A model generated the notes under the pieces. It had not been told where the DNA came from. It saw nothing but the letters and a program-made list of their open reading frames with translations, and did not search any database. A stretch of 59,618 nucleotides of DNA from Candidatus Omnitrophota bacterium (lineage in GTDB: Bacteria; Omnitrophota; Gorgyraeia; JABMRN01; RBG-13-46-9): positions 164,265 through 223,882 of the forward strand of contig CP070780.1 in NCBI GenBank assembly GCA_020346285.1, read 5' to 3'. A program made the position numbers and the translations under genes. How positions within the stretch are numbered: the stretch's first letter is position 1; each line of letters starts with the position of its first letter. Of the stretch, positions 1 to 59,618 are shown one piece after another.

Positions 1-735
1 AGCATTAAAGGCGCGGAAATCGTAAAGCATGCCGCAAACGCATTCCTTGCTACAAAAATCTCATTTATTAACGCAATAAGCAATATCTGCGAGCATATGG
101 ATATAGGCGCAGATGTCATTAAGGTGGCCAAGGGTATTGGAATGGATAGGAGAATAAATGAGAATTTTTTTGAGGCAGGCGTTGGCTTCGGCGGTTCATG
201 TTTTCCCAAGGATGTATCGGCGTTTATACATATCTGTGAGAAATTAGGCTATAATTTTAATTTATTAAAGGATGTAAAACGCATTAACGAGCACCAGAAA
301 ATAATATTTACCGGTAAAATCCATAAGATTCTGGACGGAAAACTCAAACGCAGGACAATCGGCATACTCGGCCTTTCATTTAAACCTAACACGGACGATA
401 TAAGAAATGCCCCTTCGCTCGATATCATAAGAAGATTGCTGGATGAAAAAGCTTTTATAAAAGCGTATGACCCCAGGGCAATGGAAAAAGCCAGGGAAGA
501 GCTGGGAGACAAGAGAATAGAATTTTGCAGCGATGCGTACGCCGTCGCAAAAGGAAGCGATTGCCTGGCTATTATTACAGAATGGAATGAGTTCAAAAGA
601 TTAAATCTTAAAAAGGTAAAAAGGCTCCTCAAGCGCCCCATAATTGTAGACGGGCGCAATATCTATGACCCGCGGATAATGAAGAAACTCGGGTTTAAGT
701 ATTGGGGAGTGGGGAGAGGAAAATTTCATGATTGA
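1..735 (+). CDS. ugd: UDP-glucose/GDP-mannose 6-dehydrogenase family, C-terminal part (5' end cut by window edge)
   Basis: Frame 1 is open from nt 1 (SIKGAEIVKHAANAFLATKISFINAISNICEH precedes the listed Met). Catalytic-Cys motif GFGGSCFPKD. C-terminal domain pattern GLSFKPNTDDIRNAPS ... IVDGRNIYD. Confidence 0.85.
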   Translation, partial: SIKGAEIVKHAANAFLATKISFINAISNICEHMDIGADVIKVAKGIGMDRRINENFFEAGVGFGGSCFPKDVSAFIHICEKLGYNFNLLKDVKRINEHQKIIFTGKIHKILDGKLKRRTIGILGLSFKPNTDDIRNAPSLDIIRRLLDEKAFIKAYDPRAMEKAREELGDKRIEFCSDAYAVAKGSDCLAIITEWNEFKRLNLKKVKRLLKRPIIVDGRNIYDPRIMKKLGFKYWGVGRGKFHD

Positions 736-1174
736 AGGTGTAAAAATAAAGAAACTGAAAATTATACCGGATGAACGGGGCAGACTCATGGAGATACTGC
801 GTTCCGACGATGAGCTTTTCGAAAAGTTCGGGCAGGTTTACATGACAACCGTAAAGCCGGGTGTTGTGAAGGCCTGGCATTACCATCAATTACAGCGTGA
901 TAACTTTTGTTGCGTTAGAGGAAAGATCCGGCTCGGTTTGTATGACGCGAGAAAGCAGTCTCCTACTTTCAAAAAAACGATGGATATAGTTATAAGCATG
1001 AATGAGCCGAAACTGGTTTCGATTCCCATGAATGTTTATCACGGTTTCAAGGGAATAGCCGATGAAGAATCCATCATAATAAACACGCCGACGGAGATGT
1101 ATAACCACGCGAAGCCGGACGAATACAGGATTGACGCGTATGATAACGATATACCCTTTGATTGGAGGAAATAG
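728..1174 (+). CDS. rmlC: dTDP-4-dehydrorhamnose 3,5-epimerase family cupin (short form)
   Basis: RmlC-like pattern PDERGRLMEI ... WHYHQLQRDNFCCVRGKIRLGLYDARKQSPTF ... VYHGF. The start overlaps the ugd stop and a purine-rich RBS (ggggagagga) lies upstream. At 148 aa it is shorter than canonical RmlC. Confidence 0.65.
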   Translation: MIEGVKIKKLKIIPDERGRLMEILRSDDELFEKFGQVYMTTVKPGVVKAWHYHQLQRDNFCCVRGKIRLGLYDARKQSPTFKKTMDIVISMNEPKLVSIPMNVYHGFKGIADEESIIINTPTEMYNHAKPDEYRIDAYDNDIPFDWRK

Positions 1175-1909
1175 ATGAAAGGCATAATCTTAGCAGGGGG
1201 CCTGGGAAAAAGGCTTTACCCGCTTACCAAAATCAGTAATAAGCATTTACTGCCGGTTTACAATAAGCCGATGATATATTATCCGATACAGACCCTTGTT
1301 GATGCAGGCATAAAAGATATTCTTGTCGTTACCGGCGGAAATCACGCAGGGGAGTTTCTACGCCTTTTAGGAAACGGGCATCAGTTCGGCCTTAAACACA
1401 TAAATTACACCTACCAGGAGGGAGAGGGCGGCATAGCCCAGGCCCTTGGTTTGGCAGAGCATTTTGCGGACAACGGAAAGGTAGTTGTGATTTTGGGGGA
1501 TAATATCATCGAGGAAGATATTAAAAAAGCGGTGGAAGATTTTAAGAAGCAACCCGCAGGCGCAAAGATATTGATAAAAAAGGTTCCGGACCCCGAACGC
1601 TTTGGCGTTGTCGAATTCGGCAGGAGGGGCCGCATATCCAAAATCGTGGAAAAGCCAAAAAAACCAAAATCAGATTTTATCGTTACAGGTATATATATGT
1701 ACGACAACAAGGTCTTCGACATAATAAAAACGCTCAAACCCTCCGGACGGGGAGAACTCGAGATAACAGACGTAAATAATGCTTATTTGGAAAAAAGAGA
1801 ACTTACATTTAGTGTCCTGAAGGGCTGGTGGACGGATTCAGGAACCTTCGATTCGCTTCTGCGGGCAACTAATCTCGTCGCAAAGAAACTAAAAAAAATT
1901 AAAAACTGA
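1175..1909 (+). CDS. rmlA: glucose-1-phosphate nucleotidylyl(thymidylyl)transferase-like
   Basis: N-terminal sugar-nucleotidyltransferase motif GIILAGGLGKRLYPLT. RBS ggagga upstream. Sits between the rmlC-like gene and rmlB. At 244 aa it is shorter than classical RmlA, so nucleotide specificity is uncertain. Confidence 0.65.
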   Translation: MKGIILAGGLGKRLYPLTKISNKHLLPVYNKPMIYYPIQTLVDAGIKDILVVTGGNHAGEFLRLLGNGHQFGLKHINYTYQEGEGGIAQALGLAEHFADNGKVVVILGDNIIEEDIKKAVEDFKKQPAGAKILIKKVPDPERFGVVEFGRRGRISKIVEKPKKPKSDFIVTGIYMYDNKVFDIIKTLKPSGRGELEITDVNNAYLEKRELTFSVLKGWWTDSGTFDSLLRATNLVAKKLKKIKN

Positions 1910-1922
1910 AAATGCAAAATTT

Positions 1923-2912
1923 ATGTATAAATCGATATTAGTAACAGGCGGGGCCGGGTTTATCGGGTCTAACTTCGTGAGATATCTTTTGCGTGCTACG
2001 CGCGACATGGGACATGTAACGAAGGTTATAAACCTTGATAAATTGACTTATTCAGCGAATCTGGAAAATTTGAGAGATGTTGAAAGAGACGAGAGGTACA
2101 GATTTGTAAAAGGCGATATCTGTAACAGGAGGGTTGTTTTTAAATTAGTTAAAGAATGCGATGGCATAATAAATTTCGCCGCCGAATCACACGTCGACCG
2201 CTCGATTAGGGATTCCACAGAATTTATCAGAACAAACGTTTTTGGCACGCAGGTTTTGCTGGATGCGGCAAAGGAATACAAGGTTAAACGCTTCCTTCAA
2301 ATCAGTACCGATGAATGTTACGGTAGCATTGCACGCGGATATTTCAATGAGAATTCACCGCTTATGCCCAATTCGCCTTATGCCGCCAGTAAGGCAGCGG
2401 CGGATCTTTTGGCGCGTTCTTATTTTACGACATATAAACTACCGATAATTATTGCCAGGAGTTCCAACAATTTCGGCGCCTATCAGTATCCGGAGAAAAT
2501 CATCCCGCTATTTATTACAAATGCGCTGGAAAATAAAAAAGTGCCGCTTTATGCCGACGGGAAAAACATAAGAGAGTGGTTATATGTTCTGGATAATTGC
2601 GACGCCATAAACTTTATATTCAATTGCGGTAAAGTGGGTGAGATTTACAATGTTGGCAGCGGAAACGAAATAAGAAATATCGACCTCACAAAAAAATTAT
2701 TGAATATACTGGGAAAAGATAGCAGCTTGATAAAGTTTGTCAAAGATAGGCCGGGACACGATAAACGATACGCCTTGAATTTCAATAAGCTCAAACGGCT
2801 TGGATGGAGGCCAAAACATAAATTTGAAAACGCGCTGGAACAAACAGTTCTTTGGTATAAAGAAAATACCAACTGGTGGAAGAAATTAAAGAAAAAAGAG
2901 AAATTTTGGTAA
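1923..2912 (+). CDS. rmlB: dTDP-glucose 4,6-dehydratase
   Basis: Extended SDR: [19 protein letters not shown], catalytic YAASKAAAD (YxxxK). 329 aa, and rml gene context. Confidence 0.85.
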   Translation: MYKSILVTGGAGFIGSNFVRYLLRATRDMGHVTKVINLDKLTYSANLENLRDVERDERYRFVKGDICNRRVVFKLVKECDGIINFAAESHVDRSIRDSTEFIRTNVFGTQVLLDAAKEYKVKRFLQISTDECYGSIARGYFNENSPLMPNSPYAASKAAADLLARSYFTTYKLPIIIARSSNNFGAYQYPEKIIPLFITNALENKKVPLYADGKNIREWLYVLDNCDAINFIFNCGKVGEIYNVGSGNEIRNIDLTKKLLNILGKDSSLIKFVKDRPGHDKRYALNFNKLKRLGWRPKHKFENALEQTVLWYKENTNWWKKLKKKEKFW

Positions 2913-2969
2913 TTTATTAATCCTCTATCAACCTGCCACAATCCGCCTTGATTCAAACCCGAATTTTCC

Positions 2970-2998
2970 TTGACATTAAGCCGTAAAAGGCATAAAAT
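2970..2998 (+). promoter_or_regulatory. candidate sigma70-type promoter (TTGACA, 17-nt spacer, TAAAAT)
   Basis: TTGACA at 2970-2975, exactly 17 nt of spacer, TAAAAT at 2993-2998. It lies in the 153-nt gap upstream of the regulator gene starting at 3066. Sequence match only. Confidence 0.5.
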
Positions 2999-3065
2999 GA
3001 TATCGTTCATTTTTAGAACACTAGCCATAATAACTATATTTTAATAAGCCCATAAATAGAATTAT

Positions 3066-3686
3066 ATGTCAGAATTAGAAAATAAATTCTTAAAACCCAC
3101 CGAACACTTGCGAAACCTCCAATTATTGGAAGAAATCTCCAAGAATGCCTCTCTTTCTCAGCGAAAACTTTCCCAAAGCCTGGGCCTGGCCCTGGGCATG
3201 ACCAATGCTTGCCTGAAAAAGATGATCAACAAAGGATTAGTCAAAGCCAAAGGTATAAACCATAAAAGGATTGCCTATTATCTTACCCCCGAGGGCTTCA
3301 GCGAGAAAACCAAACTCACCTATCATTTTCTTGAACACACCATCAAATACTATTCCAGGTTGAAGAATAATATAAGCGCAAAACTTGCTTTGCTTTCCGA
3401 GATCGGGCACAGACGAATAGTATGTTATGGCGCAGGCGAAGTAATGGAGGTGGCCTTTATTATTTTAAACAGTTTTAATTTTGAATTTTTAGTATTAGGC
3501 ATAGTAGATGACGACATAAATAAACATAGCAAGAAGATATTTGGGTTTCAGGTGCAACATCCGCGCGCCATAAAGGAATTGAAACCGGATGCAGTACTGA
3601 TTACTTCCATAGACTATAAGGATAAGATTATGCGCAGCCTGAATGGCAATAAGGATTTGACAGGAATTAATTTTTATACACTATAG
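3066..3686 (+). CDS. winged-helix (MarR/EPS-associated-like) transcriptional regulator fused to a C-terminal Rossmann-like domain (Rex-like architecture)
   Basis: N-terminal HTH-like segment SQRKLSQSLGLALGMTNACLKKMINKGLV. C-terminal RRIVCYGAGEVMEVAFII...LGIVDDDINKHSKKIFGFQVQHP...PDAVLITS resembles the Rex or NeuD-type nucleotide-binding domain. 206 aa. Confidence 0.6.
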   Translation: MSELENKFLKPTEHLRNLQLLEEISKNASLSQRKLSQSLGLALGMTNACLKKMINKGLVKAKGINHKRIAYYLTPEGFSEKTKLTYHFLEHTIKYYSRLKNNISAKLALLSEIGHRRIVCYGAGEVMEVAFIILNSFNFEFLVLGIVDDDINKHSKKIFGFQVQHPRAIKELKPDAVLITSIDYKDKIMRSLNGNKDLTGINFYTL

Positions 3687-3695
3687 GTATAAGAA

Positions 3696-3732
3696 ATCGA
3701 GGTTCGACCTCCGGAGGAGGTCGAACCTCGAT
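3696..3732 (+). promoter_or_regulatory. perfect 17-bp inverted repeat with a 3-nt loop (strong RNA hairpin or DNA palindrome)
   Basis: atcgaggttcgacctcc-gga-ggaggtcgaacctcgat, read directly. No T-run follows, so it is not a canonical intrinsic terminator. It ends 12 nt before the ATG at 3745, immediately upstream of the RBS aagggga. Confidence 0.75.
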
Positions 3733-3744
3733 CAATAAGGGGAT

Positions 3745-4743
3745 ATGAGCAAAAAAAAGGTCTTGGTTACCGGCGGAGCGGGTTTTATCGGCAGTCATTT
3801 AGTTAGCCGTCTTCTTGAGGACGGGCACGACGTGACGGTTATCGATAATTTCTCTACCGGCAGGCCGGAGAACCTCACGCATCAAAAAAACAACAGGAAC
3901 CTCCGGCTTATTGAAAAAGATATATCGGATTTTAATGCCATGAAACAATATTTCGATGGCATTAAAATCGTATTCCATCTAGCAGCATTGGCCGACATAG
4001 TTCCTTCGATTGTTAACCCGGCAGGGTATTACAGGTCTAATGTTACCGGGACATTTTGCGTTGCCGAGGCCTGCCGCCTGTCAGGGGTTGAAAAGCTCCT
4101 TTACGCCGCGTCTTCCTCTTGCTACGGAATGCCTCGCACGTATCCGACTGCCGAGGCCTCCGAAATCAATCCGCAATACCCTTACGCGCTTACGAAATAT
4201 TTAGGCGAGGAAACCCTCTTACATTGGGGCAAGGTATATAAGTTGCCGGTTATTTCCCTCAGGCTGTTTAATGTTTATGGTCCCCGTTCCCGCACCTCAG
4301 GGACATACGGGGCGGTTTTCGGGGTATTCCTGGCACAACAGCTTAACAATAAGCCATTTACCATTGTGGGTGACGGTAACCAAACGAGGGATTTTATCTA
4401 TGTTTCCGATGTAGTCGAGGCCTTTATTAAAGCTGCATTTTCAGATGTAAAAAATGAGATTTTTAATGTGGGCTCGGGAAATCCCCAGAGCATAAATAAG
4501 CTGGTTTCTCTTTTACGGGGGGATAAGATTCACATTCCTAAAAGGCCGGGCGAGCCGGACTCGACCTGGGCCGATATCAGCAAGATACAAAAGGTGCTCG
4601 ATTGGCAGCCAAAGGTCTCATTTTGCGAAGGTATAAAGAAGATGCTGAAAAATATAGATTATTGGCAGGATGCCCCTGTATGGACTCCTGAAAAAATACA
4701 AGAGGCTACCAGGGATTGGTTTGAATATTTAGCAAAGGAGTAA
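3745..4743 (+). CDS. NAD-dependent sugar epimerase/dehydratase (extended SDR)
   Basis: [12 protein letters not shown], catalytic YALTKYLGE (YxxxK), LRLFNVYGPR. 332 aa. Substrate not assignable. Confidence 0.75.
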   Translation: MSKKKVLVTGGAGFIGSHLVSRLLEDGHDVTVIDNFSTGRPENLTHQKNNRNLRLIEKDISDFNAMKQYFDGIKIVFHLAALADIVPSIVNPAGYYRSNVTGTFCVAEACRLSGVEKLLYAASSSCYGMPRTYPTAEASEINPQYPYALTKYLGEETLLHWGKVYKLPVISLRLFNVYGPRSRTSGTYGAVFGVFLAQQLNNKPFTIVGDGNQTRDFIYVSDVVEAFIKAAFSDVKNEIFNVGSGNPQSINKLVSLLRGDKIHIPKRPGEPDSTWADISKIQKVLDWQPKVSFCEGIKKMLKNIDYWQDAPVWTPEKIQEATRDWFEYLAKE

Positions 4744-4745
4744 CG

Positions 4746-6278
4746 ATGGATCCGAAAATAACAAAAAAAATAAAAACACTGAATGCGCTAACAAAAATTA
4801 TATCCGACTTTAAGAAAAAAGGAAAAAGGGTCGTCCAGTGCCACGGTGTATTTGACCTTGTCCATCTTGGACACATAAGGCATTTTAATTTAGCGAAAAA
4901 AGAAGGCGATGTCCTTGTTGTTACGATTACAAAGAATAAGTATGTTAAAAGGGGCCCCGGCAGACCTATTTTTAATGAGCATTTACGGGCGGAGACGCTA
5001 GCGAGTTTGGCTATTACCGATTATGTGTGTATTATTGATGCGCCTACCGCTACCGAATCTATCAAGGCCTTGAAACCCGATATTTACGCCAAGGGTATTG
5101 ATTATAAGAGAAAGGAAAAAGACATAACTGGTAAAATTTACGAAGAAGAAGAAGCGGTAAAAACGGTCGGGGGGCGGCTCGTATTCACCGACGATATTAC
5201 GTTTAGTTCTTCTAAATTAATCAGCGATTATCTCGACGTGTACCCTCCCAGGACCATTAAATATTTAAAGGCAATCGCAAAGCGCTATCCGATAGATTTC
5301 ATAACCGACAAATTACATTCGCTTAAGAGCTTGAAAGCCTTAGTCATAGGGGATGCCATTGTCGACCAATATCATTACTGTGTACCCATGGGCAAATCCT
5401 CCAAAGAGCATCTGATTGCAAATCGTTATTTATCAGAAGAATCCTTCGCCGGCGGCAGCCTGGCAACAGCAAACAATATAGCCAACCTTTGCGGAAAAGC
5501 CGATTTATTGACAGTGTTGGGGAAGGAAGCTTCCTTTCAAGATTTTATTAAAAGCAAATTAAGCCCTAACATCAAGCCTCTGTTTTTCTACCGACCTGAA
5601 GAGAACACTATTGTGAAGAGAAGATTTGTTGCCAAAGATACAAACCGGAAACTCTTCGAAATCTGCTATATGAAAGGCGAGGATATTTCCGGGCAGGAAG
5701 AGGCAAAAATATTGAATCAGCTTAAAAAAACAATCAAGAACTATGACTTGGTTGTTGTTTCAGATTTTGGACACGGGCTTTTAACAAAACCGATAATTAA
5801 ACTTATCTGCCAAAAAGCGAAATATCTTGCTTTAAACGTGCAGACGAATAGTGCGAACATAGGTTTTAACCTTGTAACAAAATACCCGCGCGCAAATTGC
5901 GTATGTATTGACCAAATGGAACTACGTTTCGCCGCACATGACAGATCTAACAATTTACGAACGCAGGCTAAGAAAATATATAAAGAGCTTAAATGTCAAC
6001 ATATTATTACTACCTGCGGCGCATATGGTTCCCTCTGCTATTCAAAATCGGGCGGTTTTCACGAGACGCCGGCTTTTTCCTATCGCGTTGTTGACGCAAT
6101 AGGTGCAGGGGACGCATTTTTCGCTTTTGTGGCACCTTGTTTTGCAAAAGGTATGCCGCAGGATTTGGTTTCTTTTATAGGCAATGCCGTGGGTTCTCTG
6201 GCGGTCCAGATAGTATGTAACAGGGAGCCGATTGAATTTGTTGACCTGATTAAATTTATTACAAGGTTGTTAAAATGA
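4746..6278 (+). CDS. bifunctional cytidylyltransferase-fold nucleotidyltransferase (N-terminal) / PfkB sugar kinase (C-terminal); HldE-like with reversed domain order
   Basis: N-terminal HxGH motif CHGVFDLVHLGHIRHF. C-terminal PfkB signature DAIGAGDAFFA. RBS aaggag. Followed, with an ATGA overlap, by a GmhA-like gene. Confidence 0.75.
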   Translation: MDPKITKKIKTLNALTKIISDFKKKGKRVVQCHGVFDLVHLGHIRHFNLAKKEGDVLVVTITKNKYVKRGPGRPIFNEHLRAETLASLAITDYVCIIDAPTATESIKALKPDIYAKGIDYKRKEKDITGKIYEEEEAVKTVGGRLVFTDDITFSSSKLISDYLDVYPPRTIKYLKAIAKRYPIDFITDKLHSLKSLKALVIGDAIVDQYHYCVPMGKSSKEHLIANRYLSEESFAGGSLATANNIANLCGKADLLTVLGKEASFQDFIKSKLSPNIKPLFFYRPEENTIVKRRFVAKDTNRKLFEICYMKGEDISGQEEAKILNQLKKTIKNYDLVVVSDFGHGLLTKPIIKLICQKAKYLALNVQTNSANIGFNLVTKYPRANCVCIDQMELRFAAHDRSNNLRTQAKKIYKELKCQHIITTCGAYGSLCYSKSGGFHETPAFSYRVVDAIGAGDAFFAFVAPCFAKGMPQDLVSFIGNAVGSLAVQIVCNREPIEFVDLIKFITRLLK

Positions 6279-6850
6279 GGGATGTTATCAGAGAAAATCG
6301 CCGGAGATTGAAAGAATTGTTTGACGGTGTTATTGCAACCAATGCCGAAGATACTGCTTTTGCCCTGGATGAGGCCATACATAACTCAATAAAGATGATT
6401 ATTGAACAGGCCGCCGCCGGCGGGAAGCTTCTTTTTATCGGCAATGGTGCAAGTGCTTCTATTGCAAGCCACATGGCGGTCGATTTCTGGAAAAATGCCT
6501 GTATACGGGCAATTGCCTTTAATGACAGTTCTCTGCTTACCTGTATTAGTAACGATTACGGCTATGAGCATGTGTTCGAGAAGCCGATTGAGATGTTTGC
6601 CGGGCCGGCCGATACCCTGATTGCGATTAGCAGTTCAGGTCAGTCAAAGAATATCCTCTGCGGGGTGTCCGCAGCGAAGAAAAAAGGCCTAAAGGTCCTG
6701 AGCCTTTCAGGGTTTAATAAGGATAACCCCTTAAGGGAGGCGGGGGATATAAATTTTTATGTGCCGTCTAAAAGCTATGGCCATGTGGAGGTAGTCCATC
6801 TTTCCATTTGCCACTTGCTTGTTGATATGATTATAGAGAAGAATGGATAA
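6275..6850 (+). CDS. gmhA: SIS-domain sugar-phosphate isomerase (GmhA-like phosphoheptose isomerase)
   Basis: LLFIGNGASASIASHMAVDF and AISSSGQSKNIL resemble the GmhA motifs GNGGS...H and ISTSGNS. 191 aa. ATGA overlap with the kinase/nucleotidyltransferase gene. Confidence 0.7.
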   Translation: MRDVIRENRRRLKELFDGVIATNAEDTAFALDEAIHNSIKMIIEQAAAGGKLLFIGNGASASIASHMAVDFWKNACIRAIAFNDSSLLTCISNDYGYEHVFEKPIEMFAGPADTLIAISSSGQSKNILCGVSAAKKKGLKVLSLSGFNKDNPLREAGDINFYVPSKSYGHVEVVHLSICHLLVDMIIEKNG

Positions 6851-7910
6851 ATACAAAATCGATAGCCAAAAACTTATCTACCATGTTCCCAGGGTACAAG
6901 AATGGCTGGAAGGCGAGGCTATCTATCCAATATATATGGAGATAAGTCCAACCGGGACATGTAACCACAGGTGCACGTATTGCGGTTTAGATTTTATGGA
7001 ATACCAGCCCCGATATTTAGAGACCGACATATTAAAGGAGAGGCTCTCAGAATTAGGGAAGCTGGGTTTAAAAAGTATTATGTACGCCGGGGAAGGGGAG
7101 CCGCTTTTACATAAGGATATAAAAGATATAATTAAGTATACAAAAAATTCAGGGATCGATACGGCAGTAACTACAAATGGGGTATTATTTAAAAGGGAAA
7201 TCGCCGATAATACCCTTGGCTATATGGAATGGATTAAGGTAGGCCTTGATGGAGCGACCCGGGAGACCCACGCAAAAATACACCGGTGTAGCGGCGATGA
7301 TTTTGATAAAACCCTTAGTAATATAATATATGCCGCTCGATTAAAGAGAAAAGAAAAGTATGCCTGCGCCCTCGGTATGCAGTTTTTATTGTTACCCGAG
7401 AATAGCCACGAAGTAGTTGCTTTAGCCAAGATGGCCAGGGATATGGGCCTCGATTACCTGGTGGTAAAACCTTATTCACAGCATATTCAAAGTAAGACGA
7501 CAATGTACTCATCTCTTAAATATAGCGATTATGCGTATCTTGCCGATGAGTTGGCGAAATTCAGTACGGCTGATTTCAACATTATATTCAGGATACATAC
7601 GATGAAAAAATGGGACGAGAAACGCCGAAATTATAAGCATTGCCTTGCGCTTCCGTTCTGGTCGTATATCGACGCCGGAGGCAATGTCTGGGGATGCAGC
7701 GTGTATCTTGGCGATAAAAAGTTTCTATACGGCAATATTTATGAGGAATCTTTTCAAAAGATCTGGGAGGGCAAAAAACGCTCACAGTCGCTTCGTTGGA
7801 TTGAAGAAGGGCTTGATATCTCCGGTTGCAGAGTCAACTGTAGGATGGATGAGATAAACGAGTATCTTTGGGAATTAAAAAATTTACCCGAACACGTGAA
7901 TTTTATATAA
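6843..7910 (+). CDS. radical SAM enzyme with Cys-rich C-terminal region
   Basis: CNHRCTYCG (CxxxCxxC) near the N-terminus. GEGEPLL glycine-rich SAM motif. C-terminal cysteines GCSVY...GCRVNCRMDE. Confidence 0.8.
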   Translation: MDKYKIDSQKLIYHVPRVQEWLEGEAIYPIYMEISPTGTCNHRCTYCGLDFMEYQPRYLETDILKERLSELGKLGLKSIMYAGEGEPLLHKDIKDIIKYTKNSGIDTAVTTNGVLFKREIADNTLGYMEWIKVGLDGATRETHAKIHRCSGDDFDKTLSNIIYAARLKRKEKYACALGMQFLLLPENSHEVVALAKMARDMGLDYLVVKPYSQHIQSKTTMYSSLKYSDYAYLADELAKFSTADFNIIFRIHTMKKWDEKRRNYKHCLALPFWSYIDAGGNVWGCSVYLGDKKFLYGNIYEESFQKIWEGKKRSQSLRWIEEGLDISGCRVNCRMDEINEYLWELKNLPEHVNFI

Positions 7911-7915
7911 TCATA

Positions 7916-8740
7916 ATGAAAAAAATGTTAGATTTAGAAAAGAAAACCAAGGAATTAAGAAAAGTGATATTGAAAACAATTTGTAAAGGAAGGGGAGGAC
8001 ATATTTCTGCTTCACTTTCGATCGTAGAGATCTTAGCTGTCCTTTACTACAATATTTTGAAAGTAGACCCTGGCAATCCTAAAGACCCCGAGAGGGATAG
8101 ATTCATATTAAGTAAAGGCCATGCCGCGGTTACGTTGTATGCTGTTCTTGCAGATAAAGCTTTTTTTGACAGAAAACACCTTGATACTTTTGGCCAAAGA
8201 GGGACGATTTTAGGCGGACATCCGGATATGCATAAGGTTCCCGGCGTGGAGGCATCCACAGGGGCATTGGGGCATGGGTTTCCTTTTGGAGTAGGAATGG
8301 CCCTGGCCGGAAAACTGGATAAAAAGGACTATCGTGTATTTATTCTTTTAGGGGACGGGGAATGTCAGGAGGGTTCTGTCTGGGAGGCCGCTCTTTTTGC
8401 TCCCCAGCATAAGTTAGACAATGTCATCGCTATCATAGATTACAATAAATACCAGGCATTGGATAGGCTGGATAAGATTGTATCTCTGGACCCCTTAGCT
8501 GATAAATGGAAGGCGTTTGGATGGGAGGTAAGGGAAGTCGACGGACATGACACTTCCGAACTGCTGAATGTTTTTAAAGACACCCCTTTTGTTAAGGATA
8601 AACCCAGTTTAATAATCGCAAATACAACCAAGGGTAAAGGCATCTCCTATATGGAAAATGCAGCTATCTGGCATTATCGGTCGCCTAATGAAGAAGAAAT
8701 AAAAGTAGTATGCGATGAATTAGACATGGAAAGTTTTTAA
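7916..8740 (+). CDS. transketolase, N-terminal (ThDP-binding) subunit
   Basis: GGHISASLSIVEILAVLYY, SKGHAAVTLYAVL, TGALGHGFPFGVGMALA, LLGDGECQEGSVWEAA. I chose the ATG at 7916 (MKKMLDLEKK); the listed 7868 start would overlap the upstream gene. Confidence 0.9.
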   Translation: MKKMLDLEKKTKELRKVILKTICKGRGGHISASLSIVEILAVLYYNILKVDPGNPKDPERDRFILSKGHAAVTLYAVLADKAFFDRKHLDTFGQRGTILGGHPDMHKVPGVEASTGALGHGFPFGVGMALAGKLDKKDYRVFILLGDGECQEGSVWEAALFAPQHKLDNVIAIIDYNKYQALDRLDKIVSLDPLADKWKAFGWEVREVDGHDTSELLNVFKDTPFVKDKPSLIIANTTKGKGISYMENAAIWHYRSPNEEEIKVVCDELDMESF

Positions 8741-8750
8741 GAAGGCTATA

Positions 8751-9695
8751 ATGAGAAACGCATATGTATCAGCTTTATATAATTTAGCTAAACACGACAA
8801 GCGGATTTTTGCTTTGGTGGCAGATAACGGCGCGATCGTTTATGATAAATACCGCCAGGATTTTCCGGAAAGATTTTTTAATTTTGGCATTTCTGAGGCT
8901 AATATGATAAGCGTTACAGCGGGACTGGCGGCCTGCGGTAAAATCCCTTTTGCCTATACTATCTCGTGTTTTATTACCATGAGGGCTTTTGAGCAGGTGA
9001 GAAACGATGTATGCCTGCAGAACATGAATGTCAAACTCGCTGGTACAGGTGCTGGTTTTGTGTATAGCAATCTGGGGCCCACTCATCACGGTACCGAAGA
9101 CCTGGCCCTTATGCTGGCCCTGCCGAATATGACGGTATTTTCTCCCGCAGACGCCTTAGAATCAGAAAAAGTTACATTAAAAGCAGCCGAGATTAACGGC
9201 CCTGTATATATACGCCTTGCGACAGGAAAAACCCCTGAAGTTTATGAGAAGGACTATGATTTTCAAGTAGGTAGGGGTGTAATCTTAAGGGAAGGGAGCG
9301 ATGTTTCAGTTATTACAACCAGCAGTATAACCCATGAAGTTATGAAGGCCGTGGATGAGGTGAGAAATTCAGGCATATCGGTCAGATTAATTAACATGCA
9401 TACATTAAAGCCGATCGATAAAGAAATTATTCTTGAGTCTGCATCTCGAACAGGGGCTGTTTTAACTGTTGAAGAGCATACCATTCATGGCGGTTTGGGT
9501 AGTTCCGTTGCAGGGATTATACTTGAGGGCAATAATGGATCCGTCAGGTTCAAGCGGTTAGGCTTAAACAGCGTGTTTGCTTCAGGATACGGCTCATATC
9601 AGGATATAAAGGAGGAAAATGGGTTCTCAAAAGGAGACATCACGAGAGAAATAATAAATCTCTACGAAGGCAAGAAAGGCAAATCCCATGGGTAA
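8751..9695 (+). CDS. transketolase, C-terminal (pyrimidine-binding plus C-terminal domain) subunit
   Basis: FNFGISEANMISVTAGLAACGKIPF and RAFEQVRNDV. 314 aa. Directly follows the N-terminal subunit. Confidence 0.9.
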   Translation: MRNAYVSALYNLAKHDKRIFALVADNGAIVYDKYRQDFPERFFNFGISEANMISVTAGLAACGKIPFAYTISCFITMRAFEQVRNDVCLQNMNVKLAGTGAGFVYSNLGPTHHGTEDLALMLALPNMTVFSPADALESEKVTLKAAEINGPVYIRLATGKTPEVYEKDYDFQVGRGVILREGSDVSVITTSSITHEVMKAVDEVRNSGISVRLINMHTLKPIDKEIILESASRTGAVLTVEEHTIHGGLGSSVAGIILEGNNGSVRFKRLGLNSVFASGYGSYQDIKEENGFSKGDITREIINLYEGKKGKSHG

Positions 9696-10350
9696 GCTAT
9701 TGAGTATTATCACCTCTTTACATAAAAATACAAAAAGAGATTATATAAAGAGAATGCTGGATGAAAAGGCAGCATGCTCAAGGGTAGCAAGAAGGTATGG
9801 CAGGAATTACTGGGACGGGAATAGGAGATACGGTTACGGCGGCTATAAATACGACGGACGCTGGGAAGTTGTGGCAAAGAAACTCATAGAAGTATACCGC
9901 CTTAAAAATAATGCCAAAATTTTAGATGTAGGCTGTGGAAAAGGCTTTTTATTATATGAATTTAAAAAACTCCTGCCCCAAGCAATATTAAAAGGTTTTG
10001 ATATATCACAGTATGCCATAGAGAATGCAAAGGAAGAGATTCGCGATAATCTCTTCATTCACCGGGCACAGGATCCTTATCTCTTCAAAGATAAGGAGTT
10101 TGATCTTGTTCTATCATTAACGACCCTTTATAACATCTGCATAGATGACTTGAAGTCCGCATTGCAGGAAGTGGAGAGGGTCGGCAAAAATAAATATGTA
10201 ACTATGGAAAGCTACCGGAACGAGAGAGAATTGTTTAACTTGCAGTGCTGGGCACTGACATGTGAGTTATTTTTCAGGCCGGAAGAGTGGAGATGGTTAT
10301 TTGACGTATTTGGCTATACCGGAGACTACGAGTTTATATTTTTTGAATAA
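9688..10350 (+). CDS. class I SAM-dependent methyltransferase
   Basis: Motif I ILDVGCGKGFLL. 220 aa. 8-nt overlap with the transketolase C-subunit gene. Confidence 0.75.
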   Translation: MGKLLSIITSLHKNTKRDYIKRMLDEKAACSRVARRYGRNYWDGNRRYGYGGYKYDGRWEVVAKKLIEVYRLKNNAKILDVGCGKGFLLYEFKKLLPQAILKGFDISQYAIENAKEEIRDNLFIHRAQDPYLFKDKEFDLVLSLTTLYNICIDDLKSALQEVERVGKNKYVTMESYRNERELFNLQCWALTCELFFRPEEWRWLFDVFGYTGDYEFIFFE

Positions 10351-10368
10351 AAATAAAGGGAGAACCTA

Positions 10369-11445
10369 ATGGAGCTTCTATATACAAAAATGAAAATATT
10401 CCATTTTAAAGATAAACTGGATTCATTGCCCATAACCAGAGATACGATATTGCCACCCATACATATAAGAATCAAGCCGACAAATGTATGTAATCACAAT
10501 TGTTCGTATTGCGCTTATAGAGTGGGTCACTTACAGCTGGGAAAGGATATGGTGACAAAAGATTTTATTCCCAGAGAAAAGATGATGGAGATAATAGAAG
10601 ATTTAAAAGATATGGGGGTAAAATCTGTAAGCTTTAGCGGGGGAGGGGAACCTTTTTGTTACCCTTATTTGTTAGAAGCCGTTAAAAGATTATCCGAGAC
10701 GTCTGTTAAGTTTGCAAGTTTAACGAATGGCTCAAGATTAGACGGAGAACTGGCAGAGGTCTTCGCCCACAAGGCCACATGGCTCAGGATTTCCATAGAT
10801 GGGTGGGATGACGAAAGCTATTCTGCCTACAGGGGTGTGCCCAAGGGGGAATTCACGAAGGTAATCAGAAACATAGAGAATTTTAAAAAATATAAAGGAA
10901 AGTGTTATTTAGGAGGCTATATAATTGCCGATAAGAAAAACGCTTCTCATCTATATGAATTGATACTACAATTAAAGAATAGCGGCCTTGACAGTGTCAA
11001 GATTTCACCGTGTATCGTCAGTAACAGCTGGGCAGAAAACGATGTATATCACAAACCGATATTTAAGCAGGTTAAAGATGAGATTGTTAAGGCGTCAGAT
11101 GAACTTTCAGAGGAAAATTTTGAGATATACGACGCATATGATGACCAGCTTGAAAGCTTTGAAAAAGGGTTTAACCGGCATTGGTGCCCCTATCTTCAGA
11201 TATTGCCTGTCATCGGTGCGGATCTCAATATATATCCCTGCCAGGACAAGGCATATAACCTTGATGAAGGCCTACTCGGCTCAATAAAGAATACGAGATT
11301 TAAAGATTTCTGGTTTTCGGAGAAGGAAAAATTTTTTAAGATCAACCCTTCTGTACATTGCAATCATCATTGCGTGGCAAATACAAAAAATAAACTTATT
11401 TTGGACTATCTAAATGCGGATAAAGAGCATTTAAGCTTTGTTTAA
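10369..11445 (+). CDS. radical SAM enzyme with Cys-rich C-terminal region
   Basis: CNHNCSYCAY cluster and SGGGEPF motif. C-terminal CPYL...YPCQD...HCNHHC. Its N-terminal layout resembles the 6843 protein. RBS agggag. Confidence 0.8.
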   Translation: MELLYTKMKIFHFKDKLDSLPITRDTILPPIHIRIKPTNVCNHNCSYCAYRVGHLQLGKDMVTKDFIPREKMMEIIEDLKDMGVKSVSFSGGGEPFCYPYLLEAVKRLSETSVKFASLTNGSRLDGELAEVFAHKATWLRISIDGWDDESYSAYRGVPKGEFTKVIRNIENFKKYKGKCYLGGYIIADKKNASHLYELILQLKNSGLDSVKISPCIVSNSWAENDVYHKPIFKQVKDEIVKASDELSEENFEIYDAYDDQLESFEKGFNRHWCPYLQILPVIGADLNIYPCQDKAYNLDEGLLGSIKNTRFKDFWFSEKEKFFKINPSVHCNHHCVANTKNKLILDYLNADKEHLSFV

Positions 11446-11462
11446 TAATGCGAACCCGATAA

Positions 11463-12554
11463 ATGAAGATTCCTTATCGCGACCTTAGTATAAAAAATCT
11501 CATTTTGAGAAAAGAATTACTACAGGCGGTAAATAGGGTTTTATCGCATGGCAGGATAATTCTTGGGCCTGAGGTTAGGCAGTTTGAGAAACAGCTTATG
11601 CAATTTTGTCAAAAAAAGTATGCAATTGGAGTAAATTCTGGAACCGATGCATTGTATTTGGCTTTACGTAGTTTAAACATCGGACCTGGCGATGAGGTAA
11701 TTACGACTCCGCTTTCATGGATTGCGACAGTTAATGCCATTGCAGTATGTGGAGCAACACCGGTATTTGTAGACATATCGGAAGATTTGAATATTAATGT
11801 TGATTTGATTGAGGCGGCGATAACCCCAAAGACAAAGGTTATACTTCCTGTACATTTTACGGGAAAGTTATGTAACATTTTGCGAATTATGGAGATTGCG
11901 GCAAAACATGACATTTTCGTGGTTGAAGATTCGGCACAATCTTTTGGTGCACATATTAACGGTGCGATGGCAGGTTCATTCGGGCATATCAATTGTTTCA
12001 GTATGAATCCAATGAAGGTGTTATGTTCATATGGTGAGTCCGGAGCAGTTGTAACCGACGATGAACACCTATATCAAAAAATTATGTCACTAAGATATGC
12101 AGGAACAGTAAATAAAGAGAATTGTTATTATCCCAGCTTGAACGATAGAATTGATACCATTCAGGCCGCTATGATACTTGTAAATCTGAAATATTTAACT
12201 AAAAAGATTGAATTACGGCGTAAAATTGCAAAGTTTTATACTCAAGCCCTTAAAGATGTAGTAATCTGTCCTGAGGAAGATGATTCTTCTCATGTTTATT
12301 ATTCATACACTATTATTGCCGAAAAGAGAGACGAGTTGAAGGAGTATTTATGTTCGAAAGGGATTGAAACAAAGATTCAACACCCGATTTTAATGCCTTA
12401 TCATACCGCTTATCGTCATTTATCTAAGTTTTCTATACCTGTTGCTGAAAGTCTGGTCAATAAGATTCTATGCGTTCCCAATGAAGAAAACTTAACTTTT
12501 AAACAAGCTAATTACGTCGTAAACTGCATCAAGGAATTTTATGGGGCTTGTTGA
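11463..12554 (+). CDS. DegT/DnrJ/EryC1/StrS-family PLP-dependent sugar aminotransferase
   Basis: GVNSGTDALYLALR. Candidate PLP lysine in FSMNPMKVLCSYGESGAVVTDD. 363 aa. Confidence 0.85.
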   Translation: MKIPYRDLSIKNLILRKELLQAVNRVLSHGRIILGPEVRQFEKQLMQFCQKKYAIGVNSGTDALYLALRSLNIGPGDEVITTPLSWIATVNAIAVCGATPVFVDISEDLNINVDLIEAAITPKTKVILPVHFTGKLCNILRIMEIAAKHDIFVVEDSAQSFGAHINGAMAGSFGHINCFSMNPMKVLCSYGESGAVVTDDEHLYQKIMSLRYAGTVNKENCYYPSLNDRIDTIQAAMILVNLKYLTKKIELRRKIAKFYTQALKDVVICPEEDDSSHVYYSYTIIAEKRDELKEYLCSKGIETKIQHPILMPYHTAYRHLSKFSIPVAESLVNKILCVPNEENLTFKQANYVVNCIKEFYGAC

Positions 12555-12557
12555 ATT

Positions 12558-13082
12558 ATGAATATCAAGAAAATTAATGACGAAGTTTTCTATTCTTCTA
12601 ATGCAGTTACAAAAATTAGTAAAGAGGATATAGCGTGGCTCAGGGCTCGTGCAGCTGAAAACCCCAGAAAGCGGGTGCGTCTTTGCGGCCACAGAAATAT
12701 TGAAGATTTAATACATGAAATGCTCATTATTCACGCTAAGGGGATTTATGTTCGGCCACATAAACACCTAAAAAAAATTGAGTCATTCCACACAATTGAG
12801 GGTAATCTTAAAGTTGTGGTGTTTGATGAGTCTGGAGGTATCTTAGAGGTAATCCGTATGGGAGATTATCTTTCGGGAGAGATATTTTACTATAGACTTT
12901 CCGAGAGCTATTTTCATACTGTAATACCCTTATCTGATTTTGTGGTTTTCCATGAAATAACAGAAGGACCGTTTCAGCGCAAAGATACTGTCTTTGCACC
13001 CTGGGCTCCTGCAGATGATGAATATGAATCCCAGAAGCTCTATTTAAATAAATTAAAGACAGAGATAACGAGGAAAGGATGA
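12558..13082 (+). CDS. WbuC-like cupin-fold protein
   Basis: RKRVRLCGH...EMLIIHAKGIYVRPHKH...ESFHTIEG matches my recollection of the WbuC cupin family. 174 aa. Function unknown. Confidence 0.55.
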   Translation: MNIKKINDEVFYSSNAVTKISKEDIAWLRARAAENPRKRVRLCGHRNIEDLIHEMLIIHAKGIYVRPHKHLKKIESFHTIEGNLKVVVFDESGGILEVIRMGDYLSGEIFYYRLSESYFHTVIPLSDFVVFHEITEGPFQRKDTVFAPWAPADDEYESQKLYLNKLKTEITRKG

Positions 13083-14044
13083 ATTACCATCTAAAGGGCT
13101 CAAAAGCTATCAAATATGTTGAAAAAACACTAGGATACCCCTTAGAGACTTTGCTTCTTTTTCCTAAATTCTTTTTAATAGAGACAATTAATGTATGTAA
13201 TACACGATGTATTATGTGTGGAATCGACTTTGACAAAAAGAAAAAAGCTGCTATGACAGATAATCTCTTTGATAAAATAACAAATGAAATAACGCAGTAT
13301 AGTAATCATGTGGAAAAAGTGATACTTTATCTTGATGGCGAACCACTTTTAGATAGGAAACTTCCTTCAAGAATCCGAAAGTTGAAAGAGGGGGGTATTA
13401 AAAAAATCAATATTGCCAGCAATGCAAGTCTTCTTGATTGTGCAAAGGCAAGGCAAATTATTGACGCGGGCTTAGATGAGATTTATATTACTCTCGATTC
13501 TTTAAAAAAGGATGTCTTTGAAACCGTTCGTCCCAGACTAAAGTTTGAAACTGTGTATAAAAATATTATTGATTTTGTTAAATTGAGAAACCAGCTTAAT
13601 CCAAAACTTACTATTCGCATCCAAATGATTCTACAGAAGTTGAACTATCATGAGGTCGATTCTTTTAGCCACCATTGGGTTCCTCGGTTGAACCCTAATG
13701 ACCAGGTGATTGTACAGAAAGCCCATAACTGGGGTTCAACAGTAGAAGTTATGGAGTTTGGTGACGAAGATACGATTAACTATGTCCCTTGTATTGCCTT
13801 ATGGGGGACCCTCTGTATTCATGTGGACGGGCAGGTAGGACTCTGTTGTATGGATACCAAAAGCACATTACCTCTTGGTAAGGTTACTTCACAAACCATT
13901 GCTGAAATATGGTCTGGTAAGCCTTTGAGAACTATAAGAGAAAAGCATATAGAGGGGTGCAGATACCAAATTTCGCTCTGTAATAAATGCACTGTTTGGA
14001 GGGAAACTAAACACGAAAGGGAGAAAGTTTTAAAAACTGCTTGA
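13079..14044 (+). CDS. radical SAM / SPASM-like domain protein
   Basis: CNTRCIMCG cluster and LDGEPLL motif. C-terminal CIALWGTLCIHVDGQVGLCCMD ... LCNKCTVW. ATGA overlap with the upstream gene. Confidence 0.8.
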   Translation: MNYHLKGSKAIKYVEKTLGYPLETLLLFPKFFLIETINVCNTRCIMCGIDFDKKKKAAMTDNLFDKITNEITQYSNHVEKVILYLDGEPLLDRKLPSRIRKLKEGGIKKINIASNASLLDCAKARQIIDAGLDEIYITLDSLKKDVFETVRPRLKFETVYKNIIDFVKLRNQLNPKLTIRIQMILQKLNYHEVDSFSHHWVPRLNPNDQVIVQKAHNWGSTVEVMEFGDEDTINYVPCIALWGTLCIHVDGQVGLCCMDTKSTLPLGKVTSQTIAEIWSGKPLRTIREKHIEGCRYQISLCNKCTVWRETKHEREKVLKTA

Positions 14045-14045
14045 G

Positions 14046-15923
14046 ATGGATACCGCAATTATAAATTCCAAGGAATTTACACTATCGGACAATTTATCTT
14101 TAATAGAATATTGCAAGTCGCTAAGATCAAGATACAAACCGAACAAGAAGGTATTGCTTGTACAAATCCCCCAATTTATTTTTAAATCGTTTAATTCCGA
14201 GATTGCAAAAAGGAAAGGATATTACATTTTCCCTCCGACGGGACTGCAGTATTTATACGAGTCTTTAAAAAATAGGGATTTAGATATAAAAATTCTTGAC
14301 TTAAATTTTATGCTTTTAAAAAAAGTGTGTGAAGACGAAATATTTGACGACACGCAGTGGTTAATAAGCCTTAAAAATAGCCTTAAGTCATTTAAGCCCT
14401 TTATTATGGGGGTATCCTGTATGTATGATTCCGGCATACCGTCTTTGATGCAAATACTTGAATTTCTAAAAAGAGAGGGTCAATCTGTTATAATAGCAGG
14501 AGGGGTAATCGCGACATACGAATGGGAAAATTTGCTTTCACGGAAATTGTGCCATTTTGTAGTCAAAGGAGAGGGCGAAAATAAGATTAATTATCTTTTT
14601 GACCACTTGACAGAAGAAAATCAAAATTTCGCCCCAATTCCCGGAATCTGCTATAACTACCAGGACAATGATTTTGCTACAAATGGCAAACAGGACAAGA
14701 TTACGCTAGCTACCGATTTAATAGATAGTTATTCTTTAATTGAAATTGAGAAATATCACGAATACGGTTCTTTAAATCCTTTTTCGAGAATATCCGGGAT
14801 TTCTGACCATCCCTTTGCGGCCATTCAGATGAATAGGGGGTGCCGGGGGGCGTGTACCTTTTGCTCCGTCCACGATTTTATAGGAAGCGATATCCACAAA
14901 AGGCCCGTTGATAAAGTATTGGACGAGATGGAATTTCTAATTAATAGACGAGGAGTGAGACACTTTGAATGGCTAGACGATGATTTACTTTTTTTTAAAA
15001 AAGATTTTCAACTTTTGTTGAAAACAATTATAAAACGCAAATGGAGAATTAGCTGGTCAGCAAACAATGGTCTGATCGCCTCATCCATAGACGATGAGAT
15101 GATGCGATTGATGAGAGATTCCGGCTGCATAGGTTTTAAAGTAGGAATAGAAACCGGCAACGCTGAAATGCTAAAGAAAATTAAAAAGCCCGTTACATTA
15201 GATACATTTAGAAGAGTTTCTCGTATATTTAAACACTATCCCGAGATTTTTGTTGGAGGTAACTTTATGTTGGGATTTCCTCACGAGAGATTTTGCCAGA
15301 TGATGGATTCTTTTTGGTTTTTTCTGGAGCTAGATTTAGACTGGGGCGCTTTTACCATATGTCAAGCTATCAGAGGCGCAACGGCTTTTAGCGATTTTGA
15401 GGATCATTTTAGCACACAAATAAGTTTAAACGATGAAAATATAAAGAATTTTATTCCAACAAGGGAATCTCCAAAAGGACAGCTTTCTAACAAGCTCGGT
15501 ATTTTTAAAAGCATGGATGTTTTTAAAATAAATCCCGAAACTGTTCCCAGCGAAGAACAGGTTAAGGAAATATGGTTTACGTTCAATCTTGTCGGAAATT
15601 TTATTAATAATAAAAATTTAAAACCAGAAGGCAAGGTAGAGAAATTTATTTCCTGGGTTGAAATGGCTCAAATTGCCTATCCCACAAATGCATATATGAG
15701 TCTTTTTTTATCTCTTGCCTATATCATTAAAGGTGATCAAAAGAATTCTCGGAATTATTATAATAAAGCAGTGTTATGCCACCAGTCTGATTATTGGCGT
15801 GAAAGATTTTCTTCTTTCGGGTTAACGGGAGTATTAAATAACTTACCGAGAAATGCAGAGACGGCATGGAAAACTATGGAAACATTGCGAGAATATTGTT
15901 CGTTGCATTACCGTGTTGGATAA
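14046..15923 (+). CDS. B12-binding-domain radical SAM protein (class B type)
   Basis: N-terminal B12-binding-like region (VLLVQIPQ...IMGVSCMYDS...VIIAGGVIAT...VVKGEGE) followed by NRGCRGACTFCSV. 625 aa with a long C-terminal extension. Confidence 0.8.
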   Translation: MDTAIINSKEFTLSDNLSLIEYCKSLRSRYKPNKKVLLVQIPQFIFKSFNSEIAKRKGYYIFPPTGLQYLYESLKNRDLDIKILDLNFMLLKKVCEDEIFDDTQWLISLKNSLKSFKPFIMGVSCMYDSGIPSLMQILEFLKREGQSVIIAGGVIATYEWENLLSRKLCHFVVKGEGENKINYLFDHLTEENQNFAPIPGICYNYQDNDFATNGKQDKITLATDLIDSYSLIEIEKYHEYGSLNPFSRISGISDHPFAAIQMNRGCRGACTFCSVHDFIGSDIHKRPVDKVLDEMEFLINRRGVRHFEWLDDDLLFFKKDFQLLLKTIIKRKWRISWSANNGLIASSIDDEMMRLMRDSGCIGFKVGIETGNAEMLKKIKKPVTLDTFRRVSRIFKHYPEIFVGGNFMLGFPHERFCQMMDSFWFFLELDLDWGAFTICQAIRGATAFSDFEDHFSTQISLNDENIKNFIPTRESPKGQLSNKLGIFKSMDVFKINPETVPSEEQVKEIWFTFNLVGNFINNKNLKPEGKVEKFISWVEMAQIAYPTNAYMSLFLSLAYIIKGDQKNSRNYYNKAVLCHQSDYWRERFSSFGLTGVLNNLPRNAETAWKTMETLREYCSLHYRVG

Positions 15924-15924
15924 A

Positions 15925-17124
15925 ATGTCAAATTGCGAAAACAAATTAAAGCCATCTCTTCTTAAATATTATCAGGATTATTGTTTTAATCCTGTACCGA
16001 TCAATGTTGAGGATAAAAACGTATGGGAATTACATATGGTTAAACGCCGTAATCTTTATGAAAGACATTTGAAAATTCCACTTTCTTTGTTTAATGGGCG
16101 TTCAGTGATTGAATTTGGTTGTAATTCAGGAGAAAATGCTTTACATCTCGCAGCTTGTGGTGCAAGGTTAACACTGGTAGAACCTAACGACCAAGTATTG
16201 CCTCGATTGAAGACTTTATTTAAAAACTTTGGGTTTGAACAAAGCATAGTAGCCCTGGTGAACAAAGATATAGCTGGATTCGAATCTCAGAACTTCTATG
16301 ATGTAGTGTTAGCTGAAGGATTTTTGAACGCGCTTTCAAATCGGGATGAGATGTTTTTAAAAATCTGTAGATTTCTGGTACCAAATGGATTAGGTGTTAT
16401 TTCATTTGATGATCGATACGGTTCTTTACTTGAAGTTACGAAACAGTTGATTCTAAAACGGGCATGTTGCTTGAAAAAAATTGACGATATCCACAGCCAG
16501 ATTTCCTTAGAACTGGCTAAAACTCTATTCGGAGAGGATTTCGCACGACTGAATGCTTCACGGTCTTTTGAAGTTTGGTGGAAAGACGTGTTGCTAAATC
16601 CATTTGTGGCATGGAAGCATCTTTGGACTTATCAAGAATTTATTCCCCTTCTTGAGAAGGCTGGCTGTGAATTTTATTCTTCTTCTCCTAAATGGACTCG
16701 GGTCGATCATTTTTTGTGGTATAAAGATGTACCAAACAGCGAAGACCGGCATCAACGTCTTCTAAGCGATTGGCACAGAGCTTTTCCTTCTTTTTTGACA
16801 GGACTACCTTTCTTTGATGAAAAAATTGAGCTTGCCCCTTTTGATGTAGTAGAAGCTACCTCTGAGTTGATAGAAAAAATTTCTGAATACGTGTCATCAG
16901 AGAATTTGTCTATAGATTCGGTCTCTTATCCATCCGAACTCGATAATTATCTTAATAAGAGTGAAATTGCAGAATTACAAGTATTTAATGACGAGATGAA
17001 GAGAATATTTGATGTTGTAAAATCTTCTCAATTTGATGAGTTAATTTCCAATTACCACGATACAAAATATATAAGGATGTTTTGGGGGACCCCTTGTCAC
17101 TATATTTGTTTTATCAAACGATGA
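15925..17124 (+). CDS. class I SAM-dependent methyltransferase with a long C-terminal extension
   Basis: Motif I VIEFGCNSGENALHLA ... LVEPN. ATG at 15925 lies directly after the upstream stop (15921-15923); the listed 15853 start would overlap the upstream gene. Confidence 0.7.
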   Translation: MSNCENKLKPSLLKYYQDYCFNPVPINVEDKNVWELHMVKRRNLYERHLKIPLSLFNGRSVIEFGCNSGENALHLAACGARLTLVEPNDQVLPRLKTLFKNFGFEQSIVALVNKDIAGFESQNFYDVVLAEGFLNALSNRDEMFLKICRFLVPNGLGVISFDDRYGSLLEVTKQLILKRACCLKKIDDIHSQISLELAKTLFGEDFARLNASRSFEVWWKDVLLNPFVAWKHLWTYQEFIPLLEKAGCEFYSSSPKWTRVDHFLWYKDVPNSEDRHQRLLSDWHRAFPSFLTGLPFFDEKIELAPFDVVEATSELIEKISEYVSSENLSIDSVSYPSELDNYLNKSEIAELQVFNDEMKRIFDVVKSSQFDELISNYHDTKYIRMFWGTPCHYICFIKR

Positions 17125-18386
17125 ATCAATTAAAGAGAAAAAGTAACCCATTTATTAATTTTTTGCGCAGGCCAATCAGAGAGACTTGCCAAAAAGGCTT
17201 ATCTGTGCTGTTCAGAAAATGCCGAACACTTCTATTAATAGTGTTAGCAATACCGGTTGTTGTTCTGGTGCGTGCGTTACAGCCACTGGTATTAATACGG
17301 TTTGGGCGTTTAGAAAGTAGAAGGATTGGTCATTTCATTGAGAATACGGAGATATATCTGTCTGAACGTGATGGAGGGATGCACGATCATCGGACTTTTG
17401 ACATATTTTACCACTACTTACCAATTTCTAATTATCAGGTGAAGAAGATGTGGGAGAGGACAGGGAGGCTATGCATCTCGCCATTCACCGCTTTTACGCA
17501 AGCAATAGATAGGTTTAACCGTCTACTGCCAGGTGGCCAGCGACATACGATTTCACCATCAGCTAGGGACGTCTATGGCCTTCGTGCACACACTAAGCCA
17601 TACCTTTCTTTTACGCCCGAAGAGGAACGTTTAGGACGCCGAGAACTCCAGAAACTGGGCATATTTGATGGAGCTCCTTTTGTCTGTTTTCATGCGCGAG
17701 ACTCAGCCTATTTGGATACCACCTATCTGAACTATAGGTGGCGCTACCAGGATTTTAGGGATTCGAGCATTCATAACTATATCTCCGCCGCGGAAGAATT
17801 GGCACACAGGGGTTATTTCATGTTTAGAATGGGTACAGTAGTAAAGAAAGCGCTGCATAGCAACAACCCCAGAATTATCGATTATGCCACAAATGCCAGA
17901 ACAGACTTTCTGGATATATATTTGAGTGCTAAATGTCGATTCTTTATCTGCGATACCGCCGGTATCTCTTCTGCACCTACAGCCTTTAAACGGCCGATAG
18001 CCTGGGTAAACTATATTCGGCTTGGATATATCCCTAGCGGTGTTGTAAAGAATTTGCTTATTCCTAAGAAACTTTGGTTGTGCAAAGAACATCGTTTCCT
18101 GACTTTTCGTGAAATCTTAGATTCAGACATAGGCCGTTTTAATAAGGCTGAAGAATACGAACAGGTTGGAATAGAACCCGTAGAAAACACTCCAGAGGAG
18201 ATTGTTGCTCTGGCTGTAGAAATGGATGAGCGGTTGAAAGGCAAGTGGCAGACGACTGAAGAGGATGAAGAATTACAACGGCGCTTCTACGCACTTCTTA
18301 ATCCATGCAATTTGAATTTGAAGCAGATTGTTATACCACGGATTGGCGCAGAATTTTTGCGTCAAAACCCCGGGTTTTTAGAATAA
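17121..18386 (+). CDS. membrane-anchored protein of unknown function, paralog A (possibly a glycosyltransferase-like family)
   Basis: ATGA overlap with the upstream stop. N-terminal hydrophobic anchor LLLIVLAIPVVVLV. Strongly similar along almost its full length to 22252..23427. No catalytic motif recognised. Confidence 0.45.
   Translation: MNQLKRKSNPFINFLRRPIRETCQKGLSVLFRKCRTLLLIVLAIPVVVLVRALQPLVLIRFGRLESRRIGHFIENTEIYLSERDGGMHDHRTFDIFYHYLPISNYQVKKMWERTGRLCISPFTAFTQAIDRFNRLLPGGQRHTISPSARDVYGLRAHTKPYLSFTPEEERLGRRELQKLGIFDGAPFVCFHARDSAYLDTTYLNYRWRYQDFRDSSIHNYISAAEELAHRGYFMFRMGTVVKKALHSNNPRIIDYATNARTDFLDIYLSAKCRFFICDTAGISSAPTAFKRPIAWVNYIRLGYIPSGVVKNLLIPKKLWLCKEHRFLTFREILDSDIGRFNKAEEYEQVGIEPVENTPEEIVALAVEMDERLKGKWQTTEEDEELQRRFYALLNPCNLNLKQIVIPRIGAEFLRQNPGFLE
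17229..18386 (+). repeat. diverged direct repeat, copy 1 (paired with 22277..23427); boundaries approximate
   Basis: Nucleotide similarity is visible across the gene body. Exact shared runs include gggattcgagcattcataactatatc at 17758-17783 and 22808-22833, and ctttcttttacgcccgaagagga in both copies. Confidence 0.8.
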
Positions 18387-18388
18387 GA

Positions 18389-18448
18389 ATGAAAAAGATG
18401 TTAGATTTAGAAAAGAAAACCAAGGAATTAAGAAAGGATAGGCTGTGA
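18389..18448 (+). pseudogene. remnant copy of the 5' end of the transketolase N-subunit gene (19-codon ORF)
   Basis: 18389-18436 matches 7916-7963 at 46 of 48 nt, with two A/G third-position differences. It encodes MKKMLDLEKKTKELRK, identical to the real gene's N-terminus, then diverges and stops at a TGA overlapping the GTG start at 18445. Confidence 0.85.
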
Positions 18449-19686
18449 GTAAAACTTTTTTCCAGCGTCAGAGCTGTCGTTTATGCGGGGGAAATGATTT
18501 AAAGAATGTTTTACCGCTTACGCCAACGGCACTTTGCGATGCATTTGTTTCTCCAGAGAACATTAACCAGGAACAGGAAATCTATCCGCTGGATCTCTTT
18601 ATGTGTTCCGATTGCGGATATGTGCATTTGCCTTACGTGGTTAACCCTGAGATCATATACCGTGATTATATTTACAGCACTACGAGCTCGCTGGGATTAT
18701 CCGAGCACTTTCAGAGCTATTCTGAGGAAGTGATGCACCGTATAAATCCTTCTAAAGGTGCCTTGGTGGTGGATATCGGCAGTAATGACGGCACATTGCT
18801 AAAATTTTTCAAAAAGAGGGGTATGCGTATATTGGGAGTTGAGCCAGCCAATGAAATTGCTCGAAAAGCAACGACATCAGGCATTGAGACCCTGCCGGAT
18901 TTCTTTAGCTCTGAGTTGGCCGACAAAATCGTAAAGGATTTCGGCCCTACCACGATAGTTACAGTTAATAACCTGTTTGCCAATATTGATGATTTGGAGG
19001 GATTCACCAAGGCTATTTGTAAACTTCTTACGCCTGAAGGTGTTTTTGTTGTCGAATCCTCCTACTTGGGCGACATGATGCAAAACATGGTTTTTGACTT
19101 TATTTACCATGAACACCTGTCTTATTTTTTGATAAAGCCTCTAATAGGCTTCTTCCGTCGTTTTAACATGGAGTTGATCGATGTCGAGCATGTGCCCACT
19201 AAAGGAGGTTCCCTGCGTTACTATTTCCAGTTAAAAGGCGGACCTAGATATATCTTGCCATCTGTTGCCAAGATGATAGCACATGAAGATTCTCTTGGTC
19301 TGGATCGGCCTGAAACCTTTAAAGCCTTTTCTGACAAAATCGACAGTAGAAAATCCCAACTTATGAACAAGTTAGGCGAGCTTAATTCGCAGAAAAAAAC
19401 TATTGCAGGTTACGGTGGCTCGGCAACTACTACTACGCTGATACATCATTTTGGTCTGGGTAAGATGATGGACTATATTGTTGATGATAATCCAGCGAAA
19501 CAAGGCACATTTAGCCCTGGTTACCACATCCCTGTATTTCCATCAGGGCTCTTATATAAGCGAAAACCCGACTATGTGCTTATTCTGGCCTGGAGATACG
19601 CCAAGCCGATTATGAAGAAACACCGGGCATTTTTGGAACAGGGCGGGCATTTCATTGTGCCTTTGCCTGAACTTGAGGTGATTTAG
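18445..19686 (+). CDS. NDP-sugar C-methyltransferase family (Zn-ribbon, class I MT, C-methyltransferase C-terminal domain; TylC3-like architecture)
   Basis: N-terminal CRLCGG...CSDCGY zinc ribbon. Motif I VVDIGSNDGTLL. Long C-terminal domain ending IAGYGGSATTTT...PGYHIPV. GTG start. Confidence 0.7.
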   Translation: MSKTFFQRQSCRLCGGNDLKNVLPLTPTALCDAFVSPENINQEQEIYPLDLFMCSDCGYVHLPYVVNPEIIYRDYIYSTTSSLGLSEHFQSYSEEVMHRINPSKGALVVDIGSNDGTLLKFFKKRGMRILGVEPANEIARKATTSGIETLPDFFSSELADKIVKDFGPTTIVTVNNLFANIDDLEGFTKAICKLLTPEGVFVVESSYLGDMMQNMVFDFIYHEHLSYFLIKPLIGFFRRFNMELIDVEHVPTKGGSLRYYFQLKGGPRYILPSVAKMIAHEDSLGLDRPETFKAFSDKIDSRKSQLMNKLGELNSQKKTIAGYGGSATTTTLIHHFGLGKMMDYIVDDNPAKQGTFSPGYHIPVFPSGLLYKRKPDYVLILAWRYAKPIMKKHRAFLEQGGHFIVPLPELEVI

Positions 19687-19687
19687 G

Positions 19688-20773
19688 ATGAATAAGATTT
19701 CTTGGTGGCGGACAGATTTCGGTAAAGACGAGGTACGCAAAATAAGAGAGTCAATTCTCCATGAGCATGTGAGCCAGGGGCCTGTCACGGCTGAGTTCGA
19801 GGCATCCCTTGCCGAGGTTCTCGGGGTTCCGTATGTCGTCGCAACCACGAGCGGAAGTATGGCGCTGTTGATGGCTTTGCTTGCCGCAGGGATCGGCCCC
19901 GGCGATGAGGTTGTCGTTCCAAATCGAACATGGATTGCTACAGCTCATGCACCGCTGCTTTTGGGTGCAAAAGTAGCGCTGGTAGATGTTGAATCCGAGT
20001 ATCCAATTATGGATGTAACCCAACTTGAGAGAAAGATTACCCCGCGAACCAAGGTGATAATGCCGGTTCATTTGAATGGTCGGGCAGCGGGGATGGAAGA
20101 GGTAAGTAAAATTGCAGCTTGCCACCAGCTGCGAATAATCGAGGATGCGACTCAAGCATTTTGTTCAAGGAATACAAAAGGTTTGCTCGGCACCCAATCC
20201 GACGCAGGCTGTTTTTCACTGGCAATTGCCAAACTCATTTCTACCGGCCAGGGCGGGTTTGTTGTTACTAGAGATAAACAGGTTTACAAAAGGCTGAAGA
20301 TGATGCGTACCCATGGCGTGGACGATGTGATTGACGTTTCATACACTGATATGGGGTTTAACTTCAGGTTTACCGATATCCAGGCATCAATAGGAATTGC
20401 TCAACTTAGCAACCTTCCGAAAAGGATTGCAAAGATAAAGGCTATCTATACAAGATATAGAGATGCGATGCATGAATTTCCTTTCCTGAAGTTTATCCCT
20501 GTTGATATTGTCAGGGGTGAGTTGCCGATTTACATCGAGGTTCTATGCCCCGAACGTAAAAAGCTTATGCAATTTTTAGCTGACCGCGATATTCAAACAA
20601 GACCTTTTTACCCTGATTTGAATCATGCAGCGTATTTCGGAAGTAAAGAGCGCTTTCCGAACTCAGAGGTTTTCGGTGAGCAGGGCCTTTTCCTTCCGTG
20701 TGGTCCGGGCCAGCCGCTGGAGAATGTGGACAGGGTAATCGAAGCCCTGCGTGCGTTTGGAGATAGTCTATGA
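19688..20773 (+). CDS. DegT/DnrJ/EryC1/StrS-family PLP-dependent sugar aminotransferase
   Basis: ATTSGSMALLMALLAAG. Candidate PLP lysine in CFSLAIAKLISTGQGGFVV. 361 aa. RBS gaggtga. Confidence 0.85.
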   Translation: MNKISWWRTDFGKDEVRKIRESILHEHVSQGPVTAEFEASLAEVLGVPYVVATTSGSMALLMALLAAGIGPGDEVVVPNRTWIATAHAPLLLGAKVALVDVESEYPIMDVTQLERKITPRTKVIMPVHLNGRAAGMEEVSKIAACHQLRIIEDATQAFCSRNTKGLLGTQSDAGCFSLAIAKLISTGQGGFVVTRDKQVYKRLKMMRTHGVDDVIDVSYTDMGFNFRFTDIQASIGIAQLSNLPKRIAKIKAIYTRYRDAMHEFPFLKFIPVDIVRGELPIYIEVLCPERKKLMQFLADRDIQTRPFYPDLNHAAYFGSKERFPNSEVFGEQGLFLPCGPGQPLENVDRVIEALRAFGDSL

Positions 20774-22239
20774 AATCAAATACAATCAGAAAGATTATGC
20801 TTACAGTTCCTAACGGCCTCTGGTTCCGCAATAGGACGTTCAAGCTTATTCCCTATAATCTCGCACTCCTGCAAGCGGTTATCCCTCGGGAATATGAAGT
20901 TTGTATCCTTGACCCTAATCTTGAAAATCTTAGTATTGAACAAGTAGGCGAAAAAATTAATGCTTTTCGCCCTGATATGGTTGGAATAACTGCAAGTTCC
21001 TTGGAGTTTTCAAAGAGCGTGCATAAAATGGCAGAGCTTACTAAAACAATAAGCCCTACTACGTTAGTTATACTAGGTGGTGCCTACGCTACCGTGACGC
21101 CTGAGTTTCCAATGGAAGATACGAATATTGATTTTGCCATTCTTGGTGAGGGAGAAGAGCGATTTCCCATGCTTCTGGAAATGTTGAAAAAAGGAGACAA
21201 AGATTTTACTAAATTTGACGGTCTCGCTTACAGAAAAAACAGTAAAGTTATCATAAATTCAATGAAGAGTTTTATTGAAAATCTGGATAAACTGCCCTTC
21301 CCGGCTTATGACAAGTTTAATTACCGTACCTATGCCAATAGACCCGATAAGTATGCCAATACGCTCCTTCCCAAATATTACCCTTATGCGGTTACCTCTA
21401 CGTCAAGAGGATGTCCCTTTGATTGTATATACTGCCATACATGGGCGAAGGATGGCAAGAAGACGAGGTTCAAGTCGGCCGAGAGGGTGTTGGAGGAGAT
21501 AGATTGGCTGGTAAATGATTACGGCACCAAAGAGCTAATTTTTCTGGACGACAATTTCAACCTGAATAGGCCGCGGTTCGTGAAAATATTAAAGGGTTTA
21601 ATTAAAAAGAATTATAATCTGCATTGGAAGTCCATCAACATCACGGCATTTCTGCTGGATGAAGAGTTGCTGGAATTAATGAAGGCAAGCAAGTTGTATC
21701 AATTAATCCTTCCGATTGAATCCGGCAACCAGTACGTTTTAGACAAGATACTGCGTAAGCCCTTGAAACTGGAGAAGATGCTTGCGATAATTAAAAAAGC
21801 CAAGGAGCTCGATTTTGAAATAGCTGCTGATTTTATAATTGGAATTCCCGGCGAAACGTGGGATCAGATACGGGATACCACGCGCTTTGCCGACGTGATT
21901 GACGTTGACCTTGTCCTCTTTCACATCGCTACGCCTATTCCCAAGACAGAACTCTACGATATAGCGAAGCGGAATAACTATCTTGGTAAGGATTTCGACT
22001 TTAGGTCACATAAGTTTTTCGGATTCGGGCGCGGCTATATTACAACCGATGAGTTTAGTCCTTATGATTTACATAGATTAAGGGCTTTTGAATGGGACAG
22101 GATAAATTTTAAGACCCAGCGAAAAAAAGAGCGTTATGCAATGATGGCAGGGATTAGTTTGGAGGAATTAGACAAGTGGCGGAAAGAGACGATAAAGAAT
22201 GCCGGGCTATATTTTCCCGAACATACCCATGTGGCGTGA
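20770..22239 (+). CDS. B12-binding-domain radical SAM protein (class B type)
   Basis: N-terminal B12-binding-like region (MVGITASS...VILGGAYAT...AILGEGE) followed by SRGCPFDCIYCHTW. ATGA overlap with the upstream aminotransferase gene. Confidence 0.85.
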   Translation: MKSNTIRKIMLTVPNGLWFRNRTFKLIPYNLALLQAVIPREYEVCILDPNLENLSIEQVGEKINAFRPDMVGITASSLEFSKSVHKMAELTKTISPTTLVILGGAYATVTPEFPMEDTNIDFAILGEGEERFPMLLEMLKKGDKDFTKFDGLAYRKNSKVIINSMKSFIENLDKLPFPAYDKFNYRTYANRPDKYANTLLPKYYPYAVTSTSRGCPFDCIYCHTWAKDGKKTRFKSAERVLEEIDWLVNDYGTKELIFLDDNFNLNRPRFVKILKGLIKKNYNLHWKSINITAFLLDEELLELMKASKLYQLILPIESGNQYVLDKILRKPLKLEKMLAIIKKAKELDFEIAADFIIGIPGETWDQIRDTTRFADVIDVDLVLFHIATPIPKTELYDIAKRNNYLGKDFDFRSHKFFGFGRGYITTDEFSPYDLHRLRAFEWDRINFKTQRKKERYAMMAGISLEELDKWRKETIKNAGLYFPEHTHVA

Positions 22240-22251
22240 GATTCTGACGCG

Positions 22252-23427
22252 ATGAAGTTGTTACGGAAAAGCCTAACTTTGCTTTTGATGGTGCTGATGC
22301 TGCCGGTGGTTTTTCTTATGCGCGTGTTACGGCCACTAGTGACAATACGCATTGGGCCTCTACTCTCGAGAAGAATCGGCCATTTCATAGATAATACGGA
22401 GATATATCTGTGTGAACGTGACCGAGGGATACACAATAGTCGGACATTCGACATTTTCTACCACTATCTCCCGATTTCTAATCAGCAGGTAAAGAAAATG
22501 TGGGAGAGGACAGGAAAATTACGCATCTCTCCTTTTGCTAAGTTTACGCATACCCTGGACAGAGTTAATCGTCTGCTACCGGGCGGTAAGCCGCATACGA
22601 TTTTAACACCGGACATGGATTTCTACGGCCTCCGTGCAGCTACGAAACCGTATCTTTCTTTTACGCCCGAAGAGGAGCGTCTGGGCCGCGAGGAACTCCG
22701 GAAACTGGGCATATCTGGTGGCAGGCCTTTTATCTGTTTTCATGCCCGAGATTCAGCCTACCTGCGTGACGCGTATCCTGATTATAACTGGCGCTATCAG
22801 GATTGTAGGGATTCGAGCATTCATAACTATATCCCTGCAGCGGAGGAGTTGGCGCGCGAGGGGTATTTTATGGTTAGGATGGGTGCTATAGTAAAGGAGG
22901 CGTTGAAGACCAAAAACCCCATGATTATTGATTATGCCGTAAAAGGCAGAACAGATTTTCTAGATATATACCTGGGCGCTAAATGCCGATTTTTTATCTG
23001 TGACGGCAGTGGTGCTTCCAGCATACCCATGGCTTTTAGGCGGCCAATAGTTTGGGTAAATTATGTTCAGCTTGAATTTATACCTATTTGGGGGATACAG
23101 GATTTATTTATTCCCAGGAAGCTTTGGCTGCGGAAAGAGCGTCGGTTTTTGACCCTTAGCGAAATCATAAATTCGGATATAAAAAGATTTTTCAGTGAAC
23201 AGTATGAACAATTGGGAATAGAAGTTGTGGAAAACACCCCGGAAGAAATCAGGGTTGTGGCTCTGGAAATGGATGAACGACTAAAGGGAACATACAAGAC
23301 CACCGGGGAAGATGAGGAATTGCAACGGCGTTTCTGGTCAGTTTATAAAGAGCGCTGGCCACATAGAAAAATTCTATCGCGGATTGGCGCTGAATTTTTG
23401 CGTCAAAACCTGGAATTTTTGGAATAG
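22252..23427 (+). CDS. membrane-anchored protein of unknown function, paralog B of 17121..18386
   Basis: Same architecture, with long identical peptide runs (RRIGHFI.NTEIYL, TFDIFYHYLPISN, KPYLSFTPEEERLGR, DSSIHNYI, RTDFLDIYL.AKCRFFICD, VENTPEEI, RIGAEFLRQN). Confidence 0.45.
   Translation: MKLLRKSLTLLLMVLMLPVVFLMRVLRPLVTIRIGPLLSRRIGHFIDNTEIYLCERDRGIHNSRTFDIFYHYLPISNQQVKKMWERTGKLRISPFAKFTHTLDRVNRLLPGGKPHTILTPDMDFYGLRAATKPYLSFTPEEERLGREELRKLGISGGRPFICFHARDSAYLRDAYPDYNWRYQDCRDSSIHNYIPAAEELAREGYFMVRMGAIVKEALKTKNPMIIDYAVKGRTDFLDIYLGAKCRFFICDGSGASSIPMAFRRPIVWVNYVQLEFIPIWGIQDLFIPRKLWLRKERRFLTLSEIINSDIKRFFSEQYEQLGIEVVENTPEEIRVVALEMDERLKGTYKTTGEDEELQRRFWSVYKERWPHRKILSRIGAEFLRQNLEFLE
22277..23427 (+). 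repeat. diverged direct repeat, copy 2 (paired with 17229..18386); boundaries approximate
   Basis: See copy 1. The similarity continues a few nt past both stop codons (tttt.gaata.ga...atgaaa). Confidence 0.8.
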
Positions 23428-23435
23428 GAGGCAGA

Positions 23436-24674
23436 ATGAAATCTGACAATAAACACATCTCTGTCCATCATATAGGCGCGAGGTCCGGAAGTAGAGCCTT
23501 TCCCATCCTTAACAGGTTTGAAAAGGATATTATAAATGTGCTCTATGATATGGACCCTGACTGCCTTCGGCAAATTCGGGAAAGAAATCAAAATCTTAAG
23601 TCAGAACTTCATGTTTTACCATATTGCTTGGGTGATACTTGTAAAAAGACTTATGTCAATATCAACTATGATCCGTATACCAGCTCACTCTACGAATTGA
23701 ATCCTAACTATAACGAATACTATGAGTTTAATTGCGACCATGATTATCTTTTATCAGAAGCTTGCAGGACAATGGAAAAGCGCCCCGTTGAATTGGTGAC
23801 TATAGACCATATTTTTCAGTCAAAAGGTACCGGGATGCCTCCCCCTGATTTTCTCTCTATCGATACTGAGGGTTCAGAATACGAAATACTATTAGGTGCA
23901 AGAGAAACTTTAAAATCGGATATTGTAGCAGTAGTCCTGGAAGCCGAGTTTCACCCGTTCCGTAAAGGACGAAAACTTTTTGGAGACCAGGTTAAACTTT
24001 TGTCCGATCAGGGGTTTGAGTTTGCGAGATTTCTTAACATACAGGAAGCATCTCCATTTAGGGCCCCGATTGGTCTTCGTGCCGAAGGATTCCACGCGGC
24101 TTCCGATGTTCTTTTTTTAAGACGGCCGGATAATATAGATGTTGAGAGAAACAAGCTTAAAAATTATCTTATGTTACGAAAGTTAGCTTTCATAGCCATT
24201 GCATTTAGTCAGTTTGAATATGGGATAGAATGTTTACGCCGGAGTAAAGATTTAATTGGTCATCATCGCCCGGATAGACAAGAAGAACCTGTTTATATGA
24301 GGTTCCTGAGAGAACTCGAGCAACATATAGAGAGAATGCCGCAGATTTTTCCTCCTACATTTGCTACGAAATATCCGTCATTCGCTGCGAGTAAATCGCG
24401 TTTTGAAAATTCCACTACCAATAAAATGAGAAATCCGACCGGGACGGCGCACCGGATTAAACAACTATTGAGACAGATTTCCGTATTGTATCCATTATTA
24501 AAACGCATTAAATGTATTTTTGATAAACTTTTTTCTAAAGTAGTTTTTTCTATAAAATTGATGTTGACGCGAAAGACTGGTATCGAGGCCCTCCTTATTC
24601 AATACGGTCTGAAGGCCCATGCGAATATACTCAGGAGAAACAGGATTATCCAAACGCAATTTCTCAAGAAATAA
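23436..24674 (+). CDS. FkbM-family methyltransferase with a ~180-aa C-terminal extension
   Basis: VHHIGARSGSRAF and FLSIDTEGSEYEILLGA match FkbM-family hallmarks. RBS aggagg. I did not recognise the C-terminal half. Confidence 0.65.
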   Translation: MKSDNKHISVHHIGARSGSRAFPILNRFEKDIINVLYDMDPDCLRQIRERNQNLKSELHVLPYCLGDTCKKTYVNINYDPYTSSLYELNPNYNEYYEFNCDHDYLLSEACRTMEKRPVELVTIDHIFQSKGTGMPPPDFLSIDTEGSEYEILLGARETLKSDIVAVVLEAEFHPFRKGRKLFGDQVKLLSDQGFEFARFLNIQEASPFRAPIGLRAEGFHAASDVLFLRRPDNIDVERNKLKNYLMLRKLAFIAIAFSQFEYGIECLRRSKDLIGHHRPDRQEEPVYMRFLRELEQHIERMPQIFPPTFATKYPSFAASKSRFENSTTNKMRNPTGTAHRIKQLLRQISVLYPLLKRIKCIFDKLFSKVVFSIKLMLTRKTGIEALLIQYGLKAHANILRRNRIIQTQFLKK

Positions 24675-24691
24675 GAGAGAAGGATTATTAA

Positions 24692-26464
24692 ATGAAAGCG
24701 ATAGATTTTGTCTACAAAATTTTTAGAAAATTTCCTTTTTTACTCATTGCCAATACGGCGCTCTTAATTGCCGTGAGTTTGTTTGGTGCCTGCTCCCTCT
24801 TGACCATAAGCCCGGTTATCGACCTTTTAATTCATCCGGACCTTCAGGGGGTTAGCCCTCTTACCAGTAGAGCAATTGGGATACTTGAGTTTTTCGGCCT
24901 GCCTGTAACCTTGCGGAATTGGATGATCATTTTTACAATTTTTGTAAGTCTTAGCAGCATATTTTATGTTTTTGCCAGGCGCTCGATTTTAAGAACTGTA
25001 TACGCAGTATTACGAGAAATAATGATGGGGACGTTTGAAGATTTTTTTAATGCCCGCTGGTACTTCTTTAGCAGTAGCAAGCAAGGAATGCTTTTAAATA
25101 CCTTTACTCGTGAACTTACTGTTGTCAGCCTGGCCTTTGGCGCGATAGCGTATCTTTTTGCCTGCACAACGCAGCTGATTTTGTTTCTGGTGATACCTTT
25201 TTATCTTTCCTGGCAGGTAGCCACTATCAGCTTAAGCGCTGCCTTGGTATTTACCCTGCCGTTTATCTTGCTGGGGAAATATAGTTACCGGTGGGGCACC
25301 TTGAATACCAGAACGGCCAATCAGATGACTTCGGTTGTCCAGGAAAATTTTAGTTTGGCTAAGCTTATAACGGGATTCGGCAATCAGCACAAAAGTATTG
25401 AGAGCCTTGGCAGGGCTTTTGACGCTCATCGCTGCGTCACTATTAAATCACAGGTTCTCAACAGCGCCGTTCCGGTACTCTATCGTCCGTTTGGCGTGAT
25501 TATGATTGGTATTGCGTTGTTCAGCGCGCGCAGGTTTAATGTTCCTTTATCGGAAACAACTGTGCTACTCTTATCTTTAACGCAAGTCGCCGTTGCCATC
25601 AGTAATGTGACAATGCATAAAAACTCTTTAGAGAACTTTTCTCCCAGCTATGAACAGATCGAAGCCTTAAGACATCGGGCCCAACAGCTAAAGCAGGTTT
25701 CAGGGTCCAGGCAATTTAGGGGTTTCGACCACGAACTACTTATCGAGGGACTTTCTTTTGCCTATCCTGAGCACAAACCAGTTTTGCTTGATATCAATGT
25801 GCGCGTTCCCAAAGGGAAAATGGTAGCTTTCGTGGGAGAATCAGGGTCAGGCAAATCAACGTTTATTGATATAATACTGGGGTTTTATCAACCGACGAAG
25901 GGCACAGTCCTGATTGATGAAGTTCCCTTGCAGAATTTTGATATAAAGTCATATAGGCATCGGGTTGGTTATGTACCACAGGAAAGCGTCTTATTCAATA
26001 CGAGTATTCGAGACAACCTCCTCTGGTCCAAAGAAAATGCTACCGAAAGAGAGATTAAAGAAGCCTGTCAACAGGCGCATGCGGATGAATTTATCGAAAG
26101 ATTGTCTCAAAGATACGATACCTTGGTGGGGAATCGTGGCATTCGACTGTCAGGGGGGCAGGTTCAGCGGATTGCCTTGGCAAGAGCGATACTACGAAAG
26201 CCGGATATTTTAATTCTAGATGAAGCTACCAGTTCTCTGGATACACATTCTGAACGGCTGATTCAGCAGGCTATCGAAAACATTGCAAAAAAAACCACCA
26301 TCATAATCGTTGCCCACCGGCTTTCCACGATTGTGAACGCGAATTTTATATATGTTTTTAAAAAAGGGCGTATTATAGAGGAGGGAACCTACGCCGAACT
26401 TATCCGGATGGACGGCGAATTCCACCGGATGACTAAGTTGCAGGTTTTGGAGACAGTTAGTTAA
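24692..26464 (+). CDS. ABC exporter, fused permease and ATPase (MsbA/PglK-like half-transporter)
   Basis: Hydrophobic N-terminal half. Walker A GESGSGKST, signature LSGGQVQRIALARA, Walker B ILILDEATSSLD. 590 aa. Confidence 0.9.
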   Translation: MKAIDFVYKIFRKFPFLLIANTALLIAVSLFGACSLLTISPVIDLLIHPDLQGVSPLTSRAIGILEFFGLPVTLRNWMIIFTIFVSLSSIFYVFARRSILRTVYAVLREIMMGTFEDFFNARWYFFSSSKQGMLLNTFTRELTVVSLAFGAIAYLFACTTQLILFLVIPFYLSWQVATISLSAALVFTLPFILLGKYSYRWGTLNTRTANQMTSVVQENFSLAKLITGFGNQHKSIESLGRAFDAHRCVTIKSQVLNSAVPVLYRPFGVIMIGIALFSARRFNVPLSETTVLLLSLTQVAVAISNVTMHKNSLENFSPSYEQIEALRHRAQQLKQVSGSRQFRGFDHELLIEGLSFAYPEHKPVLLDINVRVPKGKMVAFVGESGSGKSTFIDIILGFYQPTKGTVLIDEVPLQNFDIKSYRHRVGYVPQESVLFNTSIRDNLLWSKENATEREIKEACQQAHADEFIERLSQRYDTLVGNRGIRLSGGQVQRIALARAILRKPDILILDEATSSLDTHSERLIQQAIENIAKKTTIIIVAHRLSTIVNANFIYVFKKGRIIEEGTYAELIRMDGEFHRMTKLQVLETVS

Positions 26465-26473
26465 TAAAGATAA

Positions 26474-27376
26474 ATGATGATTAGTAAAAGAAACATCTTG
26501 ATAACCGGCTCCTCCGGCATGTTGGGCGTTGATCTCGGCAGCGAACTCGCGAGAGATTATAATATTATTGGTATGGATGTTAAGCCATCAGCCGTCAACC
26601 ATCAGCTTTCAGCTTTTATAAAATGTGACATAACGGACAAGGATAGGATCATAAAATCTGCGAGAGATGCAAAACCGGATTTAATAATTCACACAGCTGC
26701 CTGGACGGATGTTGATGGGTGCGAGGAAGAACCTGAAAAGGCAAAAAAGATAAATCAGAAAGGTACGGAAAATGTTGCAATTTCGACTTCAGAATTGAGC
26801 ATTCCTTTAATATATATAAGCACTGATTTTGTATTTGACGGAAATAAAAAAGCCCTCTATACCGAAAACGATCTGCCTAACCCTGTAAATATTTACGGCA
26901 AATCCAAATTAGAAGGAGAAAAAAAAGTCGCAGCGTTGAATAAATATATTATATTGAGGACAGGCTGGATGTTTGGTGTGAATGGAAAGAATTTTGTTGA
27001 TACAATACTGGATAAAGCTAAAGCCAAGAAAGAGATAAAAGTTGTAGATGACCAAATCGGATGTCCCACATATACGAAAGACTTTGCAACGGCAATTGGC
27101 AAGTTGCTTTCGGTAGTCCCCATACGAGACACACGAGAAATATATCACATAACAAACAAGGGAGCGGTTACATGGTTTGATTACACGAAAGAAATAATAA
27201 AAATACGAGGGGTAGATAATATACAATTGGTGCCGATAAAAAGCGACCAACTTAATAGACCAGCTAAAAGACCCGCCTTTTCGGTATTGGATAACAGTAA
27301 GTTTGAAAAGGCAACAGGTTTCGTCATGAGACCATGGCGAGATGCACTTAGGGAGTATATAAATGCGAAAAAATAA
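26474..27376 (+). CDS. rmlD: dTDP-4-dehydrorhamnose reductase
   Basis: ILITGSSGMLG, YGKSKLEGE (YxxxK), RTGWMFG, and the C-terminal RPAFSVLDNSK pattern typical of RmlD. 300 aa. Confidence 0.8.
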   Translation: MMISKRNILITGSSGMLGVDLGSELARDYNIIGMDVKPSAVNHQLSAFIKCDITDKDRIIKSARDAKPDLIIHTAAWTDVDGCEEEPEKAKKINQKGTENVAISTSELSIPLIYISTDFVFDGNKKALYTENDLPNPVNIYGKSKLEGEKKVAALNKYIILRTGWMFGVNGKNFVDTILDKAKAKKEIKVVDDQIGCPTYTKDFATAIGKLLSVVPIRDTREIYHITNKGAVTWFDYTKEIIKIRGVDNIQLVPIKSDQLNRPAKRPAFSVLDNSKFEKATGFVMRPWRDALREYINAKK

Positions 27377-28683
27377 TATCAGAAATTTAAAGCAGAAAAT
27401 AGAATGTAAGAAAGCAACTGTAGGTATAATAGGATTGGGCTATGTAGGGTTTCCGCTTGCTTTAACGTTTGCCAAGAATGGTTTTGGTGTTATCGGGATC
27501 GATATAGATAAAGATAGAATAAAAAAAATAAAGAAAGGTATTTCTTATATTACAGATGTTCCTAATACCGAGCTTAAGAATACCCTAAAGAAGAAAAAAT
27601 TTAAGGTCACCCAGGATGTTAAATCCATAAAGAAATTAGATGCCGTAATTATCTGCGTTCCGACACCGTTAGGTAAAGATAGAACACCCGATATTTCTTA
27701 TATAAGAGAAGCCGTTAGTAAAGTTAAAGACAATATACGGAAGGGACAAAATAGTTGTTCTCGAATCGACAACATATCCGGGAACGACAAAGGAGATACT
27801 TTTGCCGATATTGGAATCGACCGGTCTTAAAGAAGGAAAAGATTTTTATCTCGCTTTTTCTCCCGAAAGGATAGACCCAGGCAATGAAGTTTACAAGACA
27901 GAAAATACCCCGAAAATCATAGGCGGCCTTTCCAAAAAATCAACCCAGATTGCCAAGCTTCTTTACGATCAGGTTATAGAAGAGGTTATTCCCGTTTCCT
28001 CGGCAAACGCAGCAGAAATGGTAAAATTACTGGAGAATACGTTTCGAGTCGTAAACATCGCTCTTGTTAATGAAATAGCGACGCTATGCGATAAGCTTAA
28101 CATTGACATCTGGGAGATTATAAATGCGGCAAAAACCAAACCCTATGGCTTTATGCCTTTTTATCCGGGACCAGGGGTGGGGGGACATTGTATCCCGATT
28201 GACCCCTTGTATTTATCCTGGAAGGCGAAAGAACACGGATTTGAAACAAAATTTATAGATTTAGCCTCTTCTGTAAATGAATCCATGCCGCAATATATGA
28301 TAGAAAGATTAGAAAAGATATTATCTAATAGAAGAAAAATAATAGATAAATCGAAAATACTCATAATTGGAGTAGCTTATAAAAAAGATGTAATGGATTT
28401 GAGGGAATCGCCGGCTATAGCCGTTATAAATCTTTTGCAGAAAAGGGAAGCAAACATTTCTTACTTCGATCCTTATTTTCCTTTTCTCAAAATCAACAGT
28501 ATCGATATGAAACCCATAAGATTAAACGCCAATAACTTGAAAAAATATGACTGCGCACTGGTTATGACAGACCATTCAAACGTGGATTATAAATTTTTAG
28601 TGGATAACCTGAAACTTATTTTTGACACAAGAAATATCTTTGGCAAGCTGGGAATAAAGTCGAGAAATATAATTAAACTATAA
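27363..28683 (+). pseudogene. UDP-N-acetyl-hexosamine 6-dehydrogenase family (TviB/WbpA/WecC-like) interrupted by a 1-nt frameshift
   Basis: ORFs 27363..27830 and 27802..28683 together encode one enzyme (VGIIGLGYVGFPLAL; PGPGVGGHCIPIDP). At A-run 27748-27751 the first frame reads RKGQ-NSCS. The other frame carries the conserved continuation IVVLESTTYPGTTKEILLPILESTGL. One fewer A would restore the reading frame. Confidence 0.8.
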
Positions 28684-28701
28684 ATCCAAGGAGATTCTAG
28701 C

Positions 28702-29247
28702 GTGAAAAAAACTTTAAGGACAACTCTGTGGTTTACGGGGCTTCCTTGTTCCGGGAAGACAACTTTGGCAAAAAGGTTAAAGGACCAGCTGGATAGGAAG
28801 GGGTTCGATACTACGCATCTTGATGGGGATGAAATAAGAGAGTCCTTAAATAAAGATTTAGGATTTTCCGAAGAGGACAGAAAAGAAAATTTAAGGCGGG
28901 TAGCTCATATCGCCAAACTTTTTAACCGGAGCGGTATATTTGTTATCGCGTCTTTTGTATCACCGACTAATGACTTAAGGAAAATGGTGAAGAAAATCAT
29001 AGGCGATTTTAAGCTGGTATATGTTAAATGCGACATAGACGAATGTAAAAAAAGAGACACCAAGGGAATGTATAAACGCGCGAGGCTCGGTGAAATTCCT
29101 GAATTTACAGGAATTTCCGCGCCTTTTGAAGAGCCGGACAGTGCCGATATGGTCGTTGATACTCGGAGAAACAATATAGAAGAGTGTGTAAAAATGGTTC
29201 TTGATAAATTAAATATCGGAAGCCAAAAAAGGATTTTAACAACATGA
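28702..29247 (+). CDS. cysC: adenylyl-sulfate (APS) kinase family P-loop kinase
   Basis: LWFTGLPCSGKTTLAKRL P-loop, LDGDEIR, FSEEDRKENLRRVAHIAKLF. GTG start 8 nt after the RBS aaggag. 181 aa. The true substrate could differ (see findings). Confidence 0.75.
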   Translation: MKKTLRTTLWFTGLPCSGKTTLAKRLKDQLDRKGFDTTHLDGDEIRESLNKDLGFSEEDRKENLRRVAHIAKLFNRSGIFVIASFVSPTNDLRKMVKKIIGDFKLVYVKCDIDECKKRDTKGMYKRARLGEIPEFTGISAPFEEPDSADMVVDTRRNNIEECVKMVLDKLNIGSQKRILTT

Positions 29248-30182
29248 ATACTTATTTAGTTACAGGTGGCGCCGGTTTCATTGGTTCCAACATTGTGGAA
29301 AGGCTGGTTCAAAAAGGCGAGAAAGTGATGGTTTTAGACAATCTAAGAGAAGGCAAGCTTGAGAATTTAGACACCGTAATGGATAAAATTACTTTTATAA
29401 AAGGCGATATCAGAAATGAAAAAGATCTCGATAAAGCCCTGAAGGAAGTGGACTTTGTGCTCCATCAGGCCGCCTTGAGGTCTGTACCCAAATCCATGGA
29501 ACGTCCCCTTGAATATAATGATGTAAATGTAAGCGGGACCTTAAAGCTTTTAATAAAAGCCAGAGAAAAGAAAATAAAAAGGCTTGTTTTTGCGTCTTCA
29601 AGTTCGGTCTACGGAGAAAGGGACAACTTCCCGGAAAGCGAAGAAGACAGCACAAACCCGATTTCTCCATATGCCTCTACCAAGTTAATGGGGGAGTATT
29701 ACTGCAGGCTATTTTCGAATGCATTTGGGCTTGAAACAGTGTGCTTAAGGTATTTTAACGTATTCGGTCCGAGGCAATCACTGGATAATCAATACGCAGT
29801 AGTTATCCCTAAATTTATTACGTGTATTTTAAATAACGAAAGCCCCCCGGTTCACGGAGACGGTTTGCAGGAGAGGGACTTTACTTTTGTGGCAAATGTT
29901 GTTGAGGCAAACATTAAAGCCGCAACCACAAAAAATATATCAGGCGAGGTATTTAACGTTGCCTGTGGCAACGCCACTTCTGTTTTAAGCATCGTGGACG
30001 CGGTGAATACAATTCTTGACAAAGATATTAAACCCCTATTTGAACCCAAAAGATCAGGCGATGTCAGAAAGACACTGGCGGATATAACAAGATTAAAGGC
30101 GAAATTAGATATAAACAACTTCGTGCAGTTTGACGAAGGATTTAGGCGGACCGTGGAGTGGTTTAAAAAAAGTTATAAGTGA
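29244..30182 (+). CDS. NAD-dependent UDP-sugar 4-epimerase (TviC/WbpP-like extended SDR)
   Basis: [31 protein letters not shown] (YxxxK), LRYFNVFGPRQ. ATGA overlap with the upstream gene. Confidence 0.65.
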   Translation: MNTYLVTGGAGFIGSNIVERLVQKGEKVMVLDNLREGKLENLDTVMDKITFIKGDIRNEKDLDKALKEVDFVLHQAALRSVPKSMERPLEYNDVNVSGTLKLLIKAREKKIKRLVFASSSSVYGERDNFPESEEDSTNPISPYASTKLMGEYYCRLFSNAFGLETVCLRYFNVFGPRQSLDNQYAVVIPKFITCILNNESPPVHGDGLQERDFTFVANVVEANIKAATTKNISGEVFNVACGNATSVLSIVDAVNTILDKDIKPLFEPKRSGDVRKTLADITRLKAKLDINNFVQFDEGFRRTVEWFKKSYK

Positions 30183-30193
30183 ACAATTAATAC

Positions 30194-31129
30194 ATGAAAA
30201 AGAAACTAATATTAATAACAGGCGGAGCAGGTTTTATTGGGTCGCATCTCTCTAGCTTCTTGATTAAAAAAGGGTATTTTGTGATATGCATGGATAATTT
30301 AATAACTGGCTCCAAGAATAATATCAAACATTTACTAAAACATAAAAACTTTAGATTCGTAAAACACGACGTGTCAAAATATATAAATATAAAAGGCAAA
30401 ATAGATTACGTTTTACACTTTGCTTCTCCTGCCAGCCCCGTTGATTATTTAAAATATCCGATAAAAACACTAAAGGTAGGTTCCTTGGGAACACATAATG
30501 CACTGGGAGTGGCCAAGAGAAAAAGTGCAAAATTTTTATTGGCTTCAACAAGCGAGGTATATGGAGATCCGCTTGTAAATCCTCAATCCGAAAAATATTG
30601 GGGCAACGTTAATCCTATAGGCGTGCGCGGTTGTTATGACGAATCGAAGAGATTTGCGGAAGCCATTACTATGGCTTATCACCGCACTCATAAGATAAAC
30701 ACAAAAATTGTACGTATATTCAATACATACGGCGAAAGGATGAGGAAAGAAGACGGTAGGGCAATACCTAATTTTATAAATCAGGTGCTAGAAAATAAAC
30801 CCATAACAGTTTATGGCAGTGGAACACAAACAAGAAGTTTCTGCTATATAAGAGATATGATAAATGGTATTTATAAGCTTATGTCTTCAGATTTAAATCA
30901 GCCTGTAAATATCGGAAATCAAAACGAAACCTCTATTCTAAAACTCGCAAATATAATCATAAAATTAACCGAATCCAAAAGCAAAATCGTGTATAAGCCT
31001 CTCCCAATAGATGATCCAAAAGTAAGAAAGCCCGATATAAGGTTGGCAAAATCTAGATTAAAATGGAGACCGAAAGTGTCCTTAAAGCAGGGATTGGTAG
31101 AAACTATCGAATATTTTAAAAAACTATGA
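30194..31129 (+). CDS. UDP-glucuronate decarboxylase (UDP-xylose synthase family)
   Basis: [31 protein letters not shown] (YxxxK), [10 protein letters not shown], as in UXS-type enzymes. 311 aa. Confidence 0.75.
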
Positions 31130-32274
31130 TACCGATACTCGATTTAAAAAGACAATATAAAACAATCGAAGACAAAGTAAAAGATATGCTACAGGAAATA
31201 GTAGAGAGTCAGTCGTTTGTATTGGGGAAGGAAGTAGAAAAGATCGAAGAAAACATCTCCCGGTACTGTGGCACAAAATTTGCAGTTGGCGTTGCCTCAG
31301 GCACAGATGCTTTGATTTTATCCTTGGCGGCGATGGGTATAGGGAAGGGCGACGAGGTAATCACGACACCCTTTACTTTTACGGCAACGGCCGAAGCTAT
31401 AGTGCACGCTGGCGCGAAACCGGTTTTTGTAGATATAGACCCAAAAACATATAACATAAACCCTGCACTTATCGAGAAGAAAATCACGAAAAGAACCAAA
31501 GCTATACTACCGGTCCATTTATACGGGCTATGTGCGGATATGGATCCTATCTTAAAAATAAGAGAGAAGCACGGTTTGAAAGTGCTTGAAGATTGCGCGC
31601 AGGCGATAGGCTCGAAATATAAAGGAAGAGCTACCGGCAGCATGGGCGATGGGGGCGCCATAAGCTTCTATCCAGGGAAGAACCTGGGATGTTTCGGTGA
31701 CGGCGGAATGGTAGTAACCAATGATAAAAAGATTTATGATAACATGAGGCTCCTTCGAAATCATGGCTCAGATAAAAGATATTACCACAAAGCTATCGGT
31801 TATAACAGCCGCCTGGACAACCTTCAGGCAGCTATATTAAATATAAAATTATCTCATCTTGATGGTTGGATAGAAAACCGCATTAAAATCGCGGAGTTCT
31901 TCACTAAAGAATTAAAGAATTTTCCTATTCAAACACCCTACACCCCTCCCGATTATAAACATTCTTTTCATCTCTATGTGTTAAGGACATCGCCGGCCGT
32001 AGAGATTATAAATTATTTAGCCGCAAAAGGCATAGAATCCAGAACTTATTATCCTGTGTCTTTACACCTTCAGGAGTGCTTTAATTTTTTAGGATACAAA
32101 AGAGGTGACTTCCCGGAGTCGGAAAAATTATCCCAAGGTAGCTTCGCCATTCCGATTTATCCTGAACTAACCTTGAAAGAAAAAACCTATATCGTAGATA
32201 CTATTAAGCAATTCCTTAATAAAACGTTTACAACGCTAAAAATAAAAAATGAAAATCACTTTTTTATACGTTAA
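31126..32274 (+). CDS. DegT/DnrJ/EryC1/StrS-family sugar aminotransferase (candidate PseC-equivalent by position only)
   Basis: [23 protein letters not shown]. Candidate PLP lysine in [25 protein letters not shown] overlap with the upstream gene. Confidence 0.8.
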
Positions 32275-33670
32275 TCCTAATAGATACACAGGCATCCCTG
32301 TAGGCCTCTCGTATCTTATCTCAATTTTGAAAAACGAAGGACACGAGCTTTCACTTTTTGATACGACTTTCTATGATTTCAATTACACCGATTTTAACCT
32401 TAGCGGAAACCTGCCACAAGCGGGTAAGGAAATAATCAACGGTTTTAAGCTTTTGGTAAAAAAGAAAAATCCGGATCTCGTAGGCGTAAGCTGTACCTCT
32501 GTGTGTTTAAATTTTGCTATTAAAATGCTGGAATCGCTAGAAAATAGACCTATAACTATTTTTGGTGGGGTCGGAGCCACGGTAGATTATACCGAATTAA
32601 TTAAAAAAGAAGTAGTTGATTATGTCTGCGTTGGATTTGGAGAGAAAACTTTGCCTATCTTCGTGAAAAATCTCGAAAATAAAAAAAGTGTCGAAGGTAT
32701 ACAAAACTTGGTTTATAAGAAGGAAAAGCAAGTAAAAATAAATGAGTTTTCTCAAATAGTGGATTTATCAAAAATTCCGATTCCCGATTGGAGCCTTTTT
32801 GACAAAAGACATTTTAAGAGAATTTTCAAGGGCAGGATTAAAAGATGGGGAAGCTTTCAACTCGTAAGAGGGTGTCCATTTAATTGCGCCTATTGTGTAA
32901 ACAATTATTATCACAAGACCCTGGGGATAAAAATAAACAGACTTCCCATTGAGAAGAGTATAGAGGAAATCAAAGTATTATCACAAAAATACCGACTCGA
33001 TATCATAAGGCTTTGCGATGAATGTTTCGGCTTCGGAAACCCGGAATATTACAGAAAATTTGCCAGGGCATATAAGAGGGAAGTAGGTCCGCCGACGATA
33101 GTAGCCACGAGGCCGGAAGCGATAACGCCGGAAACCATAGAAATATTGAAAGACCTAAAATGTATTTCTGTTTCTATCGGAATAGAGGCGGGTGACGAAG
33201 CCCAGAGGAAATGGATGCTGGATAGGAGAGTTTCCAACGAGATTATAAAAAGGGCATTTGATTTATTGTACAAAGCAGGGATTCGAACCTCGTCGTATAA
33301 TATAATCGGTTTTCCCGAAGACACAAGAAAGAAAATATTTGAAACAATAAAACTGAATAGGGAATGTAAGCCCGGCCATATAAATGTCTTTATATTCTCG
33401 CCCCTACCCAAAACCAAACTAAGGGATTATTGCCTGAAAAATGGTTTATTGGATACGACATCCGCAGTAGATTTTATAAAGAAAAGCATAGTTAAAAACA
33501 AAAACCTTACTAAGCAAGAACTATACGGGTTATTCCGCACTTTTGAATATTATATTAAACTGCCCGAATATGTATATCCTCTAATCAAGAGGGCCGAAAA
33601 GGGAGATAAAATCGGAAATATTATCTTTAACTTACTGAAGAAAGTGGCTATTTTGAGGTACGGTTACTAA
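32249..33670 (+). CDS. B12-binding-domain radical SAM protein (class B type)
   Basis: N-terminal B12-binding-like region (LVGVSCTS...TIFGGVGAT...VCVGFGE) followed by VRGCPFNCAYCVN. 26-nt overlap with the aminotransferase gene. Confidence 0.85.
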   Translation: MKITFLYVNPNRYTGIPVGLSYLISILKNEGHELSLFDTTFYDFNYTDFNLSGNLPQAGKEIINGFKLLVKKKNPDLVGVSCTSVCLNFAIKMLESLENRPITIFGGVGATVDYTELIKKEVVDYVCVGFGEKTLPIFVKNLENKKSVEGIQNLVYKKEKQVKINEFSQIVDLSKIPIPDWSLFDKRHFKRIFKGRIKRWGSFQLVRGCPFNCAYCVNNYYHKTLGIKINRLPIEKSIEEIKVLSQKYRLDIIRLCDECFGFGNPEYYRKFARAYKREVGPPTIVATRPEAITPETIEILKDLKCISVSIGIEAGDEAQRKWMLDRRVSNEIIKRAFDLLYKAGIRTSSYNIIGFPEDTRKKIFETIKLNRECKPGHINVFIFSPLPKTKLRDYCLKNGLLDTTSAVDFIKKSIVKNKNLTKQELYGLFRTFEYYIKLPEYVYPLIKRAEKGDKIGNIIFNLLKKVAILRYGY

Positions 33671-33699
33671 CCAGCATAAACAATAAATAGGGGGACACA

Positions 33700-34728
33700 A
33701 TGTTAGACAATAAAACCATTCTTATAACGGGTGGGACGGGTTCTTTTGGAAAGAAATTTACCGAAATAGCGTTTAAAGATTATAAACCGAAAAAGATAAT
33801 AATATTTAGCCGCGACGAATTTAAACAACACAAAATGGCAAAGAAATTTCCAACCTCAAAATTTAACATAAGGTATTTCATAGGGGATGTAAGAGACAGG
33901 GAAAGGCTTGAAAGAGCGTTTGAGAATATTGATTACGTTATACACGCCGCCGCGTTAAAACAAGTTCCTGCCCTTGAGTACAATCCGATTGAAGCGGTTA
34001 AAACAAACATTTTGGGGGCAAATAATATCGTTAACGCAGCCCTCGATAAAGGTATTGAGAAAGTAATCGCCCTATCAAGCGATAAGGCCGTGAATCCCGT
34101 AAATTTGTACGGCGCGACAAAATTAGTGGCGGAAAAAATATTTGTGGATGCCAATGCCTACGGCGGCAACCGTGTCAGGTTTTCTGTGGTGCGGTACGGC
34201 AATGTATTGGGTTCAAGGGGCAGCGTCATAGAACATTTCCTGAACCTTAAAAGCAAGAATATAAAAGAGTTCCCGATTACTGACCTGGAGATGACGCGTT
34301 TCTGGATGACGTTGGACGAGAGTGCCAAACTTGTAATCAGGGCGTTGCAAGAGACTGCGGGTGGTGAAATTTTCATTCCCAACATTCCTTCCATGAAACT
34401 CGTGGATTTAGCGAAGGCGACTGTGCCTGACTGTACCTTTAAGGTAATAGGGGTAAGGCCCGGAGAAAAAATTCATGAAAGTCTAATTTCCAGTGACGAA
34501 TCACGCAACACAAAGATATTTAACGGGCTATACGTGATTTTGCCACCATTTTTTCATACAAATGTTATCCCGAAGAAATATGAGAAGTTTTCTTCCGTGC
34601 CGAAGAACTTTATTTTCAGGAGTGATACAAACGATAGGTGGCTTACGGTGGAGGAAGTGCGCAAAATGATTTCAGGAGAGACTAAAGCTGCGGAGGTTAA
34701 AGAATGCCTGAAGACACCGCTCAATTAA
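33700..34728 (+). CDS. pseB: UDP-N-acetylglucosamine 4,6-dehydratase (inverting), PseB/FlaA1 type
   Basis: ILITGGTGSFGKKF, FIGDVRD, HAAALKQVP, YGATKLVAEK, VRYGNVLGSRGSV. 342 aa. The related FnlA/CapE enzymes cannot be fully excluded. Confidence 0.8.
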   Translation: MLDNKTILITGGTGSFGKKFTEIAFKDYKPKKIIIFSRDEFKQHKMAKKFPTSKFNIRYFIGDVRDRERLERAFENIDYVIHAAALKQVPALEYNPIEAVKTNILGANNIVNAALDKGIEKVIALSSDKAVNPVNLYGATKLVAEKIFVDANAYGGNRVRFSVVRYGNVLGSRGSVIEHFLNLKSKNIKEFPITDLEMTRFWMTLDESAKLVIRALQETAGGEIFIPNIPSMKLVDLAKATVPDCTFKVIGVRPGEKIHESLISSDESRNTKIFNGLYVILPPFFHTNVIPKKYEKFSSVPKNFIFRSDTNDRWLTVEEVRKMISGETKAAEVKECLKTPLN

Positions 34729-35348
34729 AAATATGGACCGGTAAATTCGGTAGGGAATACACGAACCGAAACACCCTTTCCCCGGATAAACTAGAAAAGC
34801 TTTACAGAGATAATTACGGCATAACAAGGACTGCCTTAAACAAGATGTTTCTGGATAAGCTGGATCGCTCTATGCGGATCCTTGAAGTAGGCTCGAACAT
34901 CGGGTTACAACTGGTGTGTCTTCAAAGGATGGGCTTTAAAAATTTGTACGGCATTGAATCGCAAGACTATGCGGTAGAGTTATGCAAAAAAAATACCAGA
35001 AACATTAAGATTATTAAGGGAAATGCCCTTAACCTGCCGTTTAAAGACGGGTATTTTGACCTTGTTTTTACCTCGGGGGTGCTTATACACATCAATCCAA
35101 GAGATATAAGAAAAGCAATGAAGGAAATACACCGCTCAAGCAATAAATATATATGGGGTTTTGAATATTATTCTAAAAAATATGAAGAAATTATCTATAG
35201 AGAGAAGAAAAACTTACTCTGGAAGGCAGACTTCCAGAAACTATACCTTGAGTCATTTAGTGATTTACGTTTAATAAAGAAAAAGCGCCTGAAATACCTG
35301 AAGAATCAAAATGTAGATATGATGTTTCTTCTCAAAAAAGGTAAATAA
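34704..35348 (+). CDS. class I SAM methyltransferase (resembles the pseudaminic-acid-cluster-associated methylase family)
   Basis: WTGKFGREYTNRN N-terminus and motif I ILEVGSNIGLQL. RBS ggaggt. Overlaps the pseB 3' end by 25 nt. Confidence 0.6.
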   Translation: MPEDTAQLKIWTGKFGREYTNRNTLSPDKLEKLYRDNYGITRTALNKMFLDKLDRSMRILEVGSNIGLQLVCLQRMGFKNLYGIESQDYAVELCKKNTRNIKIIKGNALNLPFKDGYFDLVFTSGVLIHINPRDIRKAMKEIHRSSNKYIWGFEYYSKKYEEIIYREKKNLLWKADFQKLYLESFSDLRLIKKKRLKYLKNQNVDMMFLLKKGK

Positions 35349-35351
35349 GCA

Positions 35352-36098
35352 ATGAAGATAGGTGCAATAGTTCAGGCAAGATATTCCTCGACAAGATTGC
35401 CGGGCAAGATTTTGAAGGAACTACCCTCTGGAAGTGGGATTACCGTATTGGATCAGGTTATTCGCCGGCTAAAAAGGTCTAAAAAAATAAATGAAATTAT
35501 TGTCAGCACAAGCCTTGAGAAAAGTGCCGATAGGATTCTTGCCGTAGCGAAACGGGAAGGCGTGGGGTATTTTAGGGGAAGCAAAGAAAATGTCCTATCG
35601 CGGTATTATTTGAGCGCCAAACGTAATAACTTAGACCTTATCGTAAGAATATGCAGCGACTGCCCGTGCATCGATCCGGGGGTGATAGATTCAGTTATAG
35701 AAAAACATATAAAGAAAAACGCGGATTACACCTCAAATACACTCGAGAGAACCTATCCGCGGGGACTCGACACAGAGGTTTTTAATTTTGATATTCTGGA
35801 GAAAACTTACAAGAATGCGAAAAAAAAATATGAAAAAGAACACGTTACGCCTTATATATGCGAAAACCCAACCCTTTTTAAAATCAGCCCCGTTACGGCG
35901 CCAAAAAAACTTTACGGGCCAGACATAAGAATTACATTAGATACGAATGAAGACTATGCGCTGCTTTGCGCGGTGTACAGCTTCTTATATACGCGAAATA
36001 AGTATTTTACCGCTTCTGATATTATCAGACTTTTTAAGAAAAAACCATGGCTTAAATTGATAAACAAAAACGTAATCCAAAAGAAAGTATCGGATTAA
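35352..36098 (+). CDS. SpsF/acylneuraminate-type cytidylyltransferase (candidate CMP-pseudaminic acid synthetase)
   Basis: GAIVQARYSSTRLPGKIL, FRGSKENVLSRYY, RICSDCPCIDP, YTSNT...YPRGLDTEVF. Confidence 0.6.
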   Translation: MKIGAIVQARYSSTRLPGKILKELPSGSGITVLDQVIRRLKRSKKINEIIVSTSLEKSADRILAVAKREGVGYFRGSKENVLSRYYLSAKRNNLDLIVRICSDCPCIDPGVIDSVIEKHIKKNADYTSNTLERTYPRGLDTEVFNFDILEKTYKNAKKKYEKEHVTPYICENPTLFKISPVTAPKKLYGPDIRITLDTNEDYALLCAVYSFLYTRNKYFTASDIIRLFKKKPWLKLINKNVIQKKVSD

Positions 36099-36246
36099 TG
36101 CGCCGTGAAAATATCTTTTCTCTATGATCAAAGGGGATGAATACGAGGTAATAAATTTTGGACTACCATTTAAGTCCAAAGAGTAATAGAGTACTAGCTG
36201 AAATTATGGCTGAGGAAATATTAAAAGCAAGGAATGTTCAGAACAA

Positions 36247-37128
36247 ATGAAAAAGCTTCTTATTACGGGCAGTTCCGGGATGCTGGGTAGTAGTTTGGTA
36301 TACGAAATCGGCGAGAAGTATAATATATACGGTATATATAGGAACCATCGGAATCCGGATTTAAAAAATCAATTTAAGGCCGACATAACCGATCGTAAAA
36401 AATTGGAAGACATCATTGGCGCCGTCAGGCCGGATTTTCTAATACACACCGCTGCATTAACTAACGTAGATACTTGCGAGAAAAATTTCGAATTAGCGCG
36501 TGCTACAAATTCACTGGCCACGCGAGATCTTGCGTCTATTCTTAAGTCATTAGGTACAAGGTTTATCTACATTTCAACGGAGTCTGTTTTTGACGGCAAA
36601 AAGGGAAATTACGATGAAACCGATGCGCCGTGCCCCATAAATAATTATGCAAAAACCAAACATGAAGGCGAAATATTTGTCGAACAATTATGCGATAATT
36701 TTGTTATTATTCGCACAACGATATTCGGCTGGAATCGCGTAAAAGAACCGGGGTCTTTCGCTGAATGGGTATACAAGAGTCTCCGAGATAAGCAAACAAT
36801 AAAGATGTTTACCGATGTAATATTCTCTCCAATTACCGTTAATACACTATCTTTATTAATAGACAGACTATTGCAAGCGGATTTTACGGGTACATTAAAT
36901 ATAGGTAGCAGGGATTCGGTAAGCAAGTGCAAATTCGGTATTTTTCTTGCCGAACTTTTCGGTTTTGATAAATCTTCCATAACACCCATTTCTGTAGATG
37001 GTTTCAAATTTGCCGCAAAAAGACCGAAGAATGTCAGCCTAAATGTGTCAAGGGCAGAGGGTATACTCGGCCCATTGCCGACGGTAGAAGATGAACTCGG
37101 GGTATTTCATGAGAAAAGAAGGCTCTAA
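36247..37128 (+). CDS. RmlD-like NAD(P)-dependent sugar reductase (SDR)
   Basis: LLITGSSGMLGS, YAKTKHEGE (YxxxK), IIRTTIFGWN. 293 aa. Confidence 0.65.
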   Translation: MKKLLITGSSGMLGSSLVYEIGEKYNIYGIYRNHRNPDLKNQFKADITDRKKLEDIIGAVRPDFLIHTAALTNVDTCEKNFELARATNSLATRDLASILKSLGTRFIYISTESVFDGKKGNYDETDAPCPINNYAKTKHEGEIFVEQLCDNFVIIRTTIFGWNRVKEPGSFAEWVYKSLRDKQTIKMFTDVIFSPITVNTLSLLIDRLLQADFTGTLNIGSRDSVSKCKFGIFLAELFGFDKSSITPISVDGFKFAAKRPKNVSLNVSRAEGILGPLPTVEDELGVFHEKRRL

Positions 37129-38143
37129 TAAAACAAGGGCATTGATATTGACCGAAGGCGGTAAAGATATCGGCTTGGGGCACATAACAAGGTGTATCTC
37201 GCTATGTCAGGCATTAGATGAGAGGAACATCGTACCCGAACTTATAATAAACGGAAAGGGCATAGTTTCGGACCTATTAAGGAATTGGAGATTTCAAATT
37301 TTCGACTGGCTTAAACTGAAGAGTAAAACATTCAAGATGGTAAGCGGGGCAGATATTGTTATTTGTGATTCTTTTCTGGCAGACATAAATTTTTATGAAA
37401 CCTTATCTAATCTGGTGAAGACACCGGTTTACATGGATGATAACAAACGGCTCGACTATCCCCGCGGCATAGTCGTAAATGTCTCCATCTACTCGGAAGA
37501 GTTCGATTATCCCGAGAAAGAAGATACTGTTTACCTGCTTGGTACTAAATATACGATTTTGAGAAAGGAATTTTGGAACATTCCGGAAAAAAAGATAAGA
37601 AGTAATGCCGAAAACATAATGGTTACTTTTGGCGGCGGCGACAGGAAAAGTATAACCCCCAGAATTATGGAATTTCTAAGAGATAAATACAGTGGATATA
37701 CAAAGAATATTATAGTTGGCAGAGGGTTTGGGTGCAAAAAAATGATTGAAAACCTGAAGGACAAAAAGACAAACTTAATATATGACCCCGATGCCGACCA
37801 AATGAAAAAGGTCATGCTAGAATCAGATATTGCCATTTCTGCTGGGGGTCAGACATTGTATGAGCTGGCACGGGTAGGAGTGCCTGTTGTAGGCATCTCG
37901 GCAGCGGAAAACCAATTAAGAAATCTTTATGGCTGGAAGAGGATCGGATTTTTGGAGTATGCCGGAAGTCACGATAGCAAAAATATTTTTTCGAATCTCA
38001 AATACGCCATTGATAAAATTCAACCGCATAAAGTAAGAATAAATCGCTCTATGATAGGAAGGAATATTGTCGATGGCAGAGGCTCACGCAGGGTGTGCAA
38101 TCAATTATTACAGAGGCAAGCCATATCTCGAGGTGCTAAATGA
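37109..38143 (+). CDS. PseG-like UDP-sugar hydrolase / GT28-type C-terminal domain protein
   Basis: N-terminal GGKDIGLGHITRCISLCQAL matches the PseG hallmark G.GH..R. C-terminal SAGGQTLYELARVGVP. The start could be 37091 or 37109. Confidence 0.6.
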   Translation: MRKEGSNKTRALILTEGGKDIGLGHITRCISLCQALDERNIVPELIINGKGIVSDLLRNWRFQIFDWLKLKSKTFKMVSGADIVICDSFLADINFYETLSNLVKTPVYMDDNKRLDYPRGIVVNVSIYSEEFDYPEKEDTVYLLGTKYTILRKEFWNIPEKKIRSNAENIMVTFGGGDRKSITPRIMEFLRDKYSGYTKNIIVGRGFGCKKMIENLKDKKTNLIYDPDADQMKKVMLESDIAISAGGQTLYELARVGVPVVGISAAENQLRNLYGWKRIGFLEYAGSHDSKNIFSNLKYAIDKIQPHKVRINRSMIGRNIVDGRGSRRVCNQLLQRQAISRGAK

Positions 38144-39936
38144 TTATTTTGGGTGTAAGTTATCTGGCAGACGCAGGCGCATGTGTCGTTAAAGACGGTG
38201 TTCTAAAAAGCGTTATTAACGAAGAACGGCTGAACAGAATAAAGTTATTCTACGGAATCCCTGAGATGTCTATCAAATGGTGTCTCAAAGATGCCGGCCT
38301 AAAAATGGAGGATGTCGATGTCATCGTAACCCAAGGATATTGTTCGGATGAACCCCGCATTGAATTTATCGATCATGGCTTGAAGAATGAAGCTGGCCGG
38401 AGAGAAGAAGCATTCGAATATGTATATGATAAAATAAGGCATTCCCGCCTATCGCCGAAAGATAAAAGACAGAAGATTGACGAGGTAAAAATGCGCTATG
38501 GGCACGAAAATACCGTCATGTTTAGTCGCAATATAACCATAGTCCGGCAGCTTAGAAAGTTCAAAAAGCCCATTAAGGTTGTCGAACATCATATCTCGCA
38601 CGCCGCAGGCGCCTATTTTGCCAGCGGATGGAATAGCGCTTATGTTATAACCAGTGACGGTTGGGGCGAGGTAGAATCCAATATTTTTTGCAGGGCTCGC
38701 GACGGTAAATTAGAAAAAATATATTACTCCCATTCGTTTGACTCATTGGGTTATTTTTACGGCGGCATAACCAGGGCATTGGGATTTACCCCTAAACGAC
38801 ATGAGGGTAAAGTGCTGAGCCTTGCCGCATGCGGAAGACCCCAAAAAGCCATGCCGTGGATGAAAAAGATGATTTATTACAATCCGAAAGAGAAAAGATT
38901 CGAAGCCGGGTTTGAAAGCGGCATTTATACCGCTAAATTTGAGAATGCAGTACTTGAAAGACTCGTAAAGAGACATAAGAAAGAAGATGTAGCGGCCGCC
39001 GCACAAAAAGTATTGGAAAAAACGGTATGTGAATATGTTGAAGATGTGGTCCCCGCGAATTCCAAGCTTGTGGTGGCGGGAGGCATATTTGCCAATGTGC
39101 GTTTAAACCAGAAAATATCGGAACTTCCCAATATCCGGGATATCTTCGTATATCCGCAAATGACGGACGGCGGATTAGCGGCAGGCAGTGCTTTATATCT
39201 TTATTCGAGACAGAAGAAATTAAGATCTGTCGCGATTGATTCCCTTTACAAAGGACCGGCCTTTGACAATGCCAGCGTGCTTAAAGAGATTAAACGATTC
39301 GGTTATGCGCACAGATACCATGAAGATATCGAGAAGAAAATCGCAGAGTTACTTACACAGAATAATGTGGTTATGCGTTTTACAGGAAGAATGGAATACG
39401 GACCCAGGGCTTTGGGAAATAGGTCTATTCTCTTTACTACAATGGATAGAACAGTTAACGGTTGGCTGAATGCGGCGCTTGGAAGAAGCAAATTTATGCC
39501 GTTTGCCCCCGTTACTTTAAAAGAAAAAGCGCAAGATTGCTATAAGAATATAAGAAATTGTTGGAGAAGGGCGCTGTATATGACGATCACATTCGATTGC
39601 ACTGATTGGATGAAGAAAATATCGCCTGGTGTTGTCCACATAGACGGAACGGCAAGGCCGCAGCTGGTCACCAAGGATTCAAATCCATCGCTTTATAAGA
39701 TTTTGAAACATTATTATAGATTGTCAGGCATTCCAAGCCTGATCAATACAAGTTTTAATATGCATGAGGAACCGATAGTATGTTCACCGCAGGATGCACT
39801 GCACGCGTTTCATGAAAGCAAATTAAAATACCTCGCTATCGAAAATTATTTAGTAAGCCTTGAACGCGATGACATTTTATTTCAGGCCAACAATTGTAAG
39901 AAGGGCTATGGCCAAGATTGTAAGGCTCGGGAATAA
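38140..39936 (+). CDS. NodU/CmcH-family carbamoyltransferase
   Basis: N-terminal ILGVSYLADAGACVVKDG...NEERLNRIK. C-terminal GPRALGNRSIL, FMPFAPV, VHIDGTARPQ, INTSFNMHEEPIVCSP. 598 aa. Confidence 0.85.
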   Translation: MIILGVSYLADAGACVVKDGVLKSVINEERLNRIKLFYGIPEMSIKWCLKDAGLKMEDVDVIVTQGYCSDEPRIEFIDHGLKNEAGRREEAFEYVYDKIRHSRLSPKDKRQKIDEVKMRYGHENTVMFSRNITIVRQLRKFKKPIKVVEHHISHAAGAYFASGWNSAYVITSDGWGEVESNIFCRARDGKLEKIYYSHSFDSLGYFYGGITRALGFTPKRHEGKVLSLAACGRPQKAMPWMKKMIYYNPKEKRFEAGFESGIYTAKFENAVLERLVKRHKKEDVAAAAQKVLEKTVCEYVEDVVPANSKLVVAGGIFANVRLNQKISELPNIRDIFVYPQMTDGGLAAGSALYLYSRQKKLRSVAIDSLYKGPAFDNASVLKEIKRFGYAHRYHEDIEKKIAELLTQNNVVMRFTGRMEYGPRALGNRSILFTTMDRTVNGWLNAALGRSKFMPFAPVTLKEKAQDCYKNIRNCWRRALYMTITFDCTDWMKKISPGVVHIDGTARPQLVTKDSNPSLYKILKHYYRLSGIPSLINTSFNMHEEPIVCSPQDALHAFHESKLKYLAIENYLVSLERDDILFQANNCKKGYGQDCKARE

Positions 39937-39985
39937 AAAAATAGGCGAAGGATTTCCGACTTTTAGGGCAGAAGCTGGAGGATAA

Positions 39986-40555
39986 ATGGGAATTTACAAA
40001 AAGAAGACATGTAGGAACAGAGACCAGTTGAGGAAGACCGCAATAGTCGGAAAATCTCCGAAGATTGTAGGTCCAATTGTTCTAAACAATGTAAAGAGAG
40101 GGCAACTCGTCATAGGCGATTATGCTATCTTGAGATATAGCAAACTCTTTTGCTTTGGCAAGGGTAAGCTGACAATAGGGAATTATTGTTACCTGGGGGA
40201 TTTTACGCAAATAGATGCTGCAGAAGAGGTAACAATCGGCAATTACTGCATGTTGTCTAATAGAATCGTGATACAAGATCATACAAGCCATCCGTTATGT
40301 CCGAGAAAAAGGAGGAAACAGTTGATCGGCCTGCAGAAAACCCCGACGAATGTATATGATACTGTAATCAAAAAGGTTGCGATAGAGGACGATGTCTGGA
40401 TCGGTATGGATGCCCTTATTCTGAAAGGGGTCACTATAGGTAGGGGCTCCATCGTGGCTGCGAGGGCTGTAGTTACGAGTGACGTTCCTTCCTATTCTAT
40501 AGTTGCAGGCAATCCAGCACGGGTCGTTAAAACTATCAAGGAAGGCTTGAAATGA
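39986..40555 (+). CDS. hexapeptide-repeat (left-handed beta-helix) acetyltransferase
   Basis: VWIGMDALILKGVTIGRGSIVAARAVVTSDVPSYSIVAGNPARVV. RBS ggagga. Confidence 0.8.
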   Translation: MGIYKKKTCRNRDQLRKTAIVGKSPKIVGPIVLNNVKRGQLVIGDYAILRYSKLFCFGKGKLTIGNYCYLGDFTQIDAAEEVTIGNYCMLSNRIVIQDHTSHPLCPRKRRKQLIGLQKTPTNVYDTVIKKVAIEDDVWIGMDALILKGVTIGRGSIVAARAVVTSDVPSYSIVAGNPARVVKTIKEGLK

Positions 40556-41616
40556 AGAACAAAGTAAGAGTAAAAATTGACCGAGAGAGATGTATTGGTG
40601 ATAATCAGCCTTGTTTTATAGTCGCAGAGATCTCGGCAAATCACGGACAAAATTTTAATAGGGCAATCTCGCTTGTTAAAGAGGCAAAGATAAGGGGCGC
40701 AGATGCAGTGAAATTCCAGACATATACAGCCGATACCTTAACCATAAACAGCAGAAAAAAATATTTTGCAATTAAACACCCTAAGTGGGGAGGGCAAACT
40801 TTATACGAATTATATGAAAAAGCATATACCCCCTGGAAGTGGTTTAAAAAATTGAAGAGGATAGCCGAAGACATGGGGCTAATATTTTTTTCCACCGCCT
40901 TTGACAGAACTGCTATTGATTTTTTGGAAGAATTAGGGGTTCCGATGCATAAGATATCCTCTTTTGAACTCGTGGATTTGCCGCTCATTGAATACGCAGC
41001 AAAGACCAATAAGCCCCTGATACTATCGACGGGAATGTCAACGATTCTTGAGGTCAAAGAGGCAGTTAGAACTGCGAAAATGGCAGGTGCAAAAGATATA
41101 ATTCTATTGAAGTGTGTCAGTAGTTACCCTGCAAATCCCAAAGAGATGGATTTGAATACCATAGCGCATATGAGAAAGCTATTCCGTTGCCCGATAGGCC
41201 TTTCCGATCATACGATGGACATAGGGGCTTCTGTCGCAGCCGTTTCACTTGGGGCAAAGATGGTCGAAAAGCATTTTGCGCTATCTCGTAAGTTCCAGAC
41301 ACCTGATAGCTTCTTTTCGCTTGAGCCCCGGGAATTCGAAAATCTTGCAAAAAATATAAGAATTGCAGAACAGGCACTGGGCCATATCCGCTCCGGATTG
41401 ACCGATGAAGAAAAGAAGAATCGGATTTTCAGAAGATCCCTTTTTGCGGTTAAAGATATTAAAAAGGGAGAAGTATTTAGCAAAGAAAATATTAAATCCA
41501 TAAGACCCGGGCATGGTCTACCGCCCAAGTATTTGAATTCGATATTAAACAAAAAAGCAAGGAGAAATATTTCTAAAGGGGTCCCCTTAACATTGGGTTT
41601 ACTTAAACCCAAATAA
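40552..41616 (+). CDS. pseI: pseudaminic acid synthase (NeuB family)
   Basis: CFIVAEISANHGQ, GADAVKFQTYTADTLTI, WGGQTLYELYEKAYTPWKW, KISSFELVDLPLIEY, STGMS, and a C-terminal SAF-like domain (FAVKDIKKGEVF). Confidence 0.85.
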   Translation: MKNKVRVKIDRERCIGDNQPCFIVAEISANHGQNFNRAISLVKEAKIRGADAVKFQTYTADTLTINSRKKYFAIKHPKWGGQTLYELYEKAYTPWKWFKKLKRIAEDMGLIFFSTAFDRTAIDFLEELGVPMHKISSFELVDLPLIEYAAKTNKPLILSTGMSTILEVKEAVRTAKMAGAKDIILLKCVSSYPANPKEMDLNTIAHMRKLFRCPIGLSDHTMDIGASVAAVSLGAKMVEKHFALSRKFQTPDSFFSLEPREFENLAKNIRIAEQALGHIRSGLTDEEKKNRIFRRSLFAVKDIKKGEVFSKENIKSIRPGHGLPPKYLNSILNKKARRNISKGVPLTLGLLKPK

Positions 41617-41622
41617 GAAAAT

Positions 41623-43068
41623 ATGCATATTTTATTAGTTCATCCACCATGCAGAACAGCGACTATTATTCCGCTCGGTTTGGGCTATATAGCCAGCGCA
41701 CTAAGAGAAAACGGACATAAGGTGTCGCTTATGGATTTGAATTTCGAGAATAAATCCTTTTCTGCTATTGAAAAAGACCTCGCTCGCCTGGAATATGACA
41801 TTATCGGGATAGGGGGCCTTAGCACGACATATAATTTTGTAAAAGATTTTTCTAATTTAGCCAAGAAGATAAAGCCGAAAGTAAAAATAATAGCGGGAAA
41901 TATGGTCTCTACCGCTAGTCCGGAACTTCTGCTTCAAAATTCGCAAGTGGACATATGCGTAATCAACGAGGGCGAAGAAACCCTAAAGGAATTAGTGTAT
42001 AGAATAAAGAATTTTCCGGATATAGAAGGCGTCAAAGGAATAGTTTTTAAAAAAAATGAACAAATTATCGTGACTAATCCCAGAGAAAGAATAAAGAATT
42101 TGGATAAGTTACCACTTCCGGCATGGGACCTTTTTTCAATGGAATATTATGTTAATGAGCCCATTCTCAATGAATATGGCAGAAAAAGCATCTCTGTCTC
42201 AACTGCAAGGGGTTGTCCCTTTCAATGTATTTATTGCTCGCGACCCTTTGGTTCGCTTGTATATAAGCGCTCTGTCGAGAATATTATCGCAGAGATAAAA
42301 ACATTAATAAAACGCTATAAAATAAAGTTTGTGGCCTTTTCCGACAATCTATTTGTAATGGATAAAAATTGGGTCAGGGAATTTTGCGATGCTCTCCTCC
42401 GAGAAAAAATTAAGATTGGCTGGACGGCGTCCGCAAGATTGAACCTGGTGGATATGCCGTTACTCAGGAAAATGAAAAAAGCCGGTTGCGAGGCCTTGGG
42501 TTACGGCTTTGAATCAGGAAGCCAGAAAATATTAGATAATATGAAAAAAGGCATCAATGTAGCCCAGGCAGAAAGAGCGGTTGCTCTCACCAGAAAAGCC
42601 GGTATTAGCGTAGACGGTTCGTTTATGATAGGCATGATCGGGGAGACGAAAGAAACCGTTAATGAAAGCGTTGATTTTATAAAAAGAACAGGTTTAACGC
42701 TACACAGGTTTTTCTATACGACGCCATACCCTAAAACAGCGCTCTATGAAATGGCAAGAAAAATGAATAGAATTCCAGACGATGAAGATAAATATGTCGG
42801 CTCTTTAGGCGAGATGTACAATACGCCCCTGGTTAATTTAACCGACATGACGGATGAGGAGCTTAAGAGCTTGAAGGAAAAGGCAGAAAGAAAAATCAGG
42901 GAGAATTTCAGCCTGAGGACCAGAATGGAGATTCTGCATGAAGACCTAAGACGAATTTCCGCAAATATTAAAAAGCGCATAAAGACGAAAGGTATTCTAG
43001 CAACCCTCAGTTGGTCTTTAGGCAAGATAAGCCAGAGATTAAAGATAAAAGAGAGAATAAGGCATTGA
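41623..43068 (+). CDS. B12-binding-domain radical SAM protein (class B type)
   Basis: HILLVHPP...IIGIGGLSTT...IIAGNMVST...CVINEGE followed by ARGCPFQCIYCSRPF. 481 aa. Confidence 0.85.
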   Translation: MHILLVHPPCRTATIIPLGLGYIASALRENGHKVSLMDLNFENKSFSAIEKDLARLEYDIIGIGGLSTTYNFVKDFSNLAKKIKPKVKIIAGNMVSTASPELLLQNSQVDICVINEGEETLKELVYRIKNFPDIEGVKGIVFKKNEQIIVTNPRERIKNLDKLPLPAWDLFSMEYYVNEPILNEYGRKSISVSTARGCPFQCIYCSRPFGSLVYKRSVENIIAEIKTLIKRYKIKFVAFSDNLFVMDKNWVREFCDALLREKIKIGWTASARLNLVDMPLLRKMKKAGCEALGYGFESGSQKILDNMKKGINVAQAERAVALTRKAGISVDGSFMIGMIGETKETVNESVDFIKRTGLTLHRFFYTTPYPKTALYEMARKMNRIPDDEDKYVGSLGEMYNTPLVNLTDMTDEELKSLKEKAERKIRENFSLRTRMEILHEDLRRISANIKKRIKTKGILATLSWSLGKISQRLKIKERIRH

Positions 43069-44930
43069 GCAAAATACGGTTTTTAATCTTTTTAAAGAAT
43101 AGATTAATACGGTTCCTGAAAAAGAACGCCTCTCAAAAGAAAGTTATAATCATAAATAACTATGATAAAACCGATGTATTGGCGGAAGCGATAAGACATT
43201 CTTTAGCTTATTTTGGAACTAATACCAATATTTTATGCTTTAAATCGAGAATTCCCGAGGAATTTAGCGCTTTTCAAGATAAGATTACCCTGTCAGAGGA
43301 TTACCCGGCTTATGAGGATTATCTAAAAATAGACGATTACGTTTTTAATTCTATTTCGAAGAATTGGGATGGTGGGGTGAAAGAAAAATTCAAGGACACT
43401 TTTATTTATCGTGGTATCGAGTTGGCAAGAATAGCGGAGTATGATTTGCAGCTTTTTTTAGTTCCAAGAATCAAGGCATTAATCGTTGTCGGTCGGGCAA
43501 TGAAAAAAGAAGATTATAAAGCAGCCTTTATTATCGATTGTAACAATGAATTTGGTAATTTTGACAAACTTTTGCAGCAGCATTATCGTGTTCCGACCGA
43601 TTATCTCAAGATACATGAAAAATGCGCATTACAAGATGTAATAAGACGAAGGATGTCTTCTGTCCTATCGAGTTTAACCGATATTATAGCCCCTCTATTT
43701 ATTCCTATTATCCAAAGGAAGAAAGAAGCAAAATTTATTGATGCCAGGCTCTTTTATCAACTTGGCGCAAAGAAGCCAGATAATTTTCTTCTGATTCCTT
43801 TTGAAAAAGGCCTGAAATTACGTTTGAGGAGCCTTTTCCAGAATGGCGGATATATCCCTTTTAATTTAGTCTCTGACGTAGAGAAGAAAAGAAAGAACGA
43901 TTTAAAGAAATTTGATGTCCGCAACCTAGAGAACCGGTTCGTTTTTGAAGATATGCCTTATTGGGAAGTGGTAGAAGATAAAATAAAAACACTGATTTAC
44001 AGAGATTTCGCTAAATTCAGGAAAAATATAGATATCTTGGCTGGTGCGCATAAGAGATATAATATAAAATCCATAATCCTTAAAAACGATGTAAAGACAT
44101 TGGCGAAAACTATGGTGCTCTCATCAAAAAGGCTTAATATACCAACCCTTGTGATTCAACATGGGATACTGGCAGAACCCAATGGGCATGATCTTATTTT
44201 GGCAGATAAAGTTGCTGTATGGGGGAATCGCGCCGTTCGTTGGTATAAGAATTTTGGCAATGATTCAAATAAGATGGTAGTAACAGGAAATCATACCTTA
44301 AATAAGGCATCTCATTATATGGATCTAAATGAAAATAAAAGTTTTCTCAAGCAATTGGGTATTATAAAAAAAGGGCATGTAGTAACATTTTTCACAACAA
44401 GCGGAGGGGGCACGTCTCGATTGTCGGCTTTCGAAAATCATGATATAAGCTTTAATTTAATCCGGGATATGATTAAAGCAGTTAGATCGATTGGCAATAC
44501 CAACTTGATTATCAAGCTGCATCCAAACGAGAGTATAAGAACTTTTGCAAAATTGCTTAACCGAGAAAGCAGGACTACCATGGTTATCAAGGATAGTATA
44601 GATACGCGTAAGCTTATGGCAATATCAGATTTAGTGGTGATAGGAGGCGGTGGCTCTACACTCGGCTTAGAGGCAATAATGATGAAAAAGCCGCTTATCG
44701 TGATAAACCTATATAAAAGACAGGATTTAGTTCCATATGTAGAAAAGAATGTAGCTATCGGCGCTTATACGAGAGATGACATCGAAAGGGCTATTAAAAA
44801 TGGCCTATATGACGATAATGTGAAAAGTAAAATGGATTCGGCAAGAGACGATTTTATAAACGATTTTGTTTACAAAGCCGATGGCAAGGCCGGAGAGCGG
44901 ATAGTAAAGTTAATAGAAAACCTTCAATAG
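43011..44930 (+). CDS. unknown protein with a C-terminal GT-B-like (TagF/KpsS-like?) region; candidate glycosyl- or nonulosonate-transferase
   Basis: Long ORF with C-terminal patterns VIQHGILAEP...KVAVWGN...VVTGN, LIIKLHPNES and VVIGGGGSTLGLEAIMMKKPLIV. Start uncertain: ATG 43011 overlaps the upstream gene by 58 nt, and TTG 43065 is the alternative. Confidence 0.35.
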   Translation: MVFRQDKPEIKDKRENKALSKIRFLIFLKNRLIRFLKKNASQKKVIIINNYDKTDVLAEAIRHSLAYFGTNTNILCFKSRIPEEFSAFQDKITLSEDYPAYEDYLKIDDYVFNSISKNWDGGVKEKFKDTFIYRGIELARIAEYDLQLFLVPRIKALIVVGRAMKKEDYKAAFIIDCNNEFGNFDKLLQQHYRVPTDYLKIHEKCALQDVIRRRMSSVLSSLTDIIAPLFIPIIQRKKEAKFIDARLFYQLGAKKPDNFLLIPFEKGLKLRLRSLFQNGGYIPFNLVSDVEKKRKNDLKKFDVRNLENRFVFEDMPYWEVVEDKIKTLIYRDFAKFRKNIDILAGAHKRYNIKSIILKNDVKTLAKTMVLSSKRLNIPTLVIQHGILAEPNGHDLILADKVAVWGNRAVRWYKNFGNDSNKMVVTGNHTLNKASHYMDLNENKSFLKQLGIIKKGHVVTFFTTSGGGTSRLSAFENHDISFNLIRDMIKAVRSIGNTNLIIKLHPNESIRTFAKLLNRESRTTMVIKDSIDTRKLMAISDLVVIGGGGSTLGLEAIMMKKPLIVINLYKRQDLVPYVEKNVAIGAYTRDDIERAIKNGLYDDNVKSKMDSARDDFINDFVYKADGKAGERIVKLIENLQ

Positions 44931-44937
44931 GTATGTG

Positions 44938-46305
44938 ATGAGGATGTCAGACGATTGTCATTACGAGAAAGAACCCCGAGCTAAACGAGGAGGGCCGACG
45001 AAGCAATCTCAAAAGAAGTTACTTCGACAGATTATAAAGTGGACAGTTATTGGATTACTGATCCGGTTCACGTTAATGCCCTTTACAATGCATAGCCGGG
45101 ATTTAGTTTTCATAAATTATTTTCCTTTTATTTTTGTCGAAAAAGGCATCTGGGATCCATACGGTTTTATCACTTCTAATTCCCAGTATTTTGGAATGGT
45201 CTACTACGGGCCGGTTTTATTTTTCATTATGTCGATAGCGAATTTCATAATTATTAAACTCTTTAACCCCACAACACTGATTACAATATTGGAACTTTCG
45301 GGTAGAATGATGTCCGAGAGCCTCACCACGCTTGATTACGTGCATGCTTTTTCAAACCTGGATTTCTTTAAAAATCTATTTTTAATGAAAAGCCCCTATC
45401 TTATATTTGATTTTTTTATAGGCTGGATGCTGTTAAAACTGGCGTTGTCAAAAGATTTAGCCTTGAAGAGTTATAAGCTCTGGATGCTCAACATTGTCGT
45501 TCTGCATAGCGCATATATGGTCGGGCAGGCTGATTTAATTCCGGCTCTTTTCATTACGGCGGCCTTATACGTTGCTTGGGTGAAAAGGCCGTACTTCTCG
45601 GTCGTTCTTTTAAGCCTGGCCGGCGCTACAAAGTTATTCCCGTATATCCTGGTGTTGCCTGCGTGTCTCTTGTTGGGTGAGGGGTGGAAAAAGAAGTTTT
45701 CCCTGATGTTTACGGCCGCCGCGACAACGGTTTTTTCTTATCTCCCTTTTTACTTATCATCGGGAAATTCCGTTTTTACATTTTTTATATCATCCCGTAT
45801 TGCACAATACGCAGGGATTACAAAGTGGATACTGCCGGGAATATCCATGGTGTTGTATTCTTTGGTATGCACAAGTGCCGCGAAAGATTCCCGAAAACCG
45901 AACCCCGAAGGAAGCCTCGTATATTATTTCGCCGTAGTCATGTTTCTGGGTTATATGACATTTCCGGCGAAACTCAGATATTTTGTGTATATAACCCCGG
46001 CCTTGGCTTTGATTATTCCGCAATATAAGAAATTCAGCATATTTACCTTATCGGTTATATTGATGATCATGTTCCAGTCCTTAACCCATAGGGGGGTGCA
46101 ATTGGGCTTATTTACGCCGCTTAACCCGGCATATTTTTCAAATTTGCCTACTATCCAAGAGATTATGGGACGTTTTGTTAATATTGAAATATGTTATAAA
46201 GTTGTGGCCAGGATTTTATTATTGATTTTCTTAACAGGAGCATGGTGGGTTTGGCGCATTGGCGTGAAGGCAGGCGCTTGTGCGAAGAAAGAGGCATTAT
46301 GCTAA
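44938..46305 (+). CDS. polytopic membrane protein (about 11-12 hydrophobic segments); candidate GT-C-type transferase or polymerase
   Basis: Hydrophobicity pattern only. GTG 44935, ATG 44938 or ATG 44944 are possible starts. Confidence 0.4.
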   Translation: MRMSDDCHYEKEPRAKRGGPTKQSQKKLLRQIIKWTVIGLLIRFTLMPFTMHSRDLVFINYFPFIFVEKGIWDPYGFITSNSQYFGMVYYGPVLFFIMSIANFIIIKLFNPTTLITILELSGRMMSESLTTLDYVHAFSNLDFFKNLFLMKSPYLIFDFFIGWMLLKLALSKDLALKSYKLWMLNIVVLHSAYMVGQADLIPALFITAALYVAWVKRPYFSVVLLSLAGATKLFPYILVLPACLLLGEGWKKKFSLMFTAAATTVFSYLPFYLSSGNSVFTFFISSRIAQYAGITKWILPGISMVLYSLVCTSAAKDSRKPNPEGSLVYYFAVVMFLGYMTFPAKLRYFVYITPALALIIPQYKKFSIFTLSVILMIMFQSLTHRGVQLGLFTPLNPAYFSNLPTIQEIMGRFVNIEICYKVVARILLLIFLTGAWWVWRIGVKAGACAKKEALC

Positions 46306-47264
46306 ATGAATTGCGTAAATACCTGAACGAAAATAAAAATTTGATAAATATCTTTTTGGTTTATTTTTTCCTTACCTTTGCAATAGGGTACATTGATTTT
46401 GACAGAAGGGTAAAGAGTTTTGAACAAGCTACTGAAAACTTAAGAAAAGTGGCTGAAGGAGGCGCCTATCTTCCTATGGCGCGCCGCATACTAATTCCTT
46501 ATACGCTATATTTTATGCATAAAACCTTCCGTATCCCCTTGGCGCATATCTACGCCTTTTTCAGATTTCTCTTTTTCTTTTTGGCATTCTGCCTCTTTCA
46601 CATATACCTTAAAAAATGGTTTGATGACAAATTAGCCATGATTGGCACATTGTCTGTGATTGCCTCTTTGCCCCTGACCCTGACTAACTGGTACTCTATT
46701 CCCACGGATATACCGGAACTCATAACTTTTATACTCGGAGCAATGTGGATCAGGGATAACAGGTATAAACTTCTATTTTTATTGATACCGTTGGCAACCT
46801 TAAACAAGGAAACAACAATCGCACTGGTCTTAATTTATTTTCTATATGGCATTGGTAGAGAAAGACCGCTTGTTTTAATAAAAAGAACCGCTATATACTC
46901 TTTATTGTGGGCTATTCCGTACATCTCCCTAATTTATATCTTCGGCTATAAGTATGGAGATTATTCCAAATTTTGCACTTTACAGCATAATTGGACAGGA
47001 CTTGCGCAAATGTTTAAAACCCCCAACCCTTATAACCATTATTATTTTCTTATCTATTTATGCGGCTTCTACTGGATATTGGCTTTCAGGAATTTTCGCA
47101 GGAAAGATATATTCCTGAAAAGATCCATGCCGGTTGTGATACTTTTTTTCCTTTATGTATTTTTTTGGCAAGCCGCTATAAATGAAGTAAGGGTGTTTAT
47201 ATCATTTTATGTGTTTGTAATTCCGTTGGGACTATTTAGTTTATTTAAAGAAAAGAAAACATGA
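46299..47264 (+). CDS. polytopic membrane protein (about 9-10 hydrophobic segments), function unknown
   Basis: ATG at 46299 overlaps the upstream stop; the listed 46242 start lies inside the upstream gene. Hydrophobicity pattern only. Confidence 0.4.
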   Translation: MLNELRKYLNENKNLINIFLVYFFLTFAIGYIDFDRRVKSFEQATENLRKVAEGGAYLPMARRILIPYTLYFMHKTFRIPLAHIYAFFRFLFFFLAFCLFHIYLKKWFDDKLAMIGTLSVIASLPLTLTNWYSIPTDIPELITFILGAMWIRDNRYKLLFLLIPLATLNKETTIALVLIYFLYGIGRERPLVLIKRTAIYSLLWAIPYISLIYIFGYKYGDYSKFCTLQHNWTGLAQMFKTPNPYNHYYFLIYLCGFYWILAFRNFRRKDIFLKRSMPVVILFFLYVFFWQAAINEVRVFISFYVFVIPLGLFSLFKEKKT

Positions 47265-47971
47265 AGCTATCAGTTGTTATCCCTTGCTACAATGAGGCTG
47301 AAGGCGTAACTCAACTTGCTTCCAAGCTTAAAGAATTCGAACAGAACTTTACCGACCGCTATGAGCTTATTTTTGTAGATGATGGGAGCTCGGATTCTAC
47401 ATACGAAGAGTTGACTCGACTTTACAAAGATAGAAGTGGTAAAGACGTTAAAGTTATAAAACATCTCGAAAATAGAGGAGTCGGCGCAGCGCTTAAGCTA
47501 GGCATTCTGAGCTCCGAAGGAGATTATGTAGCAGCAATCGATAGCGACTGTACATATGAACCGGTTTATTTAGTTGAGATGTTCGATATCATAAGGAGAG
47601 AAAAAGCCGACATTGTTACCACTTCGCCTTACCATCCGGAAGGCTCAACCATCGGCGTGCCCGGCTACAGGTTATTTTTAAGCAGGAATCTCTCAAACCT
47701 CTATAGCTTCCTATTAAAAAGCAAGTTTTATACCTATACAAGCATGTTCAGGATTTATCGAAGAGACACTATCAAGAATATAGATTTTAAATCAGACAGC
47801 TTCCTGGCTATGGCTGAAATATTAATAAAGGCGCACAAAAAGGGATTTAAGGTAATAGAACACCCCGCTACTCTGAAAAGCAGAGAGTTTGGTGCCTCTA
47901 ACGCGAAAACGTTAAAGATGATAAAAGAGCATCTCTGTTTTATTTTTAAGTTGCTTGTGGGAAAAGAATAG
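47261..47971 (+). CDS. GT2-family glycosyltransferase (polyprenol-phosphate sugar synthase-like, DPM1/GtrB type)
   Basis: LSVVIPCYNEAEGV, FVDDGSSDST, IDSDCTYEP. 236 aa and soluble-sized. ATGA overlap with the upstream gene. Confidence 0.75.
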   Translation: MKLSVVIPCYNEAEGVTQLASKLKEFEQNFTDRYELIFVDDGSSDSTYEELTRLYKDRSGKDVKVIKHLENRGVGAALKLGILSSEGDYVAAIDSDCTYEPVYLVEMFDIIRREKADIVTTSPYHPEGSTIGVPGYRLFLSRNLSNLYSFLLKSKFYTYTSMFRIYRRDTIKNIDFKSDSFLAMAEILIKAHKKGFKVIEHPATLKSREFGASNAKTLKMIKEHLCFIFKLLVGKE

Positions 47972-49093
47972 ATGAAGAACGCCTCAAAAAATATAGCCCT
48001 GTTCATATTTAGTATGTTTTTATGCTTCATAGTCCTTGAGGTATCTTTAAGGATATACAACCCATTTCAATGGAGGATTAAGAGGAATAAAATTATCTTG
48101 CCGGTAAATAGAGTTTATGTTTTCGATAATATCAAAATAGATAAGCTTGACAAAAAAATCACCCACACCAAAAACTCACTTGGATTTAGAGGAGAGAATC
48201 CCCCAAAGGATTTGAATGATTATTTATCCATAATTATAGTAGGCGGAAGTACCGCTGAATGCTTTTATCTATCAGATAATAAAGCTTGGCCTTATTTAAC
48301 AAGTCAGAAACTCAAAAAGACATATGAACCCATCTGGTTAAATAATGCGGGGTTAGCCGGACATTCAACTTTTGGGCATTTAATCTTACTAAAGGATTAT
48401 TTAACAGAATTAAAACCTAAAATTATAATTTTCATGATAGGGGCTAATGATATAGCGAGAGATGACCTGAATCGATATGATAAAGTTACACTCAGAGGTC
48501 GTTATTCTTCTTTGAAAAACTTTATCGTTAAAAATAGCGAGGTAGCATTTGCTACAGCTAATGTTGTGAGAGTATTTAAGGCGCAAAAAATGGGGGTTAC
48601 CCATCGAAGTTTAAATATCGCGGAATCGGATAAACTGGAAATTTCGAAAGAAAAAATAGAAAGTGAGCTAAAACGGCATAAGAAAGAATATGTAGACGCT
48701 TATAAAAAAAGGCTTCTGCAAATAATTAGTACATCGCGGGAAAATGGAATAGAGCCAATTTTTGTTACCCAACCTATGTTATGTGGAGATGAGGTGGATA
48801 ATTTTACAGGGGTTTATTTAGGAAACGTTAAGATATCCGATTCGATAAACGGAAAATTATATTGGAAAGTTACGGAATTATATAATAATGCCACAGAAGA
48901 AATCGCAAATCGCACCGGCACTTTCGTTATCGATTTAGCCAATAAGATGCCAAAAAATTCTCTTTATTTCTACGATAATTGGCATTATACTAACGAGGGC
49001 GCGGAAAAGGCATCAAAAATAGTATATGCTGAATTGAACAAATATTTAGATAGAAACTACGAGGTATTTAAAAAGAAAAACTTAAGGAGATGA
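47972..49093 (+). CDS. membrane-anchored SGNH/GDSL-type hydrolase or acyl-transfer protein
   Basis: N-terminal hydrophobic anchor. SGNH-like blocks IVGGSTAECF, NAGLAGHST, MIGANDI, DNWHYTNEGAE. Confidence 0.65.
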   Translation: MKNASKNIALFIFSMFLCFIVLEVSLRIYNPFQWRIKRNKIILPVNRVYVFDNIKIDKLDKKITHTKNSLGFRGENPPKDLNDYLSIIIVGGSTAECFYLSDNKAWPYLTSQKLKKTYEPIWLNNAGLAGHSTFGHLILLKDYLTELKPKIIIFMIGANDIARDDLNRYDKVTLRGRYSSLKNFIVKNSEVAFATANVVRVFKAQKMGVTHRSLNIAESDKLEISKEKIESELKRHKKEYVDAYKKRLLQIISTSRENGIEPIFVTQPMLCGDEVDNFTGVYLGNVKISDSINGKLYWKVTELYNNATEEIANRTGTFVIDLANKMPKNSLYFYDNWHYTNEGAEKASKIVYAELNKYLDRNYEVFKKKNLRR

Positions 49094-49096
49094 AAC

Positions 49097-50326
49097 ATGA
49101 AATTACCGGCAGATTCTAATGCTACAGGAAGGGATTTGGGCCGAGAAGAAATTGCTTTATTAAAAGAAGTTATTGAATCCGGCACGCTCAATGCTACAAA
49201 GGGAACGATGGTCAAGAGGTTTGTTAAGGGGTTTGCCGAAATGTACGGGGTGCCCTTTGCCCACGCGGTTACTTCCGGAACAGCATCTCTCCATACGGCG
49301 CTCGCTGCCATAAACCCGGATCCAGGAGACGAGATTATTACCACCCCCATAACGGACATGGGTGGTATAGCGCCTATACTCTATCAGAACGCGATACCTG
49401 TTTTCGCCGACGTGGACCCGGTGACGCTTAATATTACCGCAGAAGCCATAGGGCCGAAAATTACAAAACGCACCAAGGCCATAATGGTCGTGCACCTATT
49501 CGGAAAACCGGCCGATATGGACCCTATCATGGCCATATCTAAAGAGCATAACATTCCTGTAATAGAGGACTGTTGCCAGGCCTATTTTGCCCAATATAAG
49601 GGCAAAAACGTAGGTACCATAGGCGATATAGGATGTTTTAGTCTTCAGCAGGGTAAGCATATGACTACAGGAGAGGGGGGTATAATAATTACCAAGGACC
49701 CGGAACTGGAAAGAAGGATAAGGCTCTTTATAGATAAGGCATGGGGATATGGGGATCCTAAACCAGATCATTATTTTCTGGCATTAAACTATAGGATGAC
49801 GGAATTACAGGGTGCCGCAGCCCTGGCTCAGCTTGCGAAAGTAAAAAACGTCGTAAAAAGACGCAGGGAAACGGCCTTGATGCTTACCGAGCGCCTGAAA
49901 GATACACCCGGCATAGCATTGCCCGAGTCAACGAGAAAAAGCGTTCATGTGTTCTGGAAGTATCCTCTTATTGTAGATACGGGTTTATTCGGCGTGGATG
50001 TGGTTCGGTTTTCGGCTATGCTTAAAGAAAGAGATATTTTCTCCGCGCCCCGGTATATTCAGAAACCGGCATTTATGTGCGAGGTATTGAGAGATAAGAG
50101 GACATACGGGAAGAGCCGGTGTCCGTATAATTGCCCTAGCAGGAAAAATGAAAAAGAGATAGTTTATGATATAGACGAGTACCCGGGTACTATGAAAGCA
50201 TTAGAAAGGGTTTTGGTTTTACCCTGGAACGAATTTTATACAGGGGAACATGTCGATTACATCGCAGAAAATATAAAGGAAGTCGCAAAATTTTATCTCT
50301 CAAGGAAAGAAAAAGAAAGGGTGTGA
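49097..50326 (+). CDS. DegT/DnrJ/EryC1/StrS-family sugar aminotransferase (WbpE-equivalent by context)
   Basis: VTSGTASLHTALAA. Candidate PLP lysine in CFSLQQGKHMTTGEGGIIITKD. RBS aaggag. Confidence 0.8.
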   Translation: MKLPADSNATGRDLGREEIALLKEVIESGTLNATKGTMVKRFVKGFAEMYGVPFAHAVTSGTASLHTALAAINPDPGDEIITTPITDMGGIAPILYQNAIPVFADVDPVTLNITAEAIGPKITKRTKAIMVVHLFGKPADMDPIMAISKEHNIPVIEDCCQAYFAQYKGKNVGTIGDIGCFSLQQGKHMTTGEGGIIITKDPELERRIRLFIDKAWGYGDPKPDHYFLALNYRMTELQGAAALAQLAKVKNVVKRRRETALMLTERLKDTPGIALPESTRKSVHVFWKYPLIVDTGLFGVDVVRFSAMLKERDIFSAPRYIQKPAFMCEVLRDKRTYGKSRCPYNCPSRKNEKEIVYDIDEYPGTMKALERVLVLPWNEFYTGEHVDYIAENIKEVAKFYLSRKEKERV

Positions 50327-51306
50327 TGAAAAAAATCAACATAGCGCTCATAGGTTGCGGGAGAATAGCGCAGGAACATTTAAAGGCTTTTACAAAGATT
50401 AAGAACACAAGAATACAATCGGTTTCGGATAATATGCGGGAAAAGGCGGAAAGTTTTGCAGAGCAGTATGGGTGTAGTGCCTATACCGATTATAGGGATA
50501 TGATAAGGTCTGAGAAGCTCGACGCCGTTATCATATGTACTCCTCCGAATGTCCATTCAAAAATATCAATCCTTGCAATGTCTAGAGGGCTTCATGTTCT
50601 TTGCGAGAAACCATTTGCATTAAATGAGAGAGAAGCCGAAAACATGTGCCGTTCCGCTAAAAAGAATAAAGTAGTGCTTATGATGGCGTCGAAATTCAGG
50701 TTTACAAACGACGTGGTAAAGGCGAAAGCCATAATAGAGTCAGGGTTTCTGGGGAGGCCCCTCCTTTTTGAAAATGTTTTTTGCAGCAAAGTCAACATGA
50801 CAGAACGCTGGAATTCCAAAAGAAGAATTTCTGGAGGCGGCGTTTTAATTGATAATGGAACACATTCCGTTGATATTGCCAGATTCCTTTTGGGGCCCAT
50901 AATCTTTATACAGGCCCAGTTTGGCTGCCAGGTTCAGAAGATACCGGTAGAGGATACAGCACGCATATATTTTCAGGGCAAATCAAAGATTATGGGTACA
51001 ATAGATTTAAGCTGGAGTCTGAATAAAGACGCGCCCAATTATATGAGTATTTACGGAACAGAAGGGACGCTTTTAATAGGGTGGAAGTCATCAAAATATA
51101 AATTGCACGAAAAGAATAAATGGAAAATATTTGGAACGGGCTATGATAAACAGAAGGCCTTTCTTAACCAGGGCAGGCATTTTATAGACTGTATAACCCA
51201 TAAAGCAAAACCCATAATCACGCCTATCGACGGATTGGAATCCGTTAAAGTTATTGAAAAGGTTTATGAATCCAGCAGAATGAACAAGTGGATAAAGGTG
51301 GGTTAG
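50326..51306 (+). CDS. Gfo/Idh/MocA-family NAD-dependent oxidoreductase (WbpB-equivalent by context)
   Basis: INIALIGCGRIAQEHL Rossmann motif, VLCEKPFAL, GGGVLIDNGTHSVD. The start is GTG 50323 or ATG 50326. Confidence 0.8.
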   Translation: MKKINIALIGCGRIAQEHLKAFTKIKNTRIQSVSDNMREKAESFAEQYGCSAYTDYRDMIRSEKLDAVIICTPPNVHSKISILAMSRGLHVLCEKPFALNEREAENMCRSAKKNKVVLMMASKFRFTNDVVKAKAIIESGFLGRPLLFENVFCSKVNMTERWNSKRRISGGGVLIDNGTHSVDIARFLLGPIIFIQAQFGCQVQKIPVEDTARIYFQGKSKIMGTIDLSWSLNKDAPNYMSIYGTEGTLLIGWKSSKYKLHEKNKWKIFGTGYDKQKAFLNQGRHFIDCITHKAKPIITPIDGLESVKVIEKVYESSRMNKWIKVG

Positions 51307-51320
51307 AAAGGGAGGACGGA

Positions 51321-51944
51321 GTGAAAAATGCTTCTGTGCACAAGAGAGCCATAATAGAGAAGTGCGTAAAAATTGGCCGTGGTACCAAGGTGTGGGACAA
51401 TGTCCATATAAGAGAAAAAGCCGAGATAGGCAAAAATTGCATTATAGGAGGCAAGACCTATATTGCCTATAATGTTAAAATCGGTAACCTTGTAAAAATA
51501 AATTCATTTGTTTATGTATGCACCGGAGTCACAATAAAAGACAAGGTCATGATATCAGCAGGGACAGTTTTCACGAACGACAAATTTCCGCGTGCAGTCA
51601 GGGGGAATTCAGAAAAACTTTTTACATCAGATCCCACCAAAGAAACGGAAGAGACCACCGTCGAAGAAGGCGTTACTATAGGCGCAGGGGCGGTCATAGG
51701 TTGCGGAATAACATTGGGCAAATATTGCATGGTGGGCATGGGCTCTGTCGTAACGAAAAATGTTTTACCGTATAGCCTTGTTTACGGCGTGCCGGCGAAG
51801 ATAAGGGGGTACGTTTGCCGATGCGGATACCCCCTCGGGATAAAGAAAAATTCGGCGATTTGCAACAATTGCGAAAATAGATATTTTGTTTCCAGAACAA
51901 AAAGCGGCATAAAGGTAGAGCCACAAAAGAAAACCCGAAAATAG
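51321..51944 (+). CDS. hexapeptide-repeat N-acetyltransferase (WbpD-equivalent by context) with a 4-Cys C-terminal tail
   Basis: Beta-helix repeats (IGRGTKVWDNVHIREKAEIGKNCIIGG...). Tail CRCGYPLGIKKNSAICNNC. I chose GTG 51321 because gggagg lies 6 nt upstream; ATG 51288 is the alternative. Confidence 0.7.
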   Translation: MKNASVHKRAIIEKCVKIGRGTKVWDNVHIREKAEIGKNCIIGGKTYIAYNVKIGNLVKINSFVYVCTGVTIKDKVMISAGTVFTNDKFPRAVRGNSEKLFTSDPTKETEETTVEEGVTIGAGAVIGCGITLGKYCMVGMGSVVTKNVLPYSLVYGVPAKIRGYVCRCGYPLGIKKNSAICNNCENRYFVSRTKSGIKVEPQKKTRK

Positions 51945-52068
51945 GATATTAATATATGAAAACCGACAACAAAACAAAAACATATTTTGAAGGGAAAACG
52001 GCGATTTCGATACTTCCTACGATAGTCCCCAGAAGCTTACGGATATTGTAAGGAGATTGTCCTGAGGG

Positions 52069-52082
52069 TTTCCTATAGGAAA
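52069..52082. promoter_or_regulatory. 14-nt perfect palindrome TTTCCTATAGGAAA overlapping the presumed RBS of the 2-epimerase gene
   Basis: Read directly. It lies 9 nt upstream of the ATG at 52091, in a 146-nt gap that is one of the few real gaps in the locus. Confidence 0.4.
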
Positions 52083-52090
52083 GAATAAAA

Positions 52091-53212
52091 ATGGCAAAAA
52101 AGATTATGTTTGTTTTCGGTACGCGGCCGGAAGTTATAAAGATGGCTCCGGTTATAGCGCTTGCAAAAAAATCCGGAAAGTTAGAACCGATCGTTTGCGT
52201 TACGGCTCAGCACCGTTATCTGCTGGATCAGGCGCTGGCCGAATTTGATATTAAGCCTGATATTGACCTCGACCTGATGAGGCCCAATCAGACCCTGGGC
52301 GGGATTATATCGCGCGTTATGCGCGGAATGAGGGATGTCTATCGCAATGTCCGGCCTGATTTGGTTCTCGTGCAGGGTGATACCACCACGGTTTTTGCCG
52401 CCTCTTTAGCGGCGTATTACGAAAATATAGACGTAGGCCACATAGAAGCGGGGCTGCGTTCCGGCGATGACCGGAATCCGTTTCCCGAAGAGATAAATCG
52501 GCGTTTCGTTTCGCTTATCGCAAGATATAATTTTTGCCCGACATCGGGCGCAAAAGAGAATCTATTAAAGGAGTCCGTAGATCCCAAAAAAATATTTGTA
52601 ACAGGTAATACCGTGATAGATGCTCTGGAGGTAATTCTTAAAGATATCAGAGATAGGAAACCGGCCGTGAATGGCATTAAGCCCAAATTTTTGCAAAAAC
52701 CATACGCCCTTATTACCGGCCACCGGAGGGAGAATTTTAACGGGGGAATAAAAAATGTATGCACGACTATCAGATCCCTTGCAAAAAGATATGCAGATTT
52801 TCACTGGTTATGGGCGGTGCACCTCAATCCGAATGCGAGAGACATTGTATTCCAGACGCTCGATGGTTTGTCAAATGTCAGATTGATAGAACCTGTACCA
52901 TATAGAGAATTTATATATTTGATGGAACATGCTAAATTTATCGTCTCGGATTCGGGGGGCGTGCAGGAGGAAGCGCCGTCTTTGGGAAAAACTGTTTTTG
53001 TAACAAGGGTTTGCACGGAACGGCCGGAAGCTCTTGAGTCGGGAACATCGGTTCTGGTCGGAACGGATCCGGATAATATGACAAAGCACGTGGAAGAGTT
53101 ACTAGAGGGCGCTCGCTCGCGCAAAGTGGCAAAAAATCCTTTTGGCGATGGAAAAGCCGCTGAAAAAATCATAGATGTTATCGTTAGAGGGAGTTGTAAG
53201 GAATTTAAATAA
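52091..53212 (+). CDS. UDP-N-acetylglucosamine(uronate) 2-epimerase, non-hydrolysing (WecB/WbpI family)
   Basis: MFVFGTRPEVIKMAPV, VQGDTTT, HIEAGLRS, SDSGGVQEEAPSLGK. 373 aa. Confidence 0.85.
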   Translation: MAKKIMFVFGTRPEVIKMAPVIALAKKSGKLEPIVCVTAQHRYLLDQALAEFDIKPDIDLDLMRPNQTLGGIISRVMRGMRDVYRNVRPDLVLVQGDTTTVFAASLAAYYENIDVGHIEAGLRSGDDRNPFPEEINRRFVSLIARYNFCPTSGAKENLLKESVDPKKIFVTGNTVIDALEVILKDIRDRKPAVNGIKPKFLQKPYALITGHRRENFNGGIKNVCTTIRSLAKRYADFHWLWAVHLNPNARDIVFQTLDGLSNVRLIEPVPYREFIYLMEHAKFIVSDSGGVQEEAPSLGKTVFVTRVCTERPEALESGTSVLVGTDPDNMTKHVEELLEGARSRKVAKNPFGDGKAAEKIIDVIVRGSCKEFK

Positions 53213-53242
53213 TGATTACACGGATTAAAAAAGATTACACAG

Positions 53243-53965
53243 ATGGATAGCAACATAGTAGTCGTCATACCGACATATAATGAGAAAGATAACATTGTAA
53301 GATTGATAGAAGAAATCAATCTACTTAAATTACCCATTGATATCCTTATCGTGGACGATAATTCACCTGATGGGACAGGGGACCTTGTGGCGTCGGCCAA
53401 AAAGACAAAGCCAAATTTGAATATCATACATAGAAAAAGAAAAGAAGGCTTAGGGCCTGCCTATATCGAAGCTTTTCGTTATATACTTAATAAAAAAAAC
53501 TATGATTATGTTGTCCAAATGGATGCGGATTTTTCACATGACCCAAAAGACATTCCTCGGTTACTGGAAGCGATTGAAGGATGCGGTGTTGTCGTAGGTT
53601 CGAGATATACAAAAGGAGGAAAGGTATCTGACACATGGAACCGTTTAAGAAAGTTTATATCAAAAAGTGGCAACCTTTATGCAAGGTGCATTACCGGCTT
53701 AAGGGTCAATGATTGCACTGCCGGATTCAAATGCTATAGAAAAGGAGCCCTGGAGTCATTAGATTTGAACAGGATGTTTTTGAATGGTTACGGATTCCAG
53801 GTGCAGATATTATATGAATTGAAAAAAAATAATTGCACGTTATGTGAGATACCTATCTTTTTTGATGACAGAAGAAGAGGCACCTCTAAAATGACTTTTA
53901 ACATTGTGTTGGAAGCATTTTTTTCTTTAGCGCTGATGAGGCTAAAAGAGAAATTTTTTGCCTAA
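53243..53965 (+). CDS. GT2-family polyprenol-phosphate sugar synthase (DPM1/Ppm1-like)
   Basis: VVVIPTYNEKDNI, VDDNSPDGTG, MDADFSHDP, GSRY. 240 aa. Confidence 0.8.
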   Translation: MDSNIVVVIPTYNEKDNIVRLIEEINLLKLPIDILIVDDNSPDGTGDLVASAKKTKPNLNIIHRKRKEGLGPAYIEAFRYILNKKNYDYVVQMDADFSHDPKDIPRLLEAIEGCGVVVGSRYTKGGKVSDTWNRLRKFISKSGNLYARCITGLRVNDCTAGFKCYRKGALESLDLNRMFLNGYGFQVQILYELKKNNCTLCEIPIFFDDRRRGTSKMTFNIVLEAFFSLALMRLKEKFFA

Positions 53966-54990
53966 TGAGGATACTATTTTTAACCATAGGTGATGAAACC
54001 ATCGCCAGTAGCAGGGTAAGGGTATATGGATATCTGCCGTTTTTGGCAGGGGAGGGTATCGGATATAGAATTCTCATCTTTACATCCAAGGCTAAGTGCA
54101 GACGAATACTTACATTAAAAAAGGATAATTTTCTACAACACATTTTTGAAATTTTCTATAAAATTTATATAATCGCAAAACTTCTTGTTCTGTCAAAAAA
54201 ATACGAAATAGTGTATGTACAGAAAGTAATATTGCCGAAAGCACTCTGGAAGATATTGCGAAAGCTTAACAAAAGAGTCATATTTGATTTTGATGATGCT
54301 ATTTATATTTATAAGGATATAAGTTATTTATTGAAAGACGCCGCGTGCGTTGTGGTTTCAAACAAAATCCTGAAGGAACGCGCCCTTGGATACAATAAAA
54401 GGATTTATGAATTGATAAGCCCGGTCAGCGTAAATAAACGCTTTCCAGCGCCCAAAGACGGTTCCGTTACGCTGGGATGGATCGGTTCGCCCGAGACGTC
54501 GAGATATCTTTTACCTCTAATGCCCGTATTTAGAGACTTGAAGGAAAAATTTGAAAATCTTGAAATAGAGTTTATGGGCGTAGCCCCTAATAAAGATTTT
54601 GCGTTATTGAACATAGGCATAAAAGATTGGTCGCTGGAAGCGGAGAAGGAATACCTAAAGAGACTTGCTGTCGGGATAATGCCTCTTAAGGACGATGAAT
54701 GGTCTCGGTCAAAGGCCGGCTATAAATTACTTCTTTACATGTCCAGAGGTATAGCCTGTGTGGCAAGCCCCGTAGGGATAAATATGAAAATTATAGAAAA
54801 CGGAAAAAGCGGTTTTTTCGCTACATCCAAAGATGAATGGTTTGAGAGATTATCAGTGTTGCTCAAGGACGCGAAGTTAAGAGGAAAAATAGCTGAAAGG
54901 GGAAGGATTCGCGCAAAAGAGCACTTTTCTTACGATAAAGTATTTCCCAAATTTTTGGAAATTCTCTATTTAACTGAAAATAGCACGTAA
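53965..54990 (+). CDS. GT-B glycosyltransferase (GT1/GT4-like)
   Basis: C-terminal pattern GIMPLKDDEWSRSKAGYKLLLYMSRGIACVASPVGINMKIIENGKSGFF. TAATG overlap with the upstream gene. Confidence 0.7.
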   Translation: MRILFLTIGDETIASSRVRVYGYLPFLAGEGIGYRILIFTSKAKCRRILTLKKDNFLQHIFEIFYKIYIIAKLLVLSKKYEIVYVQKVILPKALWKILRKLNKRVIFDFDDAIYIYKDISYLLKDAACVVVSNKILKERALGYNKRIYELISPVSVNKRFPAPKDGSVTLGWIGSPETSRYLLPLMPVFRDLKEKFENLEIEFMGVAPNKDFALLNIGIKDWSLEAEKEYLKRLAVGIMPLKDDEWSRSKAGYKLLLYMSRGIACVASPVGINMKIIENGKSGFFATSKDEWFERLSVLLKDAKLRGKIAERGRIRAKEHFSYDKVFPKFLEILYLTENST

Positions 54991-54991
54991 T

Positions 54992-56287
54992 ATGAAGAAA
55001 TTCTTAATCCTGCTATTTATTTTTGCACTGGCATTTTCCATACGGTTTGCTTATCTGTCTGCGAATCAGAGACAAATAGAATCAGATGAATGCTTATATG
55101 ACAGCCTAGCTATAAAACTGATAGAATTAAAGGGGTATGTAGGTTCAGAGGGTGTTCCTACCTCAAACAGACCGCCATTATACGCGGTTTTTCTGGCGCT
55201 CGTATATACAATATGCGGCCATGATTATTTTGCTGTGTGCCTCGTGCAGGCATTTTTGGGTTCCCTTGCCGTATGCTTCTTTTATTTAATAGCGGAGAAA
55301 ATTTTTAATGAACCCACTGCTATTCTCACCGGCATTTTTTCCTCCTTTTATATGGGTTATGTTTTCTATACGAATTTTTTATTAACGGAAACATTTTTTT
55401 CATTTATTCTAGCCGCAATAATACTCATAATAGTTAACATAAAACAGTCAAACGTAATTAGATTCTCGCTCCTCGGTTTGCTCTGTGGTCTTTTGACGCT
55501 TACTAAGTCAAGCGGTTTTTTCGTTTTTCTCATAGCACCTGTCGCGTTATGGGTTAAAACCAAGCGTGAAAAAGATTTTTTAAAAAAGATATTTTCTTCC
55601 TCCTTAGCATTGCTCTTATGTTTTGGACTTGTAATCCTTTCGTGGACTGTAAGAAACTACAAGGTACATGGCAAAATTATACCTATTTCTACAAATGGCG
55701 GGTTAAATATGTATCAAGCGGTAAGGCCGGCATATGGGAAAATACCTGAAATGGGACCTCGGGGAGACTCGATAGCGGAAAAAGGATTTGTGATCTCGAA
55801 TGAAACGGAAAGAAATGATTACTTCTTTAATATGGCACTGCAGGCATACAGGGAGGATGGCCTGGCAAGGATTTTAAAATCTTTTATTATCAGATTTTTG
55901 TTTTTCTGGGGTGCAATCGACTGGAATGTCACAGAAGGGGATATTATAAACTACCATTATGTTTTTATATTACCTTTTGCCCTTTTGGGAACTATATTTT
56001 CGTTTAAAAATAGAAAAGAAATTTTTGTCATATTACTTGTCATTTTATATTTTACATCGCTTATTTTATTATTTCAGGGTTGCGCCCGTTTTAGAATGCC
56101 CATAGACGGGTATATAATAATACTCGGATGTTACGGGATTTATGAATTGATAAACAGGCAGAGGGAAAAAATATATCTGGTTGCTTTAGTAGGGATTTAT
56201 TTTTTCTTTACATATATGTTATATCGACATTCATTGTATATTAAATATTTCATAAAAAGTGTAATGGAAAAAATAGGTTTATGGTAG
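54992..56287 (+). CDS. GT-C-type membrane glycosyltransferase (ArnT/PMT_2-like)
   Basis: About 11-12 hydrophobic segments. The first loop carries an acidic motif (ESDECLYD). Positioned after a polyprenol-P sugar synthase-like gene. Confidence 0.55.
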   Translation: MKKFLILLFIFALAFSIRFAYLSANQRQIESDECLYDSLAIKLIELKGYVGSEGVPTSNRPPLYAVFLALVYTICGHDYFAVCLVQAFLGSLAVCFFYLIAEKIFNEPTAILTGIFSSFYMGYVFYTNFLLTETFFSFILAAIILIIVNIKQSNVIRFSLLGLLCGLLTLTKSSGFFVFLIAPVALWVKTKREKDFLKKIFSSSLALLLCFGLVILSWTVRNYKVHGKIIPISTNGGLNMYQAVRPAYGKIPEMGPRGDSIAEKGFVISNETERNDYFFNMALQAYREDGLARILKSFIIRFLFFWGAIDWNVTEGDIINYHYVFILPFALLGTIFSFKNRKEIFVILLVILYFTSLILLFQGCARFRMPIDGYIIILGCYGIYELINRQREKIYLVALVGIYFFFTYMLYRHSLYIKYFIKSVMEKIGLW

Positions 56288-57484
56288 GATGAGTCTCTCG
56301 TCAATAATTTTTTCGGCGATTATCTCCGCTAATGTTTCTGCCCCACGTTCTGTATAATGGACATCGTCGCGAAAATTCCGTAAATCCTTGCTGACGGCGT
56401 TGTCAGCATCAATAAGGATGACGCCTTCTTTTGAAGATACCTCTTTTACGGTTTTATTAAAAAGTTTCATAGCCTGGCAGAAGGATTGGGGAGAAGGATA
56501 TTCTCTTTGAATAAAATTGAGTCGCATATTACTAATGGTCCTGCCGAAATAGAGTAGCCGCAGTTCATCTTCCCGCATGTCTTCCTTATATAAAGACGGC
56601 TGGGTTACCAGAATTATATCAGATTTGTTATTTTTGATATATTTTACAAGTTTTGTAAGATTTTTCTTAAATGCCGGTAAGGATATGTACCTTTTTACGG
56701 AATAATCTCTTTCCAAAAATCTTAGTTTGCTATACCAGGCATTTAACGGCGTTTCAAAATATCGCAGGATATGTTGCTCAAAAGTAGGGGATTTTGCCGC
56801 GTTTATTGCCGAGCCATAGAAGTGCGTCCAGAGATCGTTATATTCGCCCATGGCGAAATCAACCGGCGAGAAAGACCTTGCCAGATCGTTTATAGCGTGC
56901 ATTACTATAATCAAATCCGGATTCCAGTCTTCGTAATATGTTACATAGCTTATCAGGGAATGCTTGGTAGTATACCAGTTTGTGCCAGCATTCAGGACTT
57001 CAATATCAACCGATGGATAATAATTCTGTAAGATTCTATGTAGCGTGTTGGGATAACGCTTTTCCACGGGCAAAGCGAAGTTTCCTGTCGTGGAGCCACC
57101 GAGGCATATTATGCGGAATGTATTATCATTTTTGTCAATCGATTGATTTTTAAATTGTTTAAACTGATTTTGAAGAAACGGGTCAAATAGATATTCCCGG
57201 GTGTAATAATAACGTAACGAAAAAACAAAATACAGAAAAACAATCAAGATAAAAAAAGGAATTATGGAAAACAAAAATTTTTTCCATCCGATCCGCTTAA
57301 CGCATACACATATAATTATAGGCAGGAAAAAAAACGAAGCCATTATAGCGAGAAATATAAAATATTTTACAGAATACCGAAATATTATCGGAGGGAAAGA
57401 CCTGTGGAATAACCAGCCCGCATAAATGAACGCATAAACCAGATAATATACTAAGAGAAAAAGGCGTTTATAGAGATGTTTCAT
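56279..57484 (-). CDS. membrane-anchored SGNH/GDSL-type hydrolase or acyl-transfer protein (same motif set as 47972..49093)
   Basis: Several N-terminal hydrophobic segments. SGNH-like blocks ICLGGSTTGNF, LNAGTNWYTT, MHAINDL, DDVHYTERGAE. Its 3' end overlaps the convergent + gene by 9 nt. Confidence 0.65.
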   Translation of the reverse strand: MKHLYKRLFLLVYYLVYAFIYAGWLFHRSFPPIIFRYSVKYFIFLAIMASFFFLPIIICVCVKRIGWKKFLFSIIPFFILIVFLYFVFSLRYYYTREYLFDPFLQNQFKQFKNQSIDKNDNTFRIICLGGSTTGNFALPVEKRYPNTLHRILQNYYPSVDIEVLNAGTNWYTTKHSLISYVTYYEDWNPDLIIVMHAINDLARSFSPVDFAMGEYNDLWTHFYGSAINAAKSPTFEQHILRYFETPLNAWYSKLRFLERDYSVKRYISLPAFKKNLTKLVKYIKNNKSDIILVTQPSLYKEDMREDELRLLYFGRTISNMRLNFIQREYPSPQSFCQAMKLFNKTVKEVSSKEGVILIDADNAVSKDLRNFRDDVHYTERGAETLAEIIAEKIIDERLILP

Positions 57485-59495
57485 TTTTAATCCACAAAGG
57501 CCAAAAATCTTTTATATGTCCGTCACGATAAAGAATTTGTAAAGAGAATTGTCTATCTTTTTTTATCTGACTGAAATTTCTTATTCGATTGCGGATATAA
57601 TCGGTTATAACTACCAAATATGGAAATACGCCCTTATGCTCTTCAAGTAAAAATTCATCGTTTTCAGACAAAATCCACCTTGGTATATCATAATGCAGGC
57701 TTACATTTTGAGACATATCTTTCGTTTCGCCCTCTCCGAATATATGTGCCACATCCCTCGTTTCCAGATAAAGTTTTAAATCCAGCATAAAAATATCAAG
57801 TTCCTTTGGGGTAAAATAGTTTTTTATCATTATCCTTAGCTCATCGAGAGCAATCTTAATAGATTCTTTGTAATGGTTAGAAAGTACCAATGTTTTATAT
57901 TTCCTAAGAAGATTATCTCCCAATTTACCCGTGCATAATAAATTGTAATTTTCCTGCTTGTTAAAAAAATTAACTAATTCATTCCTAGAGGAAAATAACT
58001 CATCTTCTGTCTCCTGTAAAAATGATTTATATATGGCATAAAAAGAGGGATAACAAGAAACTTTATCGTGTATATTAAAAATCCATCGTGCAACATCTAA
58101 ATTATGATCGGTAAGAAACTTTCTTATTGGAAACATCTCAATTGAGTTGGCAAAGACAGTAATTATCAAAGCAAGCCCCCGTAAATTTACGTAATCTTCA
58201 TACGGCATATTTTTTGTACCGACAACAACCTCCTCAATCTCAAATATTTTAGTATCATTTATTTGGGAAAAACATCTTTGAACAATTCGATGCTTAATAA
58301 TATATTGATACTTTTTAGCGGTTTCTTGGGAAGCTATCGGCGCGCCTCTTAAGGCCATCAGCGTATATATTACCGTATCTTGTACGCCTGAATTTAATAC
58401 ACGGGATACCGTATCAAGAAAACTCTCTTTGGTTTCTTCTGGTAGATTAAGAATAAGTTCTGTAGCGGTACTTTCATTTATTCCCTTTATAACTTTTTTT
58501 TGAAACTTAACAAAATCTTCAAATGGTATATTTATACGTTTAATATTTTTTAGTACTTTAGGAGTGAGCGTTTGCAAGGCAATGGCCGGCGTAAAGTTAT
58601 ATTTTAAAATGGAAAGCAACTCCAGGAGCTTACCGGTATTTTTCCCGGAATTTACATTAACGATCTTAGGCCAATCATATTTATCCTGCATACCTCTTAT
58701 TACCCTGGCGATTTCAAAGTCTTCTTTGAAAAGGCTAAAGTTGGTATTTGCCATAACTAAAATAATATTATGCTGGCCTGCAAAACGTTTACCTAAATAT
58801 TCCATGTCTTTTTTGAAATTGTCCACAGATTGAAAAATTACTTTAGAGAAATAATCATTACTTGTATGGCAATAGGTACATTTAAAAGGACATCCCCTTT
58901 GGGTCTGCACGTAAGGATGAAATCCCTCGTTGAGAAACTGATTAAAGAATCCTTCAGCATATATAGCGCCAAAAGCATTTAAAGAGTCTAATTTTGGCAA
59001 CGGGTCTTTTGTTTCAATTAGCATATCCTGCTTTTCGCTAATAGAATAGGTGCCAGCCGAAGGGTTTCTTTTTATATCTTCTATTTTCTCTCCTTTGATA
59101 AAACGCGATACTATCTCGGTAAAGGGGATCTCGCCGTCAAAACTAACGCACACATCGATAAAGTTATTCTTTTTGAGATATGCAAACCTTTCTTCCGAAG
59201 ATAAATAAAGATTTGGCCCTCCGGCAACAATAAGGCATTCCGGATTAGCCGTTTTTACGCGTTGTGCCATATAAAGATTCATCTCGCTATTCCAGACATA
59301 TTGGGTTATACCCAATATGTCTGGTTTCCATTTCTTAACCTTCAGAAATTTGAGAGGGTCCTTAAATATCCTTATGTCAAATTTATTCCCTAACCTGTTT
59401 TTAAGATAATATGCTATAAGGCCGATACCCAGGGGAACAGTATTGGTATGAACTCCCATAGTCATGTGGTTTAAATCTATTAATGCTATCTTCAT
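57468..59495 (-). CDS. B12-binding-domain radical SAM protein (class B type), long form
   Basis: KIALIDLN...ILGITQYVW...IVAGGPNL followed by QRGCPFKCTYCHTS. 675 aa. Overlaps the downstream SGNH gene start by 17 nt. Confidence 0.8.
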   Translation of the reverse strand: MKIALIDLNHMTMGVHTNTVPLGIGLIAYYLKNRLGNKFDIRIFKDPLKFLKVKKWKPDILGITQYVWNSEMNLYMAQRVKTANPECLIVAGGPNLYLSSEERFAYLKKNNFIDVCVSFDGEIPFTEIVSRFIKGEKIEDIKRNPSAGTYSISEKQDMLIETKDPLPKLDSLNAFGAIYAEGFFNQFLNEGFHPYVQTQRGCPFKCTYCHTSNDYFSKVIFQSVDNFKKDMEYLGKRFAGQHNIILVMANTNFSLFKEDFEIARVIRGMQDKYDWPKIVNVNSGKNTGKLLELLSILKYNFTPAIALQTLTPKVLKNIKRINIPFEDFVKFQKKVIKGINESTATELILNLPEETKESFLDTVSRVLNSGVQDTVIYTLMALRGAPIASQETAKKYQYIIKHRIVQRCFSQINDTKIFEIEEVVVGTKNMPYEDYVNLRGLALIITVFANSIEMFPIRKFLTDHNLDVARWIFNIHDKVSCYPSFYAIYKSFLQETEDELFSSRNELVNFFNKQENYNLLCTGKLGDNLLRKYKTLVLSNHYKESIKIALDELRIMIKNYFTPKELDIFMLDLKLYLETRDVAHIFGEGETKDMSQNVSLHYDIPRWILSENDEFLLEEHKGVFPYLVVITDYIRNRIRNFSQIKKDRQFSLQILYRDGHIKDFWPLWIKNETSL

Positions 59496-59617
59496 TTTTT
59501 ACACAAGATAAACCCCAGATAATAAAGGATACTCTTAAATCTCAAAAGCGTTCCCATATTTCCTTGGGTAAGAGCCAATAGGATAAGCCATGCGCCGAAA
59601 ATCATTGTTATTAACAA
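59492..59617 (-). CDS. 3' end of a hydrophobic (membrane) protein gene; the remainder lies beyond the window
   Basis: My own reverse-strand translation gives LLITMIFGAWLILLALTQGNMGTLLRFKSILYYLGFILCKK*. Its TGA overlaps the ATG of the rSAM gene (ATGA). Not in the supplied ORF track because it is under 60 aa. Confidence 0.4.
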   Translation of the reverse strand: MLITMIFGAWLILLALTQGNMGTLLRFKSILYYLGFILCKK

Positions 59618-59618
59618 C

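Follow-up and report, generated by a model that had tools for sequence, protein, structure and literature searches.

The window, a 59,618-nucleotide stretch of DNA from an uncultured sediment bacterium whose metagenome-assembled genome (MAG) is 91% complete, of low coverage and divided into 107 contigs, holds a run of 12 ORFs (31126 to 43068), each uninterrupted, all on the + strand and most of them overlapping or abutting. Every gene that the earlier note had listed for 31126-43068 was found, intact, and conserved catalytic motifs are kept in the ORFs of the cluster:

31126..32274, + strand: DegT-family aminotransferase of the WbpE/QdtB/DesV (C-3) type (Pfam DegT, PDB ranking)
32249..33670, + strand: radical SAM enzyme 1 with B12-binding domain (Pfam B12-binding and Radical_SAM)
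33700..34728, + strand: PseB (TIGR03589, FlaA1 match in PDB)
34704..35348, + strand: Pse-associated class-I SAM methyltransferase (TIGR03587)
35352..36098, + strand: CTP_transf_3 cytidylyltransferase (Pfam)
36247..37128, + strand: stand-alone RmlD-like SDR (TIGR01214 below cut-off, RmlD matches in PDB)
37091..38143, + strand: PseG-like UDP-sugar hydrolase (TIGR03590 just below cut-off)
38140..39936, + strand: O-carbamoyltransferase of the TobZ/NodU/NovN family (Pfam Carbam_trans_N and Carbam_trans_C)
39986..40555, + strand: LbH acetyltransferase of O-acetyltransferase type (WbbJ, WcaF, Vat and Maa matches)
40552..41616, + strand: PseI nonulosonate synthase, PEP + hexose (TIGR03586, NeuB and SAF domains)
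41623..43068, + strand: radical SAM enzyme 2 with B12-binding domain (Pfam)
43011..44930, + strand: 639-aa protein, candidate nonulosonate transferase (partial matches to NF046086 and TIGR04396)

A dehydrogenase gene 3.5 kb upstream is frameshifted, and the MAG bin also contains a contig with a strain variant of this cassette.

The backbone of the cluster is that of pseudaminic acid (Pse) synthesis. The product of 33700, the sole, single-copy PseB of the MAG by tblastn, scores 469 bits against the NCBIfam PseB model (TIGR03589, cut-off 408), and its best PDB match is Helicobacter pylori FlaA1 (2gn4, 361 bits; Pen, 228). The 40552 product scores 457 bits with the PseI model (TIGR03586, cut-off 340) and 319 with the NeuB model (cut-off 400), and carries NeuB and SAF domains. 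On these scores, the nonulosonic acid pathway predicted earlier from PseB and PseI stands, and the FnlA/FnlB-type 6-deoxyhexosamine pathway, named at that time as the competing reading, is ruled out, given that 33700 reaches only 231 bits with the FnlA model (cut-off 730). The gene taken earlier as PseG-like scores slightly under the threshold of TIGR03590 (141.5 bits, E 4e-41; cut-off 153.6) and starts at 37091 rather than at 37109. Its product has no GNAT domain; relatives have GNAT fused to PseG, as in the 488-aa PseG-GNAT orthologue of the genome G071. The product of 35352, described as PseF-like, fails the PseF model (15 bits only), but it matches Pfam CTP_transf_3 (103 bits) and has homologues of 34-64% identity in 38 of the 47 Pse loci of the phylum; it is a probable CMP-nonulosonate synthetase analogous to PseF.

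The amination and acetylation enzymes of the classical pathway were not found. No canonical PseC was detected in the MAG, the best DegT protein reaching 307 bits against a cut-off of 423.5, and the absence of a GNAT-type PseH, noticed earlier in the cluster, extends to the whole MAG, in which TIGR03585 has no match and tblastn found no PseH-type GNAT; because the MAG is incomplete and fragmented, neither absence is absolute for the genome. The DegT protein 31126 (Pfam, 411 bits), encoded two genes upstream of PseB, has PseC as its top NCBIfam match, at 265 bits against the same 423.5, whereas the PDB ranking is led by 7b0d (370 bits), QdtB (332), DesV (311) and WbpE (286), with PseC at 130 and PglE at 121. 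Its earlier description as PglE/WbpE-like therefore holds for WbpE, with QdtB, and not for PglE, which is no nearer than PseC; nor is it the only aminotransferase nearby, a second DegT gene lying at 49097. The gene travels as a block with the SDR gene 30194 and the epimerase gene 29244. In G071, the closest relative, a gene 68% identical to 31126 adjoins an SDR gene 77% identical and sits beside a Pse locus (L054) that has the PseG-GNAT fusion and no RmlD-like gene. No canonical PseC was found anywhere in that genome (97% complete), where a non-canonical DegT enzyme probably supplies a 4-amine. An HTH or MarR gene stands between such upstream genes and PseB in L054, L132, L135 and L140, suggesting that the upstream genes form a separate unit, and the membership of 31126 in the Pse module is uncertain.

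What the cluster offers instead is a reductase and acyl-transfer enzymes. The stand-alone SDR 36247 scores 187 bits with the RmlD model TIGR01214 (cut-off 224), has RmlD structures as its top PDB matches, and keeps the SDR motifs GSSGMLG, STE and YAKTK in alignment with the true RmlD of the window. Enzymes of the RmlD family act as reductases on 6-deoxy-L-hexos-4-uloses, and the PseB product falls in that stereochemical class; 36247 is proposed to be a 4-ketoreductase acting on this product. The two-domain protein 38140 (Carbam_trans_N and Carbam_trans_C) has only O-carbamoyltransferases as its nearest solved relatives (7xb6, 223 bits; NovN, 186; TobZ, 181; GdmN, 174) and orthologues of 59-71% identity in the same gene context; it is proposed to carbamoylate the new 4-OH, which would become the 7-OH of the nonulosonate. 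The LbH protein 39986 gives 85 bits with WbbJ, matches the WcaF, Vat and Maa models as well as Maa, Vat and NeuO in the PDB, and is covered by the NeuD/PglB model over just its C-terminal 50 residues; by sequence, it resembles O-acetyltransferases (WbbJ, Maa, Vat, NeuO) and not N-acetyltransferases of the PglD type. It is indeed a hexapeptide enzyme, as the earlier note had it, but the place of PseH assigned to it there belongs across loci to the carbamoyltransferase, which occupies, between PseG and PseI, the GNAT position of canonical loci.

A survey of the phylum places this arrangement in context. PseI was detected above cut-off in 71 of 401 genomes; canonical PseC adjoins PseB in 43 of the 47 loci having both PseB and PseI, is present in 43 of the 46 ordinary Pse loci, and reaches 490-520 bits in the examples tested. 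Searches with carbamoyltransferase homologues and the survey itself yielded ten further loci (L085, L132-L135 and L137-L141) in which a stand-alone RmlD-like gene and a carbamoyltransferase gene adjoin PseB, PseG or PseI, contiguously in the order PseB-CTP-RmlDL-PseG-CARB-PseI or PseB-RmlDL-CARB. With the window, all 11 carbamoyltransferase-type loci have the RmlD-like gene and none has canonical PseC (Fisher test on the first eight loci: p = 1e-9 for the presence of the former, p = 1.6e-7 for the absence of the latter). Elsewhere, RmlD-like genes that adjoin canonical PseC are without exception RmlD-like::PseC fusions forming a separate clade (support 100/99). The order of the genes is also repeated in independent NCBI, JGI, ENA and Logan assemblies. 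Both genes are present as noted earlier, but they do not look like the loose tailoring genes for which they had been taken; where canonical PseC is missing, the two turn up together as a conserved pair alongside PseB, PseG and PseI. In the PseI tree, carbamoyltransferase-type loci are scattered over at least five independent placements, which fits the swapping of modules on a backbone tolerant of both substrates; as no column of the PseI alignment separates the two locus types, the synthase offers no evidence of its own for an altered substrate. GNAT genes also occur in 5 of the 11 loci, and a class-III aminotransferase or a Gfo/DegT pair in several; therefore, an amine is made somewhere in their pathways, which tells against the reading proposed below.

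Taken together, gene content and synteny point, with about even confidence, to a rewired CMP-pseudaminic-acid-type pathway in which a 4-ketoreductase and O-acyl/O-carbamoyl transfer replace PseC and PseH; beyond the family assignments, each step is one that we infer. PseB, its identity given by family, would convert UDP-GlcNAc into UDP-2-acetamido-2,6-dideoxy-beta-L-arabino-hexos-4-ulose, which the RmlD-like enzyme would reduce at C-4 to UDP-6-deoxy-L-AltNAc or its C-4 epimer. The carbamoyltransferase, with carbamoyl phosphate and ATP, would then form the 4-O-carbamate; a 4-O-carbamate and a 4-acetamido group have equal heavy-atom counts and the same shape. LbH 39986 may O-acetylate the new hydroxyl, either as an additional acyl donor or in place of the carbamoyltransferase; in the variant contig, the LbH gene directly follows PseG, with no carbamoyltransferase gene between, which fits interchangeable O-acyl donors. 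After removal of UDP by PseG, PseI and PEP would give 5-acetamido-7-O-carbamoyl-3,5,9-trideoxy-non-2-ulosonic acid (C12H20N2O9, monoisotopic mass 336.117), to be activated by 35352 as the CMP-sugar. With a reductase and a carbamoyltransferase in place of the amination and acetylation enzymes, the product, a nine-carbon surface sugar of sialic-acid-like type, is probably a nonulosonate with a carbamate group that has not been described before, and very probably not canonical Pse5Ac7Ac, in agreement with the non-canonical product predicted earlier. The phrase "reduced positions" used in that prediction came nearest to the present result, the likeliest position being hexose C-4, that is, nonulosonate C-7. 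A literature search found no description of such a pathway.

The pathway of H. pylori and Campylobacter jejuni (PseB, PseC, PseH, PseG, PseI, PseF) shares with the proposed one a six-step logic of dehydration, C-4 modification, capping, UDP hydrolysis, condensation with PEP and activation with CTP. In the cluster, PseB and PseI score above their equivalog cut-offs, PseG comes close to its own, and a cytidylyltransferase is present, albeit not of the PseF equivalog type. In contrast, the cluster lacks a PseC-type aminotransferase and a GNAT PseH, having RmlD-like, O-carbamoyltransferase and LbH O-acetyltransferase genes instead, and has in addition a methylase gene and two genes for radical SAM enzymes with B12 domains. 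In Bacillus thuringiensis, a seven-enzyme Pse pathway uses Pen and Pal in place of PseB, and its locus, like the cluster, contains an extra SDR; this reading was rejected, as 33700 is far nearer FlaA1/PseB than Pen, and 36247 matches RmlD and had no match to Pal in the PDB comparison. The UDP-L-RhaNAc/L-QuiNAc (WbvB/WbvR/WbvD, WbvR being an RmlD-like reductase) and L-FucNAc (FnlA/B/C) pathways likewise combine a UDP-GlcNAc 4,6-dehydratase with a 4-keto-6-deoxy-L-sugar reductase, but the dehydratase here is of PseB type, PseG and PseI come next, and no 2-epimerase of those pathways is adjacent in the cluster. TobZ, NovN, GdmN and NodU, which share the two-domain architecture of 38140 (174-223 bits to solved members), O-carbamoylate hydroxyls of antibiotics or Nod factors with carbamoyl phosphate and ATP; we know of no such enzyme for a nonulosonate or its nucleotide-sugar precursor.

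To our knowledge, the sole trideoxy relative of the proposed product is fusaminic acid from Fusobacterium nucleatum, a 3,5,9-trideoxy nonulosonic acid of this type having reportedly been described in strain ATCC 25586 by Vinogradov et al. in 2017. According to two sources, the O-antigen of that strain contains 6-deoxy-L-AltNAc and 5-acetimidoylamino-3,5,9-trideoxy-non-2-ulosonic acid, tentatively of L-glycero-L-gluco configuration; no description of the biosynthetic genes was found in them (PMC13014188, PMC7371886). The acid, a natural compound, resembles the proposed product in having a C-7 hydroxyl and no C-7 amino group, and differs in its 5-acetimidoyl group and the lack of a carbamate; 6-deoxy-L-AltNAc is the exact hexose expected of PseB and a 4-reductase. 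The two residues together provide a chemical precedent for the proposed route.

The main rival, less likely in our estimate, is that 31126 substitutes for PseC and LbH 39986 N-acetylates, yielding a 5,7-diamino pseudaminic acid; the RmlD-like reductase, carbamoyltransferase, methylase and radical SAM proteins would then be add-on tailoring enzymes, for example, for 4-O- or 8-O-carbamoylation. The co-directional gene run shared by 31126, its top if far sub-threshold NCBIfam match to PseC, and the G071 orthologue beside a PseG-GNAT locus in a genome without canonical PseC are consistent with this, as are the LbH N-acetyltransferases employed by the related legionaminic pathway and the lack of a sequence signature in PseI for a different substrate. 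However, 31126 clusters with C-3 aminotransferases, distant from PseC, and belongs to a block that the HTH/MarR genes suggest to be separate, while 39986 is of the O-acetyltransferase type; moreover, the reductase would be left without a role, and its co-occurrence with the carbamoyltransferase upon PseC loss in 11 of 11 loci without an explanation.

An unlikely alternative to the rewired pathway is a separate nucleotide-sugar donor, UDP-6-deoxy-L-AltNAc or an O-carbamoylated form of it, produced by PseB and the RmlD-like enzyme alone or together with the carbamoyltransferase and incorporated as a hexosamine. PseG, PseI and the cytidylyltransferase would then draw on another precursor or on the uncarbamoylated share of the pool to give a plain 7-hydroxy trideoxy nonulosonate. 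The 6-deoxy-L-AltNAc of F. nucleatum 25586, a residue in its own right beside the trideoxy nonulosonate, and the PseB-RmlDL-CARB runs lying away from PseG in L139 and L141 speak for it; against it, reductase and carbamoyltransferase flank PseG in seven loci (L132-L135, L137, L140 and L085), where the pairs directly precede the synthase (with a methyltransferase between in L132 and a different order in L085), and nothing else encoded nearby would supply a substrate for PseG and PseI. Carbamoylation could also take place at a later stage, with the free nonulosonate, its CMP-activated form or the finished glycan as the substrate. Low coverage, the many contigs, the frameshifted dehydrogenase and the strain-variant contig would all fit a decaying or chimeric mosaic, made by recombination or mis-assembly and without a defined product, but twelve intact ORFs with conserved catalytic motifs and a gene order repeated in independent assemblies make this highly improbable.

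The remaining enzymes, the methylase and the two radical SAM proteins, would add further modifications. The Pse-associated methylase reported earlier at 34704 is borne out by 176 bits with TIGR03587 (cut-off 112), a family present in 10 of the 47 Pse loci of the phylum. Likewise, both B12-type radical SAM assignments hold, the two domains and the CxxxCxxC motif being intact in 32249 (CPFNCAYC at residue 209) and 41623 (CPFQCIYC at residue 198). The former has AprD4 (6fd2, 58 bits) as its top PDB match and homologues of 32% identity upstream of PseB in L132 and L133, and may carry out sugar C-methylation or an AprD4-like dehydration; the latter scores 82 bits with AprD4, and members of its clade turn up repeatedly inside Pse loci, with orthologues of 37-68% identity within them in 8 of the 14 loci fetched. 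The 639-aa protein at 43011..44930, outside the coordinates of the earlier note, resembles BFO_1060/TIGR04396 surface-carbohydrate proteins in its C-terminal half (NF046086, 75 bits, cut-off 200; TIGR04396, 45 bits), is syntenic in G071 (48% identity), has weaker matches of 24-26% identity in G117 (L056) and G370 (L105), and is a candidate nonulosonate transferase.

The locus is a new variant of the pseudaminic acid (Pse) pathway that is recurrent in uncultured bacteria. All of the genes that the earlier note had named between 31126 and 43068 were found, and they are intact; the observation is thus confirmed, and its interpretation as a Pse-like nonulosonate with unusual decoration is supported in part. 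The core genes, named here by their starts in the window, scored as follows against curated models.

Profile scores of the core Pse genes
33700, PseB: 469 bits (cut-off 408)
34704, Pse-associated methylase: 176 bits (cut-off 112)
35352, cytidylyltransferase: 15 bits on PseF TIGR03584 (cut-off 205.7); Pfam CTP_transf_3 only, 103 bits
37091, PseG-like: 141.5 bits on PseG TIGR03590, just under the cut-off of 153.55, with 272 of 280 profile positions covered
40552, PseI: 457 bits on TIGR03586 (cut-off 340)

The PseG-like gene is syntenic with the PseG genes of relatives, and a phmmer search of the PDB returned no match for its product. In the canonical pathway, PseC aminates C-4 of the PseB product and PseH acetylates the amine, after which PseG, PseI, and PseF act. 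The PseH model (TIGR03585) has no match in the MAG at E <= 0.01, and tblastn with the GNAT domains of relatives found none there either, bearing out across the MAG the lack of a GNAT-type PseH noticed earlier. The DegT-family aminotransferase 31126 scores 265 on the PseC model (TIGR03588) and the best DegT protein of the MAG 307, with the cut-off at 423.5. Hence, in the TIGRFAM searches suggested as a check, PseB and PseI lie above their cut-offs and PseG just under, and those of PseC, PseH, and PseF are not reached. In the PDB ranking of 31126, 7b0d (370 bits), QdtB (332), DesV (311), and WbpE (286), all of them C-3 aminotransferases, precede PseC (130) and PglE (121), so that its description as PglE/WbpE-like rather than PseC-like holds for WbpE and fails for PglE. 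Nor is it the only aminotransferase nearby, as had been stated, since a second DegT gene lies at 49097, in a WbpE/WbpB/WbpD/WbpI-like block.

The PseB product is a 6-deoxy-L-hexos-4-ulose, and sugars of this class are the substrates that RmlD-family enzymes reduce. The RmlD-like protein 36247 scores 187 on TIGR01214 (cut-off 224), compared with 304 for the true RmlD of the window (26474), and its SDR motifs, comprising the glycine-rich loop GSSGMLG, STE, and YAKTK, align with those of the latter. Two other assignments of the SDR genes were rejected. The FnlA/FnlB reading, which the earlier note had set against its own, fails, as 33700 scores 231 on the FnlA model (cut-off 730). The two-SDR Pen/Pal route of B. 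thuringiensis, in which the extra SDR helps to form the 4-keto sugar, also fails: in the PDB comparison 33700 scores 361 bits with the PseB structure FlaA1 versus 228 with Pen, and 36247 matches RmlD structures, with no match to Pal. The next gene but one, 38140, has the architecture of an O-carbamoyltransferase, combining the Pfam domains Carbam_trans_N (Kae1-like, 148 bits) and Carbam_trans_C (YrdC-like, 184 bits), and matches 7xb6, NovN, TobZ, and GdmN in the PDB at 174-223 bits. Its solved relatives all transfer carbamoyl to hydroxyls, and the same is proposed for 38140, with a hydroxyl of the sugar as the predicted acceptor.

In the proposed pathway, 36247 would reduce the C-4 keto group of the PseB product in place of amination by PseC, and 38140 would then O-carbamoylate the new hydroxyl in place of acetylation by PseH, the product being 5-acetamido-7-O-carbamoyl-3,5,9-trideoxy-non-2-ulosonic acid, activated as a CMP-sugar. 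Since an O-carbamate and an acetamide share the same heavy-atom skeleton, PseG and PseI would be expected to accept the altered sugar. The proposal follows from the presence of a reductase and an O-carbamoyltransferase exactly where PseC is absent, from the occupation of the GNAT position, and from the family activities. The enzymes are identified at the family level, and from the sequences we infer their substrates, the order of the steps, and the stereochemistry.

Ordinary Pse loci of the phylum provide the background. PseI scored above its cut-off in 71 of 401 sampled genomes, and 60 further PseI neighbourhoods, together with six earlier loci, were scored with the proteins of the window and reference proteins of relatives. 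In 47 loci, PseB and PseI lie on the same strand within 12 kb.

Gene content of the 47 survey loci
Canonical PseC beside PseB: 43 (six tested examples, 490-520 bits)
PseG: 39
Cytidylyltransferase of the window's type: 38
Recognisable GNAT, often as a PseG fusion: 26
B12-domain radical SAM enzyme: 17
Class-III aminotransferase: 15
Pse methylase: 10
Carbamoyltransferase: 1 (L085)

The single locus with a carbamoyltransferase, L085, also carries the RmlD-like gene and has neither PseC nor GNAT. Pse loci of the phylum frequently include an uncharacterised class-III (Aminotran_3) aminotransferase (for example, L061 8721-10772), in some cases as a fusion with the CTP_transf_3 cytidylyltransferase and in many with an aldo-keto reductase alongside. 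A Gfo/Idh/MocA oxidoreductase and DegT pair lies between the cytidylyltransferase and PseG in L129 (G397, a genome of the same genus), L105 (G370), L100, L103, and L140, and may be another non-canonical route to an amino group; canonical PseC is present in L100 and L103 and was not seen in L129 or L140, and L105 begins inside PseB, its upstream side lying outside the sequence.

A homologue search with 38140 retrieved a clade at 59-71% identity, the gene contexts of which were taken from independent NCBI, JGI, ENA, and Logan assemblies and checked by tblastn.

Carbamoyltransferase-type loci from other genomes (RmlDL, RmlD-like; CARB, carbamoyltransferase; CTP, cytidylyltransferase; AT3, class-III aminotransferase; AKR, aldo-keto reductase; MT, methyltransferase)
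L132: HTH-PseB-CTP-RmlDL-PseG-CARB-MT-PseI
L133: PseB-CTP-RmlDL-PseG-CARB-PseI
L134: PseB-AKR-CTP-AT3-RmlDL-PseG-CARB-PseI
L135: MarR-PseB-CTP-RmlDL-PseG-CARB-PseI
L137: CTP-AT3-RmlDL-PseG-CARB-PseI
L138: CARB-RmlDL-PseB-...-PseI
L139: PseB-RmlDL-CARB-...-PseI
L140: HTH-PseB-GNAT-CTP-Gfo-DegT-RmlDL-PseG-CARB-PseI
L141: PseB-RmlDL-CARB-rSAM-CTP-PseG/GNAT-PseI

With the window and L085, these make 11 carbamoyltransferase-type loci, none of which has canonical PseC (0/11) and all of which have a stand-alone RmlD-like gene (11/11); in the window and the 10 other loci, this gene and the carbamoyltransferase gene are contiguous with PseB, PseG, or PseI. The carbamoyltransferase occupies the position of GNAT, between PseG and PseI. 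When the first eight of them were compared with the other 46 survey loci by Fisher's exact test, p was 1.6e-7 for the absence of PseC and 1e-9 for the presence of the RmlD-like gene; these values are indicative only, because one sample was collected through the carbamoyltransferase and the other through PseI. RmlD-like sequences also adjoin canonical PseC in five Omnitrophota loci, and all five (5/5) are RmlD-like::PseC fusions of 709-730 aa, which form a clade of their own (support 100/99), separate from the stand-alone genes.

RmlD-like::PseC fusions beside PseB
L061 4159-6333; also in L079, L083, L088, and L118

The occurrence of RmlD-like sequences beside PseC is therefore no objection to a 4-reductase role, these being fusion proteins of another type than 36247.

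A distinct PseI subtype for the carbamoyltransferase-type loci was rejected, for their PseIs form no clade and are scattered over the PseI tree, requiring 10 changes for 11 rows, at least five of them forced by well-supported branches. No PseI column splits these loci from the canonical ones, the best among about 350 columns giving an uncorrected p = 0.0016. Both results are in keeping with PseI accepting the altered sugar. As a separate observation, most of the carbamoyltransferase-type loci (L132, L133, L135, L137, L138, and L139) contain a HisH-like gene, a HisF-like gene, and a gene for a protein of ~390 aa that has no Pfam match and is probably WbuX-like. The trio points to a 5-acetimidoyl group like that of fusaminic acid and is missing from this MAG, window included.

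The closest relative, G071 of the same family, shares with the window, at 45-80% identity, the order epimerase-SDR-DegT ... PseB ... CTP-PseG-PseI-rSAM2-BFO_1060-like-unknown. In contrast to the window, it has a PseG-GNAT fusion and neither the reductase nor the carbamoyltransferase; the genes gained by the window encode radical SAM enzyme 1 (32249), the methylase, the RmlD-like reductase, the carbamoyltransferase, and the LbH enzyme (39986, a hexapeptide transferase by its Pfam match). This comparison also bears on the chief weakness of the proposal, a possible diamino route in which 31126 would serve as a PseC analogue despite its resemblance to C-3 aminotransferases. Canonical PseC was not found in G071 or in the other genomes of its family, and the GNAT of G071 needs an amine, the nearest candidate source of which is the DegT orthologue of 31126 (68% identity). 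Moreover, several carbamoyltransferase-type loci carry GNATs along with class-III or Gfo-paired aminotransferases, implying that some step of those pathways forms an amine. On balance, we consider the chances of the reductase/carbamate route in this window to be about even and the diamino route to be rather unlikely, with what remains falling to other readings.

The LbH enzyme, almost confined to this MAG among the scored loci, is closer to O-acetyltransferases (WbbJ, WcaF, Maa, Vat, and NeuO) than to N-acetyltransferases of the PglD/NeuD type. It recurs on a separate 4.3-kb contig of the MAG (G000:C1:1356680-1360962; L128 5996-10278), which carries the 3' end of the methylase gene, the cytidylyltransferase, RmlD-like, PseG, and LbH genes, and PseI up to codon 282, and matches window 35102-41399 at 83-86% nucleotide identity, except that the gene for the carbamoyltransferase and a spacer of 156 nt are missing. 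As its read depth is lower and patchy, the contig probably stems from a co-binned strain variant, the product of which would be O-acetylated rather than O-carbamoylated. An apparent second copy inserted in ssb, or PseI-SSB fusion, is an artefact of an N spacer joining separate contigs.

Both radical SAM enzymes, 32249 and 41623, have the architecture of class B (cobalamin-dependent) radical SAM methyltransferases, with an N-terminal B12-binding domain (PF02310), PF04055, and an intact CxxxCxxC motif; neither reaches the cut-off of any curated model. In 8 of the 14 neighbourhoods fetched, an orthologue of 41623 (37-68% identity) is part of a Pse locus, typically in the order PseB-PseC-rSAM-CTP-PseG/GNAT-PseI, which ties the clade to nonulosonate pathways generally and not to the carbamate variant. 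A contig scan with 41623 gave a single distant match, outside any Pse context. For both, AprD4, a radical diol dehydratase that does not methylate, comes closest among solved structures; their chemistry may be either C-methylation or dehydration/deoxygenation.

More broadly, the RmlD-like reductase and the carbamoyltransferase might constitute a portable PseC/PseH replacement that defines an undescribed class of 7-O-carbamoyl (or 7-O-acetyl) 7-deamino Pse analogues, in which the carbamate mimics N-acetyl, with further changes by B12-domain radical SAM enzymes in this lineage (e.g., C-methylation or deoxygenation), co-existing strains that have or lack the carbamoyltransferase and thereby switch their surface antigen between carbamate and acetate, and the reductase step as the missing route to fusaminic-type sugars; as a whole, this remains tentative, and we lean somewhat against it. 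Phages, predators, hosts, and lectins recognise bacterial surfaces to a large extent by their nonulosonic acids. Only a handful of backbone types are known, and replacement of the amine at C-7 with an O-carbamate would, if true, add a new class to them. Literature searches turned up no work connecting Pse or nonulosonic acid to radical SAM enzymes, to carbamoyl groups or carbamoyltransferases, or to Omnitrophota. According to two reports, the O-antigen of F. nucleatum 25586 contains 6-deoxy-L-AltNAc and 5-acetimidoylamino-3,5,9-trideoxy-non-2-ulosonic acid, the latter described in 2020 as the only trideoxy nonulosonate then on record (PMC13014188, PMC7371886). Hence, a 7-hydroxy backbone occurs in nature, alongside the hexose expected from PseB and a 4-reductase. 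If the proposal is true, the cassette offers a genetic handle on the fusaminic-type trideoxy nonulosonate, a description of whose biosynthesis was not found, as well as enzymes for chemo-enzymatic synthesis of Pse analogues, one to reduce the 4-keto group of the PseB product and one to O-carbamoylate a sugar. Given the recurrence of the cassette in many uncultured bacteria, sediments and groundwater may commonly contain the sugar.

The MAG (1.43 Mb, 91% complete) consists of 107 contigs, joined in the sequence file by 100-N spacers, and sequence related to it is contained in sediment metagenomes. The window is one complete contig of 59.6 kb, nearly all of which is taken up by a co-directional surface-glycan island. 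With five NeuB-family and fourteen DegT-family hits, exotic surface sugars are an unusually large investment for a 1.43-Mb genome. Homologues of the B12-domain radical SAM enzyme occur in 281 of the 401 genomes of the phylum. Scans for promoter-like sites (no excess over shuffles) and terminator-like sites (27 versus 18.2, sd 4.4, in shuffles, a modest excess) were not informative on operon boundaries. In a gene for a nucleotide-sugar dehydrogenase of the UDP-Glc/GlcNAc 6-dehydrogenase family (27363-28683), one frameshift near 27745 leaves two ORFs; given the low read depth of the MAG, it may be an assembly error rather than the mark of a pseudogene. The island also includes an APS kinase (28702-29247), hinting at glycan sulfation. 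Finally, the block at 49097-53212, encoding a DegT protein, a Gfo/Idh/MocA oxidoreductase, an LbH acetyltransferase, and a UDP-GlcNAc 2-epimerase, suggests a 2,3-diacetamido-2,3-dideoxy-uronic acid pathway and is found in G071 at 69-81% identity.
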